A stretch of 64,000 nt of DNA, from contig JAEUHD010000086.1 of assembly GCA_016793645.1 (NCBI GenBank), positions 31,397 to 95,396 of the forward strand, given 5' to 3'. Below, piece by piece: positions 1-64,000 of the stretch. The stretch comes from Verrucomicrobiales bacterium. GTDB taxonomy: Bacteria; Verrucomicrobiota; Verrucomicrobiia; Limisphaerales; UBA9464. Numbering within the stretch: position 1 is the first letter of the stretch; every line of letters starts with the position of its first letter. A program made the translations under genes and the position numbers. The notes under the pieces were generated by a model, which was not told the DNA's origin, ran no database searches, and worked only from the letters and a program-made list of their open reading frames with translations.

Positions 1-1383
1 GACCAAAAGGGGTATTGGGCGACCAAGGTGGCCACCAACATCGCGGTGGTCACCCCCGTTTTCGGCGAGCAAATCCAGCGACTCATCGTTGGAGGCCCCG
101 GATATGGCAACCTGACCCTGACCCGGTTTTTTGCGCTGCACGCCGGGTTCCTTCCTGCCGGCATCGTCCTGCTCCTCGTGGGGCACATCGCGCTCTTCCG
201 GCGCCACGGGATCACATCCAGGACGCCCCATCGCAAGCCGGACGCTCCGTTCTGGCCGGATCAGGTGTTGATGGATGCGGTCGCCTCCCTGGCCGTGCTC
301 GCCACCGTGGTGTTTCTGACGCTGGCGTTTCACGGCGCGGAGCTTGGGGCGCCCGCCGACCCCAGCGAGCCCTATCCCGCGGCGCGACCGGAGTGGTACT
401 TCCTGTTCCTGTTCCAATTCCTGAAGTACTTCCCCGGCCACACGGAAGTCTGGGGAGCCATCGTCCTGCCCACCCTCGGCATTCTGATTCTGGCCGCCAT
501 GCCCCTCATCGGGCGATGGCGCCTTGGGCATTTTTTCAACCTGGCGTTCCTGGGTGCGCTGGGCATTGGCGCGGCGCTGCTCACGTGGCAGGCGCGCCAT
601 CAGGATCAAATGGATCCCACCTACCTCGCGGCCCGGGCCCAGGCGGAACGGGATGCGCACCGGGCCGCCGAACTGGCCCAGGCGGGAGGCGGGATTCCGG
701 CCGCCGGTGCCGTCACCCTGCTTCGGGAGGATCCGCTCACCCAGGGCCCACGCCTCTTTTCCAAAAACTGCGCGAGCTGCCACCGGTACGGCGGCCACGA
801 CGGATTGGGAAATCCCGTGGCGGAAGCTCCCAGCGCTCCCGACCTGAAGGATTTCGGCTCGCGGGCCTGGCTCGCGGGCCTGCTGGATCCCGCCCGGGTC
901 GATGGTCCCGGTTATTACGGGGGCACCCGGTTTGCGGAGGGGAAGATGGTGAAGTTCGTGAAGCAGAAGGTGGCCCGTTACACACCCGAACAACGCGCCA
1001 ACCTTTGGAAGGTGATCCAAGCCGTCAGCGCCGAAGCCGCATTTCCCGCCCAGGCCGCCGCGGACCAGCAGGCGGCAAAGGACATTGAGGAGGGCCGGAT
1101 CCTCGCCCGCACGGAGTTCAATTGCACCGACTGCCACGCCTTCAGAAAGCCGGACGAAGACGCCACCGGGCCCGACCTGACCGGATGGGGGTCCCGCGAC
1201 TGGATCATCGGGATCATCTCGGATCCCACCCATGCCCGCTTTTACGGAAAGAAGAACGACCGCATGCCCTCGTTCCAGACCAGCGGCCAACTGGACCTTC
1301 ACGCCATTTCCATGCTCGCCGACTGGCTGCGGGGCGATTGGTACGGAGCCACCCACAGCGCCGTGCTCGTCACTGCCCCTTGA
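1..1383 (+). CDS. cytochrome b (C-terminal part) fused to a di-haem cytochrome c domain; 5' end lies outside the window
   Basis: The frame is open from nt 1 (DQKGYWATKVATNIAV...), so the track's start at 28 is only an internal GTG. Cytochrome b / subunit IV signatures TLTRFFALHAGFLP and PEWYFLFLFQFLKYF are followed by several hydrophobic helices. The soluble tail carries two CxxCH motifs (CASCH, CTDCH). Confidence 0.85.
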   Translation, partial: DQKGYWATKVATNIAVVTPVFGEQIQRLIVGGPGYGNLTLTRFFALHAGFLPAGIVLLLVGHIALFRRHGITSRTPHRKPDAPFWPDQVLMDAVASLAVLATVVFLTLAFHGAELGAPADPSEPYPAARPEWYFLFLFQFLKYFPGHTEVWGAIVLPTLGILILAAMPLIGRWRLGHFFNLAFLGALGIGAALLTWQARHQDQMDPTYLAARAQAERDAHRAAELAQAGGGIPAAGAVTLLREDPLTQGPRLFSKNCASCHRYGGHDGLGNPVAEAPSAPDLKDFGSRAWLAGLLDPARVDGPGYYGGTRFAEGKMVKFVKQKVARYTPEQRANLWKVIQAVSAEAAFPAQAAADQQAAKDIEEGRILARTEFNCTDCHAFRKPDEDATGPDLTGWGSRDWIIGIISDPTHARFYGKKNDRMPSFQTSGQLDLHAISMLADWLRGDWYGATHSAVLVTAP

Positions 1384-1527
1384 ATCCGCGGACATCGGTT
1401 CACGGCGAATTCGGCGCCTCCCGTGACCGCAGACAACCCCGTCCACGATGCGTCAACGACAATCCTGCACGGAGCGCCGAAATGTGACTCGCCTGCCGCG
1501 ACACCGCCGATAGCCTGAAGCGGAGTT

Positions 1528-3672
1528 ATGCGGAAACGGGGAACCAAGGATGTCCGGGAATCCGAGCGCCGGTATTTCAACCGGGAGCTCAGCTGGCTTG
1601 AATTCAACCGGCGCGTCCTGGATGAAGCCTTCGACACCACAAACCCGCTGCTCGAGCGGGTGAAGTTCTTCTGCATCTTCAACTCCAATCTCGACGAGTT
1701 CTTTGAAGTCCGCGTCGCCGGACTCATGGAGGCGGGCCAGGAAGGGGTTCGCGAGCGCTCCGTGGATGGCTTGGATGCATCCCAAACGCTCGAGGCCATT
1801 CGCGAGCGGGTTCGCGCCCTCGTCGACGAGGCCTATCGCTGCTGGCGTGAAATCCTGGTGCCCGAACTCTCGCAGCACGGCATTGACTTCCTCAGTCCCG
1901 AACGTTTGCCGGCCGAAACGAGCGGGTGGCTCGCCCAGTACTATCGCGAAAAGGTGTCCCCGGTCCTGACCCCCCTCGCCCTCGATCCTGCCCATCCCTT
2001 TCCCCAGCTCCTCAACAAATCCCTGAACCTGATTGTCCGGTTGCACGGGCAGTTCCGGGGCCAATTGCGACGATCACTCGCCGTGGTCCAGGTTCCCCGG
2101 GGCCTGCCCCGGCTCGTGCCCCTGCCCTCGGCCGACGGACGCCGGACCTACGTATTCCTCCACCAATTGATCAGCCATCACCTCGGCGATCTGTTTCCCG
2201 GCATGACGCTGGAGGGGTGCTGGAGTTTTAGGGTCACGAGGAACAGCGAACTCTACATCGACGAGGAGGAGGTTCCCAACCTCCTGCGCGCGGTCGAACA
2301 TGAACTGGACAACCGGAAGCGGGGTTCCGCCGTGCGTCTTGAGGTGTCCGCCGATTGTCCCGCCGATGTCACCTCGGACCTGCTGGAGAACATCGGGCTC
2401 ACCGGCAACGAATTGTACGTCATCGACGGCCCCGTGAATCCCACGCGCCTCATGGCCATTGTTGAGGGGGACCATTCGCCGGAACTGCGCGACCCGCCGT
2501 TCCACGCCCCGGTCTCCCCATTGCTCCGGGGTCGCGAGGACCTGTTTTCCGCGATTCGGGAGCGGGACATTCTTCTGCACCACCCCTACGACAACTTCGG
2601 TTCCGTGGTCCAGTTTCTGGAGCAGGCGGCCGAGGATCCGAAGGTGCTGGCGATCAAACAAACCCTGTACCGCACCGGCGGAGACCCGCGGATCGTGGGT
2701 GCCCTGATGAACGCGGTGAAGAACGGCAAGCAGGTGACCGCGGTGGTCGAATTGAAGGCCCGCTTCGATGAGGCCAACAACATCCGATGGTCCCGGGCAT
2801 TGGAGGAGGCCGGGGTTCACGTCATCTACGGCGTGGTCGGATACAAGATCCATTGCAAGGTCGCCCTTGTCGTCCGGGCGGACGACGACGGCATCCGGCG
2901 CTACGTCCACCTGGGGACCGGAAACTACAACCCCAGCACGGCACGACTCTACACGGACGTCGGATTGCTCACCTGCAGCCCCGCCTTCGGAGAGGACGCC
3001 ACCAACCTGTTCAACCTGCTTACCGGGATCTGCCGGCCTCAGGAAACCCAGCGGCTGCTGATCGCCCCGTTCGGAATGCTGCACCGGATCATCGCCCTGA
3101 TCGACCGTGAGACGGACAATGCGCGCCGCGGCCTGCCGGCAAGGATTGTTGCCAAGATGAACGCCCTCGTGGAGGCGCCGATCATCGAAGCCCTGTACCG
3201 CGCCTCCGCGGCGGGCGTGGAGATCGACCTAATCGTGCGCGGAGTGTGCTGCCTCCGTCCCGGAGTCCCGGGATTGAGCGCCCACATCCGCGTCCGAAGC
3301 ATCGTGGACCGGTTCCTGGAGCACGCCCGGATCTGGTCCTTTGACAACGCGCATCGTCCCGAGGTCTTCGTGGGAAGCGCGGACTGGATGCCGCGCAATC
3401 TGCATCGGCGCATTGAGGTGGTCTTTCCCATTGAGGACGGCCGGCTCCGGGAACACCTCACCTCGGAGATCCTTGCCACCGAACTGGCCGACAACACCAA
3501 GGCCCGATTGTTGATGCGGGACGGCTCCTATCGGAAATCGGAACCCTCCCAAGGATCACCCCGCCGTCGCGCCCAGGCCGAATTCATCGAACGCGCGATC
3601 CGATCCAAGCGGTTCACACCCTCCGGACGCCCTCCCTCCCCGGAAAAACTTCGGGTTCGCCGCCGACCGTAG
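1528..3672 (+). CDS. ppk: polyphosphate kinase 1
   Basis: 714 aa. The N-terminal RYFNRELSWLEFNRRVLDEA signature is present, and PPK1-like length and conservation run throughout (LYRTGGDPRIVGALMNAVKNGKQVTAVVELKARFDE, HLGTGNYN). Confidence 0.93.
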   Translation: MRKRGTKDVRESERRYFNRELSWLEFNRRVLDEAFDTTNPLLERVKFFCIFNSNLDEFFEVRVAGLMEAGQEGVRERSVDGLDASQTLEAIRERVRALVDEAYRCWREILVPELSQHGIDFLSPERLPAETSGWLAQYYREKVSPVLTPLALDPAHPFPQLLNKSLNLIVRLHGQFRGQLRRSLAVVQVPRGLPRLVPLPSADGRRTYVFLHQLISHHLGDLFPGMTLEGCWSFRVTRNSELYIDEEEVPNLLRAVEHELDNRKRGSAVRLEVSADCPADVTSDLLENIGLTGNELYVIDGPVNPTRLMAIVEGDHSPELRDPPFHAPVSPLLRGREDLFSAIRERDILLHHPYDNFGSVVQFLEQAAEDPKVLAIKQTLYRTGGDPRIVGALMNAVKNGKQVTAVVELKARFDEANNIRWSRALEEAGVHVIYGVVGYKIHCKVALVVRADDDGIRRYVHLGTGNYNPSTARLYTDVGLLTCSPAFGEDATNLFNLLTGICRPQETQRLLIAPFGMLHRIIALIDRETDNARRGLPARIVAKMNALVEAPIIEALYRASAAGVEIDLIVRGVCCLRPGVPGLSAHIRVRSIVDRFLEHARIWSFDNAHRPEVFVGSADWMPRNLHRRIEVVFPIEDGRLREHLTSEILATELADNTKARLLMRDGSYRKSEPSQGSPRRRAQAEFIERAIRSKRFTPSGRPPSPEKLRVRRRP

Positions 3673-3683
3673 CGAAGGTCCGG

Positions 3684-5183
3684 TCAGCGGGCCAGGAGGG
3701 TCACGGCCGCCACAATGACCCCGAACCCGATGAGGTCCAGCAGGGCCCCATGCCGGATCATTTGAAGGATCGGCACACACCCCGACCCGTAGACGATCGC
3801 GTTGGGCCCCGTGGACACCGGCAGCAGGAATCCCATCGACGATCCCATGCAGGCGCCCAGCGCCGGTTGGAGCGGATCCAATCCGGCCGCCTGCGCGACC
3901 GCGATGGCCACCGGCACCACCATCGTCGCCGACGCCGTATTGGAGGTGGCTTCACTGGTCAGGATGGCGACTCCGGTGAACAGCACCGTCATCCCGAACA
4001 CCGTCTTCGCGTGAAACACTCCGGCCAGGCCGTCGCCAATCCATCGCGCCAATCCCGTTGAAAACATCTGCTCCCCCAGGGCCATCCCGCCGGCAAACAG
4101 GAAGATGGTTCCCCAGTCGATCTTCACCGCGTCGGACCAGGTCAATGTGAATTCGCCCCGCCACCAACTCAGCGGCCAGGCGAACAGGGCCACGGCCGCT
4201 GTCAGGGCGACCACGCTCTCCGGCATCCTCGCATTCATCCATCGCACGGATGGGGCGTCAGGCCCCTGGAGCAACGTCAGGACTCCCGGAAGAAGCCAAA
4301 GGACCACGGCGGACGTGAATACGACGAGCACGTTGCGCTGGGCCGGCGTCCATGCCCCCAGACGTCTCCCCTCCGCCTCAAGCCAGGCACCGCCACCGCG
4401 CAGGGATTCGGGAGCCACGGGGCATCGAACGTAGAAGTTGATCACCAACAGGAACCCCAGCAGCAACGCGACGGGCAGTCCCATTCGCATCCAATCGAAA
4501 AAGGACACTTTCACCCCGAGCATCTTCTCGATCATTCCGATGCCAATCAGGTTCGGTGGCGTCCCCACGGGAGTCGCCATTCCGCCCACGGAGGCACCAA
4601 AGGCCGTCAGCAGCATGATCCCGGTGGCCATGGGAAGCCGGGTAAACGGAATCGGGATTCCCAGCCGGGCCGATTCCCGGCGGGCAACCTCGGTCGAGAT
4701 GGCAATTCCGATCGGCAGCATCATGGCCGTGGTGGCGGCATTGGAGACCCACATGGAAAGGCAGGTCGTAATCGCGCCAAATGCCGCATACAGGCGGAAG
4801 GGGTGATCCCCCACGGCGGGAAGCCCCAGAATGAGGAAGGCCAGGCGCCGATTGAGGCCATGCTTCATCATGGCCTCGACCAGGATGAAGCTCCCAAGAA
4901 AAAGGAAGATGATCGGATCGGAAAACGTCCGGAACACCTCCCGGGCCGGGCCGATTCCCGCCATGACACACAGGGTGGGACCGAGCAGCGCCGTGACCGC
5001 CATGGGAAGGGCTTCGGTGACCCAAAGCACCACGGCCATGCCCAGGATTGCCAGCAGATGGGACGCCGACGCCGACAGACCTCGAATCGGAATGAACCAG
5101 AGCGTGACCAGGACCGCCGGGGCAAGAAACAGGCCGACCCGGCGACGCCAGCGTTCGAACGCCTCCTCGGCCTCCGACAGCAT
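3684..5183 (-). CDS. DASS/SLC13-family anion:sodium symporter (citrate/sulfate-transporter-like)
   Basis: Polytopic membrane protein with many TM helices and repeated SNTA/SNAATT hairpin-type motifs (TSEATSNTASATM, WVSNAATTAMMLPI). I placed the start at MLSEAEEAF (5183). The longer ORF start (5423) would overlap the divergent FKBP gene and adds an Arg-rich non-membrane leader. Confidence 0.75.
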   Translation of the reverse strand: MLSEAEEAFERWRRRVGLFLAPAVLVTLWFIPIRGLSASASHLLAILGMAVVLWVTEALPMAVTALLGPTLCVMAGIGPAREVFRTFSDPIIFLFLGSFILVEAMMKHGLNRRLAFLILGLPAVGDHPFRLYAAFGAITTCLSMWVSNAATTAMMLPIGIAISTEVARRESARLGIPIPFTRLPMATGIMLLTAFGASVGGMATPVGTPPNLIGIGMIEKMLGVKVSFFDWMRMGLPVALLLGFLLVINFYVRCPVAPESLRGGGAWLEAEGRRLGAWTPAQRNVLVVFTSAVVLWLLPGVLTLLQGPDAPSVRWMNARMPESVVALTAAVALFAWPLSWWRGEFTLTWSDAVKIDWGTIFLFAGGMALGEQMFSTGLARWIGDGLAGVFHAKTVFGMTVLFTGVAILTSEATSNTASATMVVPVAIAVAQAAGLDPLQPALGACMGSSMGFLLPVSTGPNAIVYGSGCVPILQMIRHGALLDLIGFGVIVAAVTLLAR

Positions 5184-5407
5184 GGCCTGTGGCTCGGCAA
5201 TTCCCGTGGACACCCGCGAAGTGAAGCGGAATTCCCGAGTCAGTGTCACGGCATATGGAGGTGCCCCCCTCTCCATCCGACCCAACCGCTGGCGCAGGCC
5301 ATGGTCGGCGCCGCTTTCGCCCTCTGGACTTTTGGGAATGTTGCTGCTAAGCACCCCCTCCTGCCGGTGCCGCCGTTCAAGCCGCCGGCCGTATTGACAC
5401 GAATACC

Positions 5408-6352
5408 ATGAAATCACTCTCAACCGCGTTCCTCCTCGCCGGAGCCGTCACCAGCGCGGTGCTGGCCCAGGCGCCCAAAACCAACGCCGTGGTCCGTCCC
5501 GGCGGCCCCGCCCCCGTCGACATCTCGGCGCTGGACGCCAAATTCAAGAACCCCGGGGAAAAGAACAGCTATGCCATTGGCGTCATGATCGCCAATGACA
5601 TGCAGCGGAATCTGAAGCGGGGCGGCTACGAGATGGATCCGGCGGTCGTTGCCAAGGCCTTCTCCGATGCATTCACGGGCGGAACTCCGGTCCTGACCAC
5701 GGCGGAAGCGGAGGCCGTGGTGCGGGCCTACAGTGCGGACCTGCGGGCCAAGGCCGAGGAAAAACGGAAGGCGGAGGCGGAAAAGAACAAGTCGGAAGGG
5801 GAGAAGTTCCTCGCCGAGAACAGAAACAAGGATGGAGTCATCACCCTCCCCAGCGGTCTTCAGTACAAGATCGTCACCAAGGGTACGGGTCCCAAGCCGA
5901 CCACCAACGATACGGTCGTGACCCATTATAAGGGAACCCTTCTGGACGGCACCGAGTTCGACAGTTCCATCGCCAAGGGAACCCCTGCCACCTTCCCTGT
6001 GAAGGGCGTCATCAAGGGCTGGACCGAAGCGCTCCAACTCATGCCGGTCGGATCGAAATGGCAGTTGTTCATCCCTTCGGACCTTGCGTACGGCACCACC
6101 GGATCGCCCCCGAAGATCGGACCCAACGCGACGTTGAACTTCGAAATTGAACTGCTCGACATCAAGCCCGCGGCTCAGGCCCCGGCCTCCCCCGCGTCGG
6201 GAGCAGCGTCGGCCGTCACGAGCGACATCATCAAGGTCCCCAGCAAGGCCGAGCTTGAAAAGGGTGCCAAGATCGAGGTCATCAAGAAGGAGGACATCGA
6301 TAAGCTTCAGAAGGATGCCCCGAAGCCGGCGACCCAGGCCCCTCCGAAATAA
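5408..6352 (+). CDS. FKBP-type peptidyl-prolyl cis-trans isomerase (FkpA/Mip-like, exported)
   Basis: Signal peptide MKSLSTAFLLAGAVTSAVLAQA, a helical FKBP_N-like part, then the FKBP core VVTHYKGTLLDGTEFDSS...LFIPSDLAYG. Confidence 0.9.
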   Translation: MKSLSTAFLLAGAVTSAVLAQAPKTNAVVRPGGPAPVDISALDAKFKNPGEKNSYAIGVMIANDMQRNLKRGGYEMDPAVVAKAFSDAFTGGTPVLTTAEAEAVVRAYSADLRAKAEEKRKAEAEKNKSEGEKFLAENRNKDGVITLPSGLQYKIVTKGTGPKPTTNDTVVTHYKGTLLDGTEFDSSIAKGTPATFPVKGVIKGWTEALQLMPVGSKWQLFIPSDLAYGTTGSPPKIGPNATLNFEIELLDIKPAAQAPASPASGAASAVTSDIIKVPSKAELEKGAKIEVIKKEDIDKLQKDAPKPATQAPPK

Positions 6353-6380
6353 TCGCGGAGCCCAAGCCCTCGCCCAGGAC

Positions 6381-6410
6381 GGCCCCGGAGCAATTCGGGG
6401 CCGTTTTTTT
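6381..6410 (+). terminator. rho-independent terminator after the FKBP gene
   Basis: GGCCCCG (6381-6387) pairs perfectly with CGGGGCC (6396-6402) across an 8-nt loop. A G and a T7 run (6404-6410) follow. The hairpin starts 29 nt after the TAA stop. Confidence 0.85.
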
Positions 6411-6446
6411 ATCCCGGACATCATCCCCCTTCCCGCCCCCTGGCCA

Positions 6447-7187
6447 ATGCACGCCCACGCCATCGACACCTACCTGCTCCGGATCCGGGAACAAATGGAC
6501 CGGATTGCCACCCGCCAACGCCCCGCCATAGAGACGGCGGGCACCTGGATGGCCGACGCACTGACCGCGGGTCGGTTCGTTTTCGTATTTGGCACCGGAC
6601 ATTCCCATCTGCTTGCCGAGGAACCCTTCTATCGCGCCGGCGGGCTTGTCGGTGTCGTCCCGATCCTGGACGACGATCTCATGCTGCACCGCAGCGCAAG
6701 TCGATCCACCGAATTGGAACGGGAATCCGGACGCGCGGGCCCGCTCCTGACCCGCTACGGGGTGTCCCGGGGCGACGTCCTGCTGGTCGCCTCCAATGGC
6801 GGCCGAAACGCCGTGCCCATTGAAATGGCTTTGGAAGCCCGGCAGCGGGGCGCGCGCGCCATTGCGCTGACCAACCTGGTCCAGACCCGCGCCTGGCCGT
6901 CCCGTCATTCGTCCGGAAAACACCTCGCCGATGTCGCCGACCTGGTGGTCGACAATGAGGGTGTGGACGGGGACGCCGCGGTCGAAATTCCGGGAATTCC
7001 CACCCGCGTCGGACCGACCTCCACGGTGACGGGCGCCCTCATCGTGAATCTGATGGCCCTGCACTGCATCGAAGTCATCCGGTCCCGGGGCGGCGCGCCC
7101 GATGTGTTTGTCAGCAGCAATGCCGGGGGCGAATCCCACAATGCCTCCCGCATCGCCGCCATGCGCCTGATCAACCCGCATCTCTGA
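6447..7187 (+). CDS. SIS (sugar-isomerase/phosphosugar-binding) domain protein, UPF0309-like
   Basis: 246 aa from MHAHAIDTYL. FVFGTGHSHLLAEE and LLVASNGGRNAVPIE resemble the SIS nucleotide-fold pattern. The upstream 100 codons of the track ORF overlap the FKBP gene and its terminator and are Arg/Pro/Ser junk. Confidence 0.7.
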   Translation: MHAHAIDTYLLRIREQMDRIATRQRPAIETAGTWMADALTAGRFVFVFGTGHSHLLAEEPFYRAGGLVGVVPILDDDLMLHRSASRSTELERESGRAGPLLTRYGVSRGDVLLVASNGGRNAVPIEMALEARQRGARAIALTNLVQTRAWPSRHSSGKHLADVADLVVDNEGVDGDAAVEIPGIPTRVGPTSTVTGALIVNLMALHCIEVIRSRGGAPDVFVSSNAGGESHNASRIAAMRLINPHL

Positions 7188-7265
7188 AACGATTGCGGGT
7201 CGGAACGATCGAAGTCTCGCCAGCGATGAATTTCCGCGCCTCAATGCCGTCGGCGCCATTTCGAT

Positions 7266-8627
7266 ATGCCGAGTATTGCCGGGTCCGATTCAGCAGGGTC
7301 CCTCCGCTCCGAGGGAGACGTCAACGCAACCCCCCGTCGAACGGAGTGGACTGATTCCGCACTCGGACCGGAGACGCGGGCCCGACTGGCCGAGGACGCC
7401 ACCCATTTCCTCCACCAATCCCTGTCGACCCCCTGCCTGAACGTTCTCAGGAAGGCCGAAGGGGCCTCGATTGAGGATCTGGAGGGGCGCCGCTACCTCG
7501 ATTTCCACGGAAACAATGTTCATCAGGTTGGATTCGGACATCCCCGGGTGATCGAGGCGATCAAGCGACAACTCGACGACCTGAGCTTCTGCACCCGCAG
7601 GTACACCTGCGAACCGGCCATTGAACTGGCCCGCCGCCTCGGCGAAGTCGCCCCCGGCGACCTGCGCCGCGTCCTCTTCGCCCCCGGAGGCACGAGCGCC
7701 ATCGGCATGGCCCTCAAACTGGCGCGGGTGGCCACCGGGCGCTTCAAGTTCGTCTCAATGTGGGACTCCTTCCACGGAGCGTCCCTGGACGCGATTTCGA
7801 TCGGAGGCGAGGCCGTGTTCCGCAAGGGCATCGGCCCGCTGCTTCCCGGATGCGAGCACGTGCCGCCCCCCGAGCCGCACGGATGTCCCTTCCGGTGCGG
7901 AACGACCTGCTCCCTTGCCTGCGCGGACTACGTGGAATACGTCCTCGAGAAGGAGGGTGATGTGGCGGCGGTCATCGGGGAAACGGTGCGATGCACCCCG
8001 TTCATCCCCCCGCCCGACTACTGGCGCCGGATCCGCGCCGCCTGTGACCGTCACGGGACGCTCCTGATCCTGGACGAGATCCCGATTGGACTCGGTCGCA
8101 CCGGGGCCATGTTTGCCTGCGAACACTACGGGGTCGTTCCCGACATGCTCGTGCTCGGCAAGGGACTCGGAGGCGGCATCTTCCCGCTGGCCGCGCTCCT
8201 CGCGAGGGAATCGCTCAACGTCGCCACGCACACGGCGCTGGGCCATTACACGCATGAGAAGAATCCCGTCGCCTGCGCCGCGGGTCTCGCCACGTTGGAC
8301 GTGATCCGTGACGAGCACTTGGTCGAAAATGCGGCACGGCTTGGAGAGGTGGCCCTCGCGCGGATGCGGGACATGAAATCGCGGCATCCGCTGATCGGGG
8401 ACATCCGCGGAAAGGGCTTGTTGATGGGCATCGCTTTGAACCATCCGGACGGCAGCCCGGCGATCGACGAAGCCGAACGGGTCATGTACGCCGCCCTGTC
8501 GCGGGGCCTCAACTTCAAGGTGACCATGGGCAACATCCTCACGTTGACCCCGGCCCTGATCCTGACGGAGGAGGAACTCCTGCGGGCGCTGAACATCCTC
8601 GAACAATCCATCGCCGAACTCGAATGA
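7266..8627 (+). CDS. class-III (ornithine/GABA-type) PLP-dependent aminotransferase-fold enzyme
   Basis: 453 aa. YLDFHGNNVHQVGFGHPRV, FAPGGTSAIGMALKLAR, LILDEIPIGLGRTGAMFA and MLVLGKGLGGG (Schiff-base Lys context) are typical of the fold. Substrate is not assignable. Confidence 0.85.
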   Translation: MPSIAGSDSAGSLRSEGDVNATPRRTEWTDSALGPETRARLAEDATHFLHQSLSTPCLNVLRKAEGASIEDLEGRRYLDFHGNNVHQVGFGHPRVIEAIKRQLDDLSFCTRRYTCEPAIELARRLGEVAPGDLRRVLFAPGGTSAIGMALKLARVATGRFKFVSMWDSFHGASLDAISIGGEAVFRKGIGPLLPGCEHVPPPEPHGCPFRCGTTCSLACADYVEYVLEKEGDVAAVIGETVRCTPFIPPPDYWRRIRAACDRHGTLLILDEIPIGLGRTGAMFACEHYGVVPDMLVLGKGLGGGIFPLAALLARESLNVATHTALGHYTHEKNPVACAAGLATLDVIRDEHLVENAARLGEVALARMRDMKSRHPLIGDIRGKGLLMGIALNHPDGSPAIDEAERVMYAALSRGLNFKVTMGNILTLTPALILTEEELLRALNILEQSIAELE

Positions 8628-9922
8628 CCACGTCCCCAAGCGAATTTGGTTTTCGGAACCGCGCCCTCGCCGTTTTCCCGGCCGGATCCAACGGGGAGTT
8701 CGGGTTCCCGGCGGAACTGGTGCCGGTCCTGGAGCGGGGCCTCGGTTCCCGGGTCTGGGATACGGAGGGCCGCGAGTATCTGGACTTCACCATGGCCTGG
8801 GGATCCGCCCTGGTGGGACACGCCCACCCGAAGGTGGTCGAGGCCGCGAGCCGCCAGGCGAAGGACGGGATGAACTTCGCTGCCGTCAACCGGCGCTCGG
8901 TGGAGCTGGCGGAACGCCTGCAGGGAATCTCGCCGTTTCTCGAGAATCTCCGCTTCGTCGCCTCCGGCACCGAGGCGACGATGATGTGTCTTCGCGTTGC
9001 GCGCGCGGCGACCGGAAAGTCCAAGGTCCTCAAGTTCGAGGGCGCTTACCACGGACAACATCCGGAAGGCATCACCAGCATGATCCATGGCCGGCCTTCA
9101 GCCCTGCCCAAGTCGGATCCTTCGGGTGCAGGCGCGCCCTGGGTGGAACGTGACGTCCTGGTGGCTCCCTTCAACGACCTCGCCACCACGGCCTCCACCC
9201 TTCGCGATCATGCCGGCGACCTGGCCGGAGTGATCGTCGAACCCCTCCATCGCTGCATCGCGCCCGACCCAGAATTCCTCCGGGGTCTCCGGGAACTCAC
9301 CCGCACGCTGGGCATCCCGCTGATCTTTGACGAGGTGGTCACCGGATTCCGCCTCGCGCTCGGCGGTGCCCGGGAATACTACGGAGTTGCCCCCGACCTG
9401 GTGGCCTATGGCAAGGCGCTCGGGGGCGGATTCCCCCTCGGGATGTACGGCGGCAATGCCGCCCTGATGGAAGTGGTGGACGAACACCGCCTGCCCGGCC
9501 CGCGCTACGCATGGTCCGCCTCCACCACCGGCGGCAATCCCGTGTCCTGCGCCGCATCCCTGGCAGCCCTGGATGTGTTTTCCGAACCCGGGTTCCACCC
9601 ACGGATGCATGAGCTGGGTCGTCTGCTTCGGCGCGGACTCGCCGAGGCGCTCGCGGATTCCGGCACCCCGGGACAGGTGCTCGGCGACGGTCCGCTCGGA
9701 CAGGTGGCCTTTTCCGAAAAGCCCGTGGTCGACCAGGCCTCCTGGCTGGCGAGCGACCGGAAGCGCTCCCGCGCCCTGATGCTGGAACTGGTCCGCCAGG
9801 GGGTTTTCCTCAATCCCATGGGGACAAAATTGTACCTCTCGGCCGCGCACACTCCCGAGGACATCGGGGAATTCTGCCGACGCTTCCGGAGTGCCCTTGA
9901 CGTGACGTCCGCCACCTCATGA
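8624..9922 (+). CDS. class-III aminotransferase-fold enzyme, glutamate-1-semialdehyde aminomutase (HemL)-like
   Basis: 432 aa with an ATGA overlap onto the previous gene. FVASGTEATMMCLRVARAATG, IFDEVVTGFRLALGGA and LVAYGKALGGGFPLG match the HemL-family pattern. Confidence 0.85.
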   Translation: MTTSPSEFGFRNRALAVFPAGSNGEFGFPAELVPVLERGLGSRVWDTEGREYLDFTMAWGSALVGHAHPKVVEAASRQAKDGMNFAAVNRRSVELAERLQGISPFLENLRFVASGTEATMMCLRVARAATGKSKVLKFEGAYHGQHPEGITSMIHGRPSALPKSDPSGAGAPWVERDVLVAPFNDLATTASTLRDHAGDLAGVIVEPLHRCIAPDPEFLRGLRELTRTLGIPLIFDEVVTGFRLALGGAREYYGVAPDLVAYGKALGGGFPLGMYGGNAALMEVVDEHRLPGPRYAWSASTTGGNPVSCAASLAALDVFSEPGFHPRMHELGRLLRRGLAEALADSGTPGQVLGDGPLGQVAFSEKPVVDQASWLASDRKRSRALMLELVRQGVFLNPMGTKLYLSAAHTPEDIGEFCRRFRSALDVTSATS

Positions 9923-11415
9923 ACCCGGCTCGAAGGCTGATCTTCGGATCGCTGGCCGCCATGGCGGTCCTGGTGGGACTCCTATTCTGGCGGCCCGGAA
10001 ACTCGCCAGCCGCCCTTCCACGTGAGCCCCTGCTGGTCTATTGCGCCGCCGGCCTCAAGGGACCTGTGGAGGAGGCCTCGCGCGAGTACGAGCGACGAAC
10101 CGGGGTCCCGGTGCAACTTCAGTTCGGGGGATCCGGACTCCTGCTCAACAATCTCAAGGTCGCGCGACGGGGGGACCTGTTCCTGGCAGCAGACAACTCC
10201 TATCTCGACGCCGGTCAATCCAACGGGGTGATCCGGGAAATCATTCCGCTCGCCCAGATGACCGCGGTCATCGCAGTTCCGAAGGCAAACCCCAAGAAAT
10301 TCACCTCGCTCGCCGATCTCGAAGCTCCGGGAGTGGAAATCGCCTCCGCGAATCCCGATGCCACCGCCATCGGCCGACTCACCCAGCGGGCGCTGGAGGC
10401 TTCGGGCCATTGGAGGAATCTCCAACCCCGAATCAAGGTGCTGAAACCCACGGTCAATGACGTGGCAAATGACGTGAAGTTGGGGACCGTGGACGCCGGG
10501 ATCGTCTGGGATGCCACCGTCAACCAGTACCCGGAACTGGCCGCAGTTTCGGTTCCCGAACTCCAGGGCGCCGTGGCGGAGGTCGGCGTTGGAGTTCTGA
10601 GTTTCTCGGAACAACCCGCAGCGGCCCTGCGCTTCGCCCGCTTTCTGGGTTCCCGGGAGTTCGGCCTCCCCGTATTTCAGAAGAGTGGGTTTGTCGCTGC
10701 GACGGGGGACTCCTGGACGGAACAACCCCAGGTCGTCCTCTACAGTGGCGGCGTCAACCGGGTGGCGATTGAGGAGACGCTGCGCGAGTTCGAAGCACGG
10801 GAAGGCGTCACGGTGAATCGCGTATACAATGGATGTGGCATTCTGACCGCCCAGATCCGGTCCGGACAGCGCCCCGACGCCTACTTCGCCTGCGACGTCT
10901 CGTTCATGACCAACGTTGCCTCCCATTTCTTGAAGCCCGTCGAATTGTCCCAGACCCGGATGGTCATTCTGACCCGACAGGGAAATCCAAAATCGCTGCG
11001 AACCCTCGCCGACCTGACGCAGCCGGGTCTTGCACTGGGCATTGCCAATCCACAACAGAGTGCGCTGGGAGCGCTAACCGTGCGCCTTCTGCGGGCGGAG
11101 GGACTTCTGGATCAGGTCATGCCCAACGTCCGCGTGCAGACTCCGACAGCGGACTTGCTGGTGAACCAGCTCCGGACCGGGGCCCTCGACGCCGCCCTCG
11201 TCTATGCCGCGAACACCAGCCAGGTGAAGGGCATCCTGGAGATCATCGAACTGCCCCAGGAATCGGCGCTGGCAACGCAGCCTTACGCCATCGGACGGGA
11301 TTCCCAACATCCGCGGCTGATGGAACGGCTCCTCCAACACCTCCGATCCCCCGCCTCGCGCGCCCGTTTTGAACAGACCGGATTTCGGTGGCGGGACGCT
11401 TCCCCGGAACGATGA
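9919..11415 (+). CDS. modA: membrane-anchored fusion of two ModA/TupA-like oxyanion periplasmic binding domains
   Basis: 498 aa with an N-terminal TM/signal anchor. Two consecutive ~230-aa units each show the ModA pattern: LLVYCAAGLKGPVEE...FGGSGLLLNNLK...DLFLAAD, and VVLYSGGVNRVAIEE...YNGCGILTAQIRSG...DAYFACD. ATGA overlaps occur at both ends. Confidence 0.75.
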   Translation: MNPARRLIFGSLAAMAVLVGLLFWRPGNSPAALPREPLLVYCAAGLKGPVEEASREYERRTGVPVQLQFGGSGLLLNNLKVARRGDLFLAADNSYLDAGQSNGVIREIIPLAQMTAVIAVPKANPKKFTSLADLEAPGVEIASANPDATAIGRLTQRALEASGHWRNLQPRIKVLKPTVNDVANDVKLGTVDAGIVWDATVNQYPELAAVSVPELQGAVAEVGVGVLSFSEQPAAALRFARFLGSREFGLPVFQKSGFVAATGDSWTEQPQVVLYSGGVNRVAIEETLREFEAREGVTVNRVYNGCGILTAQIRSGQRPDAYFACDVSFMTNVASHFLKPVELSQTRMVILTRQGNPKSLRTLADLTQPGLALGIANPQQSALGALTVRLLRAEGLLDQVMPNVRVQTPTADLLVNQLRTGALDAALVYAANTSQVKGILEIIELPQESALATQPYAIGRDSQHPRLMERLLQHLRSPASRARFEQTGFRWRDASPER

Positions 11416-12260
11416 ACGGAAGCCCCATTCCCACCAACCCCGGGCCTGAACCCCGGAAACGGATCCTGCACCCGGACCGCGTCTTCCTGCTGTCGTTCTC
11501 GATTCTGGGGGGAAGCTACCTGTTGCTGCTGCTGTCCACGCTGGTCGCCGACCTTGCCTACACCTCCCCGGGGCATTTGTGGCGGGCGCTTCAAAGTCCG
11601 GAAATCCGGTATGCCATCCGCCTGAGCCTCCTGAGCTGCACCCTGACGGCGCTGCTGTCGTTGTGGGTCGCGGTGCCCATTGGGTATCTCATGGCCCGAA
11701 TCCGATTTCCCGGGAAGGGCCTCGCCGATGTGCTGCTCGACATTCCCATCGTGCTCCCGCCCCTGGTGATCGGGCTCAGTCTGCTCATCCTGTTCCAAAC
11801 GCCGCCCGGGCGCGCCGTCGAGCGATGGATCCCGGTCACCTACGCAATTCCCAGCGTGATCCTGGCCCAGTTCATGGTTGCCTGCGCGTTCGCCGTCCGA
11901 ACCCTCCGGGCGACCTTCGAGCAGATCAGTCCGCGACACGAACAGGTCGCACTCACCCTCGGCTGTACCCGCAGCCAGGCGTTCTGGATGGTCGTTCTCC
12001 CGGAGGCGCGCCGCGGAGTCCTGACGGCGGGAACCCTCGCCTGGGCCCGCGCGCTCGGCGAATTTGGTCCCATCCTGATCTTCTCGGGCGCCACGCGGAT
12101 GAAGACCGAAGTGCTGTCCACGACGGTCTTCCTCGAACTGAGTGTCGGAAATCTTGAGGCCGCGGTCGCCGTCTCGCTGCTCATGGTGGCCGCGGCCGCC
12201 GTGGTGCTCCTCCTCATCCGGACCCAGGGACTCGAAAGCACCCTCGGTCGCCCGCTGTGA
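11412..12260 (+). CDS. modB: ABC transporter permease, ModB/CysT type
   Basis: Six predicted TM segments and an EAA-like loop (LGCTRSQAFWMVVLPEARRGVLTAG). The start is the ATG overlapping the upstream TGA. Confidence 0.8.
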   Translation: MNGSPIPTNPGPEPRKRILHPDRVFLLSFSILGGSYLLLLLSTLVADLAYTSPGHLWRALQSPEIRYAIRLSLLSCTLTALLSLWVAVPIGYLMARIRFPGKGLADVLLDIPIVLPPLVIGLSLLILFQTPPGRAVERWIPVTYAIPSVILAQFMVACAFAVRTLRATFEQISPRHEQVALTLGCTRSQAFWMVVLPEARRGVLTAGTLAWARALGEFGPILIFSGATRMKTEVLSTTVFLELSVGNLEAAVAVSLLMVAAAAVVLLLIRTQGLESTLGRPL

Positions 12261-12261
12261 A

Positions 12262-12918
12262 ATGATCGCCCTCGAACAGGTCACCGTGGGCATCGGCGGA
12301 TTCGAACTCCGCGACGTTTCCTTCACGATTCCGGACGGGGGCTACGGCGTCCTGATGGGACGCACCGGATCCGGCAAGACGACCCTGTTGGAGGCCATCT
12401 GCGGACTTCGCCCCATCCGCTCGGGCATCGTCCGCCTCCAGGGCCGCGACGTGACCCGCGAGTCCCCGGCGAAACGCGGCGTGGGATTCGTTCCCCAGGA
12501 GGGTGCCTTGTTCGGACACCTCACCGTGCGCGAGCATTTGGAGTTCGCCCTGGTGGTCCGCCACTGGAGCCCCGCTGCCATTCGCACCCGGGTGGAGGAG
12601 CTATCCGCCTGGCTCGGCCTCAACCCACTGCTGCACCGGAAGCCCGCGGGACTTAGCGGCGGGGAAACCCAAAGGGTGGCCCTGGGCAGGGCACTCTCCT
12701 TCCAACCGCAGGTGCTGTGCCTCGACGAACCGCTGAGCGCGCTGGATGACGAGAGCCGGGCTGAAATCTGTTCGGTACTGGAAACCATCCACCAACGAAC
12801 CCGCGTCACGGTCCTGCACATCACCCATAATCGCACCGAAGCCGAACGGCTGGCGGGCACCCTCCTTCGGATCCATGACGGAACCCTACAACTCCAGGTA
12901 CCGCCCGCGTCCCGCTGA
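12262..12918 (+). CDS. modC: ABC transporter ATP-binding protein (short ModC-like, no TOBE/Mop domain)
   Basis: Walker A GRTGSGKTT, signature LSGGETQRV and Walker B LCLDEPLSALD. At 218 aa it lacks the C-terminal regulatory domain of E. coli-type ModC. Confidence 0.85.
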   Translation: MIALEQVTVGIGGFELRDVSFTIPDGGYGVLMGRTGSGKTTLLEAICGLRPIRSGIVRLQGRDVTRESPAKRGVGFVPQEGALFGHLTVREHLEFALVVRHWSPAAIRTRVEELSAWLGLNPLLHRKPAGLSGGETQRVALGRALSFQPQVLCLDEPLSALDDESRAEICSVLETIHQRTRVTVLHITHNRTEAERLAGTLLRIHDGTLQLQVPPASR

Positions 12919-13666
12919 AGCACTGCCGGAACTCGACCCCGTCGAGCGGGAAATCCGCTCATGGCAGCTCGATGTGGACGGCTTCGGGGAACTCGGACAA
13001 CGACGCGTCCAGGCCACAACCGTCCTGATCTCCCGCGTCGGCGGCCTGGGTGGCATGGTGGCCCTCGAACTCGCCGCCGCTGGGATCGGCGGAATGGTTC
13101 TCGCCCATGGAGGATCTCTTCGAGCGAACGACCTCAACCGACAGGTCCTCATGTCCCATGCCGGGATCGGAAAGCCCCGCATCGACCTTGCCGCGGAACG
13201 GCTGCTGGCGCTGAATCCCCGCCTGAGGATCCAGGCCGTCGCCTCCAACGTCACGGAGTCCAACGTCCGGGAACTGGTGGAGGCTGCGGACGTGATCGTG
13301 GACTGCGCTCCGTTGTTCGAGGAACGGTACCTCCTGAATCGCGAGGCGGTCGCACAGCGCAAGCCCATGGTCGAATGCGCCGTGTACGGACAGGAATTTC
13401 ACCTGACCACGATTCTACCCGGGGAAACCCCCTGTTTGCGGTGCCTGTATCCGGAGCCTTCCACCACGTGGGTCCGAAGGTTCCCGGTTCTCGGCGCGGT
13501 TTCCGGCGCGGCGGGATGCCTCGCCGCAATGGAGGTGATCAAGCTGATCTCCGGATGTGGAGAAATCCTCCGGGGCCGGCTGCTGGCCATGGATCTCCGA
13601 ACCCATCAGGTGACAAACGTGCGAATCCGGAGGCTTCCCCGTTGTCTCGATTGCGGCGATGTCTAG
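12875..13666 (+). CDS. ThiF/MoeB/HesA-family E1-like adenylyltransferase
   Basis: Gly-rich nucleotide loop VLISRVGGLGGMVALELAAAGIG, then NDLNRQVL, and two CxxC pairs (CLRC, CLDC). The first in-frame ATG overlaps the ModC gene by 44 nt, so the start is uncertain. Confidence 0.75.
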   Translation: MTEPYNSRYRPRPAEALPELDPVEREIRSWQLDVDGFGELGQRRVQATTVLISRVGGLGGMVALELAAAGIGGMVLAHGGSLRANDLNRQVLMSHAGIGKPRIDLAAERLLALNPRLRIQAVASNVTESNVRELVEAADVIVDCAPLFEERYLLNREAVAQRKPMVECAVYGQEFHLTTILPGETPCLRCLYPEPSTTWVRRFPVLGAVSGAAGCLAAMEVIKLISGCGEILRGRLLAMDLRTHQVTNVRIRRLPRCLDCGDV

Positions 13667-13685
13667 GCTTTGGGAACGCGACGAC

Positions 13686-14837
13686 ATGAGGCGGATTCTT
13701 CCCATGATCCTGGCGGCTTCGGCCCTGATGAACCTCCCGGTTCAGGCCTGCCGCTATTCGATTCGGGACACCGGCTTCGTGGATTTCGATGCCGCCGTCT
13801 ATCGGCTGCGACTGTCTGACGAGGGTATTCCTCCCGCCACCACGGCGCTCTTCCTTCAATCCGCCGCAGGAGTGCTTCTGGATTCGAACATCGAGTTCGA
13901 CCGGACGGAATCCACCACGGACAGTACGGGCCTCCACCTTCGGGACGCCTCGGGCCGGGACCTTCTGATTTCCAGCCCGGAGAAACTCCCCGGCGACGCC
14001 CCGGGAATCCAACGGATGCTGGAGTCCATCGCCAACTCCCCCGCCCGAAGTCGGGTCCAAACCGAGTCCCTCCGCTCCTTTGCGGTGGTTCTCCTGGTGG
14101 ACGGCACCAATTCCGCCGCCAACGCACGCGCGCTCGAAGCCATTAAAACCGCGATCGCGTCCGTGGAGCGACTGATGCCCTCAATGCCGAAGCCGGTCTC
14201 GGTGCCGCCCCAACTCGTGCAGATCTCCGCATCCGAATTGCCCGCGGAGTCCGTGCTCCTCTGGGGGCTCGGCCTTGTTCCGGAGCCCGTCGCAGATCCC
14301 CGGCTGGCCCTCCTTTATGGCCGGGGCCGGCGACTTGGCGAACCGCTGGAGGGTCCGACGATCACGCGAACCGCAGTCCAGGAACGGCTGGTGCTCATCG
14401 GACAGGACTGCGAATGCGACCTGGATCGGTCCTGGCTCAAGGGGCCGGTGATTCCTGGACGCTGGGATCGCAGTCTCCAGGAGGGCGCCGCCCAATCGCT
14501 GGGCTTTGACCCGGAGAGCCCGATGGTGCGCTCCGAAGTGAGCCGAATCGTGCTCCGCGGGGAGGGTGATCGGAAACACCCCAGTCGTCCGTCGAGTGCC
14601 CTGGCCCTCGGTTACTCTGAGGAGTCGGTGGACGATGCCGCCGGGACGTCGTCCCCGACCGGAGCCGTTGATGATTCCTCAACGGACGCCAGCAATGCAC
14701 CGCCTTCGATCCCAGGCCCCACAACGCCACAGAATCCACAGACCGGCATGACGTGGTGGATTTTGGGAACTGGGATGGCCGCGGCGATGCTCGCCGGAAT
14801 TGGAGTGGCCCTCCGCGGACTTCGACGCCACGCATGA
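13686..14837 (+). CDS. hypothetical exported protein: lipobox-like Cys at the N-terminus, C-terminal TM anchor, no recognisable domain
   Basis: The sequence starts MRRILPMILAASALMNLPVQAC. It contains a CECD motif, an S/T/P/D-rich linker and a C-terminal helix WWILGTGMAAAMLAGIGVAL followed by RGLRR. The stop overlaps the next start (ATGA). Confidence 0.6.
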   Translation: MRRILPMILAASALMNLPVQACRYSIRDTGFVDFDAAVYRLRLSDEGIPPATTALFLQSAAGVLLDSNIEFDRTESTTDSTGLHLRDASGRDLLISSPEKLPGDAPGIQRMLESIANSPARSRVQTESLRSFAVVLLVDGTNSAANARALEAIKTAIASVERLMPSMPKPVSVPPQLVQISASELPAESVLLWGLGLVPEPVADPRLALLYGRGRRLGEPLEGPTITRTAVQERLVLIGQDCECDLDRSWLKGPVIPGRWDRSLQEGAAQSLGFDPESPMVRSEVSRIVLRGEGDRKHPSRPSSALALGYSEESVDDAAGTSSPTGAVDDSSTDASNAPPSIPGPTTPQNPQTGMTWWILGTGMAAAMLAGIGVALRGLRRHA

Positions 14838-15985
14838 ATGTACTTCAGCTCATCGGGCGCGAACTGGGTCACCGCCGTCTGCAGGCGGGTTTGACGCTGC
14901 TCGGCCTGACCATTGCCGTGGCGCTGCTGACCGCTGTGCACCTCGCCACGGGTGCGGCGGAACGCGAAACCCGCCGGGTGATGCGCGACCTCGGATTCAA
15001 CCTCCGGATTGTCTCCCGGGACACGGATCCGGCCTTCTTCTGGCGGGAAGGCCACTCGGATCGAACCCTTCCGGAATCCGCCGTCCGGACACTGGCGGCG
15101 CAGCATGGAGTTTTCATCACCTTCAACCACCTCACCCCGACCCTGGAGCGACGGCTCGTCATCCAGGGACGGGACGCGCTGATCACCGGCCTCGGCGCGT
15201 CGGTCATTGGGCCCGGAGAGAAGAAGCAACCCATGGGATTCGTGATTCCCAACGGCAGCCTCTATCTCGGCGCCACGCTCGCCCGCGTCCTCGGCGCGGA
15301 ACGGGGCGGGACCGTCACGCTGTCCAATCGGACCTTTCGGGTGGAACGGGTCCTGACCGAAAGCGGCACCGAGGACGATATCCGAATTTTCACCTCCCTG
15401 TCGGACGCCCAGTCCCTGCTCCAACTGCCGGGACAAATCAGCGAGATCAAGGCCGTGGATTGCCTCTGCCTGACACCCGATCAGGACCCCTTGGGACAGA
15501 TCCGCAAGGCCCTCGCTTCGGCTCTTCCGGAGGCCACGGTGTTCCAGGTTCGCCACCTCGCCGAAGCCCGGGCGCGCCAGCGGAGGATGTCCGAACACTT
15601 CACGCAGTTCGCCGTCCCGTTGACCCTGGGTGCCGCGGCTCTGTGGACCGGACTCCTGATGATGCTCAATGTGCGGGAACGCCGCGCGGAGATCGGATTG
15701 TGGCGCGCCCTCGGATGGGGCTCACCTCCGATTGCCGCCCTGTTCCTGGGCCGGGCGGTTCTTCTGGGAGCCGCAGCAGCCATCCTCGGCTGGGCTCTGG
15801 GAACCGGAGCCGCGCTGCATTGGGGACCCGGGCTCTTCCCGGTGACGTCCGGGGCATTGGCACCGGACCTGGGCTTCCTTCGACTCGCCCTCGTGGCCAC
15901 CCCCGCCCTCGCCGCAGCAGCCTCATTCCTACCCGCCATGATGGCGGTCGCGCAGGATCCAGCGGACACTCTTCGCGCAGACTGA
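14834..15985 (+). CDS. FtsX-domain ABC permease of MacB/LolC (type VII) architecture
   Basis: 383 aa. TM1 at ~17-38, a ~220-aa extracytoplasmic domain, then three C-terminal TM helices with the FtsX-type ERRAEIGLWRALGW loop. Confidence 0.8.
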   Translation: MNVLQLIGRELGHRRLQAGLTLLGLTIAVALLTAVHLATGAAERETRRVMRDLGFNLRIVSRDTDPAFFWREGHSDRTLPESAVRTLAAQHGVFITFNHLTPTLERRLVIQGRDALITGLGASVIGPGEKKQPMGFVIPNGSLYLGATLARVLGAERGGTVTLSNRTFRVERVLTESGTEDDIRIFTSLSDAQSLLQLPGQISEIKAVDCLCLTPDQDPLGQIRKALASALPEATVFQVRHLAEARARQRRMSEHFTQFAVPLTLGAAALWTGLLMMLNVRERRAEIGLWRALGWGSPPIAALFLGRAVLLGAAAAILGWALGTGAALHWGPGLFPVTSGALAPDLGFLRLALVATPALAAAASFLPAMMAVAQDPADTLRAD

Positions 15986-15990
15986 CCTCC

Positions 15991-16671
15991 ATGCTTTCCT
16001 GCCGACAACTCAGCCGGGACTACCGGGGGCCGCAGGGACCCGTGCGTGTTCTCCGGGAACTGTCCTTCGAGGCCGCCCGCGGCGACATGGTGGTCATCCG
16101 TGGCCCGAGCGGCGCCGGCAAGACCACCCTTCTCCTGACCCTCGGAGGTATGCTCCGGCCCAATTCAGGATCCGTGATGCTCGACGGACAGGATCTCTAT
16201 TCCCTTTCCGCTGCGGATCGGGCACGCCTTCGAAACCGCCGGATCGGGTTTGTCTTCCAACTGTTTCACCTCGTCCCCTACCTGAGCGTCCACGAGAACA
16301 TCCTCGCGGGATTGCCCGGTTCAGTGGATGGCACCCTCCGGAGGCGTGCGTCAGGGTTGCTGGAGGAATTGGGCCTCGCCTCGCGGGAAAATCATCGTCC
16401 CGCCGCGCTCAGTGCCGGTGAACGGCAACGAACCGCGCTGGCCAGGGCCCTGCTCAAGGAACCCAGTGTGATGCTCGCCGACGAACCTGCCGGAAACCTG
16501 GATCCCGCCAATGGCGCCGTCGTCTTCCAACACTTGGAGGACTATCGCCGCAAGGGCGGGACCGTGATCGTGGTCACCCATGGCACGGAGTCGATTCCGG
16601 CGACAGCCCGCAGGCTTCGACTCGAGAACGGCGTCCTTCTCGAAGAGTCCGTTTCCGCACAACGTCCATGA
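15991..16671 (+). CDS. ABC transporter ATP-binding protein (LolD/MacB/FtsE type)
   Basis: Walker A GPSGAGKTT, Q-loop FVFQ, signature LSAGERQRTALARAL and Walker B MLADEPAGNLD. This is the last 226 codons of the 623-aa track ORF. Confidence 0.9.
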   Translation: MLSCRQLSRDYRGPQGPVRVLRELSFEAARGDMVVIRGPSGAGKTTLLLTLGGMLRPNSGSVMLDGQDLYSLSAADRARLRNRRIGFVFQLFHLVPYLSVHENILAGLPGSVDGTLRRRASGLLEELGLASRENHRPAALSAGERQRTALARALLKEPSVMLADEPAGNLDPANGAVVFQHLEDYRRKGGTVIVVTHGTESIPATARRLRLENGVLLEESVSAQRP

Positions 16672-18116
16672 GATCCCGCACTGCATCCCTGCTCCGCCGC
16701 GTGACCCTCGGGTGGGTGATCACCGTGGCGGTCGTCCGCGCATCGGCTTCGGATTGGCCGACCTACCGGGCGGACAATTCCCGGAGCGGGGTCAGCCCGG
16801 ATGACGTCCCTGGCGTGGTCTCCGAAGCCTGGGTCTGGCGCTCCCGCCAACCGCCCCGTCCCGCGTGGCAGGGCGAAGCCAAATGGGACGGGTGGAACAA
16901 GGTCTTTGACCTGAAGGCCCGTCAAACCTTCGACCGCGCCTTTCACGCCGTGGTGTCGGGAGACCGGGTCTATTTCGGGTCCTCGGCCGACGACAAGATC
17001 TACTGCCTGGACGCCGTGACCGGCAGGGAGGTGTGGACCGTCTTCACCGAAGGCCCCGTCCGCCTCGCCCCTACAATCGCCAATGGCCGCGTGTACGTAG
17101 GCTCCGACGACGGCCACGTGTACTGCCTCGATGCCCAGGACGGTCATTCGCTCTGGAACGTGCGGGCCGCACCGTCCGACCGGCGCATCCCGGGCAACGG
17201 CCGCCTCATTTCCGCCTGGCCCGTGCGTACGTCGGTCGTGGTCGCCGATGGCATCGCCTACACCACCGCAGGGATGTTTCCATCGGAGGGAGTCCATCTC
17301 CTCGCACTGGACGCCGCCACCGGCGCCGAGCGGTGGCGTCAAATCCAGACCGATCTTCCGGCACAGGGATACCTCCTCGCGTCCCCCACCCGGCTTTATA
17401 TTCCTGCGGGACGCGATAATCCCGTCGTGTGCGACCGGGCCACCGGAAAACGGATCCGGGTCGTGGACGGAAACGGCGGCACCTATGCCCTGCTCGCGGG
17501 TGGGGATTCCCTGGTGTTCGGCCCTGGAAAAACCGGGCAACTCAACGCGCTCGACGAAGGACCTGCGGACCAACTCGCCACCTTCCAGGGAAACCAAATG
17601 ATCGTCGCCGGTGATCGGTCTTACCTACACTCGGACACGGAACTCAGCGCATTGGACCGGGGACGTTACCTGCAGTTGGCCCGCGAGCGAAAGGCCATCA
17701 GCCGGAGGCAGGGGGAAATCCAAAAGGCGCTGCGGAAACTCGACGCCGCCGGGGGCGGTGACGCCGAGAAGGCAAAACTCAAATCGGAACTCGCGGAATT
17801 GGGTCCGAAACTGGATGCCCGCACCCAGTCCATGGAGGAATGCCTTGCGTGGAAGATTCCCTGCCGCTGGCCGCTGACACTGGTGCTGGCGGGAACGACG
17901 CTGGCCGCCGGCGGCCAGAATGAAGTGGCCGGATTCCAGGCGTCGGATGGAAAGGTCCTGTGGACCCGTCCGGTCACTGGGGCCGCCTATGGAATCGCCG
18001 CAGCGGGAGGTGCCCTTTTCGTCAGCACCGACAGCGGCTCAATCCACTGTTTCCGGGGCTCCAGCCAGCGCGCCTCCCTCAACGCCCCCGCTCCCGCGGA
18101 ATCCCGCACCCCATGA
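16668..18116 (+). CDS. exported PQQ-like (BamB-type) beta-propeller repeat protein with a coiled-coil insertion
   Basis: Signal peptide, WPTYRADNSRSG and repeated GRVYVGSDDGHVYCLDAQDG-type blades. A ~60-aa charged helical insert is present (RERKAISRRQGEIQKALRKLD...KLKSELAELG). Confidence 0.75.
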   Translation: MRSRTASLLRRVTLGWVITVAVVRASASDWPTYRADNSRSGVSPDDVPGVVSEAWVWRSRQPPRPAWQGEAKWDGWNKVFDLKARQTFDRAFHAVVSGDRVYFGSSADDKIYCLDAVTGREVWTVFTEGPVRLAPTIANGRVYVGSDDGHVYCLDAQDGHSLWNVRAAPSDRRIPGNGRLISAWPVRTSVVVADGIAYTTAGMFPSEGVHLLALDAATGAERWRQIQTDLPAQGYLLASPTRLYIPAGRDNPVVCDRATGKRIRVVDGNGGTYALLAGGDSLVFGPGKTGQLNALDEGPADQLATFQGNQMIVAGDRSYLHSDTELSALDRGRYLQLARERKAISRRQGEIQKALRKLDAAGGGDAEKAKLKSELAELGPKLDARTQSMEECLAWKIPCRWPLTLVLAGTTLAAGGQNEVAGFQASDGKVLWTRPVTGAAYGIAAAGGALFVSTDSGSIHCFRGSSQRASLNAPAPAESRTP

Positions 18117-21067
18117 TGTCATCCCGTTCTCCGAATTCCCAAGGGTTCTTCCGGTCACGGCCGATCGTGGGCCGCATTCTTTGGGTCGCAGCCCTGTGGT
18201 TCTCCGCAACCACCTCGCCGTACCTGCTCCACGCGGCGCCGGAGACCGGCCTCCTCGCACACTGGCGGCTGAGTCCTGAATGGAAACAGGGCACCGACCT
18301 CAAGGCGGTCACCGGGCCTTCCCTCTCCTCAATTGGGGTCCGAAGTTTCACCTCCGATCCCAAACCCGGGCAACTGGAGTTCAACCCCGGGGATTCCGGT
18401 CTCTTGGTGGCAGAAAATCCGGACAAGGATCTTCTGCCCCGAAAGGCGATGAGCCTGGAATCCTGGGTCCGCGTTGACGAACCGGAGGCACCCGGGGGAA
18501 TCCTCAGTTACTGCGACGACCGGGAGGGAATGTTCCGGGGATGGCTGCTGGGAGTCCGGGACGGACGATTCTTCTTCGCCCTCGACGCCGGGGACACCGC
18601 CGGGTCCGCCGGTCTCAAGTCACCCGAAACCGCGGAACGCCGTCGATGGTACCACCTTGCCGCCACCTTCGACGGCCGGGTGAAGCAACTCTACGTCAAT
18701 GGTGTGCCCGTTGCCGCCTCGACCAACGGCCTCGCGGAGATCCGGTTTCCCGATGCGGCACCGCTCCTGATCGGAAGTGTCCGGTCGGGCGCGGGCAGCC
18801 ACACGCTGCAGGGAGCGCTGCACGAAGTACTCGTCTACCGACGGGCCCTGGCCTCGGACGAAATCCTCGAACGATTTCAGCGCCGCAAGGCGGAGTTTCC
18901 GGCCCCCGCCCCCGCACCGCCCCCGCTTCGGCTTTCCTTCGGTCCCTTCGCAGAACTGAAGCGGCCAGGCTCCGCCCGGATTGCGTGGGAAGCAAATCCC
19001 GGACAACAAAGCCGCATCGTCGTGGAGGATGGGCCGGACGTGCTGATCCAGGATGCGGCCCCGAATTCCACCGGACCCCGGACCACCATTCTGACGCACC
19101 TCCAACCCAACCGGGAGTACCATTACCGGGTCGTCGGTCCCACGGACGCCGGCACGACCGCGCAAAGCCACCGGTACCTGCTGGACACCAGCTTCGACTA
19201 TTCGCCCCTTCCCATTCCAGAGGTCGGCCAGAACCCGTCGAACGGACAGGATCAGATCCGCGAGGCGGCCGCCCGGATCCTCCAAAGATCCGGGGTCCGG
19301 GATGGTTACTGTGTCCTTTTGGGAGCCGGAGATCCGCGACTCGCACTCGAATTGGTTCGTCAAAGCCAACTGCAGGTGGTTGTCCTCGACCACAACGAGA
19401 ACCGGATCGCCGCCGCGCGGACCCTCCTCGACCAGGGAGGCGCCTACGGCGTCCGAGCCAGCGTCCACCGGATCGCGTCCGGACCGCTTCCCTACGGAGA
19501 CTATTTTGCGAACCTGGTGGTCTCAGGTTCCCCCCTGACCTCAAGCCGTCCCCCCGAAACGGCGGCGGGAGAAGTGTTCCGCATCCTGCGACCGGAGGGT
19601 GGGACGCTCCTGTTGGGTGAATTGAATGCCTCCACCCGTGCCGAATGGGAGCGCTGGCACCTGATGGAACCCAAGGCCAACGACATCCAACCGACCGGGG
19701 AGGGAGCCTGGATGCAGTTTCGAAGGCCCCGCCTCGCGGGCGCCGGCGAATGGAGCCATCAGTACGGAAGTGCGGACAACACCGCGACCAGCATGGACGA
19801 TCTCGTGGGCGGCGATCTCCAGGTCGCGTGGTGGGGGGATCCGGGACCGCGACCCATGCCGGATCGCGGCAATCGCAATCCCGCGCCCCTGAGCGTCCAG
19901 GGACGCCTGTTCATCCAGGGCAACCGGATCCTGTTCGGTCTGGACGCCTACAACGGAACCATCCTGTGGACGCTGTCGGCGCCCGAGGTGCGTCGGGCGA
20001 ATGTGACCCGCGACTGCAGCAACATGGCGGCCGCCGGGAATCATCTGTACGTCGTCCAGGGGCGTTGGCTGCTGAATTTCGACGGGCAATCCGGAACCGT
20101 CCTCCGCCGGCACCCTGCAGACGGGGATGGATCCACGGGTGCCTTTGATTGGGGTTATGTGGCGGCGATCGGCGACCGCGTCATCGGCAGCCGCCAGAAG
20201 CAGGATGCCGCCTATCTGGGTGACGACGGGGAATGGTATGAGGACTTCGACGACCAGCAGACCAGCCGGGTCACAAGTGATCGGCTGTTCTCCCTCGATC
20301 CCGAGACCGGAGCCCGCCCGTGGACCTACGCCGGTGGTGTGATCCTGAATTCCACCCTGACGATTGCCGACGGGATGATTCTGTTCCTCGAAAGCCGCAA
20401 CCCCAAGGCCCTCGCCGCCGCAGGCAGCCGCCTCACCCATGAGCAATTGACCGACCAATACCTCGTCGCCCTCGACCTCAAGACCGGACAAAAGCTTTGG
20501 GAAAAGGGGCACGACTTCAGCGACTGCCAGTACATGACCTATCTGGTCTACAATCAGGGCACCGCCATCGTGACCGGGACCGATCGTGAGAAGAAGTTTC
20601 ACACCTTCGCGTTCAGCGCCCCGGCGCCCGGGCTTTCCGGCGGCGATGATCTGGAAAAATCAATTCCAGGGCGGCTGCTGTGGTCGGACACCCACAAGGA
20701 AGACAAGGGACACCACAGCGGGCATCTTCAGCACCCGCTGGTCCTCGACCAGGTGTTCTACTCCGACCAGAGGGCCTTCGACCTCCGGTCCGGAAAGCTG
20801 TTGCGTATGGACCTTCCGGAACGACGCGGCTGCGGCATCATGTCCGCCTCCCACCGGGCAGTGTTCTTCCGGCATCACTATCAGGGCGTCTGGGATCTGG
20901 CGACCAACCGTCGTTCCCAGTTCGAAGGCATCCGAACCGGCTGCTGGCTGGGCATGATCCCGGCCGGCGGCATGCTGCTGGCCCCGGAGAGCAGCGCCGG
21001 ATGCTCCTGCACCCACGCGATCCAGATCTCCGTTGCCTACGCTCCCAAACCGGCCCCTCCGCGCTAA
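18113..21067 (+). CDS. large exported multidomain protein: LamG-like + FN3/PAP-N-like + class-I methyltransferase-fold + PQQ-like beta-propeller
   Basis: 984 aa from MMSSRSPN (ATGA overlap). LamG_3-type end LHEVLVYRRALASDEI. FN3-like ARIAWEAN...LQPNREYHYRV. Methyltransferase-like CVLLGAGDPRLALELV...VVVLDHNE...VFRILRPEGGTLLLG. Then propeller blades (GRLFIQGNRILFGLDAYNGTILW and others). Confidence 0.7.
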   Translation: MMSSRSPNSQGFFRSRPIVGRILWVAALWFSATTSPYLLHAAPETGLLAHWRLSPEWKQGTDLKAVTGPSLSSIGVRSFTSDPKPGQLEFNPGDSGLLVAENPDKDLLPRKAMSLESWVRVDEPEAPGGILSYCDDREGMFRGWLLGVRDGRFFFALDAGDTAGSAGLKSPETAERRRWYHLAATFDGRVKQLYVNGVPVAASTNGLAEIRFPDAAPLLIGSVRSGAGSHTLQGALHEVLVYRRALASDEILERFQRRKAEFPAPAPAPPPLRLSFGPFAELKRPGSARIAWEANPGQQSRIVVEDGPDVLIQDAAPNSTGPRTTILTHLQPNREYHYRVVGPTDAGTTAQSHRYLLDTSFDYSPLPIPEVGQNPSNGQDQIREAAARILQRSGVRDGYCVLLGAGDPRLALELVRQSQLQVVVLDHNENRIAAARTLLDQGGAYGVRASVHRIASGPLPYGDYFANLVVSGSPLTSSRPPETAAGEVFRILRPEGGTLLLGELNASTRAEWERWHLMEPKANDIQPTGEGAWMQFRRPRLAGAGEWSHQYGSADNTATSMDDLVGGDLQVAWWGDPGPRPMPDRGNRNPAPLSVQGRLFIQGNRILFGLDAYNGTILWTLSAPEVRRANVTRDCSNMAAAGNHLYVVQGRWLLNFDGQSGTVLRRHPADGDGSTGAFDWGYVAAIGDRVIGSRQKQDAAYLGDDGEWYEDFDDQQTSRVTSDRLFSLDPETGARPWTYAGGVILNSTLTIADGMILFLESRNPKALAAAGSRLTHEQLTDQYLVALDLKTGQKLWEKGHDFSDCQYMTYLVYNQGTAIVTGTDREKKFHTFAFSAPAPGLSGGDDLEKSIPGRLLWSDTHKEDKGHHSGHLQHPLVLDQVFYSDQRAFDLRSGKLLRMDLPERRGCGIMSASHRAVFFRHHYQGVWDLATNRRSQFEGIRTGCWLGMIPAGGMLLAPESSAGCSCTHAIQISVAYAPKPAPPR

Positions 21068-21091
21068 GCCAATCGTCCCTTTCCCTTTTCC

Positions 21092-22345
21092 ATGCCCCCC
21101 TGCTCCACCACCTCGTTCACCGTCAATGGACGGACCTACACCCCCCCTGCACGTCCCGTAGCCGTCATCTGCCTCGACGGCTCCGCCGATGAATATCTGG
21201 ATGCCGCCCTGGCCCGGGGACGCATGCCCCACCTCGCGCGCATCAGTGTTTCGGGATGGCGGGGACTCGCCCGGGGCGCCATGCCGAGCTTCACCAACGT
21301 CAACAACAGCTCCATCGTCACGGGGGTGCCTCCGTCCGTGCATGGCATCGGCGGAAACTTCTTTTTCGACACGGCCAGCGGACAGGAGGTCATGATGAAC
21401 TCCGCCGCATTCCTCAGGGCCGAAACCCTGTTTCCCGCCGCGCAACGGGCCGGACGCAGGGTCGCCGTGGTCACGGCGAAGGAGAAGCTGCGGGATATCT
21501 TTGCCCACGGACTGATCCGCGAGGGGGGCATCGCCTTTTCCTCCGAACGCGCGGGGCAGGCCGCTCCCGCCACCCACGGTGTGGGTGATGTGGAATCCCT
21601 CGTGGGTCCCACGCCTCCCATCTACAGCGGGGAAGCCTCCATCTATGTGCTTCGCGCGGGTGTTCGCCTGCTCGCGGCGGGACGGGCCGATTTTCTGTAC
21701 CTGTCCACGACCGACTTCATGCAGCACAAGTTCGGACCGGAGGCGCCGGAAGCCCTCGACTTTTACGCCGCCATTGACGCCGAACTGGGTGCCCTCCTCG
21801 CCGCCGGTGCCGTGGTGGGATTGACCGCCGACCATGGGATGAATGCGAAACAACTCCCGGATGGCTCCCCAAACGTCATTTTCCTGGAAACGGAATTGTC
21901 CGAGCGCTTCGGTCCCGGTTTTCGTGTGATTCTTCCCATCACCGATCCCTACGTGGTGCACCATGGAGCGCTGGGTTCCTTCGCCCAGGTTCACCTCCCG
22001 GCGGAAACCGGCGCATCCCTTGAAATCGCGGAATGGCTGCGATCACGCTCGGGGATCACCGAGGTGCTGACCCGCGATACGGCAGCGCGACTGATGGAAC
22101 TGCCGCCGGACCGCATGGGGGACCTGGTCGTCTGCTCCGCGCGCAATGTCGTCCTGGGCCGGACTCCGGCGTATCACGACCTCAAGGCCATCGAAGGCGG
22201 GCTTCGGTCCCACGGAGGTCGCTACGAGGAAATGGTCCCGTTTGTGTTGAGCGAACCGCTGACGCCCGCCTATCGATCCCGGGCGCAGGGAGATCCTCGG
22301 AACTTCGATATCTTCGAGTTCACGGTGAACGGGACCCATGCCTGA
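21092..22345 (+). CDS. phnA: phosphonoacetate hydrolase (alkaline-phosphatase superfamily)
   Basis: 417 aa. PSFTNVNNSSIVTGVPPSVHGIGGNFFFD, YLSTTDFMQHK, TADHGMNAK and LPITDPYVVHHGALGS match, from memory, the conserved blocks of characterised PhnA enzymes. Confidence 0.7.
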   Translation: MPPCSTTSFTVNGRTYTPPARPVAVICLDGSADEYLDAALARGRMPHLARISVSGWRGLARGAMPSFTNVNNSSIVTGVPPSVHGIGGNFFFDTASGQEVMMNSAAFLRAETLFPAAQRAGRRVAVVTAKEKLRDIFAHGLIREGGIAFSSERAGQAAPATHGVGDVESLVGPTPPIYSGEASIYVLRAGVRLLAAGRADFLYLSTTDFMQHKFGPEAPEALDFYAAIDAELGALLAAGAVVGLTADHGMNAKQLPDGSPNVIFLETELSERFGPGFRVILPITDPYVVHHGALGSFAQVHLPAETGASLEIAEWLRSRSGITEVLTRDTAARLMELPPDRMGDLVVCSARNVVLGRTPAYHDLKAIEGGLRSHGGRYEEMVPFVLSEPLTPAYRSRAQGDPRNFDIFEFTVNGTHA

Positions 22346-22383
22346 TCGGGTGGCATCCGGCTTGGATCCATCCGGCACCTGAG

Positions 22384-23772
22384 TCATCCGGGTCCCGCCT
22401 CCGTGGAACCAGGGGTTCGCCCCTCTCGCAGGCCCAGCCGCAGGACAAATTCAGTGCCCCTGGGTCCGGTCTCCTCCAGTTCCAGTGTGGCACCGAGACT
22501 CCGCGCCAACTGCTGGCTGAGGGCCAATCCCAGCCCGGTCCCACCCTCCTTCTCCGTAACCACGGGCGTGAACAAGCGCTCCCGGACGGACTCCGGCAGC
22601 CCTCCCCCGTCATCCCGCACTCGAAACTCCACGGTTTCCGGAGTCTCGGTCGCCCGAATCCGAACCACCCCGCCGGATGGCGAGGCCTGGACGGCATTTC
22701 GGACGAGGTTTTCCAGGATGAGGAGGGAGACATTGGCATCCCGGTTGGGAATTGGACGCCCGGCCTTCACGGATGATTCCAGGCGGACTGAGTTCTCCCG
22801 GGAGAACGACGCCTCACGCTGCACCAGATGGTCGAGCAGTTCCTGTGGACTAATCTCGTATCGGATTAGTCCGGAGTCCTCCCTTAGAACCCCCGTCACG
22901 GCATCAATCATTGCCTGCATGCGACGCGTCGAATCCGCCGCCTCGGACCATTCGACCCCGGACTCTCGGGAAGGCCCCTTGGCTCCGGTGGACACAAACT
23001 GGCGCAACCCGGCGAGGGGATTCTTGAGGCCATGGATCAGGTGCGACGTCACCGCACCCACCGCCGCCGTTTTGGCGGCAAGCGTCAGCTCCCGATTGAC
23101 ACGGATGAGCCGTCGCTGCGTCTCCGCCAGTTGATGAAACACGAAGGCCAAGGCGACGGTCATGGCTCCTCCGGCCAGGAGAAATGCCAGTCGGGACTGC
23201 CGGCGGAGGGTGGCATCCAGGGATTCGTACTCCGCCTTCAAACCGGACGCGTCGAGGAGAAACTTGGCGTAGGCTTCGGGGACCCCGTCCGCCGACCGAA
23301 TGGGCACGATGACCTCCAGCATCGGCTTGCGGCCGGCCAAGCCGGTTCCCGACAGGTCCGGAGCCGCATCGGAATCCAGTTCCTCGGCGGTGCCGTATCG
23401 ACTGACCGGAGCGCCCTTGCGGACCTCCTCGATCTGCCGGGAGGAAAGATCCGAATCCCCTCCCAACAGCGACAGGGGCGCGTTGAAGGTCCCGTTGGTG
23501 TCGTAGAGGTTCAGCGATTGGACCCCCGGCAACTCCGGAAGGACGGCGGTTTCGAGCAATGCCACCAGATCATCCCCAAACGGTCCACCCCGCGAAAGTC
23601 GGAGCTTCTCGTTCAGGAGGCCCGAGACCAGCGACGCTTCCCGTCGAGCCAGTTGGTCGCGCAACTGAACTCGCAGCGAGTTCCGGGTGAAGTCCACCGC
23701 CAATGCCAGCAACACCAGCGCGAGCAGGATGCCCAAAGCCGGAAGCCAACGCGATGACAGCAGCGGTCTCAA
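22384..23772 (-). CDS. sensor histidine kinase (two TM helices, periplasmic sensor domain)
   Basis: N-terminal TM, a ~170-aa periplasmic region and a second TM. H-box SHLIHGLKNPLAGL, N-box ENLVRNAVQA and G-box GGTGLGLALS. Confidence 0.88.
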   Translation of the reverse strand: MRPLLSSRWLPALGILLALVLLALAVDFTRNSLRVQLRDQLARREASLVSGLLNEKLRLSRGGPFGDDLVALLETAVLPELPGVQSLNLYDTNGTFNAPLSLLGGDSDLSSRQIEEVRKGAPVSRYGTAEELDSDAAPDLSGTGLAGRKPMLEVIVPIRSADGVPEAYAKFLLDASGLKAEYESLDATLRRQSRLAFLLAGGAMTVALAFVFHQLAETQRRLIRVNRELTLAAKTAAVGAVTSHLIHGLKNPLAGLRQFVSTGAKGPSRESGVEWSEAADSTRRMQAMIDAVTGVLREDSGLIRYEISPQELLDHLVQREASFSRENSVRLESSVKAGRPIPNRDANVSLLILENLVRNAVQASPSGGVVRIRATETPETVEFRVRDDGGGLPESVRERLFTPVVTEKEGGTGLGLALSQQLARSLGATLELEETGPRGTEFVLRLGLREGRTPGSTEAGPG

Positions 23773-23787
23773 CCAGAGACCCCGGGC

Positions 23788-24954
23788 TCAGAACTCGAAC
23801 TCGAATCCAGCCGCCGAGGTCGTGGCACCGTAATTGTCCTGGGGCGTATTGGCGATGGAAGTTTCCCAGGAGAACCGGACAAATCCCATCACGTGGTCCG
23901 TGATTTCATAGGTTGCCTGAAGTCCCAGGGAGTATTCCTGTCGGTCCCGAAGCGTCGATTCCTCCGGAGCACTTGTCTGTTCGGTGTACTGGTACCAACC
24001 CGCCGCGCCCTCCGCGGACAACACCCAGCGTCCAAACGATCCCTGGATTCCGGCACCCACCCGGAATCGATTGTAGTTATAGTACCCCGTGCCGTTGTCC
24101 CTCGCCGTGGTAAACCCGGCCGAAAGCGTGGTACGCCACTGTTTTTCCCGATCCCAATACTGCTGCCACTTCCCGTTCACCGTATTCAATTGCAGGTGCT
24201 CGACCACAAGGGTCACCGGATTGATGACCTCCCCCCCCGGGGTCAGCAGGGGCGTCGCCGTGGAATACACCCGCTCCGTCCAGGAATACCCGAGGGACGC
24301 CGTGGAGCCATTGCCCAGACGGCGGGTGAGGAGCAACTGGGGACCGGCCTCGAGGAATCCGTCCGGCGCCACGGACAAACCCTGGTAGGTCAACGGCACC
24401 TCGATGCCCGCAAGCCAGTTGGTTCCCACGCGTCCGGAGAAGTTCGGACGAAAAATCACCGTATTTCCGCGAACCTGCTCGGGGCCCTTTGGGTAGGCCC
24501 CCAGTTCGGACAGGTCGACGACCTGATTGGCGTACATCCAGATCAGAGTGCCGCCGGCATTCCACCAAGACGGCGATTCGTGCTCGTAGCTGAACTGGGA
24601 GAGGAAATTCTGCTGGCCAGGAACGTCCTCATCACTGAAGTAACGGCGATCATCCCCGGTGAGGAAGATGCTGGCGGTGTCCCCGTCCGTCGGCAGTCGG
24701 AAAAACAGGAGATCCCCTCCATACTCGAAGAATGCCGCCGGTTTCCGAGCATCCGACTGGAACGCGAGGGATGGATTGCTGTTGTAGCCCCCGCTGGTCC
24801 GTAGCGAGAGGGACGAGTCCCAGAGCACGAACGGCGAAGGCTCTGCCATCGGTTCAGGAAACTGCACCTGACCTCCATGCAGGTGCGTGTACAGCACGGT
24901 GGACAGGGCGGCCTGCACGAACACCGAGGAACAGCTCGTGGGACGTCGAATCAA
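23788..24954 (-). CDS. outer-membrane beta-barrel protein (uncharacterised)
   Basis: Alternating amphipathic beta-strand pattern, rich in aromatic residues and Gly. The C-terminus ...AAGFEFEF ends in Phe, typical of OMPs. Confidence 0.6.
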   Translation of the reverse strand: MIRRPTSCSSVFVQAALSTVLYTHLHGGQVQFPEPMAEPSPFVLWDSSLSLRTSGGYNSNPSLAFQSDARKPAAFFEYGGDLLFFRLPTDGDTASIFLTGDDRRYFSDEDVPGQQNFLSQFSYEHESPSWWNAGGTLIWMYANQVVDLSELGAYPKGPEQVRGNTVIFRPNFSGRVGTNWLAGIEVPLTYQGLSVAPDGFLEAGPQLLLTRRLGNGSTASLGYSWTERVYSTATPLLTPGGEVINPVTLVVEHLQLNTVNGKWQQYWDREKQWRTTLSAGFTTARDNGTGYYNYNRFRVGAGIQGSFGRWVLSAEGAAGWYQYTEQTSAPEESTLRDRQEYSLGLQATYEITDHVMGFVRFSWETSIANTPQDNYGATTSAAGFEFEF

Positions 24955-25045
24955 AACAGTAGGATCCGCGGCAACCTTGAAGAGGCCCCCCGTCCCCTGT
25001 CAAACAAACCGGCTACCCCCCCGAGGGCCAACCCCCACCACCCGG

Positions 25046-25504
25046 CTACTTCCTCGGACGATTCCGAACGCCACTCTCTCCCAGCCCTTCCTCAAACGGC
25101 CGCGAGGAACTCAGCGTCCTCTGAACCTCCTTGATCCGCTCCTTGAGCTCCGCCCGGATCTGCCGGGTCTGCTGAAGAAACTCTGCACGATTTGCCTTCA
25201 TCTGTTCCTTCAGCTTTTCCCGCTCACTCTTGGTGGCACCCTCGGCGCGCTTCCAAACCTCCTTCTGGCGCTCGACGTAGCTCTGCGCCCGGGTTCGAAA
25301 GTCCTCCGCCAATCCCTTTACAGACTCCGGCAGCTCCAAGTTGGAGGGAATCTTGAGATCGGGGACATCCACCCCGGAAACCGGCTCCGTGACCGCAGGC
25401 CTGACTTCATGGCGATCCCCCACTCCATCGGCCGCCTCCAGCGCCCGGGCCGTCAGCAACCCCAACAACAGGACTGCAACCTTCAAGTGCGTGATCGGCT
25501 TCAT
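25046..25504 (-). CDS. small exported helical protein, Spy/CpxP/ZraP-like by composition
   Basis: Signal peptide MKPITHLKVAVLLLGLLTARALEA, then a K/E/R/Q-rich helical region (EREKLKEQMKANRAEFLQQTRQIRAELKERIKEVQ). I chose the start at 25504 over 25564 because of the signal peptide. Confidence 0.55.
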   Translation of the reverse strand: MKPITHLKVAVLLLGLLTARALEAADGVGDRHEVRPAVTEPVSGVDVPDLKIPSNLELPESVKGLAEDFRTRAQSYVERQKEVWKRAEGATKSEREKLKEQMKANRAEFLQQTRQIRAELKERIKEVQRTLSSSRPFEEGLGESGVRNRPRK

Positions 25505-25576
25505 GGTTTCCAACTCACTCCCCTCGCCTGGACGATAGGTATCAGGACGACTGAGATCTGCCACTTAAGATTCAAA

Positions 25577-25591
25577 GCTAGCGAGATGCCA
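25577..25591 (-). promoter_or_regulatory. candidate sigma-54 (-24/-12) promoter
   Basis: The minus strand reads TGGCATCTCGCTAGC. The GG and GC dinucleotides have canonical spacing (TGGCA-N9-GC); the -12 element is TAGC rather than TTGC. It lies ~70 nt upstream of the ATG at 25504 and directly downstream of a sigma-54 activator gene. Confidence 0.5.
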
Positions 25592-25700
25592 AACCGAATC
25601 CTGACATCCAAATATTGCAAAACTCTCTAAATTAGGATGATAGAAACTAAAATAGGTAAAGGCACATACGAAACAAATCTCCGGATTATGTCGAAGGCCC

Positions 25701-27212
25701 TCACTCTTTGGACGTTTGGGGGTGTTCACCCAATTCACTGGACGTCGGAGCGTCACCCGACTTGCCCGAATCCTTCCATCCCCCCAGTCGATACCGGAGA
25801 TAATCACGGGACACCCCCAACTTCCGGGCGGCCTTGGAAACATTTCCACGCGTTTCCGCGAGGGCATGCTCAATCAATCGCAAAATGGCCTGTTCGAGGG
25901 AAAAACCCGACTCGGGAAATCGAAACTCCGGGTTGAACCAATCATCCTTGGATGCCGATGTCGCGGGCACTGTCCCCACGAAACCCGCGGCAGATGAGCC
26001 TGCCGTGGAAGTGGTTCCACCAGCGCCAAGCAACTGATCCAGGTTGAGGGCATCCCCGTCCTCGAAGACCAATGCTCGTTCCAGTTCATGGGCGAGTTCC
26101 CGGACATTTCCGGGCCATCCATATCCGAGGACCCGCCGACGCCCCAAGTCGGATAGCGGCCGGACAGGAATCCGATGTCGACGAACCAACCGGGCGATGA
26201 GGGCGTCCGCCAACCGCAATACGTCATCCCCCCGCTCCCGGAGTGGGGGAAGCACCACCCGAAACAAATCCAATCGATGGAACAAATCCTCACGAAACCG
26301 CCCCTCACGGACCAGATCCCTGAGTTCACGGTTCACGGCGGCGACCACACGAACCTCGACGGGAATGTCCCGGTTCCCTCCCACCCGACGCACCCGTCGG
26401 TCCTCCAAGACCGTCAGCAATTTGGCCTGCAGCGGGAGGCTGAGGGAAGCGAGTTCGTCAAGAAACAGCGTGCCTCCGTTGGCCGCCTCAAACAGTCCCA
26501 TCCGGGCACTTCTCGCATCGGTGAACGCACCCTTTTCGTGCCCAAACAGCTCGGACTCCGCGAGATTCTCGGGAATGGCGGCACAATTGGCCTCCACCAG
26601 CGGGGCGGATGCCCGGGGACCTTCATTGTGAATCCATCGCGCAATGGTCGTCTTTCCCGTCCCTGTCTCTCCCTGGATCAAAACCGGGGGCGGCGTCGAT
26701 CCCGCGCCATGGAGCCGATGATCGGCGGACAGGATCCGCTGCAGCTGCGTCTCCAGTCCCGCCAGGGCCGAGCCAAAGAAAAAACCCGCCTCCGGTGAAT
26801 CCGAGCGCCGGTGCTCAGCAACGCGGACGGCCTGTCGCTGCTGGCGCGCCCTGGCCAGGGTCAAGGCCAGGGCCTCCGGCTCAAAGGGCTTGGTCAGGTA
26901 GTCCAGTGCCCCCAACTTCATGGCGGCCACCGCCCCGGCCACGCCGCCCATCGCGGTCATGACAATGACGCCCGCCGTGGTGCCAAAGACCCCGTCCCGG
27001 AGGAGGTCCGTCCCCGTCCCATCCGGCAAATTCACGTCGAGAAGCACGTAATCGAAACTCAGCTCCCCGGCCAACTGCCGGGCCGCCCTCAAGGAATCCG
27101 CCTGCGACACGTCGGCACCCATGCCCTCCAGTGTCGCGGCCAAATGCCGCCTCAGCAGCGGTTCGTCATCGACCACCAGAATGTTGAATCCCGACAAAGC
27201 TCCTGACCGCAT
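25701..27212 (-). CDS. sigma-54-dependent response regulator (NtrC/ZraR family: receiver + AAA+ + Fis-type HTH)
   Basis: Receiver ILVVDDEPLLR...DYVLLDVNLPDG, Walker A GETGTGKT, the GAFTGA-type loop ESELFGHEKGAFTDA, and a C-terminal HTH GNVSKAARKLGVSRDYLRYR. Confidence 0.92.
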   Translation of the reverse strand: MRSGALSGFNILVVDDEPLLRRHLAATLEGMGADVSQADSLRAARQLAGELSFDYVLLDVNLPDGTGTDLLRDGVFGTTAGVIVMTAMGGVAGAVAAMKLGALDYLTKPFEPEALALTLARARQQRQAVRVAEHRRSDSPEAGFFFGSALAGLETQLQRILSADHRLHGAGSTPPPVLIQGETGTGKTTIARWIHNEGPRASAPLVEANCAAIPENLAESELFGHEKGAFTDARSARMGLFEAANGGTLFLDELASLSLPLQAKLLTVLEDRRVRRVGGNRDIPVEVRVVAAVNRELRDLVREGRFREDLFHRLDLFRVVLPPLRERGDDVLRLADALIARLVRRHRIPVRPLSDLGRRRVLGYGWPGNVRELAHELERALVFEDGDALNLDQLLGAGGTTSTAGSSAAGFVGTVPATSASKDDWFNPEFRFPESGFSLEQAILRLIEHALAETRGNVSKAARKLGVSRDYLRYRLGGWKDSGKSGDAPTSSELGEHPQTSKE

Positions 27213-27417
27213 CCGGCGAGGATGACGACCGGAACGCCCCGTGGCCAGCCGGATGCGTTCGAGGTTCCCGGGAGAATGTCACTCCACGATTCGGTATTCG
27301 CTTGCCTGTCGCCTCCCGCCCGCCTCAACTGACAGGGTTATCCGCACGCGTCCGGTGGCGCACCGGACCCGGGTCCGGAAGCCATCAAGGGACGCGGTGG
27401 GAACGCTTTGGATCAAC

Positions 27418-29457
27418 ATGAACCACGGATCTGCCACCGCATCGACCCCTTCGACGCCGACCCAATTTCCCTATCCGGGAATCGCCACCAGCACCGATGG
27501 CGCGGGAGCGGTCACCTGGGTGGAAACGAACATCACCCAGGGAGCCTGCGCCTACCCGATCACGTCGTCCACGACCATGGGCACCGGGTACCAGACGGAG
27601 GTCTCGAATGGGAAGCAGAACCTCTGGGGCGACACCATCACCTTCGTCCAACCGGAGTCGGAACATTCCGCTGCGTCCACCTGCGAGGGATTCGCTCTCG
27701 CCGGCGGCAGGGTTACCAACTTCACGTCCGGTCAGGGCTTGGTCCTGATGAAGGAAGTCCTGTACACCATTTCCGGAAAGCGCCTTCCCGTCGTGTTCCA
27801 CATCGGAGCCCGGGCACTGACCAGTCATTCGCTGAACGTCCATTGCGGACACGATGACGTGATGAGTGTGGCCGATTGCGGTTGGGGCATCCTGTTCGGA
27901 AGGAACGCTCAGGAAGCCGGCGACTTGGCGCTGATCTGCCGCCGCGCGGCGGAAGCCAGTGACACGCCGTTCATGAACGTGCAGGACGGCTTCCTGACGA
28001 CGCACACCATCGAGAACGTCCGACTCCCGGAGACCGCGTTCATGAAGGAGTACATGGGGGATCCCAACCAGAAGCTCCGCTGTCTGTTTGATCCCCGCAA
28101 CGCCCTGATGTCCGGCGTCGTTCAAAATCAGGACTCCTACATGAAGGGCAAGATCGCCCAGCGGGGGTACTACGATCGCGTCCCGGCCGCCGTCGAGGAG
28201 GCCATGGAGGTCTTCTACCAGAACACCGGCCGCCGCTACCGGATGGTGGACACCTACCTGATGGACGATGCCGAATTCGCCCTCGTTGGAATGGGGGGGA
28301 TGATGGAAACCGCCCAGGCTGCCGTGGATTATCTGCGGTCGAAGTATGGAGTGAAGGTGGGTGTTGTTCATGTCACCTGCTTCGCTCCGTTCCCGGCAAC
28401 CCAGTTGGTGGCGGCACTCAAGAATGTCCGCGCCTTCACCGTCATCGAGCGAATGGACAACCCCCTCGCGCAGTCCAATCCGCTCGTCCAGGCGATCAAG
28501 GCCTCCTTCGCCGACGCCTTGATTGGCCTTCACTACGGATCCAGCGGGCAGACTTCCTACCCCGAGGTGCACCGTCTTCCCCGGATCTACTCCTGCTCCG
28601 CAGGCCTCGGCTCCCGGGACATCCGCGCGGGTCACTTCATCGCGATCACCCGCAACATGCAGTCCGAACAGCCCCGGGAGTTCTCGGTGGTCGGCATCAA
28701 GCATGAGCTCGCGCTGCCGGACGCGGAAGATCCCGATATCCGTCCGGAAGGAGCGTTCTCCATGCGCGGACATTCGGTCGGCGGATTCGGATCCGTCACC
28801 ACCAACAAGCTGATCGCCTCCTTCGTCGGGGAGTTGTTCAATCTCTACGTCCAGGCCTACCCGAAGTACGGCTCCGAGAAGAAGGGTCTCCCCACGACCT
28901 ATTACCTGACGGTGGCTCATGATCACGTCCGCTCCCACAGCGAACTCGATCACGTGGAATTCATCCCGCTCAACGACGTCAATGCGTTCAACCTGGGGAA
29001 TCCCCTCGCGGGAATCGCCCCCGAGGGCAGCGTGTTCATCCAGAGCCCGCATACCAACCCCGAACAGGTTTGGGCGGAGATCCCGGAGTTCGGACGCAAG
29101 ATCATCCGGACCAAGAAGCTCCGGGTCTACTACCTGGACACCGTGAAGATCGCGCGGGAGATCGCGACCGACCCCGACCTGCAGCAGCGCATGCAGGGCG
29201 TCGTCCTGGTCGGCATTTTCATCAAGGTCACCCCGTTTGCGGCTCGCTCGGGAATGAACGAGGAAACCGTTCTGGGTGCCGTGGAAAAGTACATCCGGAA
29301 ATACTTCGGCAAGCGCGGCGAACACGTCGTCCAGGAGAACCTCGCCTGTGTCAAACAGGGACTGAAGGACGTCCGCGAAGTCCCCTCGGAGATCATTACC
29401 TCCACGAACCAACCCCGCGAGATGGTTCGCGGTGAGACCCTGGTCTTTGCCAAGTAA
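27418..29457 (+). CDS. pyruvate:ferredoxin-type 2-oxoacid oxidoreductase, large subunit (PFOR domains I-III)
   Basis: 679 aa from MNHGSATAS. YPITSSTTM, ESEHSAASTCEGFALAGGRVTNFTSGQGLVLM and GHDDVMSVADCGWGILF fit PFOR domain I, and the C-terminal part is gamma-like. Confidence 0.85.
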   Translation: MNHGSATASTPSTPTQFPYPGIATSTDGAGAVTWVETNITQGACAYPITSSTTMGTGYQTEVSNGKQNLWGDTITFVQPESEHSAASTCEGFALAGGRVTNFTSGQGLVLMKEVLYTISGKRLPVVFHIGARALTSHSLNVHCGHDDVMSVADCGWGILFGRNAQEAGDLALICRRAAEASDTPFMNVQDGFLTTHTIENVRLPETAFMKEYMGDPNQKLRCLFDPRNALMSGVVQNQDSYMKGKIAQRGYYDRVPAAVEEAMEVFYQNTGRRYRMVDTYLMDDAEFALVGMGGMMETAQAAVDYLRSKYGVKVGVVHVTCFAPFPATQLVAALKNVRAFTVIERMDNPLAQSNPLVQAIKASFADALIGLHYGSSGQTSYPEVHRLPRIYSCSAGLGSRDIRAGHFIAITRNMQSEQPREFSVVGIKHELALPDAEDPDIRPEGAFSMRGHSVGGFGSVTTNKLIASFVGELFNLYVQAYPKYGSEKKGLPTTYYLTVAHDHVRSHSELDHVEFIPLNDVNAFNLGNPLAGIAPEGSVFIQSPHTNPEQVWAEIPEFGRKIIRTKKLRVYYLDTVKIAREIATDPDLQQRMQGVVLVGIFIKVTPFAARSGMNEETVLGAVEKYIRKYFGKRGEHVVQENLACVKQGLKDVREVPSEIITSTNQPREMVRGETLVFAK

Positions 29458-29489
29458 CCCTTCGATCGCCCGCCTTAGCCACCCCTTTC

Positions 29490-31103
29490 ATGAGCAACGC
29501 CACCCTTGAGACCCCCGCCCCGGCCATGCCCCAGCGCCTGAACGTGCGGCCGGTCGGAGACGACGTCCTCAACGTCGCCGATTTCAATGAACGCATCGTG
29601 GGAGCCTACAACGACGGCTCCGCGGAAATGGGCCTTCCCGCCGACCTGTCCACGGCGAGGTCCCTGATCACTGCGGGTTCCGCCGTTCTGCGCGATTTCT
29701 CCTACATCGCGCCCGAGATTCCGCTGCTGAACTCCGACAACTGCGTGGCCTGCATGGCCTGCGTCACGGAATGCCCCGACACCGCCATCCTCGGCAAGGT
29801 GGTGCCCAAGGCGAAGCTCGAGGCGGAACTCGAAACCGTCGCGGATCCCGTGGAGCGCGAGCACTACCGAAAGCAGTTCGGCAAGACGACGAAGTTTTGG
29901 AACGTGTACGAAAAGAAGGGCCAGGAGCCCGGCTATTTCGGCATCTTCATCGACCCGACCAAGTGCAAGGGTTGCGCGGAATGCGTCGAGGCCTGCGGCG
30001 ATCACGGTGCGCTGGCCATGCTCAAGAAGGAGGGCAACGTCCTCCCCCGATTCCAAAAGACCTTCAATTTCTACCGCAAGCTTCCGGAGACTCCGAAGCA
30101 GTTCATCAACGAAAAGCTGCTCACGGACATGATGCTCGCGGACCGTTCGCTGCTGTACGTCGGCGGCGCGGGATCCTGCATGGGCTGCGGCGAAGGCACC
30201 GCCATCCGAATGATGCTGGCCGCCACCGGATTCGTGTACGGCAAGGAAAACATCGGCATCGTCAATTCCACGGGATGCTCGACGGTGTACGCCTCGACCT
30301 ATCCGTACAACCCCTACCTCGTCCCCTGGTCCAATTCCCTCTTCGAGAACGGCCCGACGTACGCCATGGGCGTCCGCGCGCGCTGGGATCAGATGGGATG
30401 GAAGGACAAGAAACTTTGGGTCTTCGGCGGCGACGGAGCGATGCTCGACATTGGTTTCCAGGCGCTGAGCCGGATGCTGGCGTCGGGAATGAACATCAAA
30501 GTCCTGATCCTCGATACCCAGGTGTACTCCAACACCGGCGGCCAAAGTTCGACGGCCACCTTCATGGGCCAAAACACCAAGTTCTCGGTTCACGGCAAGG
30601 CCATCCCCGGAAAGACGGAGCGTCGGAAGGAGATCGCCCAGATCGCCATGATGCATCCGAACACGTTCGTTGCCCAGACGAGCTGCGCGATGACCAACCA
30701 CTTCTACAAGTCGATCATGGCGGCCAACGAGTACGACGGCCCCGCCATTGTCAGCGTGTACACCACCTGCCAACCCGAACACGGGGTCGGCGACAACATG
30801 GCGATGCAGCAGTCCAAGCTCGCCGTGGACACCCGTTCGTTCCCGGTGCTCATGTACGATCCCCGCAAGGGCGAGAAGATCAGCGAGCGGCTCAGTCTCC
30901 AGGGGAACCCGGCCACGACCGAAGACTTCTACGTCGAGCCCAAAACCGGCGAAGTGTATGACTTCGTCATGTTCGCCCGGAGCGAGGGTCGCTTCTCCAA
31001 GCACTTCGACAAGGACGGCAAGCCCAGCGCCACGATTCTTGCCGCACGCCAGGAGCGCCTCGAAAACTGGCACCTGCTTCAGGAACTCGCGGGCATCCGC
31101 TAG
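29490..31103 (+). CDS. pyruvate:ferredoxin-type 2-oxoacid oxidoreductase, ferredoxin + TPP-binding subunit (PFOR domains V-VI)
   Basis: Two 4Fe-4S motifs (CVACMACVTECP, CKGCAECVEACG) and the TPP-binding block GGDGAMLDIGFQALS...DTQVYSNTGGQ. Confidence 0.88.
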   Translation: MSNATLETPAPAMPQRLNVRPVGDDVLNVADFNERIVGAYNDGSAEMGLPADLSTARSLITAGSAVLRDFSYIAPEIPLLNSDNCVACMACVTECPDTAILGKVVPKAKLEAELETVADPVEREHYRKQFGKTTKFWNVYEKKGQEPGYFGIFIDPTKCKGCAECVEACGDHGALAMLKKEGNVLPRFQKTFNFYRKLPETPKQFINEKLLTDMMLADRSLLYVGGAGSCMGCGEGTAIRMMLAATGFVYGKENIGIVNSTGCSTVYASTYPYNPYLVPWSNSLFENGPTYAMGVRARWDQMGWKDKKLWVFGGDGAMLDIGFQALSRMLASGMNIKVLILDTQVYSNTGGQSSTATFMGQNTKFSVHGKAIPGKTERRKEIAQIAMMHPNTFVAQTSCAMTNHFYKSIMAANEYDGPAIVSVYTTCQPEHGVGDNMAMQQSKLAVDTRSFPVLMYDPRKGEKISERLSLQGNPATTEDFYVEPKTGEVYDFVMFARSEGRFSKHFDKDGKPSATILAARQERLENWHLLQELAGIR

Positions 31104-31244
31104 TCGCAGCGAATCCGGCTCCCGGCATCACGAACGGACCGGACTCGGGCTCGATCCGCGCCCTTCGCGGCACCGCATTCCCCGTCAATCCGTACCGCCG
31201 GTTTCTCCCGAAAGGATCGGGGAAACCGCGGTTCCTTCGGGCGT

Positions 31245-31634
31245 TCAGTCGGGACGTCCCCAAGGCGTCATCACCCGGACGTGCCGCCCATCCGGATCCA
31301 GCAGGGTCGTGAACTGGGTATGCTCAAACGGCTTCGGCGGATGCAATGGCTGAATCCCCTGCTCCGCCAACCCGGCCATAAACACCGCCATGTCGGGCGT
31401 CGTCAGGCACAACTGGAGGGAGTCGTAGCCGCTTCCGGGAGGGGCTCCAAAATCCGCCCGAGGCTGGATCGTGAAGTAACTGGAACCAAGCCGGCAGGCA
31501 TAGTGAGTCTGACGCCCATCGTGCCGCTCGGCGACCAGGGGAACCCCCAGGATATCCTTGTAAAAGGTCGCGGTACGGTCCGCATCGCTGGCCAGAAGGA
31601 GGATGACCGCAAGATCAGGGGGCGGGTTGGTCAT
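31245..31634 (-). CDS. VOC/glyoxalase-fold family protein
   Basis: 129 aa from MTNPPPDL. FYKDILGVPLV...LLDPDGRHVRV shows the typical beta-alpha-beta-beta-beta module pattern. The longer track ORF adds an Arg/Gly-rich leader. Confidence 0.6.
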   Translation of the reverse strand: MTNPPPDLAVILLLASDADRTATFYKDILGVPLVAERHDGRQTHYACRLGSSYFTIQPRADFGAPPGSGYDSLQLCLTTPDMAVFMAGLAEQGIQPLHPPKPFEHTQFTTLLDPDGRHVRVMTPWGRPD

Positions 31635-31906
31635 ATTCACGTTCGACGACAGCGGAGTTGGCTGCCGGGCCTCAGGGTTTCGTGGGCGCATGGAGTTGTC
31701 ACCCGGATTCTCAGTCCGAACCGGGGGGAGTCCGTTCGCCGAAACTTCCCAGGCCCCCCAATTCCCGCCAATTCCCGGATGACGTCGCTGGGCCGCGGGG
31801 TCCACCCTTCCCTGCCGCCTCATGACAACTCCCCGTGAGTCCGCGTCCCATCGGGCGCACAACCGGGCTCCAGGACGCCAAACCCTCTCGCAACGGGTTG
31901 AGGGCT

Positions 31907-33145
31907 TTATTCGGGTACGGGACCCCGCCAACGTTCCGGGCTCACCACCAGGGAGATGACACGGTATCTCTGGTTGTCGTCATAGGCGGATCCCAGGATG
32001 CAAATCCAAGGCTCGTTGAATCCCGTTTTGCGCGAGATCCTGAGCTGGGGTTCGCCGCCGCGGACCTGGACCCTTTCAAATCCAAGCGGTCGCTCGATGT
32101 CCGGCAAACTGTCCACCAAAGCCTCCCATTCCCCGGATGCAAGGGAGCCAGGTTCCTGACCGGGACGGAGGCGGACGCTTTCCGCCAGCGACGCCGCGGC
32201 CCGAGGCGGAAGACTTGAGACCGGTGCAGAAACCATTTCCACCTCCCCGTCCAGTCGGGTTTCAGGGAAGTCGAGGATTCCCCCTTCGGGCCAGAAAATC
32301 TCAAGCTGCACCCCGGACAACACTCCGGCAGGAGACCCTGGGCGAGTGGACGGCGCCTCCGAGGCAGGTGCCACCATGGGATAGGTATGCTCCCTCCAGA
32401 ATGTGGAACCGGCGATGTGCCTGAGGGCGACGGTCTGCCCGCCCGGCCAAAAATCGGGGGTTCCCTGACGCCAGCCATCCCAGTGATGCTTCTGGGAAGC
32501 CTCGAACACACACACCGTCGGGACGGCGACCGGGTGAACTTCAAGATCCACCCGCCTCAACGCCGGCCAGAGGGGGAGCCAACCGCGCAGGGGAAAGGCA
32601 CCAAGCCCGCTCGGTCGGACGATACCGCAAAGCACCTCCCCGCGACCGCTGATCCCAAAGCCGCTTTCCAACGCGGGGACCCCTGCAAACCAACGTCCGA
32701 ATCTGAGCGTTCCCGTCACGCTTCCCACCACCGCGATGTCGGACAATTGATACGACGCGTATCCGGGATCCGGATCCCGGAGCGGGACGACGAAGTCCAT
32801 TTGGGTGTCAGCAGCCGTGATGCGCTGTCGCCGAAGGTGAAACTCCTCGCGTTGTGTCCGAATCCACTTCCCCGAAGCCCCACCCATCCACCCTCCGAAA
32901 AGTCTCAAGTGCCGGGTCTTCCTTACATCCCGTTCGCGCCAGGGACGGTACTCGAGGATGACCGCATAGTCTTCTCCGGCAATGGCGGCTCCGCGAAGCG
33001 TGACGTGAATCTCCCCGGGCTCAATGGCGTCCGGGAGCGGATGGAGGGTGGATTCGGAGGCAAGCACGGGCAGAAACACACCCAAGGCGTGAGCAAACAG
33101 CGCCAAGTGTCGGCCAAGAATGCCTTTCCCCGAAGCTAACGCCAT
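31907..33145 (-). CDS. hypothetical exported protein, no recognisable domain
   Basis: 412 aa from MALASGKGILGRHLALFAHALGVFLPVLA (signal-like). This start overlaps the upstream gene's stop by 10 nt. The composition looks coding rather than like the Arg/Pro junk of shadow frames. Confidence 0.5.
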   Translation of the reverse strand: MALASGKGILGRHLALFAHALGVFLPVLASESTLHPLPDAIEPGEIHVTLRGAAIAGEDYAVILEYRPWRERDVRKTRHLRLFGGWMGGASGKWIRTQREEFHLRRQRITAADTQMDFVVPLRDPDPGYASYQLSDIAVVGSVTGTLRFGRWFAGVPALESGFGISGRGEVLCGIVRPSGLGAFPLRGWLPLWPALRRVDLEVHPVAVPTVCVFEASQKHHWDGWRQGTPDFWPGGQTVALRHIAGSTFWREHTYPMVAPASEAPSTRPGSPAGVLSGVQLEIFWPEGGILDFPETRLDGEVEMVSAPVSSLPPRAAASLAESVRLRPGQEPGSLASGEWEALVDSLPDIERPLGFERVQVRGGEPQLRISRKTGFNEPWICILGSAYDDNQRYRVISLVVSPERWRGPVPE

Positions 33146-35154
33146 AAGGAGAGTCCACGAATCTGCCCAGTGGTCACCTCCACTAGAAGGAGGACCGGGT
33201 CCGCAGACCGGTCCTGGGTTGGCGTCGGGACTCCGACCAGGACCACGACGTCCGTCCCCGGCAGGACTTGCATCAGTTGCCCCAATCCTGTGGGCATGCT
33301 CCAGATGGCTTCTCCTCCGGGGGACAGCCGCGTCATCTGGTACCCCCCCTGCTTCCATGACAAGAGGAGGACACTATCCGGCCCCCTCAGTTGCAAAAGA
33401 TCCCCACCGGGCCTGGAGCGAAGCAGAACTCCCGACGGGTACTCGGCATCCGAAATCCGCCGGCACGCTTGTATTGTGGCATGTTCGAGGGACGGGTCCG
33501 CGGTTCCACGAAACACGCTGAGCTTTCGGTCCATCCGGCCCGGGGAAAAATCCCGGGGAAGTCGCTTTCCCGGTTCGGGCAGGTCCCTGGGATCGTCCCG
33601 CGGCGCCAAGGCCAGCCACTCCCCTGCGGAAAGCCATCCCCCCGAACACAGGGAGGACTCGAAGCGGGACTTCACCTGCTCGTCCATCCAAGTCCCCCTT
33701 GGCGGAGGCGGGCACGCGATCGCCTTGAAGGAATCCACCGGAAAGACATACGCCTGATGTTCGTCCGGGGCGACCGCCACCAAACGCCCGTCGAAGTGGA
33801 ACCTCGCCGTCGTCAGGAAGCCGCCGAGGCCTCCGTTCAGTGCTGCGAGGTCTGCGGACCGCAAAACCCTTCCCGTGGTCAGATCGATCGCAAACAGATC
33901 GAGAGCCTGGACCCATACCACATCCCCCTCCAAACCAAGAATCCGAGTCATCGGCATGATCTCCGTCGACAGGGGCTGGGTCAGCAAATGGAAGGACTCC
34001 TGTTGGGAGGGATCCGCGATGGAAACCGCCCGCAGGTCGATCCGCAGGCGTTCCTTCATCGCCAACCGGCGAAATCCCGGCAGACGACGTTCGACGGTGC
34101 CGAACACCTGGAACACATGGGTGGACGACCGGGCGACCTGACCCAGGGGAAATCCGGCGGACTTGATGGTCAGGAATTGCCACGTCGCAATCCCCCCTGC
34201 CAGGAGGATCAACAAACCGGCACCCAGTAGATTCGACCAGCGTGGGAACAGGACCCGCGCCCCCCCATCCGCCGACATTTGGCGGAGGATGACCGTCCAC
34301 GCGTCGAATTCCTGGAGTGCCACACTGGAAGCGCTCGGTCGGACTTTCCACTCATGGAACTCCCACAACATCCGGAGAAAGGAGACCTCGTCTGCGAACT
34401 CGATCCGGCCCGGGTTGTCCCCGTAGTCCAATCGGACGAATCTTCCGCGTCTCCAGAAAATACTCGTGCCTCCCTCCTTGTGAACCCGGCCAAAGGTTCC
34501 GCCCCGCCGCATGCCTTCCAGGATGGCCCTCTGGACATCGGCCACTTTCCTCAGGTTTCCGGAGTGCGAAAGCGCTACTTCGCATCGTTCCCCATAGTGT
34601 TCGGAATAGGGTTCCCCTGGGAATGGCGGAGCGATCTCCCTCAGTTCACGAGTCCACCCCTGGAACCAGCCTTCCGCCCGGTGCCGTTGATGGTCGAAAT
34701 TGGCCCGGTCCGTTCGATCCCAGCAACCCACGGCCTCGAGGGAATAGAAGTTCTCAAGTCGAGTGGCTGCGAGAAAACGAAGCTCCAATTGAAACCGCAC
34801 CCCCTCCACCTGCGTCTCGGCATTCATCCTCAACTCACGGCCCACGCATTTCACAGCCCACAAAACCAGGGTGTCGCGCTCGAACGCCTGCCGGATCTCC
34901 GACGGCGACCGCGGATCCCGGAAATGGAGCACACGAAACCACCGGCCACCGGCATCAGCCCGGCCCGATTCCACGATCTTTCCGCCACCCGAAGGCATTG
35001 ACATGCGATGTGCGGGGTCACGCGCCTCCTCCGTTGGGAGGAACTCGCGGCATCCGCATCGCCGTTGTGTACGCTCCTCTCCGAATCCTGGAATAGGACT
35101 TTGGACCGTACTGCCACGCGCGGAAAGTCGCAGGCCCAACCCGGCCCAGGTCAA
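33136..35154 (-). CDS. hypothetical membrane protein: ~290-aa cytoplasmic N-domain, one TM helix, ~330-aa extracytoplasmic beta-rich domain
   Basis: TM helix LLGAGLLILLAGGIATWQFL mid-protein. The C-terminal part has propeller-like repeats (LFAIDLTTGRVLRS, LLLVEVTTGQIRGL). The true start may be MSMPSGGG at 35004. Confidence 0.5.
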   Translation of the reverse strand: MTWAGLGLRLSARGSTVQSPIPGFGEERTQRRCGCREFLPTEEARDPAHRMSMPSGGGKIVESGRADAGGRWFRVLHFRDPRSPSEIRQAFERDTLVLWAVKCVGRELRMNAETQVEGVRFQLELRFLAATRLENFYSLEAVGCWDRTDRANFDHQRHRAEGWFQGWTRELREIAPPFPGEPYSEHYGERCEVALSHSGNLRKVADVQRAILEGMRRGGTFGRVHKEGGTSIFWRRGRFVRLDYGDNPGRIEFADEVSFLRMLWEFHEWKVRPSASSVALQEFDAWTVILRQMSADGGARVLFPRWSNLLGAGLLILLAGGIATWQFLTIKSAGFPLGQVARSSTHVFQVFGTVERRLPGFRRLAMKERLRIDLRAVSIADPSQQESFHLLTQPLSTEIMPMTRILGLEGDVVWVQALDLFAIDLTTGRVLRSADLAALNGGLGGFLTTARFHFDGRLVAVAPDEHQAYVFPVDSFKAIACPPPPRGTWMDEQVKSRFESSLCSGGWLSAGEWLALAPRDDPRDLPEPGKRLPRDFSPGRMDRKLSVFRGTADPSLEHATIQACRRISDAEYPSGVLLRSRPGGDLLQLRGPDSVLLLSWKQGGYQMTRLSPGGEAIWSMPTGLGQLMQVLPGTDVVVLVGVPTPTQDRSADPVLLLVEVTTGQIRGLSLWR

Positions 35155-35392
35155 TCATCTCAGCTCCGGGTGACTACCACAGCAGGCGACGTGAACGCCG
35201 CGGAAGGAGCAATCCGGGACCGGGACGTCAAGAAACCGACCGCAGAGCCTCTAAATCCAGGACGGAGCCCACGGGAGATCCCTCATCAACGCGCCGCAGG
35301 AAAGACCCAAAACCCACGCCCTCGAGGGATCCCAAGGACCACCGCGAAGGCCCCGGGAGGCTGGAGGACCGGACCGCAGTCGTTGGGGGAGA

Positions 35393-35466
35393 TGGAGCGG
35401 GTGAAGGGAATCGAACCCTCGTAACCAGTTTGGAAGACTGGCGCTCTACCATTGAGCTACACCCGC
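35393..35466 (-). tRNA. tRNA-Gly (anticodon UCC), CCA encoded
   Basis: The minus strand reads GCGGGTGTAGCTCAATGGTAGAGCGCCAGTCTTCCAAACTGGTTACGAGGGTTCGATTCCCTTCACCCGCTCCA. I folded the full cloverleaf by hand: 7-bp acceptor stem, GCTC/GAGC D stem, CCAGT/ACTGG anticodon stem, loop CTTCCAA and T-loop TTCGATT. Confidence 0.95.
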
Positions 35467-35630
35467 GTCCGACGGCCGAAAGAAAAGCCGGTTCATTCGG
35501 TCGGCGCAAGCCCGGGGTTTGGGATCCCGCTGATCACCACCCACTCCGAAGGACGACCTGAAGGCCGGACGACGAACGGGAGGGTCGCTATTGTTCCGCT
35601 GAACCCTTCCGGGATAGCGTCGCACCCACG

Positions 35631-36995
35631 ATGAGTGCGCTGCTGCTGCGGGGAGGACGGGTCGTGGATCCGGCGTCCGGTCTGGACCAGGTTTCGGATG
35701 TCCTGATCCACGACGGGAAAATCGCCGAGATCCGCCCGGGAATCCTAACCCCGCCGGGAGGCGAAATCCTGGAGGCGGCCGGGCGGATTGTGTGTCCGGG
35801 ATTGATCGATCTTCACGTCCACTTCCGGGAGCCGGGACAAACCAAGAAGGAGGACATCCATACCGGGGCGCGCTGCGCCGCCCGTGGTGGATTCACGACG
35901 GTCGTCTGCATGCCCAACACGTCGCCGTCCATTGACAATGCAGGCACCGTTGCCCTGATCCAGGAACGCGCGAAGTCGGCGGTCGTCCGCGTCGAGGTTA
36001 GCGGGGCCCTGACCCGTTCCATCGCCGGCGAGGAATTGGCACCCATCGGGTCCCTCGCAAAGGCGGGGGTCGTCGCCCTCACCGATGACGGACACTGCAT
36101 CCAGAACAATGAACTGATGCGGCGGGCCTGCGAGTACGCACGCATGTTCCGACTCCCCGTGATGGACCATTGTCAGGATTACGGGTTGGTCACGGACGGG
36201 GTCATGCATGAGGGCCTCCATTCCACCGTGCTCGGGTTGCGGGGCTGGCCGGCTTCCGGGGAGGAGGTCATCGTCGCCCGCAACATCCTTCTCGCGGAAT
36301 TGACGGGAACCCCCATCCATTGCCAACATCTGAGTTCTGCAGGAAGCGTCCGCCTGCTCCGGGAAGCCCGTACCCGCGGGGTCCCCATCTCAGGAGAGGC
36401 TTGTCCCCACCATTTTACGCTCACGGATGCGGCCATAGCCGGCAGCGAGGTGTTTTGGAAGGGGGACGGATCCGGGATTGCCTCGGAGTTTTTCGGGGGC
36501 CATGCGCTACCGTCCTGGCCCGCCTATCACACCCATTTCAAAATGAACCCGCCGCTGCGGTCCGCCGCGGACCGCGAAGCGATCCTCCAGGGCCTGGTGG
36601 ATGGAACGCTGACGATTCTCGCCAGCGACCATGCCCCGCACACGCAGTCGGAAAAGGAGGTCGAATTCGACGACGCCCCCTTCGGCATCGTCGGACTGGA
36701 AACCGAACTGACCCTTTCCTTGATGGCCCTGCACCATACCGGACGCCTCGGACTTTCCGCCCTCCTGGCCAAGTACACTGTGAACCCTGCCCGACTGCTC
36801 AACCTTTCGGACGGCCGCGGTGAACTCAAGGTGGGGGGACCTGCAGACGTGACGGTCTTCGACCCGGACGTGGAATGGACCTGCGACCGTGCGGATACCG
36901 CGAGCCGCTCGCAGAACAATCCCTTCCACGGCTGGCGGCTCCGGGGCAAACCCACCGCCACCCTCGTCGGCGGCCAATTCGCCTGGCGCCCCTGA
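35631..36995 (+). CDS. pyrC: dihydroorotase (amidohydrolase superfamily)
   Basis: 454 aa. GLIDLHVHFREPG metal-binding motif, TTVVCMPNT, DDGHCI, and ASDHAPH near the C-terminus. Confidence 0.88.
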   Translation: MSALLLRGGRVVDPASGLDQVSDVLIHDGKIAEIRPGILTPPGGEILEAAGRIVCPGLIDLHVHFREPGQTKKEDIHTGARCAARGGFTTVVCMPNTSPSIDNAGTVALIQERAKSAVVRVEVSGALTRSIAGEELAPIGSLAKAGVVALTDDGHCIQNNELMRRACEYARMFRLPVMDHCQDYGLVTDGVMHEGLHSTVLGLRGWPASGEEVIVARNILLAELTGTPIHCQHLSSAGSVRLLREARTRGVPISGEACPHHFTLTDAAIAGSEVFWKGDGSGIASEFFGGHALPSWPAYHTHFKMNPPLRSAADREAILQGLVDGTLTILASDHAPHTQSEKEVEFDDAPFGIVGLETELTLSLMALHHTGRLGLSALLAKYTVNPARLLNLSDGRGELKVGGPADVTVFDPDVEWTCDRADTASRSQNNPFHGWRLRGKPTATLVGGQFAWRP

Positions 36996-37057
36996 TCCCC
37001 GCACCGTCCAGTCCCGCCACGGGGACCACGGACGAATGACCAATTCCCAATCCCTTT

Positions 37058-38410
37058 TCAATCATCCACCGACTGCTCGACCAGGAGCCGAAACTTCCAT
37101 CCGGTCTCGTCGTTGCCTCCCTGCGTCTGCTTCATCAGCACGCCGATCAAGCCCTCCTTGGGATCTGCAAAATACTGGGTATTGAAGTAACCGCCCCAGT
37201 CGAACGTCCCCGGGCTGCCCTCGCCCCCTTTGGCCTTCCCCTTTTCCGTGACGATTCCAAAGGCCAGTCCATACACCTTGTCGCCATTGCCCCACAGATC
37301 CACCGGAACCTGTCCGCTCAGGATCGTCTCCACGGTGGTCCGGCTGAGAATCCGCACGCCACCCAGTTCGCCGCCATTGAGGTACATTTGCAGGAACGTG
37401 GCATAATCCTTCGCCGTGCTGCAAAGCCCTGCGCCGCCGGAGAAAAAGGTCTTGGCGCCCTGGATCGGGTAGTTGGGATCGTAAAAAGTAACCGGGTACC
37501 GCACCCACTTCCCGTCGGCGGGCTTCTGAACCTGGACGAGACGGCCCGCCTTGGACTCCGGAAGGTAGAACCCCGTGTCCCTCATCCCCAGGGGACCGAA
37601 GATGTGAGTCTGCAGGAACACATCAAACGGCTGACCTGAGATCACCTCAATGAACCGGCCGAGGACGTCCAATCCCTCGCTGTAGGTGAACTTCTCCCCG
37701 GGGTGATGATGCAGCGGGAGGGCGGCGAGCTTCCGGACATTGTCGGCGAGAACCACCGGTTCCGTCGTAAACAGGTCCACAATCCCCGCCTTGGCGTAAA
37801 TCGCCTTAAAGCGGGGATCGCCATCGATCACGCCGTACCCCAGACCGGACGTATGCGTTAGGAGGTCCCGAATCGTAATCCCCCGCTTCGCAGGCTCTCC
37901 CGTCCAGGTGCCATCCACCTCATTGTACGTCTTCAACACCTGCGGACTCTTGAACTCAGGAAGGTACTTGGAAATGGGGTCATCCAGTTTGAAACGCCCC
38001 TGCTCCCAAAGCATCATGACCCCGGTCGCCGTGATGGCCTTGGACTGGGAGGCGATCCGGAAAATGTCGTCCCGGCGCAACGGACGTCCCGTATCGGCAT
38101 CCGCGGTGCCATAGGCATTGTGAAAGACGATCTTTCCCCGTCGAGCCGCGAGGGCCACCACTCCCGGGATTTGTCCCGACTGAACGGCGTCGCGACACAA
38201 TTGGTCGATGCGCGCCAACCGGTCCCGGGAGATGCCCACCTGTTGCGGGGCCCCCTCGGAAAGCGGCGGGGAATGTTTCGATGACTGCGTCTGGGCCGCC
38301 CCTGGAAGTGGGCCCAGGACAATGCAGGCAGCCGCGGCCACTCCGATCCATCGGTTCAGGGATTTCACGGAGGTAAGGCTACCGGTCCGCACCTCGGGAT
38401 TGGAATCCAT
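37058..38410 (-). CDS. exported serine hydrolase of the beta-lactamase/PBP (class C-like) family
   Basis: 450 aa from MDSNPEV with a signal/TM segment. SxxK motif IASQSKAIT and a YSEG (YxN-like) region. The remaining 260 N-terminal codons of the 710-aa track ORF are antisense to nuoB and were rejected. Confidence 0.8.
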   Translation of the reverse strand: MDSNPEVRTGSLTSVKSLNRWIGVAAAACIVLGPLPGAAQTQSSKHSPPLSEGAPQQVGISRDRLARIDQLCRDAVQSGQIPGVVALAARRGKIVFHNAYGTADADTGRPLRRDDIFRIASQSKAITATGVMMLWEQGRFKLDDPISKYLPEFKSPQVLKTYNEVDGTWTGEPAKRGITIRDLLTHTSGLGYGVIDGDPRFKAIYAKAGIVDLFTTEPVVLADNVRKLAALPLHHHPGEKFTYSEGLDVLGRFIEVISGQPFDVFLQTHIFGPLGMRDTGFYLPESKAGRLVQVQKPADGKWVRYPVTFYDPNYPIQGAKTFFSGGAGLCSTAKDYATFLQMYLNGGELGGVRILSRTTVETILSGQVPVDLWGNGDKVYGLAFGIVTEKGKAKGGEGSPGTFDWGGYFNTQYFADPKEGLIGVLMKQTQGGNDETGWKFRLLVEQSVDD

Positions 38411-38490
38411 AAAATCCAAGGGGAAACAACCCTGCCATATGGGATACGGAGCCCCGGATTGCCAGCCAGCCGACCCCATTCCACCCGACT

Positions 38491-38508
38491 TTGTGAAAAG
38501 AATCACAA
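38491..38508. promoter_or_regulatory. TTGTGAA-N4-ATCACAA palindrome: Rex-type (or CRP/FNR-family) operator upstream of nuoB
   Basis: The sequence TTGTGAAAAGAATCACAA has perfect TGTGA-N6-TCACA arms and matches 17 of 18 positions of the Rex consensus TTGTGAAnnnnTTCACAA. It lies 77 nt upstream of the nuoB ATG at 38585. Confidence 0.55.
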
Positions 38509-38584
38509 AAGCCGCTTGCGATGAAAACGGGGCGAACCCAAAGTGCCGCGACCGCTCCGATTCACGGGGCGTCGAGCGCATCCC

Positions 38585-39196
38585 ATGGCCTCCACGACAG
38601 CATCGCCCAGCCCCTCCGTTTCGACGGAAATTGGTTACAATTCCAAGATTGAGGGCGAGGTCGTCCACACCCAGTTGGACTCGGCGATCAACTGGTTTCG
38701 AAAGAACTCCCTCTGGCCCATGCCGATGGGATTGGCCTGCTGCGCCATCGAGCTGATGGCTGCCGGGGCCAGCCGGTTCGACATCTCCCGATTTGGCGCC
38801 GAGGTCATGCGATTTTCCCCCCGTCAATCCGACGTGATGATTGTTGCGGGAACGGTCACCTACAAGATGGCCCTCGCGGTACGCCGGATTTACGAGCAGA
38901 TGGCAGAGCCCAAGTGGGTCATCGCCATGGGAGCCTGCGCTTCGACGGGAGGCATGTACCGCAGCTACGCCGTCCTGCAGGGCGTGGACAACATTGTGCC
39001 GGTGGACGTGTACATCGCCGGCTGCCCGCCGCGGCCCGAGGCACTGCTCGACGCGCTGATGAAGCTGCAGGACAAGGTCAGCCGCGACCCGATCACCAAG
39101 ACCTTGAAGAAGGACGTGGCGCCGTCCGAATACGGACGCCTCGGGCTCCGGATCGGCAATCCCGCCGCCCCGGCCCCCGTGACGTCGCACTCCTGA
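38585..39196 (+). CDS. nuoB: NADH-quinone oxidoreductase subunit B
   Basis: Cluster-N2 cysteines in [18 protein letters not shown] and GCPPRPE. An alternative start exists at 38543. Confidence 0.93.
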
Positions 39197-39224
39197 ACCC
39201 GTTTACGGCAACCACCTTCCCCCT

Positions 39225-39806
39225 GTGGCCTCCCCCCAAGAACTTGCCGGCCGGATTTGCTCCCAGTTTGGCGACCTGGTGTCGTCACCCTCCGAATTTC
39301 GGGGGGAATTCGCACTGACGGTATCCGATGCCGGGCGAATCGTGGAGGTGTGCCGCTACGCCAAAGACGCCTGCGGATTCGACCTCCTGCTGGACCTGAG
39401 CACCGTGGACAACTACGGCGGGGATCCACGCTGGACCGTCGTGTACGAGCTGTATTCGGTGGGCTCGGGATGCCACCTCCGCCTGAAAACCCACGTCGGT
39501 GAGGAGCAGTCCGAGGTTCCAAGCGTTTCGACCGTCTGGCCCGCCGCCAACTGGCATGAACGCGAGGCCTACGACATGATGGGAGTTCGGTTTTCCGGGC
39601 ACCCCGACCTCCGTCGAATCCTGATGTGGGAGGGCTATCCCTATTTCCCGCTCCGAAAGGATTTCCCGCTTGCCGGCAAACCCACAGACCTTCCCGAGGT
39701 CGCGTTCACCCGGCCGGCACCGCTGGAAGGCGGCCCGTTCGTCACCGCACCCGGCGGGCGCGACTCCACCCAGCGCGAACCGCGCGCCCGCACTCCGCAA
39801 CCCTAG
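39225..39806 (+). CDS. nuoC: NADH-quinone oxidoreductase subunit C
   Basis: ANWHEREAYDMMGVRFSGHPDLRRILM signature; 193 aa. Confidence 0.92.
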   Translation: MASPQELAGRICSQFGDLVSSPSEFRGEFALTVSDAGRIVEVCRYAKDACGFDLLLDLSTVDNYGGDPRWTVVYELYSVGSGCHLRLKTHVGEEQSEVPSVSTVWPAANWHEREAYDMMGVRFSGHPDLRRILMWEGYPYFPLRKDFPLAGKPTDLPEVAFTRPAPLEGGPFVTAPGGRDSTQREPRARTPQP

Positions 39807-39812
39807 GATTCG

Positions 39813-41084
39813 ATGGCTGTCCAGGAATTGAACATCAAGGAACCCGCGGCACGTATCGCCACGGCTTCCGCCGACGAACTTCAGGACCTCCAGGGGGACC
39901 GGATGGTCGTCAACATGGGGCCGTCGCATCCCGCCACCCACGGCGTGCTGCGACTGGTGATTGAACTCGACGGCGAGACCATTACCAAGGCAGATCCGGA
40001 CATCGGCTACCTCCACCGGGGTGACGAGAAAATTGCGGAGGCGATGACCTGGAATCAGTTCATCCCGTATACCGACCGCCTGGACTACCTGGCACCGTTG
40101 GCGAACAACGTGGCCTACGCGCTGGCGGTGGAAAAGTTGCTGGGGATCGACGCCGGCATCCCGCCCCGCTGCCAGTACATTCGGGTCATCTGTTGCGAAC
40201 TGGCCCGCATCTCGGCGCACCTGCTGGGACTGGGCGCATTCGCCATGGACGTCGGCGCGATGACGGTGTTCCTGCACACCTTCACGGAACGGGAGAAGAT
40301 CTATAATCTGGCCGAGTCACTGACCGGAGCGCGCTTCACCACATCCTACACCCGCATCGGCGGGGTAACCCGCGACACGCCCGCCGGATGGATCGCGGCC
40401 GTCCGCGACTTTTGCGACGGCGTCTCGGCCCAAATTGACGAGTCGGAGAAGCTGCTCACCCGCAACCGGGTCTGGGTGGATCGCACCCGCGACATCGGGG
40501 TTATTTCCCGTGCGGACGCCATCGCCTACGGCCTGACGGGCCCCAATCTGCGCGGCAGCGGATGCGACTACGACGTCCGCAAGGCGCACCCGTATCTCTG
40601 CTACAAGGATCTGGAATTTGACGTCGCCGTGGGATCGGTCGGTGATTGCTACGACCGGTATCTCGTCCGCATGGAGGAGATGCGCCAGAGCGTTCGAATC
40701 CTCCGCCAATGCGTGGACCGCATTCCGGGCGGGGCTGACAACCCCTCGCGGGAGCCTGTCCATGTCGCGGACGGCAAGGTCTTTCTCCCCCCGAAGTCCG
40801 CCGTGTTGACCAAGATGGAGGAACTCATTCACCAGTTCATGCTGGTGACCGAGGGCCCCAATGCGCCGGCCGGAGAGGTTTACTTCGGTGCCGAAAACCC
40901 GAAGGGCGAGCTCGGCTTTTACATCAACAGCCGCGGCGGGGGCACGCCCTACCGGCTGAAGATCCGGTCCCCATCGTTTTGCAACCTGAGCATCCTGCCC
41001 GTCCTGCTGCCGGGCTGCCTCATGAGCGACGTGGTTTCGGTCCTTGGCTCCCTCGACTTCGTGATGGGCGAATGTGACCGGTGA
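39813..41084 (+). CDS. nuoD: NADH-quinone oxidoreductase subunit D
   Basis: MVVNMGPSHPATHGVLRL, YTDRLDYL and a C-terminal GECDR; 423 aa. Confidence 0.95.
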   Translation: MAVQELNIKEPAARIATASADELQDLQGDRMVVNMGPSHPATHGVLRLVIELDGETITKADPDIGYLHRGDEKIAEAMTWNQFIPYTDRLDYLAPLANNVAYALAVEKLLGIDAGIPPRCQYIRVICCELARISAHLLGLGAFAMDVGAMTVFLHTFTEREKIYNLAESLTGARFTTSYTRIGGVTRDTPAGWIAAVRDFCDGVSAQIDESEKLLTRNRVWVDRTRDIGVISRADAIAYGLTGPNLRGSGCDYDVRKAHPYLCYKDLEFDVAVGSVGDCYDRYLVRMEEMRQSVRILRQCVDRIPGGADNPSREPVHVADGKVFLPPKSAVLTKMEELIHQFMLVTEGPNAPAGEVYFGAENPKGELGFYINSRGGGTPYRLKIRSPSFCNLSILPVLLPGCLMSDVVSVLGSLDFVMGECDR

Positions 41085-41094
41085 GAATTTTCGC

Positions 41095-41589
41095 ATGAGC
41101 TTTTCCGTTCCATCCAAACTGGAGGCCGAGCTGGACGAACTGGCGACGCACTACCCGCAGAAGCGGAGCGCCTCGCTGATGTTCCTGCACGCCCTCCAGG
41201 AGCACTTCGGATTCATTTCCCGGGACGCGGTGGAGTGGACCGCCACCAAGCTCGGTCTGCAGCCGATCAACGTGTACGAACTTGTGACGTTCTACCCGAT
41301 GTTCCGGCAGGAGAAACTTGGCCGGACGCAGGTCAGGGTGTGCCGGACGTTGAGTTGCGCGCTCGCGGGGGCCTACGAGTTGCGGGACCATTTCTGCAAG
41401 AACCTGGGCCTCGACACCGCGAAGCATGGTCCCCAGACCACGCCGGACGGGAAGTTCACCGTGGAATTCGTCGAATGCCTCGCGAGCTGCGGAAGCGCGC
41501 CGGTGGTGATGGTCAACGATGATCTGCTGGAGAAGGTCACCGCCGCGGACGCGGAGAAGGTCCTGACCCGGGGGAGGGTAACGGAGTGA
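41095..41589 (+). CDS. nuoE: NADH-quinone oxidoreductase subunit E
   Basis: The 2Fe-2S ligands are in VCRTLSCALAG and ECLASCGSAPV. An alternative start at 41074 overlaps nuoD. Confidence 0.9.
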   Translation: MSFSVPSKLEAELDELATHYPQKRSASLMFLHALQEHFGFISRDAVEWTATKLGLQPINVYELVTFYPMFRQEKLGRTQVRVCRTLSCALAGAYELRDHFCKNLGLDTAKHGPQTTPDGKFTVEFVECLASCGSAPVVMVNDDLLEKVTAADAEKVLTRGRVTE

Positions 41590-41684
41590 GCGCCAATAAC
41601 TCCACCGAACACCGGATCCATCGGGGTTTCCCTGCTGGAGTCGTTTCCGGAAATTCGTTCCCCGCGAATGGGGACCGGAAGGAT

Positions 41685-41758
41685 TGGCTGCCCGACATGG
41701 ATTTGAACCATGACAAGCAGATTCAGAGACTGCTGTGCTACCGTTACACCATCGGGCA
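41685..41758 (-). tRNA. tRNA-Gln (anticodon CUG), CCA encoded, antisense to the nuo cluster
   Basis: The minus strand reads TGCCCGATGGTGTAACGGTAGCACAGCAGTCTCTGAATCTGCTTGTCATGGTTCAAATCCATGTCGGGCAGCCA. Perfect 7-bp acceptor stem with U1-A72 and G73 (bacterial Gln identity features). D stem GTGT/GCAC, anticodon loop CTCTGAA, T arm CATGG/TTCAAAT/CCATG. There is one U31-U39 mismatch. Confidence 0.9.
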
Positions 41759-41810
41759 GGCCGGAAGCGCGGCAAAGCTAGTCAGGTGAACCGTCGAGTC
41801 AAGCACTGCC

Positions 41811-43214
41811 ATGCCTGAAGAGTTTAAACTCATCACAAAAAACCTCGATCAACCCGGTTTCACACCGGACATCGGGTGCTACCAGCGCCACGGCGGATAC
41901 GAGGCGCTGCGCAAGGCGTTGTCCACCGCCGCGCGTGATCTCCCGGACGGAAAGAAGCAGTCGCCGCAGGAGGTCATCCGCGATGAGGTGCTGAAATCCG
42001 GTCTCCGGGGGCGGGGCGGCGCCGGATTTTCCGCCGGACTCAAGTGGAGTTTCGTGGACCGCCGCAGCGGCAAACCGATTTACCTGATCTGCAACGCCGA
42101 CGAATCGGAACCGGGCACGTTCAAGGACCGTCAGATTCTCCATCGCGATCCGCACCAACTGATCGAGGGGATGATCATCTCCTGCTGGGCCAATGACGTT
42201 AAGCTCGCCTACATCTACATCCGCGGCGAGATGCCCATCGCCGCCCGGCGCCTGAACCAGGCCCTCGCCGAGGCACGCGCGGCGGGATTTCTCGGGAAGA
42301 ACATTCTCGGCACCGGCTACGACCTGGAAATCCACGTCCACCGGGGCGCCGGCGCCTACATCTGCGGCGAGGAAACGGGCCTGATCGAATCGCTCGAGGG
42401 AAAGCGTCCGTATCCTCGCATCAAGCCCCCGTACTTCCCCGCGGTGCTCGGGCTCTACCTCTGCCCGACGATCGTCAACAACGTCGAGACGCTGTGTCAC
42501 GTCCGCCACATCGTGACCCTGGGCGGCGCGGAGTACGCCAAGCTGGGCACGCCCAACAACACCGGCACCCGCATCGTGAGCCTGAGCGGCGATGTTCAAC
42601 GGCCCGGCTACTACGAGATCGAAGTGGGCAAGGTGACGCTGGGTGAGCTGATCCAGCATCCCAACTTCGGCGGCGGATTGCGCCCCGGACGCCAACTCAA
42701 GGCGATCATCCCCGGCGGTTCCTCATCCAAGGTCCTGAAGGCCGGCGAGAAATTCCAACTCAAGCGCAAGGGTCCCGATGGGCAGATGACCTCGGTGGAA
42801 ACCGCCCTGCTCGACCTTCCCTACGACTTCGATTCGCTTCAGCAGGCCGGGACGATGTCCGGTTCCAGCGCGATCATCGTCCTCGACGATTCCCGCAGCA
42901 TGGTGGCCACCCTGGGCAACCTGTCCGAGTTTTACGCCCATGAGAGCTGCGGCCAATGCACCCCGTGCCGCGAAGGGGCGCTGTGGATGGAAAAGGCCCT
43001 GCACCGCCTCAACCATGGCGAGGGACGCAAGTCGGACGCCGACTACCTGCTCCATATCGCCCAAAACATCCAGGGCCGCACGATCTGCGCCTTCGGCGAA
43101 GCCGCCTCGTGGCCGGTGCTCAGTTTCGTGAAGAAGTTCCGGGACGAATTCGAATCCAAGGGTGCGGCGGACGAATCCGCGCGCGCCGCGAACCCCGCCC
43201 GACCCCAACACTGA
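41811..43214 (+). CDS. nuoF: NADH-quinone oxidoreductase subunit F
   Basis: GRGGAGFSAGLKWSF FMN/NADH site and ESCGQCTPCREG 4Fe-4S motif; 467 aa. Confidence 0.95.
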   Translation: MPEEFKLITKNLDQPGFTPDIGCYQRHGGYEALRKALSTAARDLPDGKKQSPQEVIRDEVLKSGLRGRGGAGFSAGLKWSFVDRRSGKPIYLICNADESEPGTFKDRQILHRDPHQLIEGMIISCWANDVKLAYIYIRGEMPIAARRLNQALAEARAAGFLGKNILGTGYDLEIHVHRGAGAYICGEETGLIESLEGKRPYPRIKPPYFPAVLGLYLCPTIVNNVETLCHVRHIVTLGGAEYAKLGTPNNTGTRIVSLSGDVQRPGYYEIEVGKVTLGELIQHPNFGGGLRPGRQLKAIIPGGSSSKVLKAGEKFQLKRKGPDGQMTSVETALLDLPYDFDSLQQAGTMSGSSAIIVLDDSRSMVATLGNLSEFYAHESCGQCTPCREGALWMEKALHRLNHGEGRKSDADYLLHIAQNIQGRTICAFGEAASWPVLSFVKKFRDEFESKGAADESARAANPARPQH

Positions 43215-43220
43215 TTTTCC

Positions 43221-44948
43221 ATGTCGAACGTCGCGACAACCGCCCCGGCACCCGCCGCGCCGCCCCCGGTGGAGAAGCTCAAGATCAAGGTGGACGGACG
43301 GGAGATCGAGGTCCCGAAGTTGATGCCCGACTGGCAGGGACGTCTCCAGCCGACCACCATGCTCCAGGCCTGCCAGATCGCCGGAGCCGAGGTGCCGCAC
43401 TACTGCTACCACCCGAAACTTCCCGTCGCCGGCAACTGCCGCATGTGCCTGGTTGAGTTTGGCACCCCGATGATGGGACCCGACCGCAAGCCGGTGCTCA
43501 ATCCGGATGGCACTCCCAAGATTGCCAAGTCGGTCCTTCCCTACGAGCCCGGCACCCCGCGAGGGGCGATCGCCTGCGCCACGCCCATCTCCCCCGGAAT
43601 GGAGATTTATCCCGGATCCGCTGCCACCCAGCAAATGCGCGAGGCGGTGCTGGAGTCGCTCCTGATCAATCACCCTCTGGACTGCCCCATTTGTGACCAG
43701 GCCGGGGAATGCAAACTGCAGGAATATTCGGTCGAACACGGTCAGGCCAACAGCCGCTTCGTGGAGACCAAGGTCCACAAGCCGAAGGCGGTGGATCTCG
43801 GTCCGAGGATCGTCCTCGACGATGAACGCTGCATCCTGTGCACGCGGTGCATCCGCTTCTCCCGCGATATTGCCGGGGATGATGCCCTCGGCATCGTGAA
43901 CCGGGGCTCCTACAACACCATCGCTGCATGGAAGGAGGGCGCCTTCGACAACAACTACACCCTCAACACCGTCGACCTCTGTCCGGTCGGCGCGCTGACG
44001 TCGCGGGATTTCCGCTTCAAAATGCGGGTGTGGTTCCTGAAGGAGACCCGCAGCGTCTGCACCTCCTGTTCAACCGGATGCAACATCACCATCGGATCCC
44101 GGGAGGACGTGATCCATCGCTACGAACCCCGCGACAATGATGCAGTCAACGCGGCGTGGATGTGCGATGCCGGACGCCTGAACTACAAGTGGGTGGGACG
44201 CCCCGACCGGCTCAAGGAGGTCCGCCGCCGCAATGCCGACGGAACTTCGGACCGGATTCCCTGGGAGACCGCAATCCGGGAAATCACCGCCCGACTTTCG
44301 AACGCCGTCTCCGGCAGCGTTGCCGTCGTGGCCAGCGCCCGACAGACGACCGAAGAACTCCATTTGCTGAAGAAGCTGGCCAACCGCTTCGGGGCGATCA
44401 CGGACTCCGTTCCCCGTACGGGGGAGGCGGACCGCCTCCTCGTCAGCGCGGATCGAAATCCGAACAGCAACGGTGCGCGCCTCACCGGCATCGCCTACAC
44501 CGAGATGGGGATCCGTCTTCCGGAAATTGCCGAAGGCATCCGGTCGGGATCCATCCGCACGCTGGTGGTCTTCGGCGAAGACGTCACCCAACACGGGATC
44601 GGAGCGGATCTGCTCGCCCGGCTCGAAACCCTCGTCGTGAGCGACATCCTTCCGAATCCCACCACGGCGGCGGCACACTACCTCCTGCCGGGATGCGCCC
44701 ATGCCGAGAAGCGCGGGACCTACATCAATGGAAAAGGACGCCTTCAGCGCTTCCTGAAGGCCGTCGAACCGCACGGCGACGCGCGCCCCGAATGGGAGTT
44801 TCTCCGGGAACTCGTCACCGCGGTCACCGCCCAGGCCGTCCCGGCAACCCTCGAGGGACTTTTCAATGAAATGTCGGATGGTATCCCTGCCTTCGGGGGC
44901 GTCCGATGGGCCGGGATCGGTGATCTCGGGGTCAACGTGACGATCTGA
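43221..44948 (+). CDS. nuoG: NADH-quinone oxidoreductase subunit G (short form)
   Basis: CYHPKLPVAGNCRMCLVE 2Fe-2S motif, HPLDCPICDQAGECKLQ and CILCTRCIRF clusters. The 575-aa length and the Thermus-type insertion after CRMCLVE are noted. Confidence 0.92.
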   Translation: MSNVATTAPAPAAPPPVEKLKIKVDGREIEVPKLMPDWQGRLQPTTMLQACQIAGAEVPHYCYHPKLPVAGNCRMCLVEFGTPMMGPDRKPVLNPDGTPKIAKSVLPYEPGTPRGAIACATPISPGMEIYPGSAATQQMREAVLESLLINHPLDCPICDQAGECKLQEYSVEHGQANSRFVETKVHKPKAVDLGPRIVLDDERCILCTRCIRFSRDIAGDDALGIVNRGSYNTIAAWKEGAFDNNYTLNTVDLCPVGALTSRDFRFKMRVWFLKETRSVCTSCSTGCNITIGSREDVIHRYEPRDNDAVNAAWMCDAGRLNYKWVGRPDRLKEVRRRNADGTSDRIPWETAIREITARLSNAVSGSVAVVASARQTTEELHLLKKLANRFGAITDSVPRTGEADRLLVSADRNPNSNGARLTGIAYTEMGIRLPEIAEGIRSGSIRTLVVFGEDVTQHGIGADLLARLETLVVSDILPNPTTAAAHYLLPGCAHAEKRGTYINGKGRLQRFLKAVEPHGDARPEWEFLRELVTAVTAQAVPATLEGLFNEMSDGIPAFGGVRWAGIGDLGVNVTI

Positions 44949-44957
44949 GGACGAACC

Positions 44958-46052
44958 ATGGACGCGATCTACTATCTCGATCCGACGACCCAGTTCGTCC
45001 TGTTCAGCATCGTCAAGATCGTGGTGGCGTTTGTCATCACGCTGACGTTCGTGGCGTATGCCGTGCTCGCCGAGCGGAAGATTTCCGCCTGGATCCAGGA
45101 CCGCGTCGGACCAAACCGCGCCACGCCGTTTTTCGCGCAGTATCTTCCGGTGATCGGTCCCGCCTTGGTGCGCTTGGGCATTTTCCAGCCCATGGCGGAT
45201 GGCCTGAAGTTCCTGCTCAAGGAGGACTTCACCCCGGCGTACGTCCGGAAGGTGTACTTCTGGCTGGCGCCCGCGCTGACCGCCATCCCGGCCTTCATGA
45301 CCATCGCGGTCATCCCGTTCGGATCGACCCTCGGAAACCCCAACAACCCGATGGTGATCGCCGACCTGAACGTCGGCATCCTTTACTCCTTCGGCATCGT
45401 GTCACTGGGAGTCTATGGGATTGTGCTCGCGGGCTACGCCTCGAACTCCAAGTATCCGTTCCTCGGGGGCATCCGCTCCTCGGCCCAGATGATCTCCTAC
45501 GAGATCGCCATGGGCATGAGCGTCGTTGCGGTGTTCATGGTGATTGGAGATCTCAACCTCTCCAAGGTGGTCGAATACCAGGGTGCGAACATCCTGCACT
45601 GGATGGCCTGGAAGCAGCCCCTCGCCTTCTTCATTTTCCTGGTGTCCGCCTTCGCCGAGACGAACCGCCTGCCGTTTGACCTCCCCGAATCCGAATCCGA
45701 ACTCGTGGGCGGCTACCACACCGAATACAGTTCGATGAAGTTCGCCCTCTTCTTCCTCGGTGAGTACGCGAACATGATCGCCGCCTCGGCCATGATGGTG
45801 ACGCTGTTCTTCGGAGGATGGGCCTACCCGTGGGGCGGCGGTGCGGCACAGGGCTTCCTCGGGGGCGTGGGCCACATCGTGTGCTTCCTCGTAAAGATGC
45901 TGGTCCTGATGGGCGTGTTCATCTGGGTTCGCTGGATGTTCCCCCGCTTCCGCTACGACCAATTGATGGACCTCGGATGGCGCCGATTCATCCCGCTGGC
46001 CCTCGTCAACATTCTCGTCACCGCCCTCGTGCTGGCCGCCCTGAACGACTGA
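44958..46052 (+). CDS. nuoH: NADH-quinone oxidoreductase subunit H
   Basis: ERKISAWIQDRVGPNR signature and 8 TM helices. Confidence 0.95.
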   Translation: MDAIYYLDPTTQFVLFSIVKIVVAFVITLTFVAYAVLAERKISAWIQDRVGPNRATPFFAQYLPVIGPALVRLGIFQPMADGLKFLLKEDFTPAYVRKVYFWLAPALTAIPAFMTIAVIPFGSTLGNPNNPMVIADLNVGILYSFGIVSLGVYGIVLAGYASNSKYPFLGGIRSSAQMISYEIAMGMSVVAVFMVIGDLNLSKVVEYQGANILHWMAWKQPLAFFIFLVSAFAETNRLPFDLPESESELVGGYHTEYSSMKFALFFLGEYANMIAASAMMVTLFFGGWAYPWGGGAAQGFLGGVGHIVCFLVKMLVLMGVFIWVRWMFPRFRYDQLMDLGWRRFIPLALVNILVTALVLAALND

Positions 46053-46068
46053 ACGGAAACGGACCCCC

Positions 46069-46635
46069 ATGACCAAGGTTGTCGAACGCAAACCCCTCAG
46101 TCTCCTGGAGCGCACCTACCTGCCGTCCATCGTCGGCGGCCTTCAGGTCACTTGGAAACACTTCGCAAAATCCGTCCTGAAGGGGAAACCCCTCACGATG
46201 GAATACCCGGAGGAGAAGTGGGTTGTCCCCGAGGGCTATCGTGGCGCGCCCTACCTCGTGAAGGATCAGGAGGGCGACACCAAGTGCGTCAGTTGCCAGC
46301 TCTGCGAATTCATCTGCCCTCCCAAGGCGATCCGGATCACCCCGCCCGGCCCTGATGGCGCTCCGGCAGACCGTGCCAACGCCGAGAAGATGCCGAAGGA
46401 ATTCGAGATCAACATGCTCCGGTGCATTTTCTGCGGTCTCTGCCAGGAAGTGTGCCCGGAGGAGGCAATCTTCCTGCAACGGGACTACTCCCTGACCGGC
46501 ACCAGCCGGGAAGCGATGGTGTACAACAAGCAGAGGCTTCTGGAACTCGGGGGCATCCATGGCGGCATCCAGAAATGGAAGCACAAGCTCGAGGAAGCCC
46601 GCGAACAGGAGGCGTTCCCGGTCCGCGAAGCCTGA
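46069..46635 (+). CDS. nuoI: NADH-quinone oxidoreductase subunit I
   Basis: Two ferredoxin motifs, [12 protein letters not shown] and [12 protein letters not shown]. Confidence 0.95.
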
Positions 46636-46647
46636 TCCCGACCTCCC

Positions 46648-47160
46648 ATGTCCGAACTGCTTCCCTCAGCCCTCTTCTACGCCTTCGCCGGACTCGCGCT
46701 GGTGTTTGGATTCCTCTGCGTGGCGAATCCGCTCAGCCGGAATCCGGTGACGAGCGCGATGTTCCTTGTCCTGACCATTGTCTCGCTGGCCGGGCTGTAC
46801 ATTCTTCTTCACGCCTTCTTCCTCGCCGCGATCCAGATTCTCGTCTACGCGGGCGCGGTCATGGTGCTCTTCCTGTTCGTCATCATGCTGCTCAATCTCG
46901 AGGAGGAGGAGCGGCGGAAGATCCGCGGCATCACCCTCGGCCTCGGCGCACTGTCGGTGGCGGTGATCGCCGGCATCCTGATCCGGGCGGTGGTCGCCGC
47001 CCGGCCATCCGCGGGCACCACGCCCTTGGTGGAGGGCGGCATCCGGAACCTGGGCCATACCCTCTTCACCCTCTATCTCCTGCCCTTCGAGGCGATGTCC
47101 CTCCTGCTGCTGGTCGGCATGGTGGGCGTCATCCTGCTCAGCAAGAAGGATCTGAAATGA
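46648..47160 (+). CDS. nuoJ: NADH-quinone oxidoreductase subunit J
   Basis: 170-aa polytopic protein in the conserved operon position, with an [19 protein letters not shown] motif. Confidence 0.9.
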
Positions 47161-47462
47161 TCGTTGGCCTCCACCACTACCTCGTCGTCAGCGCGCTCCT
47201 GTTCAGCCTCGGGCTGTTCGGCGTCCTCGCCCGCCGCAACCTGCTGGTGATCTACATGAGCCTCGAACTCATGCTGAACGCCGCCAATCTCGCCCTGGTC
47301 GCCTTCTCCCGGTACAACGCCAATCTCAAGGGACAGGTGATGGTCTTCTTCATCATTACCGTCGCCGCCGCCGAGGTGGCGGTCGGGCTCGCCCTCATCG
47401 TCGCCTTGTACCGCCGCCGTGGCACCGCGCACGTCGAGGATCTCAACAGCCTGCGCCTGTGA
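47157..47462 (+). CDS. nuoK: NADH-quinone oxidoreductase subunit K
   Basis: 101 aa, three TM helices, [15 protein letters not shown]. The ATG overlaps the nuoJ TGA. It is hidden at the 3' end of the 346-aa track ORF 46422..47462. Confidence 0.92.
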
Positions 47463-47515
47463 CTGACGCTCCCCTTCAACCCCGCCCGGACACGGTCGCC
47501 GCCGACTGACGCCCC

Positions 47516-49462
47516 ATGGAACCGACCCATCTCCCCGCAACAAATTTTCAGGACCTCGCCTGGGCAATCCTGCTGCTGCCCCTGGTTTCGGCCCTCGCGA
47601 TCACCCTCGGCCTGCGCCGCAACCGGGAATTGACCACCACACTCAGTTTGTCCGCGGTGGGCATCGGATTCGGTCTTAGCGTCTGGCTGTTCTTCCTGTA
47701 CGGCGTTTCCGGGGAACGCCTGGCCGCTACGCCCCTGTCCTGGATGTCCGTCGGCTCACTGTCCGCGCATCTCGGACTTACGGTGGACCCGCTGTCGACG
47801 TTGATGCTCATGGTCGTCACCGGGGTCTCCTTCCTCGTCCACGTCTACAGCACGGGGTACATGGAGGACGACCCGGAGTACCCCCGGTACTTTGCCAGCC
47901 TCGGCTTCTTCACCTTCTCGATGCTGGGCATCGTCCTTTCGGACAATTTCGTCCAGACATTCATTTTCTGGGAACTGGTCGGCGTCTCCAGCTACCTGCT
48001 CGTCGGCTTCTGGTACGAGAAACCTGCGGCAGCGGATGCCGCCAAAAAGGCCTTTCTGACAAACCGCATCGGTGACTTCGGCTTCCTGCTCGGAATCCTC
48101 ATCGTCTGGGCTGCCACCGGCACGGTCTCCTTCGACGCCATGGCCGCCAAGTTGAAGGCGGAACCCGGCATCCTCGGCGCCGCAGCCTCCCTCGCGGGTG
48201 TCCTCATCTTCCTCGGCGCCGTCGGCAAGAGCGCCCAACTGCCGCTCCACGTCTGGCTTCCGGACGCCATGGAGGGCCCCACGCCGGTGTCCGCACTGAT
48301 CCACGCAGCGACAATGGTCGCCGCCGGCGTGTACATGTTGTGCCGGGTTTACTTCCTGCTCGACCTTCCCGCCGCCTGGCCGGCGGCCCTGTCCTTCCTT
48401 GGCAGCATCTCGGCGCTCGACGTCATCGCCTGGACCGGTGCGCTGACATCCCTGGTCGCGGGCGTCATTGCGATCCAACAGGACGACATCAAGCGCATCC
48501 TTGCCTATTCCACGCTCTCACAGCTCGGCTACATGGTGATGGCCGTGGGATGCGGCGGTCCCGATGCCGCGATGTTTCATCTCACTACCCACGCCTGCTT
48601 CAAGGCGCTGCTGTTCCTGGGGGCCGGCGCCGTGATCTACGCCTGTCACCACGAACAGAACATCTGGAAAATGGGCGGCCTGGCGAAGCGGATGCCGGTC
48701 ACCTTCTGGACCTTCCTCTTGGCGACGGCAGCCCTGTGTGGTCTTCCGGTTCTCAGCAGCGGCTTCTACAGCAAGGACGCCATCTTCGCCGCCGCGCTGG
48801 CGTCGAATCGGCCGGTCCTGTTCGGCATCGGAGTTTTGGTGGTCGGACTGACCACGCTCTACATGTCCCGACTGGTGATCATCGCGTTCCTCGGGGAATC
48901 CCGCAGCGAGGCCGCGTCCCATGCGGCCGATCCCGGGCGCAACATGACCCTCCCGCTCCTGATCCTCGCGGTTCCGTCGGTCTCCCTCGGTTGGCTTCCC
49001 GTGGGCGCCTATTTCAAGTCAGCCATTTTCCCAGGAGCGGTCACCCACTCCGCGGAGGGCTTTTCGGACGTCTTCTTCGAACCGTTCAATCATTCGCCCC
49101 TCGGCGCCTTCCTCGGCTTCGGTCTGATGGCCTTTGGTCTGTCCGTCGCCTTCGCCACCTATTGGGGTGCTGCGATGGATCCCATGCCCGGACACCTGCC
49201 CCGGTTGTCCCGCGCGCTGCGCAACCGCCTCTACTTCGATGAGATTTACGCGGCAACCCTGATCCCCCTTCACGACGCCGTCGCCGCGCTCGCAGACTGG
49301 GTGGACCGCTGGATTGTCCAAGGGTTGTTTGTCCGCGGAATTTCAGGCGGCATGGATTTGTTCGGACGAGCACTCCGATTGGTCCAGACCGGCAATCTCC
49401 AGACGTACGCGTTCCTGTTCGTGGCCGGGGTCGCCCTGGTCGTCCTCCTGGCCCTGAAATAA
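47516..49462 (+). CDS. nuoL: NADH-quinone oxidoreductase subunit L
   Basis: 648-aa antiporter-like subunit with WELVGVSSYLLVGFW and GKSAQLPLHVWLPDAMEGPTPVSALIHAATMV. Confidence 0.95.
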   Translation: MEPTHLPATNFQDLAWAILLLPLVSALAITLGLRRNRELTTTLSLSAVGIGFGLSVWLFFLYGVSGERLAATPLSWMSVGSLSAHLGLTVDPLSTLMLMVVTGVSFLVHVYSTGYMEDDPEYPRYFASLGFFTFSMLGIVLSDNFVQTFIFWELVGVSSYLLVGFWYEKPAAADAAKKAFLTNRIGDFGFLLGILIVWAATGTVSFDAMAAKLKAEPGILGAAASLAGVLIFLGAVGKSAQLPLHVWLPDAMEGPTPVSALIHAATMVAAGVYMLCRVYFLLDLPAAWPAALSFLGSISALDVIAWTGALTSLVAGVIAIQQDDIKRILAYSTLSQLGYMVMAVGCGGPDAAMFHLTTHACFKALLFLGAGAVIYACHHEQNIWKMGGLAKRMPVTFWTFLLATAALCGLPVLSSGFYSKDAIFAAALASNRPVLFGIGVLVVGLTTLYMSRLVIIAFLGESRSEAASHAADPGRNMTLPLLILAVPSVSLGWLPVGAYFKSAIFPGAVTHSAEGFSDVFFEPFNHSPLGAFLGFGLMAFGLSVAFATYWGAAMDPMPGHLPRLSRALRNRLYFDEIYAATLIPLHDAVAALADWVDRWIVQGLFVRGISGGMDLFGRALRLVQTGNLQTYAFLFVAGVALVVLLALK

Positions 49463-49467
49463 TCGCC

Positions 49468-50994
49468 ATGTCCACGCTTTCCCTGCTCCCCCTGCTCCCC
49501 ATTCTGGGAGCCTTGGTCATCCTGTTGGTTCCCGCGGCGTACAGTGCTGCCTGGCGTGGCATCGCCCTTGGCATGACGGGGGTCAACCTCCTCGTGGCCA
49601 CCACGATCTTCTTCACCTTTCACGTCGGGATCGGCGGATACCAGATGGTCGCGAACCATGCGTGGGTCCCGGCGATCGGATTGAACTACCACGTCGGTGT
49701 GGACGGTCTCAGCGTCGGACTCCTGCTCGTCGGCGCTCTGGTCTCGTTCGCCGCCACTTGGGTTTCCTCCGAGATCAAATCCCACGAACGCTTCTTTTAC
49801 GTCCTCCTCCTCGTGATCTCCGGTGGGGTGCTCGGATCCCTGATCTCGCTGGACCTGTTCTTCCTCTACTTCTTCAACGAACTGGCGCTGGTGCCGACCT
49901 TCCTCATGATCGGCATCTGGGGCCGCGGAGCGGATCGCAGCGCGATCGCCTTTCAGATCACCCTGTATCTCTCCCTCGGTGCCTTGGTGGCCTTGGTGGG
50001 ATTGATCGGGCTCTATGCCTTGTCGGGTGCCAATACGCTGGACGTCGTCACGCTCGCCGCCTGGCTGAAGACGCATCCGCTCCCGGCCTCCACTCAAACC
50101 GTTCTCTTCGGGCTCCTGCTGTTCGGGTTCGGGACTCTGGTGGGCCTGTGGCCATTTCATAGCTGGGCACCCGCCGGCTACGCGGCCGCCCCGACGGCCA
50201 CGGCGATGATGCACGCCGGCATCCTCAAGAAGGTGGGAGCCTTCGCCCTTCTCCGCGCCGCCTTCCCGCTGCTTCCGGAGGGGGTCGCCCAATGGACCCG
50301 GATCCTCGCGATCCTCTGCCTCGGCAACATTCTGTATTGTGGCTGGGTCGCCATGCGTCAACGGAACCTGAACCTGCTGTTCGGAAACTCCAGCCTGGCC
50401 CACATGGGCTTTGTGTTCCTGGGTCTGGCCAGTGTCAGTTTGATCGGCATCACCGGAGCCGTGCTGATCATGGTGGCGCACGCGCTCCTGGCCTCCCTGG
50501 AATACGCCCTGAGCGGCCACATCTACCGCGAGACCGGTCATCTGGAACTCGACCGCATGGGCGGACTGATGCGTCGGATGCCTTTCATCGGGGCGGCCTT
50601 GGTGGCGGCGATGCTGGCGGGCTGCGGAGTCCCGGGGTTTGCCAGTTTCGCCGGCGAATTGGCGGTGATGTTCGGCGTCTGGCCCACCCTCCCCGCATTC
50701 GTGGTGGCGGCGGCGTTTGGTGGCCTTCTGATCGGTGGCATCTACATGCTGCGCGGCATCCGCCAGGTCGCCCACGGCCCCGATGTCGGCACGACGGGCG
50801 GCGACGTCCCCTGCTGGACCGGACGCATCCCCTACCTCGTCCTTCTGGTACCTCTCATTCTTTTTGGCGTGGCTCCCTACGTCCTGGTGGATCGGATTCG
50901 CCCGAGCGCCGCGCTCGTCGTGGAGCGTGCGCTTCTCAAACCCTCCCCTGCGGCCCCCGCAGCCCCGGCCGTCGCCGCTGCACCGGCCCACTGA
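49468..50994 (+). CDS. nuoM: NADH-quinone oxidoreductase subunit M
   Basis: 508-aa antiporter-like subunit with WPFHSWAPAGYAAAPTATAMMHAGILKK. Confidence 0.93.
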   Translation: MSTLSLLPLLPILGALVILLVPAAYSAAWRGIALGMTGVNLLVATTIFFTFHVGIGGYQMVANHAWVPAIGLNYHVGVDGLSVGLLLVGALVSFAATWVSSEIKSHERFFYVLLLVISGGVLGSLISLDLFFLYFFNELALVPTFLMIGIWGRGADRSAIAFQITLYLSLGALVALVGLIGLYALSGANTLDVVTLAAWLKTHPLPASTQTVLFGLLLFGFGTLVGLWPFHSWAPAGYAAAPTATAMMHAGILKKVGAFALLRAAFPLLPEGVAQWTRILAILCLGNILYCGWVAMRQRNLNLLFGNSSLAHMGFVFLGLASVSLIGITGAVLIMVAHALLASLEYALSGHIYRETGHLELDRMGGLMRRMPFIGAALVAAMLAGCGVPGFASFAGELAVMFGVWPTLPAFVVAAAFGGLLIGGIYMLRGIRQVAHGPDVGTTGGDVPCWTGRIPYLVLLVPLILFGVAPYVLVDRIRPSAALVVERALLKPSPAAPAAPAVAAAPAH

Positions 50995-51009
50995 TTCCCG
51001 CATCCCGCG

Positions 51010-52497
51010 ATGAACTCCTCATTGCTCGCCATCGAATTTCTGGTCGTGGTCCTCGGCCTGGGCATCCTGCTCGCCGACCTTTGGATCCCATCCGGTGCCC
51101 GCCGCGGCCTCGCCTATGCGGCCGCGACCGGACTGCTTCTGGTTCTGACCTTGCACGGTGGAGCGCTCGCCCCCGGCGACGACACCGCATTCGGGGGCAT
51201 GTTCCTTGTGGATGCCCTCGCCAACTACTTCAAGACGCTCTTCATCGTCGCGACCATCGCGGTGCTGCTGATCTCGTCCGGATATGCCGACCGGCTCGAC
51301 GGCTATGGTGAATATGTCGCGCTCACCCTCTTTGCCCTCGCCGGAATGCTGCTCGCGGCGTCCGCCAATGACTTCATCCTGATGTTCGTCGCACTGGAGC
51401 TGGTGACCGTGACGTTCTACGTCCTGGTCAGCTTCCAACGACGCCGGCAGTCCTCCCTCGAGGCCGGCGTGAAGTATCTCATTTTCGGGGCGCTTGCGGC
51501 CGCCTTCATGGTGTATGGGATCGCGCTCATCTTTGGCTCCGCCAACACCACCAACTTCTACGAGATCGCCTCCCGTCAGGCGGAACTCGGGAAATCCCCG
51601 GTGTTTGTCATCGGACTCCTCCTCACCCTGGTCGGGTTGGGCTTCAAGATCTCCGCATTCCCCTTCCAGATGTGGACTCCGGACGTCTATCAGGGCGCTC
51701 CCGTCCCAACGACAGCCTTCCTGGCCACCGGTTCCAAGGCCGCCGGGTTCGTCCTGCTGCTCCGGCTCGCCTACAGTGTCGTTCCGGAAGTCATGGCCCG
51801 CTGGAGCCACCTACTCCTGGGCTTCGCCATGGCGACCATGCTGTATGGGAGCTTTGCCGCCCTCGCCCAGCGCAGCGTCAAACGCCTCATGGGATACAGC
51901 TCCATCGCCAACGCCGGTTATCTTCTGCTGGGAATTGGCGCAACCAACGTCACCGGTTCGACCGCCATCCTTTATTTCCTTTCCGGATACGTCTTTACCA
52001 CCCTGGCAGCATTCGCCGTCATCTCCCGGGTCACGGTCCAGGACGACAATGACGACATCAGCGTCTTTGCCGGTCTGGGGAACCGCTCGCCCCTGCTGGC
52101 GGCCGCAATGACGCTGGCGCTGGTCAGCCTCGCCGGCATCCCGCCGCTGGCGGGCTTTTTTGGCAAATTCTACCTCTTCAAGGCAGCCCTCCTCCAGGTG
52201 CCCACGAGCCCGCTGTTCCTGGTCGCGGTTCTCATCGCCTGCGTGTCCGTGGTCCTGTCCCTCTACTACTACTTCAACATCATCCGGGTGATGTACTGGC
52301 CCGCCCAGGACGCTGTGGACCGGCCGGTGACCGTCCCGATGGCGGTCGGGATCAGCCTGGCCGCCTGTCTGGCGGGAATCCTGGTGGTCGGCATCTTCCC
52401 CAGCGGCGTCATCGGTCTCGCCCATGAGGCGGTCGCCGGACTCGGCACGCCGGCTCCGGAGATGCACGTCCAGGCGCACCACGCCGCGGCGCACTGA
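51010..52497 (+). CDS. nuoN: NADH-quinone oxidoreductase subunit N
   Basis: 495-aa antiporter-like subunit with FKISAFPFQMWTPDVYQGAPVPTTAFLATGSK. Confidence 0.93.
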   Translation: MNSSLLAIEFLVVVLGLGILLADLWIPSGARRGLAYAAATGLLLVLTLHGGALAPGDDTAFGGMFLVDALANYFKTLFIVATIAVLLISSGYADRLDGYGEYVALTLFALAGMLLAASANDFILMFVALELVTVTFYVLVSFQRRRQSSLEAGVKYLIFGALAAAFMVYGIALIFGSANTTNFYEIASRQAELGKSPVFVIGLLLTLVGLGFKISAFPFQMWTPDVYQGAPVPTTAFLATGSKAAGFVLLLRLAYSVVPEVMARWSHLLLGFAMATMLYGSFAALAQRSVKRLMGYSSIANAGYLLLGIGATNVTGSTAILYFLSGYVFTTLAAFAVISRVTVQDDNDDISVFAGLGNRSPLLAAAMTLALVSLAGIPPLAGFFGKFYLFKAALLQVPTSPLFLVAVLIACVSVVLSLYYYFNIIRVMYWPAQDAVDRPVTVPMAVGISLAACLAGILVVGIFPSGVIGLAHEAVAGLGTPAPEMHVQAHHAAAH

Positions 52498-52509
52498 CCA
52501 CACCTCCGG

Positions 52510-53394
52510 TCAAACCGTCGTCAGCCAGGCAGCCACCGGGAAGTGGTCACTCGGCCATTGGTTGTCCCGCTGGATGGCCACCACCGCTGTTTCCCGGACC
52601 GTCACGGGATAGCGCGAAAGGATCCAATCGATCCGCCTTCCCTGTTCCATCGCGGGACCAAAGTCATTGAAGGAGTTGAAACGCTCCTGTTTTCGGGTCG
52701 CAGCCACACTCCAGGTATCCACCAGTCCCCCCTTGGCCACCAACTGCTCATACACCGGATTCTCCCCGGATACGGCGTTGAAGTCGCCCACCAGCAACAG
52801 CGGGATTCCGGCCTTCGCCGTGGACTGGATTTTGTCCAGAATCAGGGCTGCGGACTTTTCCCGCGCCGGCTGTGACTGGTGATCGAGGTGGGTGTTCCAG
52901 AAGTAAAAGTCCCGTCCCGTCCGACGGTCGCGAAACCTCGCCCAGGTCACCATCCTCCGGTTCGTGTTACCCCAGGTGGAGGACCCCATCACCAGCGGAG
53001 TATCGGACAGCCAGAAGTGGTCGTACTCAACCGGCTCGAAGCGATCCCGCCGAAAAAAGATCGCCATGAATTCCCCGCGACTCCCGCCATCACGTCCCAA
53101 CCCGATCCAGTCCAGCCCCGGCTGATCTGCGGCGATGTCCTTCAACTGCGAATACAACCCCTCCTGGGTTCCCATGACGTCCGGCTTCAGTTCATTCAGC
53201 AACGCCTTCATCACCGGACGGCGGGTCGGCCAGGAATTCGGTCCGCTCGGACTGGCAAAACGAAGATTGTAGGTGACGACACACATCTCCGCCGAATCCC
53301 CGTCTCCGGCACTCCCCAATTCGGCGGCCCGGGCCATGGCGGGTGCCAAGGCGCTGGTGGAAACGGCGGCGAGAAACGACCGGCGGGAAGGCAT
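52510..53394 (-). CDS. exported endonuclease/exonuclease/phosphatase (EEP) family protein with TAT-type signal
   Basis: Starts MPSRRSFLAAVSTSALAPAMARA (twin-Arg). VVTYNLRF, GTQEG, WNTHLDH, LLVGDFN and a C-terminal SDHFPV are the EEP catalytic blocks. Confidence 0.8.
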   Translation of the reverse strand: MPSRRSFLAAVSTSALAPAMARAAELGSAGDGDSAEMCVVTYNLRFASPSGPNSWPTRRPVMKALLNELKPDVMGTQEGLYSQLKDIAADQPGLDWIGLGRDGGSRGEFMAIFFRRDRFEPVEYDHFWLSDTPLVMGSSTWGNTNRRMVTWARFRDRRTGRDFYFWNTHLDHQSQPAREKSAALILDKIQSTAKAGIPLLLVGDFNAVSGENPVYEQLVAKGGLVDTWSVAATRKQERFNSFNDFGPAMEQGRRIDWILSRYPVTVRETAVVAIQRDNQWPSDHFPVAAWLTTV

Positions 53395-53501
53395 GGGGAA
53401 ACCCTGGGCCGATCCGACGACGACCGTCAACGCCGTCGTCCGGACAAAGGCATCCCAACCCGCCGGCTCGCCTTCGGAGCGATTCGGACCATAGTGGGTC
53501 C

Positions 53502-54059
53502 ATGCGTTTGTTGATTGCCGTCACCGGCGCGAGCGGGTCCATCTACGCCCAGCGACTGCTCGACAGCCTGGATCCGTCCCGCCACGAGATCCATGTGATC
53601 CTGAGCCAGTACGCCCCCCAGGTGGTCGCCACGGAACTCGACGGCGGATTGCGCCTTCCGGACGGCGTGACGGCGCACGGCTTCCGCTCGATGAACCTGC
53701 CGTTCGCCAGTGGATCCAATCCGCCGGAAGCGATGGTGGTGATCCCGTGCAGCATGGGAACCCTGGGGCGGATCGCCCACGGCGTCAGTTCGGACGCTGT
53801 GTTACGCTGTGCGGATGTCGTACTGAAAGAGCGCCGGAAGCTCATCCTCGTACCGAGGGAAACGCCGCTTTCCCTGGTTCACGTCCGCAACTTCGAGCTT
53901 CTTCTCCAAGCCGGGGCCACCCTCATTCCCGCAAATCCGTCCTACTACAGCCGTCCCCAATCCGTCGCCGACGTCGCGGACACCGTGGTCGCCCGGGTGC
54001 TGGACCACATGGGCGTCCCGCACCAACTGCAACCGCGCTGGTGCGAGGAGCCGGAATAG
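53502..54059 (+). CDS. ubiX: flavin prenyltransferase UbiX
   Basis: 185 aa from MRLLIAVTGASGSIYAQRLL, then VIPCSMGTLGRIAHG, LKERRKLILVPRETPL and ANPSYY. Confidence 0.88.
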   Translation: MRLLIAVTGASGSIYAQRLLDSLDPSRHEIHVILSQYAPQVVATELDGGLRLPDGVTAHGFRSMNLPFASGSNPPEAMVVIPCSMGTLGRIAHGVSSDAVLRCADVVLKERRKLILVPRETPLSLVHVRNFELLLQAGATLIPANPSYYSRPQSVADVADTVVARVLDHMGVPHQLQPRWCEEPE

Positions 54060-54066
54060 CCCGCCT

Positions 54067-55473
54067 TCACGCGGCAGCGGAGCCTGCGCGCGCCCGCCGG
54101 ATCACGTACAGGCTCACGGTGACCAGATGGACGCCGAAGGCGGCGAGGTTGGCCCAGGCGAGTCCCAACGCGCCGTACGGGGGGATCCAAAGGATGGCCA
54201 GGGAGACCAGGACACAGGCCCACACAAAATTCAGCAGCAGTCCCGTCCACATCCGACCTTCGCTCACCAACGACTGTCCAATCATATTCAGGGTCGCAGT
54301 GATGACCGCCGCGCCCGCAAGCACGCGAACAACGGAGGACGCGTCACTGAACCCCTTTCCATAGGCGGCCAGGATCCACGGAGCTCCGATCATCACCGGG
54401 ATGGCCACCAGGGAGGCGATGCCAAATCCGATCATGAGCTTCAGTCGGATCAGGCGGAAGTACTCCCCTCCCGAGGTATGGCGCCAGGTGTGCGTCAATA
54501 CGGGAAGCCCCGCCGTGGCCACCAGGCCCGGTATGTATAGGATGAGCAACCGGATCTGATGGGCGGCGTTGAACAGACCGCTCTCGTGATCCCCTCCCGC
54601 ACGGTGAATCAACCGGGCACCGACCAGCCAATTGACGAACAACACGACTCCTCCGGAGAGGACGACAGGAAGTGCAAAACGACCAAGCGAGGGAATTTCC
54701 TCCCGCCATCCGTCAAGACCGGCATGAAGTCCGGCTCGGCGTAACTCGGCTTGGACGGCCACGAACGTCACTGCATATCCCGAAGCCATGCCCACCACCA
54801 GGCCCGCAACACAGCCTTCCAATCCCGCAACCCGGGCTCCGATGACCATCCCAACCGCCTGGGCCATGCCTGCCATTGCCGAAACACGGGCCAAGGTTCG
54901 AAACGCCTCAAGACCCGCAAGGACCCCCTGGCTCGAATCCTGAAGCGCTCCCAGGAGCAGCAGGGGCGCGGCCAACCGCATCAGGGGCGCCAGGGCCTGG
55001 TTGCCGAGCGCCACTTCCGCCAGCAGCGGAGCCATCCACAGCATGAAGATGGCCCCGAGACAGGCCAGGATCCCCGCCCCCAGCGGCGCCAGGGCCGCCA
55101 CCCGCGCCGCCCTTTCGGGCGAGGCCGGCCGATGCAGGGAGATAAATCTCGTCGCCGTCACGCCCAGTCCGAAACTGGCGAACATTCCCGCCATCAGGAA
55201 GGTGTTGAGCAGCATGCCCAACTGGCCAAATCCAGAGGTTCCCAGCGCCCGCGCGACCAGGAATGACGCTCCAAAGGACAACACCCGTGAAGCCGCTCCG
55301 CCAAGCACGTTCCACGAAGCCGCGCGAGCCAGCCGGCTTCCTCCCGAAGTCCCCGAATACCGCTCCCTCAACCGGCGCCAGCCTGACCGCCAGAAGTGAC
55401 GATGTTCCTCGATCGGTCCCGAGGTCATCCGCGCCGTCCCTTTCGGACGGCAGGGCAGCATCCCAGTCCCCAT
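54067..55473 (-). CDS. MOP-superfamily polysaccharide/oligosaccharide flippase (Wzx-like)
   Basis: ~12-14 TM helices and a Wzx-like N-terminus (SWNVLGGAASRVLSFGASFLVARALG). The start is uncertain; an alternative lies at 55428. Confidence 0.7.
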   Translation of the reverse strand: MGTGMLPCRPKGTARMTSGPIEEHRHFWRSGWRRLRERYSGTSGGSRLARAASWNVLGGAASRVLSFGASFLVARALGTSGFGQLGMLLNTFLMAGMFASFGLGVTATRFISLHRPASPERAARVAALAPLGAGILACLGAIFMLWMAPLLAEVALGNQALAPLMRLAAPLLLLGALQDSSQGVLAGLEAFRTLARVSAMAGMAQAVGMVIGARVAGLEGCVAGLVVGMASGYAVTFVAVQAELRRAGLHAGLDGWREEIPSLGRFALPVVLSGGVVLFVNWLVGARLIHRAGGDHESGLFNAAHQIRLLILYIPGLVATAGLPVLTHTWRHTSGGEYFRLIRLKLMIGFGIASLVAIPVMIGAPWILAAYGKGFSDASSVVRVLAGAAVITATLNMIGQSLVSEGRMWTGLLLNFVWACVLVSLAILWIPPYGALGLAWANLAAFGVHLVTVSLYVIRRARAGSAAA

Positions 55474-55646
55474 CGGCCACGATCAACGCGGTGAATGGAC
55501 GCAGGATTTGCCGAGGTCATGTGGCCGCAACCCTGCCTTCCCGGAGCCCGGACTGCCAAGGTCCCATTGCATCCGTCCGACCGCGGTCCGTGGAACCCCC
55601 GCTCCACTGCTTGCAGCCCGGTATTCATCCCCAGCAGACTCCCCGA

Positions 55647-56225
55647 ATGCGGATCGCGTTCAAGGAGTGGGCGGTGATCGTCGAAGCATTGGGCCTTGGC
55701 GAACAGTCGCTCCTTCTTCGCAAGGGCGGAATCTCCGAGGGCCGGCACGGCTTTCGAATTGAACATTCACAATTCCTGCTTTTCCCAACCCAATTCCATC
55801 AGCACCGCGATCAGGTGGATGCGAGGGGACAGGCTTTGTTCGACGCCCTGCCCGAATCGGACATCACGCCGGATACCGTGCAGGTGGAGTATGTGGCGTC
55901 GGTCTGTGGCTGGAGGAAACTCGACTCCCTGGCCCAGGCGGAGAGCCTCGCGGGTCTTCATGTCTGGCGGCCGGAAGTCATCGCGGAGCGGTTCGCCTGG
56001 GGACGGGAGGATTCCATTCACGCGGTCGCCCTGAGGGTCGCGCGACTGGCGGCACCCCGAAGGATACCCATTCGCCCGGAATACTCGGGGTGCCGCTCCT
56101 GGATTGAGCTGGAAACCGACGTGGATCCTTCCGGCGCCATTCCGATTCTCGACGAATCCACCCACCGGGAACGGATGCACCGGATCGAGGCGACGCTCGG
56201 TGGCCCGCTCACTTCTTCTTCTTAA
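55647..56225 (+). CDS. DUF1802-family protein
   Basis: 192 aa from MRIAFKEWAVIVEALGLGEQSLLLRKGGI...FLLFPTQFHQ, the pattern I recall for DUF1802. The upstream 128 codons of the track ORF are antisense to the flippase gene. Confidence 0.6.
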   Translation: MRIAFKEWAVIVEALGLGEQSLLLRKGGISEGRHGFRIEHSQFLLFPTQFHQHRDQVDARGQALFDALPESDITPDTVQVEYVASVCGWRKLDSLAQAESLAGLHVWRPEVIAERFAWGREDSIHAVALRVARLAAPRRIPIRPEYSGCRSWIELETDVDPSGAIPILDESTHRERMHRIEATLGGPLTSSS

Positions 56226-56997
56226 GCAATGCGTCAAGTCCCTGGGACGCAGCCCCACCCAGGGCGTCGCCTGCGGACTTCGCGGCGGCACCCTTGATGG
56301 CCTCCACGGCGGCGGGATTCAACCCGCCCGCCTTGGCAGCCACAGCGGGCCCCACCTGTTTGACCACCTCGTCGAGCACCCGCTTGGAAACCTCGGCGGG
56401 TGTGATGCCGTCGGGTCCCGTCCCGAGTCCCGTGATCCGGATGTTCGGAATGACCACCGTCGTTCCGGCACCCGCGAGGGCCGCAACGCCGGTCAGTTTG
56501 ACGTGCACCTTCGCATCGTTCACGGAGATCTCATCGACCTGAAGCTTCTTGGATGAGCCCGAGCCTGAACCGGAGGCCGGCTGGGACTTTTCAGTGGCGG
56601 TAAAGGAATCCATATTCGCCAGCAACCGCTTCAGGTTGTTGTCCTGCAGCCCCCCTTCAAACGTGATCTCAGGCCCGTTGAGCTGAAGGGTCTTCACCAC
56701 AACCTTGTTCCCGGTCAGCGACGCCGGATCCACTGAAATTGTTCCCTCGCCCAGTCGCAAAGCAAACGGCTCCTGATAGGGAGCCGGATTCCCCACCACA
56801 AGTCCCTTGATGGTGCCCGTTCCGGTGCTCGGCGAGAGCTTCACACTGTCCACATCCACCTTGGTCTGCGTGATTCGCGGCCCGAGCGTCCGGACTCCCG
56901 AGGCAACCCAGTCGTCAAGATACGACCAGATGAGGAGCGCCCCGACAAAAGTCACGAGCACAATCACGGTGGTGACGACAATCAGCGGCTTCTTCAT
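56209..56997 (-). CDS. hypothetical N-terminally membrane-anchored protein (AsmA/DUF748-like by appearance)
   Basis: Starts MKKPLIVVTTVIVLVTFVGALLIW. A beta-rich body with repeated (V/I)xVxxVxL segments, an SGSGSGSS linker, and an Ala/Gly-rich tail ending KKKK. Confidence 0.5.
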   Translation of the reverse strand: MKKPLIVVTTVIVLVTFVGALLIWSYLDDWVASGVRTLGPRITQTKVDVDSVKLSPSTGTGTIKGLVVGNPAPYQEPFALRLGEGTISVDPASLTGNKVVVKTLQLNGPEITFEGGLQDNNLKRLLANMDSFTATEKSQPASGSGSGSSKKLQVDEISVNDAKVHVKLTGVAALAGAGTTVVIPNIRITGLGTGPDGITPAEVSKRVLDEVVKQVGPAVAAKAGGLNPAAVEAIKGAAAKSAGDALGGAASQGLDALLKKKK

Positions 56998-57282
56998 GGA
57001 GCCCCGAGTTCACGCGGGGGCGGGGGAAAAGACAAGGCTCGAACTCGGTTTGCCCCCGGGGGGGCCGGCGGCAATTTCCCGGGAGGATTGCCACGCCTCC
57101 CGACAAGGCACTGCACCGCCCCGCGGGGTCGCTCCAAGTCTCGGCCCGCACCTCCTGGGCCCAGGCGGATCCGATTCCCGGCGCACCGAATGGGTAGCCG
57201 GCGTGGCCCGCCACGCCGTTTCCCACGGGATTCGCGACGCCGGGACACTTGATTCGATCAAAAATCAAAGCAGCCTTCCGGT

Positions 57283-58350
57283 ATGCGGCTGCGTTGCCAC
57301 CCCTTATTCCTTTTGCTGCTGGTTCTTCCAAGAGAAGTCGGCGCGATCATTCTGTTTGGCAGCGGAGATCCGGACACCAATACCACCGCTCCCGCGGGTT
57401 CCCTCGCCAACAGCGGCTGGACCACCCAGGCCGAGTCCAATCCCTCGGGAACCGCGGTCGGCAAGAGTCACGTTCTCTCGGCCAAACACATCGGTACAAA
57501 GCCGGGGAACACCTTCAAATTCAATGGTCTCACCTACGAAGTCCGGAGAATTGAGGATGCCCCGTCCAGCGACTTGAGATTCCTGGAAGTCGCCGGACGA
57601 CTGGGGTCGAACCAGATCGCCGAACTCTATTCCGGAAACAATGAACCGGGCCGGAGTTGCGTTCTCCACGGATGTGGACGCGGACGCGGGGATGCCGTCT
57701 TCGCCATCACGCCATCAGGGCCACAGTTGAGCGGATGGAAGTGGGGCGGGTTCGGAGGACGCCTCCGGTGGGGCACGAATTCCATCGAGGGTGCCATCAA
57801 CTACCCGGGCACGGGTTCCTTCCTCTATTCACGCTTCAACGGGAATGTGGGCAACGACGAGGCGACGGTTGCCGTTGGCGATTCCGGTGGCGGTGTGTTT
57901 GTACGGGACACGGACGGACGCTGGAAACTCGCCGGCGTCATGTCGGACACCGATGGTTACTTCAAGGTGTCCGCGGACAGCCCTCCGTTCTTTGCGGCTG
58001 CGTTTGATCGCCGTGGACTCTTCACGCTGAATTATGACGGCACGTGGTCGCAAGTGCCGGTATCCGGTCCTCCGATCGGCTCCTTGTGGCAGGCCAGCCG
58101 GGTGTCGGCCCACCACTCCTGGATTCAGAGTCAACTCGCGAAACCGGTCGCCGAGGACTGGCCGCGGCTGTCCTCTTCCAATTCGGCGACAGGTCCGTTT
58201 GCCGAACACGACGCCTACGCCGTGGCGATGGGCCAGAGGAAAATCAGGCTGCGAACCAGCAGCCAGCAGCGCTTCTTTCAGCTCAACGGGACGTCCCCCA
58301 TCCGCCAAATCCGCCTCACCGACGACGGCATCGTCGAAATCGATTACTAG
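57283..58350 (+). CDS. secreted trypsin-like (S1 family) serine peptidase domain protein
   Basis: Signal peptide, catalytic-triad contexts LSAKHIG (His), SSDLRFLEV (Asp) and VGDSGGGVF (Ser), plus an extra C-terminal ~120-aa domain. Confidence 0.65.
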   Translation: MRLRCHPLFLLLLVLPREVGAIILFGSGDPDTNTTAPAGSLANSGWTTQAESNPSGTAVGKSHVLSAKHIGTKPGNTFKFNGLTYEVRRIEDAPSSDLRFLEVAGRLGSNQIAELYSGNNEPGRSCVLHGCGRGRGDAVFAITPSGPQLSGWKWGGFGGRLRWGTNSIEGAINYPGTGSFLYSRFNGNVGNDEATVAVGDSGGGVFVRDTDGRWKLAGVMSDTDGYFKVSADSPPFFAAAFDRRGLFTLNYDGTWSQVPVSGPPIGSLWQASRVSAHHSWIQSQLAKPVAEDWPRLSSSNSATGPFAEHDAYAVAMGQRKIRLRTSSQQRFFQLNGTSPIRQIRLTDDGIVEIDY

Positions 58351-58577
58351 ACCTTGCCCTCAGGACCGCGCCGCCCCGAGACGATTCAAGGCTCCAGCCC
58401 CCGTCCGGAGGTTTCTCAAGGGTTCTTCGCGAGGCGCGGCGATCCCCTGACTGGCAGACGGCCGGAGCAAATCCGATCCGGACCGCATGGGGAACCCTGC
58501 CGGGAAAGAAACGCGGGGCCAACGACGCTTGTCGGGCGGGCGACCTTCCGCAGCAGCAGGAGTGTGAGGTATCGCGG

Positions 58578-59876
58578 CTAGCTCAGCTTCCACTGTCCGG
58601 GCATCGCAATCTTGTAGAAGCCTTCGGCATCCGGAAGCGACTTCGGCTGGGCATCCCACGCCAACCGATCCGGGAAGAGGTTCAACTGCGAGTTCAACGC
58701 CTGATCCCAGCTGATTTCGACGCCGGAGTAGGTCGCATACCGCCCGAGGATGGCGGTCATCGTGGACTTGGCGCCGTTGAACGCCTCGTTGTACGGAGTG
58801 TTGGCACGGATGGCGGCGAACAAATCGTCGTGCTCCTGCTGATACGGATCGACCTTCTTGTCGCTCTTGAACCGCCATCCCTCCCCTGAAGTCGGCTTGA
58901 TGATGTTTCCGCCGACATTGCTGATTCCCTTCGTGCCGACGGCGTGCTCATTGACCTCGCTCCAGCACCCCGGGATATGACGGCACTGGCTGAAGACCGT
59001 GGAACCGTCCTCATAGAAGAACTCGACGGCGTGGTGGTCGTAGATCTCGCCAAATTTCTTTTCGGTACGAACCTGGCGTCCGCCCATGCCGCGCGCCTTG
59101 ACCGGGTACCCATTCTTCACCCAGTTCGCGACATCGAGGTTGTGGATGTGCTGCTCGACGATGTGGTCGCCGCAGAGCCAGTTGAAGTAGTACCAGTTTC
59201 TCATCTGATACTCCATCTCCGTCTGCCCCGGTTTCCGCGGATTCACCCAGACTCCGGCGTCATTCCAGTAAACCCGCATCGTGTGGATGTCCCCAATCGC
59301 CCCGTCGTGCAACCGCTGGATGGTTTCGATGTATCCCGGCTGGTGATGGCGCTGGAGCCCGATTCCCACCTTGAGATTCTTGCGCTTGGCCTCCTCCGCA
59401 GCCGCCAGGAACCGGCGCACCCCGGGTCCGTCCGTGGCCACCGGCTTTTCCGCAAAGACATGCTTTCCCTGTCGAACCGCCTCCTCGAACTGCATGGGAC
59501 GAAAACCGGGAGGGGTGGCGAGAATGACCACGTCAGCCAGGGCGATGGCGTTCTTGTAGGCGTCCAACCCCACAAACTGCCGGTCCGGCGGAACGTCCAC
59601 CTTGGCCCCCTGGGACTGCTTCAGATTGGCGAGGGCGCCTTCCAGTCGGTCCGGAAAGGCGTCCGCCATCGCAATCAGCTTCGTCCCCGGGACATTGAGC
59701 GCCTGACTCGCCGCTCCAGATCCGCGTCCGCCGCAACCAATCAACGCCAGCTTCAAGGTGTCACTGGCCTGGGCAAAAACCAACCGGCCGGCCGACAGCG
59801 CCCCGACGGTGGCGGCACCGGTGGTGGAGATGAATTTTCGACGCGATACGGGGGTGACAACCGAAGTGGAGTTCAT
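58578..59876 (-). CDS. Gfo/Idh/MocA-family oxidoreductase with TAT signal
   Basis: SRRKFISTTGAATVGALSA twin-Arg signal, Rossmann motif LALIGCGGRGSGA and EKPVA. Confidence 0.88.
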   Translation of the reverse strand: MNSTSVVTPVSRRKFISTTGAATVGALSAGRLVFAQASDTLKLALIGCGGRGSGAASQALNVPGTKLIAMADAFPDRLEGALANLKQSQGAKVDVPPDRQFVGLDAYKNAIALADVVILATPPGFRPMQFEEAVRQGKHVFAEKPVATDGPGVRRFLAAAEEAKRKNLKVGIGLQRHHQPGYIETIQRLHDGAIGDIHTMRVYWNDAGVWVNPRKPGQTEMEYQMRNWYYFNWLCGDHIVEQHIHNLDVANWVKNGYPVKARGMGGRQVRTEKKFGEIYDHHAVEFFYEDGSTVFSQCRHIPGCWSEVNEHAVGTKGISNVGGNIIKPTSGEGWRFKSDKKVDPYQQEHDDLFAAIRANTPYNEAFNGAKSTMTAILGRYATYSGVEISWDQALNSQLNLFPDRLAWDAQPKSLPDAEGFYKIAMPGQWKLS

Positions 59877-60028
59877 GGAGTTTCTCAGATAGCGGTTTCG
59901 GACGGACGCAATGAACTCCGGATTCAGTCCGGATGACTCTTTGCGACCGGGGAACGCCCGACTCTGACTTCAAGCCGGAAGCGGGGCAAGGTCCGATTGC
60001 CCTTCGACACCGTGAACCCGGCCCCGAA

Positions 60029-61780
60029 TTACCGGGGCGCCGGCGGCGGAAAACTCGTCCACCACTTCGCGAGTTCCTCGGGTGTTGCCGGCACCTTCGC
60101 AGGCCGGACGACGCGCCATCCCAGGAACTGGGCGTCGGTCAGATACCACCGGGATTTCGGAAGCTGGGGATCGCGCATCTTCCAGGCCGCATCGCTGAAT
60201 TGGCGGGCCGCACACCGAAGCTTGTCGACCTCATCGTCCCAGGATCCGCCCCGGGCGACATGGGGGTACTCCGCAAATCCGAACAACACCGGATTGTCCA
60301 TCGGCAGGATGGAGTAGGCGTCAGCCTTGTAGCCGTCGGTCACCCATTCGGCGACATTGCCCAACATGTCATAAAGACCGAACGCATTCGGCTTCTTGAG
60401 GCCCACCTTCTGGTACTTGCCGTCCGCATTGTCGAAATACCACGCGTATTCCCCCGCCTTGGCCGGTTCGTCCCCCCAGTAGTAGGTCGTGGTGGTCCCC
60501 GCCCGCGCCGCGTATTCCCACTCCGCCTCGGTGGCCAGACGATAAAAGTGACCGGTCTTCGCGGAGAGCCACCGGCAATACATCAGGGCTGCATAATGCG
60601 TCATGCTGATGGCCGGAAAGCCATCCTTGCCCATTCCAAAACTCATTTCCACATAGGGCGTGGTTGGGCGGCTGACGGCATCCGCCTCATGACCGACATA
60701 CGGGTTGCCCCCGTCGGCCGGACGCGGGAAATCGGTCAGCAGCAGCAGTTCGCGGTTCACCCGTTCCGTGCTGACATTGGCCCCCTTCTCCATGCTGGGA
60801 AACTGGAACAGCTCGTATTCGTTCCAGGTGACCTCGGTCTTGCCCATCCAGAAGGGATCCAACTTCACCTTGTGCCGTGGGCTTTCATTGGCCTGATGTC
60901 CCGGGGAATTGTCGGCGCTGCCCATTTCGAATTCCCCGCCGGGGATGGCAACCATCTCAAAGCCCACCGATTCGTGGATGGTTTCGCGGTAGTTCTTGTG
61001 GGCCAACGGAGCCGCCTGTTCGTTCTTGATCAGGCGGGCGTGGATCGCGGCGATCACGGCATTCCAATCCCGATCCGACGAGGCATCCGGCTCGCGCTCC
61101 TTGAGGACGAGTCCCGAAGGCCACGCGGCCCCCTGATCGATCCAGTCCCGAATCACGTCGCATTTTGCAGCGGGGAGCGGGCCGCCCTTCTTCCGGGGAG
61201 GCATCAAATCGTCGTGGTCGGCGGGAAGCACCATGGTGGTATACACCTTGGAAGCCATGGCATCCCCCGGCACAACATCCGGGGATTTGAAGAATTCCTC
61301 CCGGACATCAAGCCGGAGATCACCCTTCGCGTGGCCCTCCTTGTGGCAGGCAACGCAGTACACCTCGAAGATGGGCTTGGCCTGTTTGACAAAATCAACT
61401 TTCTCCCGCTGCTGAAGCCGGACGGAATCCGGCCACACGGCTCCTTCCACGATCCACTGCTTCAGTGTTTCCTGCTGTTGCTGCGTCAGGAGATCCCCCT
61501 TGGGGGGCATGACATCGTCGTGCCCGGCCGGAAGCAGCGTCAGGGTGTACAGCGGCGACTTTGCGGGGTCCCCCGGGACCAGGGAGGCACCCTCCTCCCC
61601 GCCCTGAATCGCTCCCGCCCGGGTCGTCAGTGAGAGCTTTCCCTTCGGCTTTTCGTCCCCGTGGCACTTCAGACAGTACACCTCGAGGATCGGCCGCACC
61701 TGCTTCTTGAAGTCGACGGCCGCGAGGCTGGAGCCGGCAAAGGGCAGTGCGGCAAGGAGGGCAACGGGAAGGAGCTTCAT
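60029..61780 (-). CDS. fusion of two PSCyt1-type CxxCH cytochrome modules with an FGE/SUMF1-family domain
   Basis: 583 aa from [16 protein letters not shown]. Duplicated module [24 protein letters not shown] / [24 protein letters not shown], each followed by MPP. The C-terminal FGE-sulfatase pattern includes [33 protein letters not shown] and RGGSW. Confidence 0.8.
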
Positions 61781-61865
61781 GGATCTCGGCACGCGGGAGT
61801 GTATCCGGACCCTGTTCCACGCTGTCAAATCCCAGCGCTCAACAATCCGACTCCGCCCGCCGTCG

Positions 61866-63197
61866 TCAGCTTCGGCAGAAACCGCGAAACGCGCCCCCCA
61901 GCAACTCCTCAGCGTCCCTTCGGATCTCATCGTCGGAAACCACCCAGCCCGAGGATCTCAAGGCTTCGTATCGGGCGGTGAGACAGCGGCCCAGCACCCT
62001 CCGGGAATGTCCCCACTTGTAGATCAACTGGTCCACCACCCGCGAATCGCTGTGCTGTGCCGTGAAACTGGTTCCCAGCAGTTCCAGACGAAGCGTGGTG
62101 ATCTCGGAAATCAACTGGTCGGTGTTGGTAAACCACCAGCATCCAAACGGATGAAGATTCCGAAACTTGCGGGCGAGAACGACCAGCTCGTGCTGGCATT
62201 CGCGGCTCAGGCAGGTGACGAGGAAGCGGTTTTCAGGGTGGGCGGCGCACAGATTCTCAAGCGCTGTAAGGTCACTTCTGCCCATGCCATCACCCGCAAG
62301 CCGGAGGGAGGGATTCACTGCGCGCTTGACGCCCATCATCATGGCGAACGGCTGCCCCGTGTCCCGGCAGTGCGGAAGGACCGCCCCGGTGATCAACTGC
62401 GCCGTCGGGGTGTTGCCCGGCCATTGGAAACCCGGTGGCAGGGATACCATGCAATAGCGGGACCCGATCCTGCGGGTCCAGTCCCCCAGAAAGCGACGGA
62501 CGCCATCCAGGGTACCCGAGTCCAGATCCAAACGAACCCCGTACCCGTCATTCGAGATTTGCAGACCGGCTTCAGGCCATGACATCAGCAGCGGATCAAT
62601 CCGAAGTGCGGCGAAGAACCTCGGATCCCGGGCCAGGGCTCCCTCCCAATACGGCCGCTCCGCGGGATCAAAGGGAGAATTTGTCATTCCCACCGTCGCC
62701 ACGTTCGCAATCCCAAGGACGCGGTCGGTAAACTGCCCGGGATCCTGGTTGGCAAACCACTGCCGGAGGGAGCGCAGATCCCGTTGCCGGGGGTCCAACC
62801 CCAACGCGTGCAAGGTCGTCAGGACTCCACGGCAGGCCTCCGAAAGCGGCGAATGCTCCACAAAGAGACCATTCCAGACAAATTCCGCCTGTTCAGCGCG
62901 GGATGCGGACCAAAAACGATCATACGGCTGATCCGAATGACGAAACGCCTCGCTGACCAAATAGTGATACACCAACTGCTCATCCAAGCCCCACAGCATC
63001 AGCGATCGGAACGAGGGATCGTAGAGGTGCGTGTGAATGTCCTCAACAGGGGTCGCGTCGAGGATTCGGTCGACGCGGTTCCGGAGTTCGGAGTCGTAGT
63101 GCACCCGGAGACGGTATCGCCCGCCCCCCGGGGAAGACGATCCGGGAAAATCAGGAACTCGAATTCCCGCAGTTTCCGCGTGAGATCCCGGAACCAT
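61866..63197 (-). CDS. glucuronate-isomerase (UxaC)-like amidohydrolase-fold protein
   Basis: [11 protein letters not shown] (HxH) near the N-terminus and a C-terminal GCWWFTN...SDSR...RRVLGRCL pattern resembling UxaC. The start is uncertain: ATG at 63197 or in-frame GTG at 63104. Confidence 0.55.
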
Positions 63198-63217
63198 GCC
63201 CCAAGAATTCCCCGATC

Positions 63218-64000
63218 ATGTCCGACGGTTACCAGCTGGTGCAGCTCAGGAACGGAACCTGGAGCGTCCGCTGCCTGGAGGTGGCGGAGACGTTCCATCC
63301 GGTCGTGGGTCCAGAGGAGGAGGCGGAAGCCCTCTACGTGAGGCAGCTCCAACTGGTGCAACGATTCGAACGGCACCGGGAGGCGTCCCCCGGAACCCCG
63401 TTTGTCATTTGGGACGTGGGATTGGGCGCGGGCGCCAACGTCTTGGTCGCCGTCCGATCCCTGATGCGAATCCAGGGAACGCTTCGGATCCTCAGCTTCG
63501 ACCACACCCTGAGCCCCCTGCGATTCGCCCTCTCGCACGCCGTGCGCCTGGGCTATTTCGGAACCCTGCAACCCACGGTGGGGCAGCTGTTGGACTCGGG
63601 ATCGGCCCACGTCTCCTCGGGTTCATTTGAAGCCCGTTGGGACGTAATCACGGGCGATTTCCCCTCGCAGCTTCCCACCGATACCGCCCAACGCTGGCCC
63701 AAGCCCCACTGCATCCTGTTCGATGCATACTCCCCCGCCCGAAACCCGGCCATGTGGACCCTTCCCCTGTTCACCCGCCTCCGCGCGCTGGCTGTGGACC
63801 ACACTCCCTGCACCCTGGCCACCTATTCAAGGGCGACCCTCCTTCGCGTGACCCTCCTCCAGGCGGGATGGCACGTCGGAGTGGGGCATGCCACGGGGGA
63901 AAAGGACGAAACCACGCTGGCGGCGAACCGGGGGGATCTCATCGAGAATCCGCTCACCCGCGCATGGCTGCAGCGCGCCCTGAGGTCGACCAGCGCCGAG
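63218..64000 (+). CDS. MnmC-like (DUF752) SAM-dependent methyltransferase domain protein, 3' end outside the window; absent from the supplied ORF track
   Basis: I translated it by hand from the ATG at 63218 and found 261 codons with no stop to nt 64000. WDVGLGAGANVL resembles a SAM loop, and ILFDAYSPARNPAMWTLPLF matches the DAF-x-P-x-x-NP-x-x-W hallmark. Confidence 0.6.
   Translation, partial: MSDGYQLVQLRNGTWSVRCLEVAETFHPVVGPEEEAEALYVRQLQLVQRFERHREASPGTPFVIWDVGLGAGANVLVAVRSLMRIQGTLRILSFDHTLSPLRFALSHAVRLGYFGTLQPTVGQLLDSGSAHVSSGSFEARWDVITGDFPSQLPTDTAQRWPKPHCILFDAYSPARNPAMWTLPLFTRLRALAVDHTPCTLATYSRATLLRVTLLQAGWHVGVGHATGEKDETTLAANRGDLIENPLTRAWLQRALRSTSAE

Follow-up and report, generated by a model that had tools for sequence, protein, structure and literature searches.

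The gene at positions 9919..11415 (+ strand) of the window, i.e. the whole stretch of 64,000 nucleotides that was analysed, encodes a 498-aa protein with two ModA-type binding domains in a single chain (one ORF, two PF13531 matches). The best overall explanation, offered at a little below even confidence, is a tethered two-domain receptor of the importer encoded downstream, with molybdate or tungstate (Mo/W) as the most likely cargo. Oxyanion-type binding proteins are single-domain proteins in the textbooks. An NCBI protein from a Verrucomicrobiales MAG matched it with 100% identity. The initial annotation had proposed that the fusion be sought elsewhere, and the same architecture of about 500 aa recurred across Verrucomicrobiota, Planctomycetota and their allies, in hundreds of genomes.

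Architecture and conservation of the tandem protein

The gene shares nucleotides with both of its neighbours: its start codon runs into the stop codon of the gene before it (ATGA at 9919-9922), and its own stop, TGA, runs into the permease start ATG at 11412 (again ATGA). Hydropathy analysis revealed a single hydrophobic stretch in the protein, residues 4-26 (9928..9996, +), in which no lipobox Cys was found. Among 35 homologues the corresponding uncharged segment spans 17-22 residues, and none had a Cys or a conserved AXA site there. From this uncharged segment lacking lipobox and conserved AXA site we infer that the protein is anchored in the membrane, residues 4-26 probably being an uncleaved signal anchor; an N-terminal membrane anchor had also been proposed in the initial annotation. 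Residues 27-36, behind the helix, form a variable tether rich in Pro and Ser.

The remaining chain consists of binding domain 1 (residues 37-258; 10027..10692, +), a short interdomain linker (residues 259-270; 10693..10728, +), seen in alignments, and binding domain 2 (residues 271-490; 10729..11388, +). Both halves matched the full-length profile of PF13531, a class II fold of about 230 aa. Residues 30-262 scanned alone scored 173.4 bits (profile positions 1-226 of 227), and residues 263-497 scored 144.9 bits (positions 2-227 of 227). The two halves were aligned with each other over 225 residues with 30% identity (E=4e-30). As this half-to-half match (99 bits) exceeds the match of either half to any solved ModA (63 and 43 bits), the halves appear to have arisen by internal duplication. 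The AlphaFold2 model (pLDDT 90.9, pTM 0.82) shows a helix (residues 3-23), a disordered tether (residues 24-33) and two alpha/beta binding-protein units. In a fold search both units superposed on solved ModA structures with target-normalised TM-scores of 0.77-0.87, and the whole-chain pTM suggests that the two domains hold a defined mutual orientation. Residues G263, D264, W266 and P270 of the linker are invariant (GDxW...P). The earlier description of two complete, diverged ModA-type units in one polypeptide is thus confirmed, and the motifs quoted for it were located at residues 38-46 (LLVYCAAGL), 69-73 (FGGSG), 272-280 (VVLYSGGVN) and 303-307 (YNGCG).

The top sequence and fold matches of the tandem protein were all ModA. 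With the modA model TIGR01256 the whole protein scored 109 bits. Half 1 alone was barely over the cutoff of 62.5 bits (71.4 bits) and half 2 alone was under it (42.5 bits), so that the name ModA given initially is only partly supported. The qualification "TupA-like" was not borne out, as no TupA or WtpA model matched. No tungstate-binding model was among the Pfam/NCBIfam hits, and WtpA structures fitted less well (target-normalised TM-score 0.59-0.65). The Sbp/CysP model TIGR00971 gave local matches of 18.6-26.6 bits, confined to half 2, at a cutoff of 155.5 bits. PF12974 (PhnD) scored 35.3 bits with the whole protein and 26.1 bits with half 1 (cutoff 27), beneath a PF13531 hit of 312 bits, and the PhnS models scored 17-30 bits against cutoffs of 310-395 bits. 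The Pfam scan gave no hit to an amino-acid-binding family in either domain.

The homologues of about 500 aa formed at least 120 clusters at 90% identity, and those found at E<=1e-30 formed 182 clusters at 50% identity; at least 588 pattern matches were confirmed in species-representative genomes. Mean pairwise identity among the homologues was 60% for half 1 and 64% for half 2, with 37 and 52 invariant columns, respectively. Judged by these alignments, both halves are equally constrained and neither is a remnant. The initial annotation had named an assembly error or a degenerate half as possible flaws. An artefact of assembly or a frameshift fusing two adjacent modA genes, or the decay of one half, now has a negligible probability and is rejected: the architecture is uninterrupted in independent assemblies from NCBI, JGI, ENA and Logan, the linker between the halves is conserved, and each half carries its own invariant pocket residues. 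No support for such an origin was found, and the conservation data refute it.

Importer genes and the conserved gene set

The tandem gene is followed by a gene for a ModB/WtpB-like ABC permease (11412..12260, +; PF00528). The permease scored 195.5 bits with TIGR01581, under the cutoff of 210 bits, and its closest solved relatives over the full length were the ModB proteins of M. acetivorans (3d31, 104 bits) and A. fulgidus (2onk, 77 bits). As only one permease gene is present, the permease is presumably a homodimer. The next gene (12262..12918, +; start ATG at 12262) encodes a short ABC ATPase of 218 aa. PF00005 was its sole match in the Pfam scan and a TOBE/Mop domain was absent, in agreement with the initial annotation. 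Its nearest models were WtpC (194 bits), sulfate (182 bits) and ModC (169 bits), and both the ModB-type permease and the ModC-type ATPase remained under their own equivalog cutoffs. Permease and ATPase genes followed the tandem gene directly, in this order and on the same strand, in all 39 loci with good flanks (the basis of the neighbour counts out of 39), often with overlapping codons. Because of this constant order and the ATGA coupling observed here, the tandem protein is read as a transport receptor.

A conserved multi-gene module around the tandem gene was also found, which goes beyond what the initial annotation saw. The end of the ATPase gene is overlapped by a gene for a ThiF/MoeB-type E1-like adenylyltransferase (12875..13666, +; PF00899, 160 bits), present in 29 of the 39 loci. 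Its product scored 188 and 153 bits with MoeB models, below their cutoffs, and its best solved relatives were E. coli ThiF (117 bits) and MoeB (107 bits). In 10 non-verrucomicrobial loci an ORF for a 92-aa MoaD/SAMP1-like protein with a GG end lies between the ATPase and ThiF genes. The following gene (13659..14837, +) encodes a Cys-rich protein of 392 aa without Pfam or NCBIfam match, with a homologue in 24 of 39 loci. This protein combines a signal peptide and an N-terminal Cys in the mature form (A|CRYS..) with a CxC motif and, at the C-terminus, a membrane anchor; three Cys are invariant in the family alignment. Its AlphaFold2 model (pLDDT 78.7) contains two thioredoxin-like folds, for which Foldseek returned weak matches to PDI/ERp57 b-b' domains (E about 4e-4 to 2e-2).

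The array continues with a MacB-type ABC permease gene (14834..15985, +; PF02687 (FtsX) and PF12704 (MacB periplasmic core); 29/39 loci) and a LolD/MacB-type ABC ATPase gene (15991..16671, +; PF00005; 27/39 loci), whose product scored 198.5 bits with TIGR02211 LolD, under the cutoff. The last two genes encode a secreted PQQ_2 (BamB-like) beta-propeller protein (16668..18116, +; PF13360, 103 bits; 25/39 loci) and a large LamG, methyltransferase-like and PQQ_2 protein (18113..21067, +, placed by its start codon; PF13385, PF13649 and PF13360), a homologue of which was present in 31 loci. A half-size gene of the TauE/SafE sulfite-exporter family occurred in 3 loci. Naturally occurring fusions link the tandem protein with this downstream set: in one cluster representative (P0255) the anchor of a tandem binding protein is joined to a LolD-like ATPase, and in P0248 and P0249 a probable distant relative of the Cys-rich partner is fused to the tandem receptor.

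Binding pockets and candidate cargoes

Pocket positions were mapped onto Ser12, Ser39, Ala125(N), Val152(N) and Tyr170 of E. coli ModA, using what we take to be its sequence, which agrees with the published residue numbers. The equivalents assigned on this presumed sequence were G45, S72, I151, V179 and W197 in half 1, and V279, C306, L383, A411 and Y429 in half 2; the mapping also lists Gly at the Ser12 position in both halves, the residue-by-residue entry for half 2 being V279. Half 1 therefore keeps Ser39 and Val152 of ModA and a hydrogen-bond donor at Tyr170 (W197), and C42, T178 and D92 are further pocket residues of domain 1. In domain 2, Cys stands in place of ModA Ser39 (C306, codon 10834-10836) and Ala58 (C325, codon 10891-10893), and R281, N304, D326, T410, D412, Y429 and N432 are further residues. 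The ModA-like pocket residues of domain 1 and the pocket residues of domain 2 were invariant in 78 sequences. The C306/C325 pair was kept in 78/78 aligned sequences and in 141 of 150 distant representatives. Backbone donors of ModA may be retained, whereas side-chain donors have partly been lost. As the pockets differ at key positions, it is plausible that the two halves bind different ligands.

In the proposed working of the system, the tandem protein would be the substrate receptor for a type I ABC importer encoded directly downstream, composed of one ModB/WtpB-like permease gene product and one short ATPase lacking a regulatory domain. The uncleaved N-terminal helix and flexible tether would hold the receptor at the cytoplasmic membrane. 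Its two non-equivalent ModA-fold domains, probably derived from an ancient internal duplication and joined by the short conserved linker, would both be functional. In domain 1 a tetrahedral oxyanion would be bound by hydrogen bonds only, in a pocket of the classic type. Domain 2 would represent a distinct subtype, with the two invariant Cys at the pocket either forming a disulfide that gives the site its shape or gates it, or touching the ligand as thiols. Each domain could capture ligand alone and the domains could dock in turn on the permease dimer, on the model of GlnPQ; alternate docking would give two specificities or two affinity regimes.

The most likely class of cargo, to judge from the sequence matches, is a group-6 oxyanion, molybdate or tungstate, an assignment that falls short of an even chance. 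It agrees with ModA as the top match of the receptor, with 3d31, 2onk and TIGR01581 as the nearest matches of the permease and with WtpC as that of the ATPase. The ThiF/MoeB gene and, in other phyla, the MoaD-like gene directly behind the ATPase gene also fit such a cargo. On the other hand, the ligand call rests on about 20-25% identity to solved ModA proteins, half 2 is under the ModA cutoff, Ser12 of ModA is replaced in both halves, and Ser39 is Cys in half 2. A Moco riboswitch was detected neither in the window nor in 7 related loci, and no moaA/C/E, moeA or molybdoenzyme gene was found within the window. The MoaD-like and ThiF genes, which occur without MoaE, may serve another sulfur-transfer role. 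We know of no role of a MacB-type ABC pair and a Cys-rich thioredoxin-like partner in known Mo uptake. The coupled array from PbfA to PhnA and the phosphonate neighbours in 14 of 65 loci are not explained by a molybdate function.

These neighbours point to uptake of an organophosphonate (2-aminoethylphosphonate (AEP), its 1-hydroxy derivative or phosphonoacetate), which we consider unlikely on balance but the strongest of the other cargoes. The two domains would then serve two related phosphonates, with the tetrahedral -PO3 group in a ModA-type pocket, and the transporter type would be new and unrelated to PhnD and AepX/PhnS/AepS. PbfA (7266-8627, +; NF049939, 684 bits, cutoff 525) and a class-III aminotransferase (8624-9922, +) are translationally coupled to the binding-protein gene by ATGA overlaps at 8624 and 9919. 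The 11 genes of the run that begins with PbfA and ends with the LamG protein overlap or abut throughout, with further ATGA overlaps at 11412, 14834, 16668 and 18113, and the gene for PhnA, phosphonoacetate hydrolase (21092..22345, +; TIGR02335, 482 bits, cutoff 407.6), starts 24 nt past the end of the array. This coupling, with PhnA closing the array, lends unexpected contextual support to a passing suggestion of phosphonate in the initial annotation. The 14 loci are distributed across a single large clade of Verrucomicrobia. In them PhnW (497 bits), PhnA, PbfA or the class-III aminotransferase was encoded directly upstream on the same strand, and at least five arrangements were observed. Other PF13531 members bind organophosphates, e.g. 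PEB3 with phospholactate (3fj7). However, the remaining 51 of the 65 loci had no phosphonate gene nearby, and the association is limited to one clade, yet the pocket residues are invariant in all clades. The family-wide partners (ThiF, MoaD-like protein, MacB-type ABC pair and Cys-rich protein) are not known from phosphonate use. The AEP importers AepXVW, PhnSTUV and AepSTU are likewise encoded beside phnW, phnA and pbfA, and their binding proteins belong to the same broad family group as iron and sulfate binders; these are single-domain pfam13343 proteins (PMC8316502), whereas the tandem protein had no match to pfam13343 (PhnS/AepX). The PhnS, PhnU and PhnT models were far below their cutoffs at this locus, and the PhnD-family hit was overlain by the much stronger PF13531 hit. 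One locus (L010) carries its own MFS-like DUF5690 gene beside PhnW, and the linkage could also reflect co-regulation, e.g. under phosphorus limitation, instead of a common substrate. A broader version, slightly less likely still, is an undescribed nutrient-capture module of the PVC superphylum, used in the clade of this window for aminophosphonate uptake with separate sites, e.g. for AEP and hydroxy-AEP. The proposed parts are the two-site tethered receptor, the ModB-type importer, the MacB-type ABC machine, the Cys-rich thioredoxin-fold partner and an E1/ubiquitin-like sulfur-carrier pair.

It is improbable that the cargo is a metalloid or a thiol-reactive species of sulfur or selenium, with thiosulfate, sulfite, selenite, thiomolybdate and arsenite as candidates. 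The Cys pair of domain 2 would touch such a ligand, the Cys-rich partner would service the thiols, and the MoaD-like and ThiF proteins would take the product in the cytoplasm. The invariance of C306 and C325 at pocket positions speaks for this, as do the three invariant Cys and thioredoxin-like folds of the partner, the fusions in P0248 and P0249, the TauE/SafE gene and weak matches to sulfate/thiosulfate binders (1sbp by sequence and fold, and TIGR00971). The arsenite sensor AioX uses a pocket cysteine, which counts in the same direction. Conserved periplasmic Cys pairs are mostly structural disulfides, however, and the sulfate-binding models reached 18-27 bits against cutoffs of at least 155 bits. 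The domains are also ModA-sized (about 230 aa) and not Sbp/CysP-sized (about 310 aa), the Foldseek support for the fold of the partner is weak, and no rhodanese, Cys-synthase or selenium gene was present in the cluster. Still less probable is that the protein serves not as a transport receptor but in sensing, or as an accessory to the MacB-type ABC pair, comparable to the tandem Venus-flytrap domains of BvgS/EvgS. The whole-chain fold does resemble the periplasmic domains of EvgS and BvgS, and P0255 joins an ATPase to the receptor anchor, but that fusion is known from a single cluster representative, the protein has no signalling domain, and the importer genes are next to it in every well-flanked locus.

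Known systems and implications

The preferred reading, a tethered receptor of a ModB-type importer, was compared with known systems. Each half shares fold, size and Pfam family with bacterial ModA (E. coli 1amf/1wod, X. citri 2h5y, K. pneumoniae 8k8l), and genes for a ModB-like permease and an ABC ATPase follow. Bacterial ModA proteins, in contrast, have one domain and are soluble or lipid-anchored, while the tandem chain has two domains and a probable transmembrane helix in place of a cleaved signal peptide or lipid. Its halves are about 20-25% identical to ModA, Ser12 is not kept, and Ser39 and Ala58 are replaced by Cys in half 2. The permease is most like the ModB of the archaeal ModBC/WtpABC systems (A. 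fulgidus 2onk, M. acetivorans 3d31); archaeal WtpA has about 300 aa, whereas the domains described here resemble the small bacterial ModA. To our knowledge, A. fulgidus ModC lacks a regulatory domain, like the ATPase of this locus.

The best whole-chain fold match of the tandem protein was GlnPQ of Lactococcus lactis (SBD1-SBD2, 6h30), a membrane-held type I ABC importer that likewise has tandem binding domains. The GlnPQ domains, which are of the amino-acid-binding class, form one chain with the permease, whereas the tandem protein is a separate ORF (the permease starts at 11412) with its own N-terminal helix and two domains of the oxyanion (ModA) class, PF13531. The tandem domains of GlnPQ differ in specificity and affinity (PMC8025302). 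A non-canonical Cys pair in a ModA fold is also present in Acinetobacter baumannii ModA (8zj6/8zj8), where the redox-sensitive disulfide modulates oxyanion affinity, oxidation lowering that for molybdate from 0.177 to 30 nM (PMC11734730). Its cysteines, C141 and C189, are peculiar to this species and belong to the other lobe, whereas the pair described here is at pocket positions of lobe 1 and is a hallmark of a large family.

Domain 2 represents a subtype with pocket cysteines, which present annotation calls just "molybdate-binding". Whichever of the two main cargoes applies, several hundred entries named "molybdate ABC transporter substrate-binding protein" rest on the marginal match of one half. 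If the cargo is Mo/W, the system would be the trace-metal acquisition route of many freshwater and marine Verrucomicrobia and Planctomycetes. If it is a phosphonate, it would be an unrecognised route in the aquatic phosphorus cycle, and an aminophosphonate module of the kind proposed would be a fourth, structurally unrelated type of phosphonate transporter. With the tandem receptor, the sharing of one translocator by two receptors could be studied in a natural system. This large and conserved family, whose single tethered chain carries two different sites, would extend the tandem-domain principle from amino-acid importers to the ModA class.

Architecture, spread and binding sites of the tandem protein

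The tandem binding-protein gene (window 9919-11415, + strand) is an open reading frame for 498 aa. The start codon overlaps the stop of the preceding gene (ATGA, 9919), and the stop codon overlaps the ATG at 11412, where the permease gene starts. When the two halves of the product were scanned separately, each matched the full PF13531 (SBP_bac_11) profile, residues 30-262 with 173 bits and residues 263-497 with 145 bits; the halves were 30% identical to each other across 225 residues (E=4e-30). The sole strongly hydrophobic stretch comprised residues 4-26. What the initial annotation had observed, a reading frame of this length with a hydrophobic N-terminus and two binding units, was borne out in every particular.

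A confident AlphaFold2 model based on 35 homologues (pLDDT 90.9, pTM 0.82) consisted of a helix (residues 3-23), a disordered tether (24-33) and two alpha/beta binding-protein units. In Foldseek searches of the PDB each half superposed on solved ModA with a target-normalised TM-score of 0.77-0.87, and the only whole-chain fold analogues were tandem binding-domain proteins, namely GlnPQ SBD1-SBD2, EvgS and BvgS. The N-termini of the 35 homologues showed a short basic stretch followed by 17-22 uncharged residues, mostly with a W at the end, and then a variable, Pro/Ser/Thr-rich tether of 11-37 residues. Neither a lipobox cysteine nor a conserved AXA site was found in these N-termini. The segment fits an uncleaved signal anchor, to judge from its composition; anchoring as a lipoprotein was ruled out by the missing lipobox cysteine.

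An NCBI entry derived from a Verrucomicrobiales MAG is 100% identical to the tandem protein. Four independent data sources contributed at least 120 further clusters (90% identity), each of about 500 aa, that matched end to end at 56-93% identity. A pattern scan with one genome per species gave at least 588 confirmed matches, which, as two patterns can match one gene, corresponds to at least about 300 genes. Among the matches listed most were from Verrucomicrobiota, and others from Planctomycetota (Pirellulaceae, Isosphaeraceae, Phycisphaerae), Poribacteria and Omnitrophota. When half 2 was used for an exhaustive search, 182 clusters (50% identity) were obtained at E<=1e-30; 95 of the best 150 were at least 450 aa long, and nearly all of these 95 contained two matched stretches. 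The short proteins among the representatives were mostly fragments starting inside half 1. Genuine single-domain relatives, such as the representative P0370, were few.

The initial annotation had left room for a missed stop or frameshift between the halves. This assembly artefact was rejected, as the same architecture of about 500 aa recurs across the independent data sources, with an interdomain linker in which G263, D264, W266 and P270 are invariant. Its second doubt, that one half might be a degenerate remnant, was dismissed as well, since both halves are similarly conserved, with mean pairwise identities of 60% for half 1 and 64% for half 2 and with 37 and 52 invariant columns, respectively; the tether is just 13% identical. 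The halves scored 99 bits against each other and only 63 and 43 bits against the best solved ModA. Their mutual similarity thus exceeds that to every solved ModA, which points to one ancient internal duplication with subsequent divergence.

To map the pocket residues, both half-families were aligned with an E. coli ModA sequence on which the published ligand numbers land on the correct residues. The molybdate ligands of this protein are Ser12, Ser39, Ala125(N), Val152(N) and Tyr170. An equivalent ligand set has been reported for A. baumannii ModA (PMC11734730). At these positions the alignment placed G45, S72, I151, V179 and W197 in half 1, and V279, C306, L383, A411 and Y429 in half 2, with C325 of half 2 at the position of ModA Ala58. 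In 78 distinct sequences, down to 50% identity, C42, G45, S72, T178, V179 and W197 of half 1 were invariant or nearly so. The same was true of R281, N304, C306, C325, D326, T410, D412, Y429 and N432 of half 2 in these 78 sequences. D198 and D412 were considered as possible signs of a site for a protonated oxyanion, but the conserved SDA/TDA motif of ModA close by makes the alignment there ambiguous. The Cys pair was kept in 141 of 150 distant representatives and also in the rare stand-alone P0370; C306 and C325 may either be linked by a disulfide or serve as ligands. Against the ModA equivalog model (cutoff 62.5 bits) half 1 alone passed narrowly with 71.4 bits, while half 2 failed with 42.5 bits. 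On the basis of the pocket residues and these scores, half 1 is a predicted ModA-like oxyanion site and half 2 is classed by sequence as a distinct subtype. Membership of the tandem protein in the TupA, WtpA, Sbp/CysP or PhnD/PhnS families was rejected; the label 'TupA-like', initially given to the domains, is not supported.

The importer and its conserved module

All 39 loci for which sufficient flanking DNA was available had one gene for a permease and one for a short ATPase after the tandem gene, on the same strand. The best model for the permease was TIGR01581 (195.5 bits, cutoff 210), followed by sulfate and molybdate permease models; its nearest solved structures, matched end to end, were the molybdate/tungstate ModB proteins of M. 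acetivorans (104 bits) and A. fulgidus (77 bits). The ATPase (window 12262-12918, 218 aa) consists of the ABC domain only, in agreement with the initial statement that it lacks a TOBE/Mop domain, and was nearest to the models of WtpC, then of sulfate and ModC ATPases. This linkage, together with the closest relatives of both proteins, identifies the tandem protein as the predicted receptor of a ModBC-class type I importer.

Further genes accompanied the importer. The 39 well-flanked loci contained a ThiF/MoeB-type E1 (29 loci), a MacB-type permease with FtsX and MacB_PCD domains (29), a LolD-like ATPase (27), a PQQ_2 beta-propeller protein (25) and a 392-aa protein (24), and a giant LamG/PQQ_2 protein was present in 31 of about 80 loci fetched. 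Planctomycete loci carried the set in another order (392-aa-type protein, FtsX, ATPase, tandem protein, permease, ATPase, ThiF), which argues for a functional linkage beyond mere inheritance. A secreted beta-propeller protein (window 16668-18116) is conserved downstream of the module in Verrucomicrobia, and so is a second one (18113-21067; 984 aa from the ATG at 18113) with LamG, a methyltransferase-like segment and PQQ_2 repeats.

A MoaD/SAMP1-like reading frame was located between the importer ATPase and ThiF in ten non-verrucomicrobial loci of relatives (L046:12111-12389, L060:12083-12361, L051:11715-11993, L082:12090-12395 and six more); it was absent from the window. The product has 92 aa and ends in SPISGG, except in L082, where it has 101 aa, with nine residues after PIAGG. 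It matched the ThiS/MoaD family PF02597 and scored 40-52.6 bits with the archaeal MoaD model (cutoff 49.5). A half-size membrane protein of the TauE/SafE sulfite exporter family (131-138 aa) adjoined ThiF in three loci (L046:13166-13582, L059:13143-13538 and L068 near 7006-7347).

The 392-aa protein (window 13659-14837) has a signal peptide, a CxC motif and a C-terminal membrane anchor, and no family was assigned to it in Pfam and NCBIfam searches. It had 317 homologues, and all 120 listed bore the source name 'hypothetical protein'. The mature N-terminus CRYS(V/I)RDTGFVD, beginning with a cysteine (CRYSVRDTGFVD), and the CxC motif are invariant in the family. The model of the protein showed two thioredoxin-like folds with weak matches to the b-b' domains of PDI/ERp57. 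A profile alignment with a planctomycete-type 'ACxxPVFRYALERW' protein was collinear over 241 columns (AC, SPxR, GRxR, CxC), but its statistics were poor (E=0.018, probability 2.5%); the two proteins are probably homologous.

Three natural fusions tie pieces of the module together. In P0248 and P0249, representatives from the half-2 search, two membrane helices link a Cys-rich periplasmic protein of the planctomycete type with a tandem binding protein; between their N-terminal part and the free-standing protein found in locus L080 the identity was 34-42%, at E values as low as 2e-83. P0255 carries a LolD-like ATPase (43% identical, E=2e-51) fused to a tandem binding protein at the anchor of the latter. 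The membrane topology was consistent in all three.

Genomic context and possible cargo

Upstream of the tandem gene the window encodes PbfA (NF049939, 684 bits) and a GSA-aminomutase-like class-III aminotransferase (7266-9922), and downstream PhnA, a phosphonoacetate hydrolase (21092-22345; TIGR02335, 482 bits, cutoff 408). Eleven genes, beginning with PbfA (7266) and ending with the LamG protein (21067), overlap or abut, with ATGA overlaps at 8624, 9919, 11412, 14834, 16668 and 18113, and PhnA begins 24 nt past this array. The phosphonate genes bracket the conserved module within one tightly coupled gene array. PhnY, PhnX and PhnW were not seen among the scanned subset of window reading frames. 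Of 65 loci of relatives, 14 had PhnW (497 bits), PhnA, PbfA or the class-III aminotransferase as the immediate upstream neighbour on the same strand, and at least five different arrangements occurred; these 14 loci all belong to several branches of one large verrucomicrobial clade. A DUF5690 MFS-like protein (422 bits; L010:3564-4997), a candidate phosphonate permease, directly precedes PhnW-PbfA in one relative. In one subclade a fusion of ThuA with a 3-keto-disaccharide hydrolase (DUF1080) stands directly upstream of the tandem gene in place of the phosphonate genes (L022, L026, L029, L033, L034, L036, L038, L040 and L067).

Elsewhere in the window, a long co-directional run of genes (38543-52497) looks like an NADH:quinone oxidoreductase (nuo) operon. 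It includes NuoG (43221-44948) and has an internal gap with a tRNA (41688-41758) encoded on the other strand. At 27241-31103 a gene pair for a 2-oxoacid:ferredoxin oxidoreductase encodes POR_N/POR/PFOR_II, then TPP_enzyme_C with 4Fe-4S domains, and one protein (60029-61930, - strand) has planctomycete cytochrome c (PSCyt1) domains as well as an FGE-sulfatase domain. Two reading frames with coding-like GC3, of 672 aa (33136-35154, - strand) and 355 aa (57283-58350, + strand), had no Pfam match at E<=1e-5. In a Limisphaerales MAG an Acido-Lenti-1 small RNA (RF01687, 58.5 bits) was found at L002:759-804 (- strand).

Molybdate or tungstate is tentatively proposed as the cargo of the importer. It is favoured by the homology of each of the three parts of the transporter and by the genes resembling MoaD and MoeB, although this homology is distant, half 2 is atypical, MoaE does not accompany the sulfur-carrier pair, and neither further moa genes nor molybdoenzyme genes were found in the vicinity. 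A Moco riboswitch was found neither in the window nor in seven related loci; as this riboswitch is restricted to some phyla, its absence is uninformative. Import of a phosphonate, which the operon structure in the clade of the window favours, is rather unlikely; clades without phosphonate genes nearby have identical pocket residues, and none of the partners shared across the family is known to act in phosphonate use. Known 2-aminoethylphosphonate-binding proteins belong to pfam13343 (PMC8316502), and no match to this family was found in the tandem protein. A thiol-reactive cargo containing sulfur, selenium or a metalloid would be in keeping with the pair of cysteines, the Cys-rich partner with its thioredoxin-like folds and the TauE-family gene of three loci; such a cargo is improbable, and a role of the tandem protein other than transport would be more improbable still.

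Proposed mechanism and relation to known systems

The architecture, conservation, linkage and fusions were observed; the further steps of the possible mechanism given here are inferred. The receptor would be held at the membrane beside the translocator, and each domain would close on its ligand independently. The permease dimer would offer one docking site, for which the two domains would compete by analogy with GlnPQ. In GlnPQ, for which such competition has been shown, the two domains have different specificities and affinities and lie at different distances from the membrane (PMC8025302). The conserved linker and the high pTM of the model suggest that the domains of the tandem protein may be more fixed in their arrangement than those of GlnPQ. 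The Cys pair C306-C325 may act as a redox gate, by analogy with A. baumannii ModA, in which a disulfide cuts the affinity for molybdate about 170-fold (PMC11734730), and the thioredoxin-like partner could set the redox state of the pair.

The tandem protein would work like a ModA-type receptor, but it is not a single-domain protein and its half 2 scored below the ModA threshold. Like GlnPQ it is tandem, but here the permease is a separate protein and the domains are of a different binding class. It is thus a full member of neither family. No description of a tandem or fused ModA, of PDB entry 9wgd or of a ThiF/FtsX gene cluster was found in the searchable literature; a comparative-genomics paper on molybdenum utilisation treats molybdoenzyme fusions only, and databases name the protein simply 'molybdate ABC transporter substrate-binding protein'. 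The tandem protein is real and widespread, and it lies within an undescribed conserved module.

Follow-up and report, generated by a model that had tools for sequence, protein, structure and literature searches.

The four-gene unit on the minus strand of the 64-kb window (the whole stretch of Verrucomicrobiota DNA analysed) is, judged by comparison with related loci, a real one that recurs together with a conserved promoter and a candidate activator site. We interpret this cassette as a sigma-54 two-component module of the cell envelope that is self-contained and positively autoregulated, and we give this reading a probability of roughly 0.55. In the direction of transcription, the cassette contains the gene for an NtrC-type response regulator (25701-27212, minus strand, 503 aa), a sigma-54 promoter (25575-25592, minus strand, TTGGCATCTCGCTAGCTT), and the genes for a small secreted two-helix protein (25046-25504, minus strand, 152 aa), an outer-membrane beta-barrel protein (23788-24954, minus strand, 388 aa, 16 predicted strands) and a sensor histidine kinase with two transmembrane segments (22384-23772, minus strand, 462 aa). 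The first-pass annotation had named these five elements, and all of them were found where it had placed them.

The gene order and co-directional arrangement that had been described also hold, and they are strengthened by conservation of the module across 16 loci from Verrucomicrobiota MAGs and metagenome contigs. The order regulator, small protein, barrel and kinase was kept in every sufficiently long locus, with identities to the window proteins ranging from 93 % down to about 25 % (the latter for the barrel), and the flanking genes varied from locus to locus. One of the 16 loci carried the small gene and the barrel alone, without the rest of the cassette. The small gene always precedes the barrel gene, and all relatives carry the annotation "hypothetical protein". 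The kinase gene starts 15 nt past the barrel stop codon in the window, and this gap is 3-24 nt in most orthologous loci; the stretch separating the small gene from the barrel is long throughout (56-225 nt). Comparison of the sequences shows both the operon membership and the cis-regulatory architecture.

The promoter proposed ahead of the small gene was borne out by the comparison. Its -24 GG lies at 25590-25589 and its -12 GC at 25578-25577 on the minus strand, which places the predicted transcription start near 25565, about 60 nt 5' of the small-gene ATG. A -24/-12 promoter was seen in all loci examined, and the remote loci carried the canonical TGGCAC-N5-TTGCA. A weight matrix derived from 11 orthologous sites, with the window and its 93 %-identical relative left out, placed the promoter first on both strands of the 64-kb window, at 20.1 bits versus 14.8 for the runner-up. 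Since it is also the sole conserved block in the intergenic alignment between the regulator and the small gene, the match is more than chance would give. The -12 element of the window reads AGCT, versus the canonical TGCA, which counts against the sigma-54 reading. The rpoN gene was not found within the 64-kb window, so the presence of sigma-54 in the genome is assumed.

Further upstream lies a 16-bp palindrome, TGGGT-GAACAC-CCCCA (25717-25732, no strand assigned), whose consensus across the loci is TGGGG-N6-CCCCA and which is probably the enhancer, a UAS bound by the regulator. In the window it begins about 142-143 bp upstream of the -24 GG, among the final codons of the regulator. Ten loci have it at -142 to -146 and others at -137, -122 or -101/-102, the latter two positions being about 21 bp apart, or roughly two helical turns. 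Matches with at most one mismatch occurred just five times in the 64-kb window. In one locus (L012) the palindrome overlaps the regulator stop codon in a different reading frame, and in another (L016) it falls between two divergent genes and no regulator gene precedes it, which argues that it is conserved as DNA. The half-sites are 11 bp apart from centre to centre, a spacing that would suit a dimeric Fis-type HTH. Counting against an enhancer, the palindrome could also fold into a short GC hairpin within the regulator mRNA. Enhancer-binding proteins often use two sites; several remote loci had second palindromes near -95 to -103, but only a single site was evident in the window's own clade, a further point against this reading. 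The palindrome had been absent from the first-pass annotation, and both it and the promoter are conserved amid otherwise diverged DNA. The spacer between them (25593-25716, no strand assigned) has a GC content of 38.7 % versus 63.6 % for the window, and only 0.09 % of 124-nt windows are as AT-rich. A search for the IHF consensus with at most one mismatch gave no site in this spacer, which probably serves as a looping or bending region.

The regulator consists of a receiver domain, an AAA+ domain bearing a GAFTDA loop and a Fis-type HTH, with Pfam matches to Response_reg (4.3e-21), Sigma54_activat (2.1e-61), AAA_lid_14 and HTH_8. Its orthologues are 58-91 % identical across the loci, and Walker A GETGTGKT and GAFTDA were present in all seven that were examined; the GAFTDA variant has been judged compatible with activation (PMC4641369). 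By its sequence, the regulator carries every part of an active enhancer-binding protein. Control of the cassette by this adjacent NtrC-type regulator, as originally suggested, gains support from the conservation of the module, the promoter and the candidate enhancer among the loci.

The small gene starts at ATG 25504, which is conserved with its context in all aligned orthologues. A longer reading from GTG 25564 would coincide with the predicted transcription start and was rejected in favour of this conserved ATG. The product comprises a signal peptide, a variable linker, a basic two-helix hairpin (residues 60-134) and a Gly/Arg tail; the mature protein has a pI of 9.5, with one His and no Cys. 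AlphaFold2, run with a 67-sequence alignment, predicted helices at 60-89 and 92-134 joined by a GAT-x-x-ER turn motif, with block-mean pLDDT values of 91-96 over residues 61-130. The family, which is unnamed, has 291 cluster representatives at E ≤ 1e-3, of which 48 reach E ≤ 1e-10. Searches of Pfam, NCBIfam and PDB gave no relative, and the Foldseek hits to the model were generic helical hairpins, none of them significant (best E 0.81). The helical-hairpin fold is uninformative on the function of the protein.

The barrel claim was substantiated by AlphaFold2, which gave a 16-strand model with a mean pLDDT of 73.9. Against PDB, Foldseek matched this model to porins, FadL, OccK, CymA and AlgE (E about 1e-8, TM 0.4-0.5). 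The protein ends in FEF, with a terminal aromatic residue, and matched Pfam BBP2_2 (25.6 bits, partial profile) and OMP_b-brl (22.9 bits); it starts at a conserved TTG, and signal-peptide-like N-termini were present in all loci. Its close relatives are limited to nine close clusters and three reference genomes. The kinase consists of TM1, a periplasmic domain of about 165 aa, TM2, and DHp and catalytic domains, with hydropathy peaks in windows starting at residues 3-15 and 193-198. Pfam matches were HATPase_c (1.5e-21) and a weak HisKA (19 bits), and no HAMP domain was found. The periplasmic domain is conserved among the loci (28-65 % identity) and gave no match in Pfam and PDB searches.

The first-pass annotation had likened the locus to ZraPSR of E. 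coli and Salmonella, and the analogy of logic stood while the family relationship did not. In both systems a sigma-54 response regulator and a periplasm-sensing kinase accompany a small secreted helical protein, whose gene is driven by a sigma-54 promoter with the kinase gene under the same control (PMC4987338). Unlike the divergent ZraPSR, the cassette has co-directional genes, two of which part the regulator from the kinase, and an obligatory outer-membrane barrel. A small basic all-helical periplasmic protein tied to a two-component system also recalls CpxP-CpxAR and Spy. However, Cpx targets have sigma-70 promoters, and Spy and CpxP, which carry two LTXXQ motifs, form four-helix cradle dimers, in contrast to the predicted two-helix hairpin with its GAT-x-x-ER turn. 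GlrK-QseG-GlrR (QseEGF) is a sigma-54-dependent system in which the gene for an envelope accessory protein lies next to or between those for kinase and regulator, and the cassette similarly couples two-component genes with an envelope accessory gene. Sensing by the Rcs system involves an outer-membrane barrel, whereas the cassette barrel is a product of the regulated operon. Unlike the lipoproteins QseG and RcsF, the small protein has no Cys. The holdase Skp/OmpH, which serves outer-membrane barrels, is likewise a basic periplasmic helical hairpin. However, OmpH gave only sub-threshold matches, in just 14 of 67 family members (best E 0.0097), Skp ranked no higher than 49th in Foldseek (E 3.8), and its trimerising beta-strand body is not predicted here.

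We also considered that the cassette might be a true, diverged ZraPSR homologue, whose small protein is an LTXXQ-superfamily chaperone and kinase repressor past sequence detection. The protein is periplasmic, basic and helical, and lies directly behind a sigma-54 promoter with the two-component pair adjacent, just as ZraP, a periplasmic chaperone, is expressed from a ZraR-dependent sigma-54 promoter (PMC4987338). However, the small protein was not matched by the Pfam LTXXQ, Metal_resist or CpxP/Spy models, and LTXXQ and Metal_resist were missing from the 25 families that its 67 relatives hit most frequently. Spy, CpxP and ZraP were recovered neither in profile searches of PDB sequences nor among the best 50 Foldseek matches, none of which was significant. 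With the 67-sequence profile, hhalign gave probabilities of 4 % for Spy, 1.3 % for ZraP and 0.2 % for CpxP. The Spy alignment sets GAT-x-x-ER...NR on the first LTXXQ segment of Spy (NLTDAQKQQIREIMKGQRDQ), although an ordinary helix-capping box could account for the T-x-x-E that opens helix 2. The LTXXQ motif is absent, and with one His and no Cys in the mature protein there is no ZraP-like metal-binding, His/Cys-rich tail. Nor are the regulator and kinase orthologues of ZraR and ZraS: they reach 270.8 bits (cut-off 760) and 79.7 bits (cut-off 479) with those models. The proposed membership of the small protein in the CpxP/Spy/ZraP family is therefore not upheld by the profile comparison, and we regard common descent with ZraPSR as very improbable.

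Sigma-54 two-component systems often control the uptake of carbon or nitrogen sources. The cassette could accordingly be a substrate-inducible outer-membrane channel operon, in which the kinase senses a nutrient (e.g. an organic acid), the regulator turns on a specific uptake porin and the small protein is a channel accessory, with DctBD, AtoSC and TctDE-OpdH as precedents. The barrel model resembles chitoporin, FadL, OccK/OprD and CymA as closely as general porins, but these matches are generic for the barrel size. The best NCBIfam matches, AtoC/NtrC for the regulator and AtoS for the kinase, score above ZraR and ZraS, yet far below their own cut-offs. Since an inner-membrane transporter, periplasmic binding protein or catabolic enzyme was linked in none of the 16 loci, and the hairpin protein is unlike any solute-binding protein, we consider this explanation possible though unlikely. 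A different proposal divides the cassette into two transcription units, with barrel and kinase expressed mainly from their own promoter in the gap and the small gene as the lone sigma-54 target. In this long gap, a TTTGACA-N18-CAAGGT block (24974-25004, minus strand) is invariant in eight closely related loci, and the kinase must have basal expression ahead of induction. The block may be an internal promoter for basal barrel and kinase expression, so the three genes are possibly not strictly one transcript. On the other hand, its downstream hexamer agrees with TATAAT at only two of six positions, a sigma-70 scan of 22000-27600 gave no promoter, no terminator-like structure was found after the small gene, and remote loci without the block still keep the gene order. 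An RNA structure at the block was unsupported (fold z-score +0.9; alifold consensus -2 kcal/mol with unfavourable covariation). We find two separate units decidedly unlikely.

Returning to the autoregulated envelope module, we propose that the inner-membrane kinase would detect a periplasmic or outer-membrane cue via its 165-aa periplasmic domain and phosphorylate the NtrC-type regulator. The phosphorylated regulator would bind TGGGG-N6-CCCCA, a site within the 3' end of the regulator gene that precedes the -24 element by about 143 bp, loop over the AT-rich spacer and remodel sigma-54 RNA polymerase at TTGGCAT-N5-TAGCT. A single transcript would then encode the small hairpin protein, the barrel and the kinase, and because the kinase is encoded on the induced transcript, induction would raise the sensor level too. 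The signal and physiological role of the cassette are inferred, as are the proteins with which the small protein physically associates. As a periplasmic partner of the barrel, the basic, amphipathic small protein would act as a holdase, adaptor or plug, and it may also exert feedback on the kinase in the manner of ZraP and CpxP. An envelope-stress role, with the signal or target in the outer membrane, is plausible. The cassette can be read as a variant, not previously described, of the sigma-54 two-component envelope module, the output of which would be an inducible change in the outer envelope.

The module lies on the minus strand of the window (22384-27212) and begins with the gene for an NtrC-family response regulator (25701-27212, 503 aa). 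After a gap of 196 nt this is followed by the gene for the small secreted protein (25046-25504, 152 aa), the gene for the outer-membrane barrel (23788-24954, 388 aa) and the gene for a histidine kinase (22384-23772, 462 aa) with HATPase_c and a weak HisKA match. The first-pass annotation had placed five minus-strand elements in this interval, and their coordinates and order were correct. Its 152-aa reading of the small protein also held, since the ATG and its flanking sequence are conserved in orthologues. An alternative GTG at 25564 coincides with the predicted transcription start, and on both grounds we consider the 230-aa and 172-aa database versions of this protein to be miscalled starts. 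In the barrel ORF, TTG is the only possible start.

We compared DNA around close clusters, and then around stepwise more remote relatives, with the window. Word-indexed searches returned five close clusters of the small protein, all from metagenomes or Verrucomicrobiae MAGs, and nine of the barrel. The order regulator, small protein, barrel, kinase was kept in every related locus long enough to contain it (L001, L004, L005, L008, L009, L012, L014 and L015, from Verrucomicrobiota MAGs or metagenome contigs), and the partial contigs L002, L003, L006, L007, L010, L011, L017 and L018 agreed with it. This arrangement persisted where identity to the window proteins was as low as 58 % (regulator), 37-39 % (kinase), ∼25 % (barrel) and ∼30 % (small protein). 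The flanks differed from locus to locus, with PFOR, inositol phosphatase, HAD hydrolase or ThuA genes upstream and a phosphodiesterase, Methyltransf_4/FIST or DUF6242-like gene downstream, which indicates that the four genes travel as a unit. The comparison thus reveals a portable four-gene module with a predicted sigma-54 promoter before the small gene, in which the two putative exported products, small protein and barrel, always co-occur. They are its tightest pair, as locus L016 (3973-7045) shows: it contains the small and barrel genes only, with no adjacent regulator or kinase. The two-component pair serving them must have its genes at another place in that genome. A PQQ_2 beta-propeller gene comes after the L016 pair. 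By exhaustive profile search (E ≤ 1e-3), the small-protein family comprises 291 representatives of 50 %-identity clusters; the members listed measure 84-268 aa, mostly 140-215 aa, and ten relatives that we looked up were unnamed or called 'hypothetical protein'. With the barrel alignment as query, related loci were found in only 3 reference genomes. A literature search found no description of the module.

Several neighbouring genes were recorded. The Phosphodiest-family gene (21092-22345, plus strand) and the gene for a 1035-aa LamG/methyltransferase/PQQ-repeat protein (17960-21067, plus strand) converge on the kinase gene; synteny of both is kept in L001, L004 and L008 and absent from L005, so they are probably unrelated neighbours. 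On the other side, pyruvate:ferredoxin oxidoreductase-like genes (27241-31103, plus strand) diverge from the regulator gene; with the listed GTG start at 27241, the two would be only 28 nt apart. This start is probably too far upstream, and the promoter from which the regulator itself is transcribed must be located in this region. In the remote loci L012 (5832-7970) and L014 (10327-12408), the kinase gene is followed by a co-directional gene for ∼700 aa, whose sole match is a faint one to DUF6242_C and which may be a fifth module member in that lineage.

Ahead of the small gene, the predicted sigma-54 promoter TTGGCATCTCGCTAGCTT (25592-25575, minus strand) was conserved in all loci, in agreement with the earlier proposal of such a promoter. 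A four-way alignment of the spacer between regulator and small gene contained TTGGCAY-N5-C-NN-GCT as its sole conserved island, with the GG and GC of the promoter exactly 10 nt apart. A plain TGGC-N8-TGCW search missed this site because its -12 element is AGCT, and elements of this type were recovered through alignments and a weight matrix. The matrix was built from 11 orthologous sites, leaving out the window and L008, its 93 % relative, and it ranked 25592 (minus strand) first on both strands of the window, with 20.1 bits versus 14.8 for the next site. Canonical sigma-54 elements were carried by remote loci, namely TGGCACGCGAGTTGCA in L011 and TGGCACCGTGCTTGCA in L014.

Farther upstream we found a second element that the first-pass annotation had missed, the 16-bp palindrome TGGGG-N6-CCCCA, which we regard as a candidate enhancer. 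Its copy in the window, TGGGTGAACACCCCCA (25732-25717), starts 142 bp before the -24 GG, within the last codons of the regulator gene. An exact inverted-repeat search detected no enhancer in most loci, whereas a mismatch-tolerant scan did, placing the palindrome at -142 to -146 in ten loci, at -137 in L018, at -122 in L009 and at -101/-102 in L014 and L016; the L016 pair has a perfect copy at -101 together with the sigma-54 promoter TGGCATCGAGTATGCA. L012, L015 and L018 have a weaker second copy near -95 to -103, and L014 has one near -135. Two loci were irregular, L011 with one-mismatch copies at -84 and -110, and L017, where nothing better than two- and three-mismatch copies was present (-89 and -132). 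At one mismatch or fewer, the 64 kb of the window contain 5 matches, a density at which about 4 in 10,000 loci would be expected to have a chance site in a 5-bp window. Two one-mismatch copies 82 bp apart (12400-12415 and 12482-12497) fall in an ABC-transporter ATPase gene (12142-12918), have no sigma-54-like promoter close by and were judged to be chance occurrences.

The chief positions of the palindrome (-143, -122 and -102) differ by ∼21 bp, roughly two helical turns, and the centres of its half-sites are separated by 11 bp, as suits a dimeric HTH. In the window clade its codons read L/M-G-x-x-P-Q within an otherwise variable regulator tail. In L012 it spans the regulator stop codon in a different frame (G-G-E-stop), and in L016 it sits between divergent genes with no regulator upstream. 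Judged from these alignments, the palindrome is conserved at the DNA level, and this putative DNA-binding site imposes an apparent protein-level 'conservation' on the variable tail. C-terminal residues fixed by the palindrome were observed in the regulators of the window, L001, L004, L005, L012 and L014. The 124 nt between palindrome and promoter have a GC content of 38.7 %, compared with 63.6 % for the window, which places them in the top 0.09 % of such windows for AT-richness; this spacer contains no match to the IHF consensus. We concluded that the palindrome, the spacer and the predicted sigma-54 promoter form a unit served by the adjacent regulator, with the phased candidate enhancer overlapping the 3' end of that regulator's gene.

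With its Pfam domains Response_reg, Sigma54_activat, AAA_lid_14 and HTH_8, the regulator belongs to the NtrC family of enhancer-binding proteins. Every regulator orthologue examined has the Walker A motif GETGTGKT and the GAFTDA loop, a variant listed as compatible with activation (PMC4641369). The receiver aspartate of the regulator stands in a DVNLPDG motif. In the kinase, two hydrophobic segments flank ∼165 periplasmic residues, about 28-195, and this periplasmic domain is conserved across loci and has no relative in Pfam or PDB. The locus had initially been proposed as a ZraPSR-like envelope-stress operon. The outline of this proposal stands: a sigma-54 two-component pair drives the small secreted helical ZraP (PMC4987338), and the module likewise combines such a pair with a small secreted helical protein. 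The likeness does not extend to family membership of the small protein, the regulator or the kinase. The window proteins fall far under the equivalog cut-offs of the NCBIfam ZraS/ZraR pair (NF007688/NF007689), the regulator scoring 270.8 bits versus 760 on ZraR and the kinase 79.7 bits versus 479 on ZraS. The regulator scored higher on AtoC (335) and NtrC (326) than on ZraR, both below their own cut-offs, and for the kinase AtoS scored above ZraS.

The small protein was expected to be exported and helical, and the predictions agree. It starts with a family-conserved signal peptide pattern (basic n-region, hydrophobic core and A-x-A-like site) that contains no Cys and so no lipobox, and the protein is therefore not a lipoprotein. 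A variable Pro-rich linker follows, then a conserved core of ∼80 residues (LPxxVKxLxxxF...QKxLxKxLxGATxxERxxIREQLKxNRxxFLxxTxxLRxxIRxR..EL) and a Gly/Arg tail at the C-terminus. AlphaFold2 with 67 sequences modelled the protein as a hairpin of two helices, residues 60-89 and 92-134; over residues 61-130 the block-mean pLDDT was 91-96. The mature protein has a pI of 9.5, one His, no Cys and 1 Met. A Skp/OmpH identity (PF03938) was rejected, as sub-threshold matches occurred in just 14 of the 67 members (best E 0.0097); the model has no strands and hence no OmpH-type beta-strand trimerisation body.

Membership of this protein in the CpxP/Spy/ZraP family, part of the ZraPSR proposal, received no support from Pfam, NCBIfam, PDB profiles, hhalign or Foldseek. 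At E ≤ 10 the window protein matched neither LTXXQ (PF07813) nor Metal_resist (PF13801) nor another CpxP-like family, and the first two are not among the 25 families that the 67 relatives match most often (E ≤ 1); true Spy proteins, our positive control, carry both PF13801 and PF07813. Neither the 152-aa protein nor the family consensus contains an LTXXQ motif, the sole conserved turn motif of the family being G-A-T-x-x-E-R, and the His/Cys/Met-rich metal-binding region of ZraP is absent from the mature protein. Searches with PDB sequence profiles did not find Spy, CpxP or ZraP, and Foldseek returned only non-significant generic hairpins (best E 0.81), with none of the three among its 50 best matches. 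In hhalign the family profile reached 4 % with Spy (3O39), 1.3 % with ZraP (3LAY) and 0.2 % with a presumed CpxP sequence, all of them single-sequence templates of limited sensitivity; the Spy query was 99 % identical to E. coli Spy, and the ZraP query matched 3LAY at E 1.9e-51. A deep LTXXQ profile could not be drawn from a Spy-seeded protein search, in which the 120 matches listed were all enterobacterial Spy of 87-99 % identity. True but very remote homology to ZraP is retained as a highly improbable explanation, because the hhalign templates were single sequences. The only hint in its favour, the hhalign overlay of GAT-x-x-ER...NR on the first LTXXQ segment of Spy, is explained by a T-x-x-E helix-capping box, and homology is not needed.

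The embedded outer-membrane barrel was borne out by structure prediction, which gave 16 strands (mean pLDDT 73.9) with non-specific Foldseek matches to many known barrels (E ∼1e-8, TM 0.4-0.5). The protein ends in the aromatic FEF (FEF, VEF or IEY in orthologues), and barrel N-termini resemble signal peptides in all loci. The putative porin family BBP2_2 (PF10082) scored 25.6 bits versus a cut-off of 23.7, but the alignment is confined to residues 283-386 of the barrel and to positions 110-220 of the 378 in the profile, and most orthologues have no precomputed Pfam match. The most conserved stretches are GYNSNPSL (55-63), DDRRYF (101-106), HESPSWW (125-131) and RDNGxGYYxYNRxR (285-298); DDRRYF apart, each lies at least partly in a predicted loop or turn. 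In the model, the conserved loop stretches point to a functional loop, a constriction or a partner-binding surface.

The barrel stop and kinase start are separated by 15 nt in the window and 3-24 nt in most other loci, which suggests that the two genes are co-transcribed. The gap between small gene and barrel is longer (91 nt in the window, 56-225 nt elsewhere), and a terminator or RNA structure within it was rejected (fold z-score +0.9, weak alifold consensus and unfavourable covariation). A kinase behind an inducible promoter would need basal expression, and the module could accordingly be divided into two transcription units. This division would be favoured by a block of TTTGACA, 18 nt and (C/T)CAAGGT ahead of the barrel (24974-25004, minus strand), invariant in eight close loci (the window, L001, L004, L005 and L007-L010), which may act as an internal promoter that keeps the barrel and kinase genes expressed at a basal level. 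However, its downstream hexamer is a poor -10 and the block is absent in remote loci, and scanning 22000-27600 for sigma-70 promoters gave no hit; we therefore hold two units to be rather improbable.

A nutrient-inducible channel would also combine a barrel with a two-component system, but no inner-membrane transporter or catabolic gene was linked to the module in 16 loci, which leaves this explanation doubtful. In the most likely reading, the kinase would respond to a periplasmic or outer-membrane cue, and its position downstream of the predicted induced promoter amounts to positive feedback. The basic hairpin protein would act in the periplasm as a partner of the barrel (holdase, adaptor or plug), perhaps with an effect on the kinase, and the module would bring about an inducible change in the outer envelope. 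In a bolder reading, to which we give a probability of about one in four, the hairpin protein and the 16-strand barrel are a new trans-envelope sensor/effector pair that informs the kinase of the state of the outer membrane, with the enhancer within the activator gene. Such a sensor/effector pair would work like Rcs, Cpx or Zra from unrelated proteins.

Sigma-54 two-component systems that employ accessory proteins in the periplasm are an already known kind. The module would not startle a specialist, but it is conserved, clearly defined, open to direct testing and so far uncharacterised. It departs from the known systems in its obligatory outer-membrane barrel, in a small-protein family without described relatives and in its candidate enhancer inside the activator coding sequence, a clear case in which the gene of a transcription factor has its C-terminal codons shaped by that factor's putative binding site. 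Two protein families without described function, the secreted hairpin protein (with its 291 representatives) and its obligatory barrel partner, are thereby brought into view. The compact, portable module brings a fully specified predicted control region of palindrome, AT-rich spacer and sigma-54 promoter, and with these defined cis elements and the regulator it could be rebuilt in a heterologous host and its signal searched for directly. To our knowledge, envelope-stress and remodelling pathways are known almost entirely from Proteobacteria, and we know of almost nothing for Verrucomicrobiota. If the sensor/effector reading is true, Verrucomicrobiota and related uncultured bacteria would possess in this module a distinct pathway for envelope stress.

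Follow-up and report, generated by a model that had tools for sequence, protein, structure and literature searches.

An 18-bp palindrome precedes the NDH-1 genes in the 64 kb stretch of DNA analysed here (the window), and the same palindrome is found upstream of nuoB in related Verrucomicrobial genomes. Since it is conserved in front of nuoB across these relatives, chance can be excluded, and the reading of the palindrome as a putative site for a functional regulator is strongly supported. Most likely it lets an NADH-sensing repressor of the Rex type match the level of complex I to the redox state. We put the probability that the palindrome is read by a dimeric factor with Rex-type DNA specificity, with Rex itself as the most likely reader, at about 0.6. 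The data show the sequence, its conservation, its fixed place relative to a conserved promoter-like block and the gene sets beside the 18-mer; where transcription starts, which protein binds, whether it represses or activates and how it responds to NADH are inferred.

Actinobacteria are known to have Rex boxes in front of nuo genes, and predictions of such boxes exist for other phyla. In the literature on Rex in Verrucomicrobia, Akkermansia and Planctomycetes we found no description of a Rex regulon for Verrucomicrobiota, and a literature search for Rex boxes preceding the genes of alternative complex III likewise gave nothing.

The palindrome and its conservation in front of nuoB

Positions 38491–38508 of the window read exactly TTGTGAAAAGAATCACAA, which differs from the Rex consensus TTGTGAANNNNTTCACAA at position 12 only (A for T). 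Two complementary 7-nt arms, TTTGTGA and TCACAAA (38490–38509), enclose the spacer AAAGAA. The palindrome lies inside a 174-nt divergent intergenic region, with a PF00144 gene on one flank and nuoB on the other:

38491–38508, no strand: putative 18-bp palindromic operator TTGTGAAAAGAATCACAA, with 17 of its 18 bases as in the Rex consensus, conserved 5' of nuoB
37058–38410, minus strand: PF00144 (beta-lactamase family) gene, divergent, with its start 80 nt from the palindrome; context, outside the conserved module
38585–39196, plus strand: nuoB (PF01058), first gene past the promoter, with no nuoA upstream

The preliminary description of this DNA had reported perfect TGTGA-N6-TCACA arms at 38491–38508, a single departure from the Rex operator consensus and a distance of 77 nt to nuoB. 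All of this agrees with our reading: the arms even extend to 7 nt, the departure is the A at position 12, and the nuoB ATG at 38585 is 77 nt past the last palindrome base.

As the G+C content of the window is 63.6%, the A+T-rich 20-mer is conspicuous. Against an expectation of 0.05 occurrences, the 64 kb contain the TGTGA-N6-TCACA core once, and at least one match was seen in 5 of 100 shuffles. For the 12 fixed bases TTGTGA..TCACAA, hand arithmetic from base composition alone gives an expectation of ≈0.001 per window. Scanning the window with the Rex consensus at up to 3 mismatches returned only one other match, a 3-mismatch one at 37765 inside the PF00144 coding region, and the earlier statement that the window holds no second copy is borne out.

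A NuoB scan with one genome per species gave 80 loci, nearly all labelled Verrucomicrobiota. The motif TTGTGA-N6-TCACAA was searched with at most one mismatch over the window and these 80 nuoB loci (1.19 Mb). There were 33 matches, 32 of which sit 60–157 nt upstream of the nuoB match, while the 33rd (L023:1578) is inside a coding region. The palindrome is present 5' of nuoB in 31 of the 80 other Verrucomicrobial species genomes. Among the closest assessable relatives (NuoB roughly 70–89% identical) the motif was found in 29 of 36, and among more distant ones (Opitutales, Chthoniobacterales and similar) in 2 of 43. At least ≈42 metagenome contigs also carry the same palindrome 5' of a clade-type nuoB. 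When the clade architecture was used as the query (up to 3 mismatches plus the promoter), no site outside nuoB was detected in the window and the 80 loci.

The consensus 18-mer of the clade is TTGTGAAAAAAATCACAA, from which the window site departs only at spacer position 10. Positions that lay outside the selection were also conserved in the 31 sites (A7 in 100%, A8 in 97% and A19 in 94%), compared with averages of 37–42% in the flanks (36 nt to the left). Where the Rex consensus has T at position 12, the window and ≈70% of the orthologous sites have A. The flanking DNA and the upstream genes are not conserved, and the upstream genes of the window adjoin nuoB in none of the 80 relatives. As the upstream genes are not syntenic, the palindrome belongs to nuoB and travels with it. 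Control of the divergent PF00144 gene was considered as a conserved role and rejected, because this gene is beside nuoB in 0 of 80 relatives.

Two further observations concern nuoB upstream regions of relatives. Three close relatives without the palindrome (L008, L020 and L039) have short direct repeats ≈5–40 nt 5' of the nuoB -35, e.g., GCATAATC GCATAATC in L020, and these may be the site of another regulator that replaced the palindrome. Opitutales-type relatives (L040, L042, L046, L051, L053, L054, L059, L062, L064, L065, L068, L073, and L076) have a tRNA-Ser (GGA, once CGA) ≈250–380 nt upstream of nuoB, a context unlike that of the palindrome clade.

Position of the palindrome in the predicted promoter

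Just 3' of the palindrome the relatives share a block consisting of CTTGC, ≈17 nt and TAGnTT. In total 78 clade promoters were analysed, comprising 32 from genomes, 42 from metagenome nuoB contigs, 3 of actA genes and 1 of a cytochrome c gene. The pattern TTGnnn, 16–18 bp, TAnnnT fits 71 of the 78, with A at position 2 and T at position 6 of the -10 hexamer in 71/71. In 70 of the 78 promoters TTGnnn (in the clade of the form TTGCnn) is found 5–8 bp past the palindrome, most often at a spacing of 7 bp (35 cases) or 6 bp (23 cases), and at 5 or 8 bp in 6 cases each. The corresponding hexamers predicted in the window are:

38516–38521, plus strand: predicted -35 hexamer TTGCGA, 7 bp past the palindrome; the CTTGC block is kept in motif-less relatives
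38539–38544, plus strand: predicted -10 hexamer CAAAGT, weak (relatives have TAGnTT), spaced 17 bp from the -35

The window's own hexamers were not recovered by a strict consensus promoter scan. Transcription of nuoB would start near 38551 according to this geometry, which would place the centre of the palindrome at about -51 (range -50 to -52). Motif-less close relatives (L006, L008, L020, L022, and others) retain the same -35/-10 block, which makes the palindrome a regulatory add-on and not the promoter itself.

With regard to steric repression, the palindrome ends upstream of the predicted -35 (by 5–8 bp) and overlaps neither the predicted core promoter nor the presumed start site. In Rex systems on record, and in the contigs of other phyla analysed here, the -35/-10 or the start site is overlapped by the operator. 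A fixed position wholly upstream of the -35 at three kinds of promoter would be unusual for Rex and appears more typical of activator sites. The A-run of the spacer is on the non-template strand, in the same orientation, at the nuoB, actA and cytochrome c promoters of the clade. A general orientation bias of the A-run was also considered and dropped, as the nqrA and nuoJ sites of other lineages occur both ways.

Genes beside the 18-mer and the candidate reader

The exact consensus 18-mer was found in at least 120 stretches in a metagenome scan. Among the matches listed, nuoB is downstream in at least 47 stretches, ≈42 of them clade-type and 5 from distant lineages. In these 5, again among the matches listed, NuoB has 50–61% identity, nuoA comes first, and the box is 3–25 nt before the nuoA start. 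The clade geometry was also seen 5' of at least 3 genes for multihaem cytochromes of the ActA-like kind, where actA is the gene that comes first in alternative complex III, and 5' of at least 1 dihaem cytochrome c gene. The ActA-like proteins are 56–70% identical to the ActA encoded beside nuoB in the Verrucomicrobiota genome CP170459.1.

In other lineages the flanking genes among the matches listed were nqrA (4), nuoJ (2), class V aminotransferase genes (2), and one each of atpB (ATP synthase subunit a) and genes for NuoE-like 2Fe-2S, Fer4_22, Rieske, and cytochrome c554-type proteins; ≈53 of the stretches listed were coding, unclassifiable or unrelated. As expected of a Rex regulon, the box is found at promoters of genes for respiration and NADH re-oxidation, both in the clade (nuoB in the window and in more than 70 relatives, actA and cytochrome c) and elsewhere (nuoA, nqrA, atpB and the NuoE-like gene).

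Among the matches listed, the exact 18-mer is also beside rex (PF06971 + PF02629) in three contigs. The rex genes of two of them are Fibrobacter-like (L196) and Treponema-like (L174) according to their database neighbors, and the third rex contig (L088) is low in GC. A further rex locus (L201/L202, GC 0.41) has two boxes, with CTGTGAAAAAAATCACAA directly after the -10. Genuine Rex systems are served by the same box, exactly in L088, L174, and L196 and near-identically in L201/L202, and the variant with A at position 12 is therefore used by real Rex systems. Across phyla, the gene set beside the consensus 18-mer has the signature of a Rex regulon.

In comparison with these rex-linked boxes, the clade 18-mer is identical or nearly so (TTGTGAAAAAAATCACAA; CTGTGAAAAAAATCACAA), whereas the placement differs. 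In L196 and L201/L202 the box comes directly after the -10, at the start site, as in classical occlusion, and in L174 it is ≈200 nt upstream of rex. The boxes of L196, L174, and L201/L202 control rex itself, while a rex-linked copy was not seen in the Verrucomicrobial loci examined.

The earlier proposal of a functional Rex operator before the NDH-1 genes, which named a CRP/FNR-family regulator as the alternative reader, gains support from the nuoB-linked conservation, from the rex, nuo, nqr, atp, NuoE-like and cytochrome neighbors and from the invariant A7. The form is that of a Rex box, i.e., an 18-bp inverted repeat that matches TTGTGAANNNNTTCACAA at 17 of 18 positions, with TTGTGAAAAAAATCACAA as the clade consensus. 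Rex is favored over a regulator of the CRP/FNR family as reader because the clade 18-mer adjoins rex genes in other lineages, because it adjoins nuo, nqr, atp, NuoE-like and cytochrome operons there, and because the invariant A7 belongs to the 7-nt Rex half-site and not to the 5-nt CRP core.

A rex homolog was searched for by tblastn, for which B. subtilis Rex and 8 database Rex proteins gave 9 diverse queries and E. coli CRP/FNR was also used, and at the low sensitivity of this search none was found in the 64 kb window, in the ≈20 kb nuoB surroundings of the 80 relatives, or in the clade-type metagenome contigs. At ≈20 kb per genome, this absence carries no weight against Rex. The same search found Rex only in non-Verrucomicrobial contigs. 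Protein-database searches were made with Fibrobacter-like, Treponema-like and T. aquaticus Rex, the last of which was verified against PDB 1XCB. The matches listed were only Fibrobacter/KSB1-, Treponema- and Thermus-type proteins, with no Verrucomicrobial Rex among them.

The Rex system of Streptomyces is the closest known comparison. In S. avermitilis, nuoA1-N1, atp, cyd, and rex-hem are direct targets that Rex represses by way of TTGTGAANNNNTTCACAA, and NADH releases Rex (PMC5355995). Different phyla share a conserved consensus of the Rex operator (PMC5317091, citing Ravcheev 2012). As with the ROP sites of Streptomyces, an 18-bp inverted repeat of the form TTGTGAANNNNTTCACAA precedes NDH-1 and other respiratory operons in the clade, and we propose that the NADH-oxidising machinery would be derepressed in the same way as NADH rises. 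The S. avermitilis footprints overlap the -35 (-42 to -16 at nuoA1 and -50 to -22 at atpI; PMC5355995), whereas the palindrome studied here ends 5–8 bp upstream of it. Further differences from Streptomyces are the A-run in the spacer, the usual A at position 12, an operon that starts with nuoB and not nuoA, and the phylum, Verrucomicrobiota.

In the mechanism proposed, the putative operator would be built into the nuoB promoter, ending 7 bp before the predicted -35 and centred near -51. The footprint of a bound dimer typically exceeds the 18-mer by a few bp, so that here it would touch sigma region 4 and the edge of the -35 and would mask the A-rich DNA that normally serves as the docking site for the alpha C-terminal domains of RNA polymerase. 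At low NADH/NAD+, Rex would sit on the site and hold down nuoBCDE and probably nuoF-N. When NADH rises, Rex-NADH would leave the DNA, more complex I would be made, and NADH would be re-oxidised. With the same operator and register at alternative complex III and at the dihaem cytochrome c, the regulon would link NADH oxidation to the downstream electron chain. Repression from a position of about -51 is plausible.

One short operator would in this way tie complex I, alternative complex III and cytochrome c together, and would provide a testable handle on the regulation of the respiratory chain in Verrucomicrobiota of the Pedosphaerales/Limisphaerales type, which are widespread and poorly studied in soil and freshwater. 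The fixed placement at -51, if true, would extend the known modes of action of Rex boxes, and it is the sole feature that could make this a new variant. The near-invariant 18-mer together with the promoter could also be a handy marker for regulon members in metagenomes.

The fixed register of about -51 at unrelated respiratory promoters, with the A-tract always on the non-template strand, raises the tentative possibility of a factor that acts through contacts with RNA polymerase instead of by occlusion. This could be a repressor that counters the alpha C-terminal domains or masks an UP element, an activator, or even a protein other than Rex that came to recognise the Rex box by convergence, in a lineage lacking rex.

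Unlikely, in our judgement, is a regulator of the CRP/FNR family (a cyclic-nucleotide or redox/O2 sensor) that sits at a fixed distance upstream of the nuoB, alternative complex III and cytochrome c promoters and activates or represses them. The TGTGA-N6-TCACA core is the CRP consensus, and with a dimeric reader and a place upstream of the core promoter the site has the form of an E. coli-type CRP site. However, the E. coli CRP consensus is generally known in the flanked form AAATGTGA...TCACATTT, whereas a T invariably precedes TGTGA here, and the invariant A7 and the TT/AA ends suit the Rex half-site TTGTGAA. The strict spacing of 5–8 bp to the -35 at different operons would be expected of an activator that touches RNA polymerase, but the promoter already has a conserved -35, which relatives keep without the palindrome. 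Busby and Ebright reportedly described, in 1999, activation of the E. coli CRP type from class II (-41.5) or class I (-61.5, -71.5, and so on) centres. The centre at about -50 to -52 from the presumed start would fall between these, on the wrong helical face.

The distribution of genes bears on the same family. CRP/FNR regulators are widespread, while rex was not found in the clade (window, ≈20 kb nuoB loci and clade-type contigs). On the other hand, a CRP/FNR gene was found neither in the window nor beside the 18-mer (120 matches listed; low tblastn sensitivity), and the sole weak cNMP-like tblastn match in the window and loci searched was in L040, a locus without the motif. E. coli CRP targets are catabolic genes and not nuo or alternative complex III. 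Some members of the family (FNR and HcpR-type) are said to read half-sites that begin with TTG, and Rodionov and co-workers reportedly proposed, in 2004–2005, TTGTGA-N6-TCACAA palindromes for some FNR/HcpR-type members controlling respiratory and redox genes. The FNR/HcpR-type regulons from the same work of 2004–2005 are said to comprise nitrosative or anaerobic respiration genes, with sites usually at -41.5. Neither such a regulator nor such a target set was seen among the loci here; across phyla the 18-mer instead tracks NADH-oxidising complexes and rex, and not typical CRP/FNR targets.

The arms also speak on whether the site could serve another regulator or be a composite promoter element, with an UP-like central A-tract and arms for a clade-specific factor unrelated to Rex and CRP, which we regard as quite improbable. 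The location from -60 to -43 with a non-template A-run does resemble UP-element placement, and the orientation of the A-run is identical at the nuoB, actA and cytochrome c promoters. Yet arms of such perfect conservation and symmetry speak for a dimeric protein that recognises a specific sequence, the arms equal the Rex box, the clade 18-mer serves bona fide rex loci elsewhere, and convergence of an unrelated factor on an identical 18-mer would be unparsimonious.

A chance palindrome, RNA hairpin or terminator with no operator role can be dismissed as extremely improbable: a 61-nt stretch around the palindrome folds somewhat better than shuffles (z = -2.85), and a simple scan gave two weak minus-strand terminator-like hairpins nearby, one with a T-rich tail running into the palindrome, but conservation extends over more than 70 independent genomes or contigs. 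Hairpin and terminator were both rejected on the grounds that the arms are invariant and not co-varying, that the few arm changes break pairing, that the palindrome is upstream of the predicted promoter and hence outside the nuoB mRNA, that the stem is A+T-rich, with no G+C-rich stem and no T-run, and that an Rfam search gave no match.

The NDH-1 cluster and further occurrences of the 18-mer

The genes that follow nuoB in the window are:

39225–41589, plus strand: nuoC, nuoD and nuoE (PF00329, PF00346, PF01257), co-directional with nuoB and closely spaced or overlapping
41685–41758, minus strand: antisense tRNA-Gln(CTG), in the 222-nt gap between nuoE and nuoF
41811–52497, plus strand: nuoF, G, H, I, J, K, L, M and N, downstream of the tRNA gap

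The preliminary description had spoken of an NDH-1 operon. It is correct in that nuoB-N follow the palindrome, but nuoA is lacking and the antisense tRNA-Gln interrupts the cluster between nuoE and nuoF. No nuoA was found upstream of nuoB in the window (38411–38584) or in 79 of the 80 Verrucomicrobial loci, and the cluster begins at nuoB; nuoA must be elsewhere or missing. Only L027 has a nuoA-like ORF, 7.3 kb away from nuoB.

The tRNA-Gln(CTG) is kept at the nuoE-nuoF gap in at least 26 related loci (L001–L004, L006, L009, L011–L015, L017, L019, L020, L022–L025, L027, L028, L032, L033, L036, L037, L039, and L066), ≈2.9–4.9 kb past the nuoB start. It may split the cluster into the transcription units nuoBCDE and nuoF-N, or create convergent transcription. 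The predicted promoter that bears the palindrome certainly serves nuoBCDE, while control of nuoF-N by the palindrome is probable and would depend on read-through across the tRNA gap.

In CP170459.1 (L015, 8756–9421 on the minus strand, and 9908–9925) actA is divergent from nuoB with a tRNA-Cys between them, and actA is without a palindrome of its own. Membership of alternative complex III in the regulon therefore varies between genomes.

The only regulators recognised in the window are a histidine kinase and a sigma-54-dependent response regulator (PF00072 + PF00158 + HTH_8) at 22387–23772 and 25704–27212, both on the minus strand. No link between them and the palindrome was seen.

At the L201/L202 locus (2877–2987 and 3001–5945) the two-box rex is followed by genes for a class V aminotransferase and a 2-hydroxyacid dehydrogenase (serC/serA-like), and in L168 and L179 the 18-mer is 5' of class V aminotransferase genes, which suggests a recurrent link of Rex to serine-pathway genes. 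Low-GC contigs contain one to three exact 18-mers each (L110 at 341 and 432; L166 at 3216, 3500, and 4261; L184 at 293 and 882; L118 at 2588). The 18-mers are near the gene of a conserved Glu-rich protein (MDYDRDEMMGMLKKHNIPYVEV...) with no Pfam match, an arrangement that resembles a repeated element and seems to have no connection with respiration.

Follow-up and report, generated by a model that had tools for sequence, protein, structure and literature searches.

How does a complex I operon accommodate a tRNA gene that points against it? The question is raised by the nuoE–nuoF junction of a verrucomicrobial nuo cluster, which lies in a stretch of 64,000 nucleotides of contig JAEUHD010000086.1; this whole stretch is the window referred to below. 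A first-pass annotation had placed a canonical 74-nt tRNA-Gln(CUG), with U1–A72 and G73, on the minus strand, in the only sizeable gap of an otherwise tightly packed plus-strand cluster. Such a gene, if transcribed, would run head-on against nuo transcription, and two outcomes had been envisaged: a break of the cluster into nuoBCDE and nuoF–N units, or antisense interference. Is the tRNA gene genuine, how old is its position, and how does transcription reach nuoF?

Table 1. The nuo cluster and the elements of its nuoE–nuoF junction (positions in the window; the hexamers are predicted).
Feature	Position	Strand	Remarks
nuoB-C-D-E-[tRNA]-F-G-H-I-J-K-L-M-N cluster	38543..52497	plus	Pfam assignments; junction lengths
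nuoE, thioredoxin-like 2Fe-2S subunit	41074..41589	plus	PF01257, E = 2.1e-43
Spacer from nuoE stop to tRNA 3' end, 95 nt	41590..41684		tRNA 3' trailer (minus), untranslated nuo RNA (plus)
tRNA-Gln(CUG) gene, 74 nt	41685..41758	minus	ARAGORN; Rfam RF00005; encoded CCA at 41685-41687
G+C-rich stretch TGCCGCGCTTCCGGCC	41759..41774	minus	from −10 box to mature tRNA 5' end
−10 hexamer TAGCTT (TAnnnT class)	41775..41780	minus	16 nt downstream of −35 box
−35 hexamer TTGACT	41797..41802	minus	AGTCAA on plus strand; 8 nt before nuoF ATG (41811)
nuoF, FMN- and NADH-binding 51-kDa subunit	41811..43214	plus	PF01512 and PF10589

The cluster is tightly packed, as had been claimed. Its nuoE–nuoF gap (41590–41810) measures exactly 221 nt, whereas the remaining junctions from nuoC to nuoN range from −11 to +16 nt, the one exception being nuoK–nuoL at 53 nt. 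The upstream block does begin with nuoB: this gene (PF01058, with the CCAIEL and GCPP motifs) lies inside 38543–39196 on the plus strand, masked by a minus-strand open reading frame of the beta-lactamase family that has been spuriously extended, and its true start is probably near 38582. On the far side of the gap, the start codon of nuoF corresponds to residue 1 in the alignment with nearly all relatives; an exact-protein look-up of NuoF returned no record. Coordinates and Pfam neighbours agree that the tRNA is antisense to nuo and within the gap.

Is the tRNA genuine? ARAGORN, one of the predictors named for checking it, calls two tRNAs in the window, of which one is this tRNA-Gln(CUG), and Rfam family RF00005 matches it with 60.3 bits (gathering score 29, E = 5.6e-11). 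Both bear out the original reading of the gene, and the pseudogene call that would have spoken against it was not obtained. From its 5' end the tRNA reads UGCCCGA UG GUGU AACGGUA GCAC A GCAGU CUCUGAA UCUGC UUGU, continuing CAUGG UUCAAAU CCAUG UCGGGCA G CCA. It folds into stems of 7, 4, 5 and 5 bp, exceeds the threshold of the tRNA model, and has U1–A72, G73 and an encoded CCA. The first pair U1–A72 is a hallmark read by GlnRS and GatCAB. The anticodon loop is C-U-C-U-G-A-A, with CUG at 34–36, preceded by U33 and followed by a purine at 37; U33 and C34-U35-G36 are unchanged in 42 of 42 sequences. The sole blemish is a U31·U39 mismatch at the base of the anticodon stem, which the window shares with six further distinct tRNA sequences from relatives. 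A permissive RNA-family scan of both strands of 41300–42100 detected the tRNA and nothing else.

The molecule can also be judged by the way in which it has changed among relatives. The 42 orthologous tRNAs align gap-free, and 98.9% of their stem cells are paired. Both sides have changed in 9 of the 21 stem pairs, the compensatory changes being located in the acceptor, anticodon and T stems (for example, CCCGA/UCGGG to CCGGA/UCCGG or CCGAA/UUCGG, and CAUGG/CCAUG to CUAGG/CCUAG). None of 500 shuffled controls reached the observed pairing and covariation, and controls in which the stems were slid fell to 31–42% pairing. The U1–A72 pair occurs in 29 of 29 distinct tRNA sequences. It is invariant over the 42 loci together with G18G19 of the D loop, the TTC that starts the T loop, the A-A-T that follows after one variable base, and CCA; the discriminator N73 is G or A. 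This pattern indicates that the tRNA is under purifying selection.

Could the element nonetheless be a tRNA pseudogene, a tRNA-like fragment, the scar of a mobile-element integration or a chance match? tRNA genes are frequent integration targets, and some relatives carry variable insertions 3' of the tRNA, as a scar might lead one to expect. But the cloverleaf is full-length at the Rfam score given above, compensatory substitutions in three stems accompany invariant key positions over 42 loci, and the gene has a conserved promoter. The cloverleaf pairing and the covariation, compared with shuffles, rule out a pseudogene or a chance match. An integration-site scar is rejected as well: the 3' half of the tRNA has no second copy in the window, even with three mismatches allowed, and no integrase was found among the neighbouring genes. 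The probability that we leave to this whole group of explanations is negligible.

How old is the arrangement? With NuoF as the guide, we collected 80 genomic loci, each of which was searched for tRNA genes. The order nuoE(+)/tRNA(−)/nuoF(+) is present in 41 of 41 informative loci (L001–L044 without the short L017, L021, L031 and L042, plus L067), in which NuoF is 71–88% identical to that of the window. The record names of these tRNA-bearing loci are Verrucomicrobiota, Limisphaerales, Pedosphaera and subdivision 3. Five loci without a tRNA call have at most 130 nt of DNA upstream of nuoF. The tRNA is absent from all 34 loci of Chthoniobacterales, Udaeobacter or Methylacidiphilales, where NuoF identity is 62–66%. 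By tblastn, nuoC-nuoD-nuoE lie upstream and nuoG-nuoH downstream in all loci.

Metagenome contigs, scanned with a degenerate tRNA pattern, returned 120 loci. Of these, 55 carry nuoE and/or nuoF, and in all 55 the order is the same and the orientation opposite; they include L085, a deep branch with a NuoF of only 63% identity. The other 65 have a tRNA-Gln(CUG) without nuo. We considered these as a second copy within the clade and rejected the idea: as their range of G+C contents (0.37–0.69) and their differing stems and flanks show, they belong to many unrelated lineages, and they hold no information on copy number in the clade.

A neighbour-joining tree built from 106 NuoF sequences has one bipartition with all 68 tRNA-bearing loci on one side and all 34 tRNA-less loci on the other. 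The simplest history is one insertion in the ancestor of the Verrucomicrobia of Limisphaerales/Pedosphaera type, with no later loss or relocation. By the comparison with relatives, which had been proposed for dating the insertion, the arrangement is ancient and clade-wide, not recent to this genome.

What drives the tRNA gene? The 52-nt spacer between the tRNA and nuoF contains, on the minus strand, CTTGACT-N16-TAGCTT, with hexamers spanning 41802–41775. The motif TTGAC[TC]-N16-TAnnnT recurs in 38 of the 42 loci from genomes; of the 52 nuo-linked metagenome loci with sufficient sequence, 46 have it. The 16-nt spacing between its two boxes is constant, and in relatives the −35 motif lies 39–47 nt from the mature tRNA 5' end. 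For a logo, 90 distinct sequences were aligned with TTGAC as the anchor, which occurs 36–50 nt upstream of the tRNA in 90 of 91 loci. Even the unanchored neighbours are conserved, with C preceding TTGAC in 88 of 90 sequences and T as the sixth base in 85 of 90. CTTGACT and, in the −10 box, the T, the A and the last T each hold 1.6–2.0 bits of information, against about 0.1 bit for the majority of the remaining spacer columns; there is also an A-rich patch within the spacer.

Which of the two adjacent genes would such a promoter serve? In relatives with insertions of 100–600 nt (once 2085 nt) between the tRNA and nuoF, the motif keeps its place beside the tRNA. Since it follows the tRNA across these insertions, it serves the tRNA and not nuoF. 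We infer that CTTGACT-N16-TAnnnT acts as a strong sigma-70-type promoter of the tRNA. The call rests on conservation and not on a consensus score; with just three of its six −10 positions matching TATAAT, the site escapes the consensus scanner. When the pattern is relaxed to TTGAC[ATC]-N15–17-TAnnnT, the tRNA promoter is the single match on both strands of the 64-kb window, and other tRNA genes nearby have no equally good consensus match. By this measure the predicted promoter stands out in this genome for its closeness to consensus.

The −10 box in the window is followed by the G+C-rich stretch TGCCGCGC. Going by general promoter geometry, transcription should start within 41759–41774 and give a short 5' leader, about 10 nt long, that RNase P would cut off. 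A G+C-rich discriminator after the −10 box is a feature of stringently controlled stable-RNA promoters of E. coli, and the stretch found here resembles one. A search for promoters at this junction had been suggested at the outset. On the tRNA side it found the conserved CTTGACT-N16-TAnnnT upstream of the tRNA, and transcription of the tRNA gene, which the first-pass annotation had introduced with an 'if', now has strong, if indirect, support from the conservation of this motif. Taken on its fold, its substitutions and its upstream motif, the gene is an ordinary, functional bacterial elongator tRNA-Gln(CUG) with a predicted transcription unit of its own.

How, then, is nuoF transcribed? On this side the search was less successful: in none of the 42 loci did the 450 nt ahead of nuoF hold a plus-strand promoter match. 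The rule has low power here: it misses the nuoB promoter too, and finds none for any other gene of the window. Since the genome is almost without consensus promoters, the missing match is weak evidence. Leaderless or back-to-back arrangements for nuoF were sought by eye, with nothing convincing. The 3' end of nuoE has no embedded conserved element, its third-codon-position variability being flat at 0.61–0.84. Among intrinsic terminators, scanned over 39000–44000, none falls in the nuoE–nuoF gap on either strand, and no conserved minus-strand terminator (hairpin plus T-run) follows the tRNA among relatives. The 95-nt spacer between nuoE and the tRNA shows no excess of folding over shuffled sequence (z = +0.26 and −0.27 on the two strands).

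The distance from the nuoE stop to the tRNA ranges in relatives from −29 to about 1400 nt, against 95 nt in the window; in roughly a third of loci (about 13 of the 41 from genomes, 12 of the 50 from metagenomes) the stop lies only 1–8 nt from the CCA end of the tRNA, and in many lineages the separation is about 2 nt. Some lineages have 570–1400 nt between nuoE and the tRNA, with small plus-strand open reading frames. The spacer from tRNA to nuoF has a hard minimum of about 42–45 nt, barely room for the promoter, and a mode of 48–53 nt; in many lineages the −35 box ends 1–15 nt from the nuoF ATG. In compact loci the whole distance from nuoE to nuoF is about 125 nt, all of it tRNA and tRNA promoter. 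This compact junction is probably the ancestral state. The proximity of the −35 box to nuoF also suggested that a Shine-Dalgarno sequence might have been displaced, a notion that we rejected: a clear Shine-Dalgarno sequence is absent before all nuo genes of the window, so nuoF is not special.

As the compact interval consists of the tRNA and its promoter, polymerase bound for nuoF would have to initiate within nuoE or the tRNA gene, or farther upstream, and would then run head-on across the tRNA promoter. Compact loci likewise lack space for a terminator, so tRNA precursors would reach antisense into nuoE. The lack of a recognised terminator or plus-strand promoter, together with the tight packing, points to expression of nuoF–N by read-through. 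Between the two outcomes first envisaged, the anatomy of the junction leans towards read-through with head-on overlap, and in the compact ancestral junction an overlap with nuo transcription would have been hard to avoid.

The operon may instead be split, the nuoB–E transcript ending at or in the tRNA and nuoF–N being transcribed from a non-consensus promoter, whether in the 3' end of nuoE, inside the tRNA gene or in one of the longer spacers, with little or no head-on crossing. A non-consensus or alternative-sigma nuoF promoter could indeed lie inside nuoE or the tRNA gene, and, in a genome that hardly uses consensus promoters, a missing match means little. Many relatives have inserts of 100–2000 nt beside the tRNA, so tight packing is not required; 100–600 nt, once 2085 nt, separate the tRNA promoter from nuoF in many of them, others carry extra small open reading frames between nuoE and the tRNA, and some lineages with long inserts could have acquired a nuoF promoter of their own. 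A firing tRNA promoter would, moreover, be a roadblock, favouring a separate promoter for nuoF. On the other hand, in the compact loci of about 125 nt a nuoF promoter must overlap coding sequence or the tRNA, and the synonymous sites at the 3' end of nuoE reveal no conserved element. The absence of a plus-strand promoter-like site from all 42 loci and of an intrinsic terminator after nuoE also counts against a split. Furthermore, nuoF mRNA begun at a promoter within nuoE would cross the tRNA gene antisense anyway. On balance we consider a split operon somewhat unlikely.

The explanation that we favour, with moderate confidence, is that a housekeeping tRNA gene was inserted once and became locked in, and that nuoF–N are expressed by head-on read-through in the manner of a noncontiguous operon. 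The tRNA unit would have entered between nuoE and nuoF a single time and been retained since, because moving it would disrupt an essential tRNA or the nuo cluster. The predicted sigma-70-type promoter beside nuoF would fire leftward through the tRNA gene, and the usual tRNA-processing enzymes would trim the precursor to the 74-nt tRNA. Polymerase arriving from nuoB–E would cross the tRNA gene and be the main source of nuoF–N expression. It would meet the tRNA unit head-on in a short zone of overlapping transcription, with tRNA precursors that overlap the 3' end of nuoE in antisense over a short distance. The conflict would be a tolerated by-product and not a purpose-built regulator. The term by-product is a choice of parsimony, for a useful arrangement would also predict perfect retention; such retention is expected under read-through, split-operon and regulatory models alike. 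A strong predicted tRNA promoter directed head-on into an essential operon of about 14 kb would be expected to exact a cost, and neutrality is a little uncomfortable.

How does this locus compare with known noncontiguous operons? These are reportedly the subject of a paper by Saenz-Lahoya et al. (PNAS, 2019). In such an operon the genes are split by a gene on the opposite strand, with mutual repression (PMC11034616; also PMC9239193). Mutual repression is documented in S. aureus (PMC11034616), and for Dickeya dadantii it has been proposed for putative noncontiguous operons (PMC9239193). The layout found here, nuoB–E(+)/tRNA(−)/nuoF–N(+), is of this kind: linked genes on one strand with a single opposite-strand gene between them. 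If the operon is co-transcribed, the embedded RNA would be fully overlapped, with mutual interference as the result. There are also differences. The embedded gene here is a stable RNA with a predicted very strong promoter, the nuo case lies in a complex I operon and has been kept over an order-level clade, and co-transcription, the defining feature there, is a prediction here. Of the 22 operons in the S. aureus atlas, eight involve a gene for a peptide of fewer than 50 residues, on the opposite strand in seven of them, and the word tRNA is absent throughout (PMC11034616); in the Dickeya paper tRNA occurs in the reference list only (PMC9239193). Noncontiguous operons are not predictable computationally (PMC11034616).

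Might the arrangement have been selected as a regulatory device? A tRNA promoter under growth-rate or stringent control would then tune nuo head-on, by polymerase collision or occlusion or by RNase III cleavage of the sense–antisense RNAs, so that complex I synthesis, or the ratio of nuoB–E to nuoF–N, would be linked to how much translation the cell requires; in the other direction, intense nuo transcription would lower the output of tRNA-Gln. The resemblance of the stretch after the −10 box to stringently controlled promoters speaks for this, as do the unusual closeness of the promoter to consensus for this genome and its position directly against the start of nuoF. The mutual repression known from S. 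aureus (PMC11034616), with Dickeya dadantii as a proposed further case (PMC9239193), offers a precedent. The zero losses or relocations over an order-level clade would fit too, but an essential tRNA trapped between essential genes predicts equal retention. Moreover, the spacers drift freely, from 45 to 2085 nt on the nuoF side and from 1 to about 1400 nt on the nuoE side, which argues against a regulator that depends on geometry, and outgroups run complex I without the tRNA. We hold a selected device to be improbable. Its furthest form, in which the tRNA-Gln unit is a growth-rate-sensitive roadblock or antisense element, the stable-RNA member of a noncontiguous operon, and has coupled complex I synthesis, or the balance of nuoB–E and nuoF–N, to a stable-RNA promoter since the origin of the clade, we consider decidedly improbable.

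Returning to head-on read-through, what would be expected where the two polymerases meet? Callen and Shearwin are said to have modelled convergent-promoter interference for pR and pL of phage 186. As in convergent promoters generally, a strong promoter here would face polymerases from a presumably weaker upstream promoter, and collision, occlusion or 'sitting-duck' effects would be expected. The situation differs in that only the tRNA promoter has been identified, by conservation, the nuoB promoter not being recognisable by consensus; the overlap, too, would be short, about 100–200 bp.

Two further systems place tRNA genes in or beside protein-coding units. In the thrU-tyrU-glyT-thrT-tufB operon of E. 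coli, tRNA genes are co-transcribed with a protein gene. Here also a tRNA gene lies inside a protein-coding transcription unit; but in operons of the tufB type the tRNAs are on the same strand and are excised from the mRNA, whereas the nuo tRNA is on the opposite strand with its own predicted promoter. In vertebrate mitochondrial DNA a light-strand tRNA-Gln lies between ND1 and ND2, and its antisense 'mirror' is treated under the tRNA punctuation model. The likeness is an opposite-strand tRNA-Gln between complex I genes, with the strand that yields the mRNA carrying the complement. The flanking genes are others, however, since the counterparts of ND1 and ND2 are nuoH and nuoN, and ancestry is not shared. 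The plus-strand complement of the present tRNA is, in addition, not tRNA-like, with no match by ARAGORN or by Rfam at E ≤ 1, and its fold is only marginally better than that of shuffles (z = −1.3). Mitochondrial mirror tRNAs are thus a loose analogy only.

Is the locus new? The first-pass annotation knew of no description of an opposite-strand tRNA inside a complex I operon, and within the incompletely covered full-text literature we found none of a tRNA inside a nuo cluster. The general layout, an opposite-strand gene within an operon, is already known (PMC11034616). What appears to be new is the placement, an ordinary tRNA as the opposite-strand member of a nuo cluster. The tRNA itself is ordinary and its position unusual: a predicted strong stable-RNA gene set head-on into a long, essential respiratory operon, in a layout that all sampled members of an order-level clade have retained. 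Should nuo transcription cross the tRNA, the locus would be a natural, evolutionarily stable case of head-on polymerase traffic within an operon, and the idea of the noncontiguous operon would extend to tRNA genes. If the operon is split, complex I could be expressed as two units, broken in the NADH-oxidising module between nuoE and nuoF. The consequences are modest under either reading. A tRNA inserted only once is, furthermore, a clean synteny marker for this group of Verrucomicrobia.

Two minor observations concern the surroundings of the junction. A candidate for a second intra-operon tRNA, the tRNA-Cys of L013 and L019, was set aside, as it lies upstream of nuoB, outside the cluster. The plus strand of the window has a uniformly negative GC skew, which would make the tRNA co-directional with the replication fork and set nuo in opposition to it. 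Replication orientation was rejected as an explanation, and can provide no general one, because the sign of the skew is inconsistent among tRNA-bearing relatives: it is positive in 30 and negative in 11.

How common are near-consensus promoters in the source genome? We scanned both strands of the 64-kb window with the pattern TTGAC[ATC]-N15-17-TAnnnT; the sole match was the promoter of the tRNA-Gln(CUG) gene that lies antisense in the nuoE–nuoF gap. The tRNA-Gly(UCC) gene, which is near the tRNA-Gln gene, has no near-consensus sigma-70 promoter. This genome seems to contain very few such promoters. The start codons of the nuo genes were also examined: none of the 13 in the window has a recognisable Shine–Dalgarno sequence in the 25 nt upstream, and translation initiation in the lineage seems to proceed largely without one.

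In E. coli, G73 is an identity element for GlnRS. In the gap-free alignment of the 42 orthologous tRNA-Gln(CUG) sequences, position 73 is either G or A, alternating among close relatives, while the U1-A72 pair is invariant. The variation at N73 hints that Gln-tRNA in the clade may be made by the GluRS/GatCAB route.

The plus-strand GC skew is negative in all 4-kb bins of the window (1-64000), from -0.04 to -0.10, regardless of gene direction. This suggests that the lagging strand corresponds to the plus strand over the full length of the window; if so, the 14-kb nuo cluster would be oriented head-on to replication in the source genome. The sign of the skew is not constant among relatives.

Where does the cluster begin, and where is nuoA? 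Of the over-extended minus-strand ORF listed in the table, the C-terminal part alone encodes a protein of the beta-lactamase family, whose signal peptide begins near 38410; the remainder overlaps the true nuoB. The cluster of the window begins with nuoB, as does that of L013, one of the relatives' loci retrieved through NuoF; no nuoA lies upstream of nuoB in either (38400-38600 and 2565-2770, respectively). The nuoA of these two genomes would therefore be located elsewhere or have diverged. In L013 and a second relative, L019, a tRNA-Cys(GCA) gene lies directly upstream of nuoB and divergent from it, adjoining a minus-strand multihaem cytochrome c gene. We considered this gene as a second embedded tRNA and rejected it, because it lies outside the nuo cluster.

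Coordinates of features in the window and in the loci of relatives (L numbers).
Feature	Locus	Position	Strand	Remark
tRNA-Gly(UCC)	window	35393-35466
Minus-strand ORF	window	37058-39190	minus	710 aa, over-extended
nuoB	window	38543-39196	plus
tRNA-Gln position 73	window	41688	minus
tRNA-Gln promoter	window	41775-41802	minus
tRNA-Cys(GCA)	L013	2490-2564	minus
tRNA-Cys(GCA)	L019	2530-2604	minus
Inserted ORF site	L006	1848-4163
Inserted ORF site	L028	5135-5867
Inserted ORF site	L022, L029, L030			between nuoE and tRNA
Heptad repeats	L024	2424-2449		around tRNA-Gln
Heptad repeats	L012	5426-5457		around tRNA-Gln
Heptad repeats	L011, L016, L018, L027, L032, L033			around tRNA-Gln

Small plus-strand ORFs are inserted in the nuo cluster of some relatives, in the nuoD–nuoE and nuoE–tRNA intervals. 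One of them, of 199 aa, has no Pfam match; another has weak matches, under the Pfam cut-offs, to the JAB domain and DUF4329. The nuo cluster is a recurrent insertion site.

The window's nuoE–nuoF gap holds none of the repeats found in relatives, one sub-lineage of which carries short tandem heptads on both flanks of the tRNA-Gln gene. There, (TCACGTT)n stands immediately upstream of the nuoF ATG, and the nuoE-to-tRNA interval contains (AAATCGT)n or (GCCTTCA)n. L024 additionally carries inverted 8-mer arrays, CGCAGAGG and CTCTGCGT.
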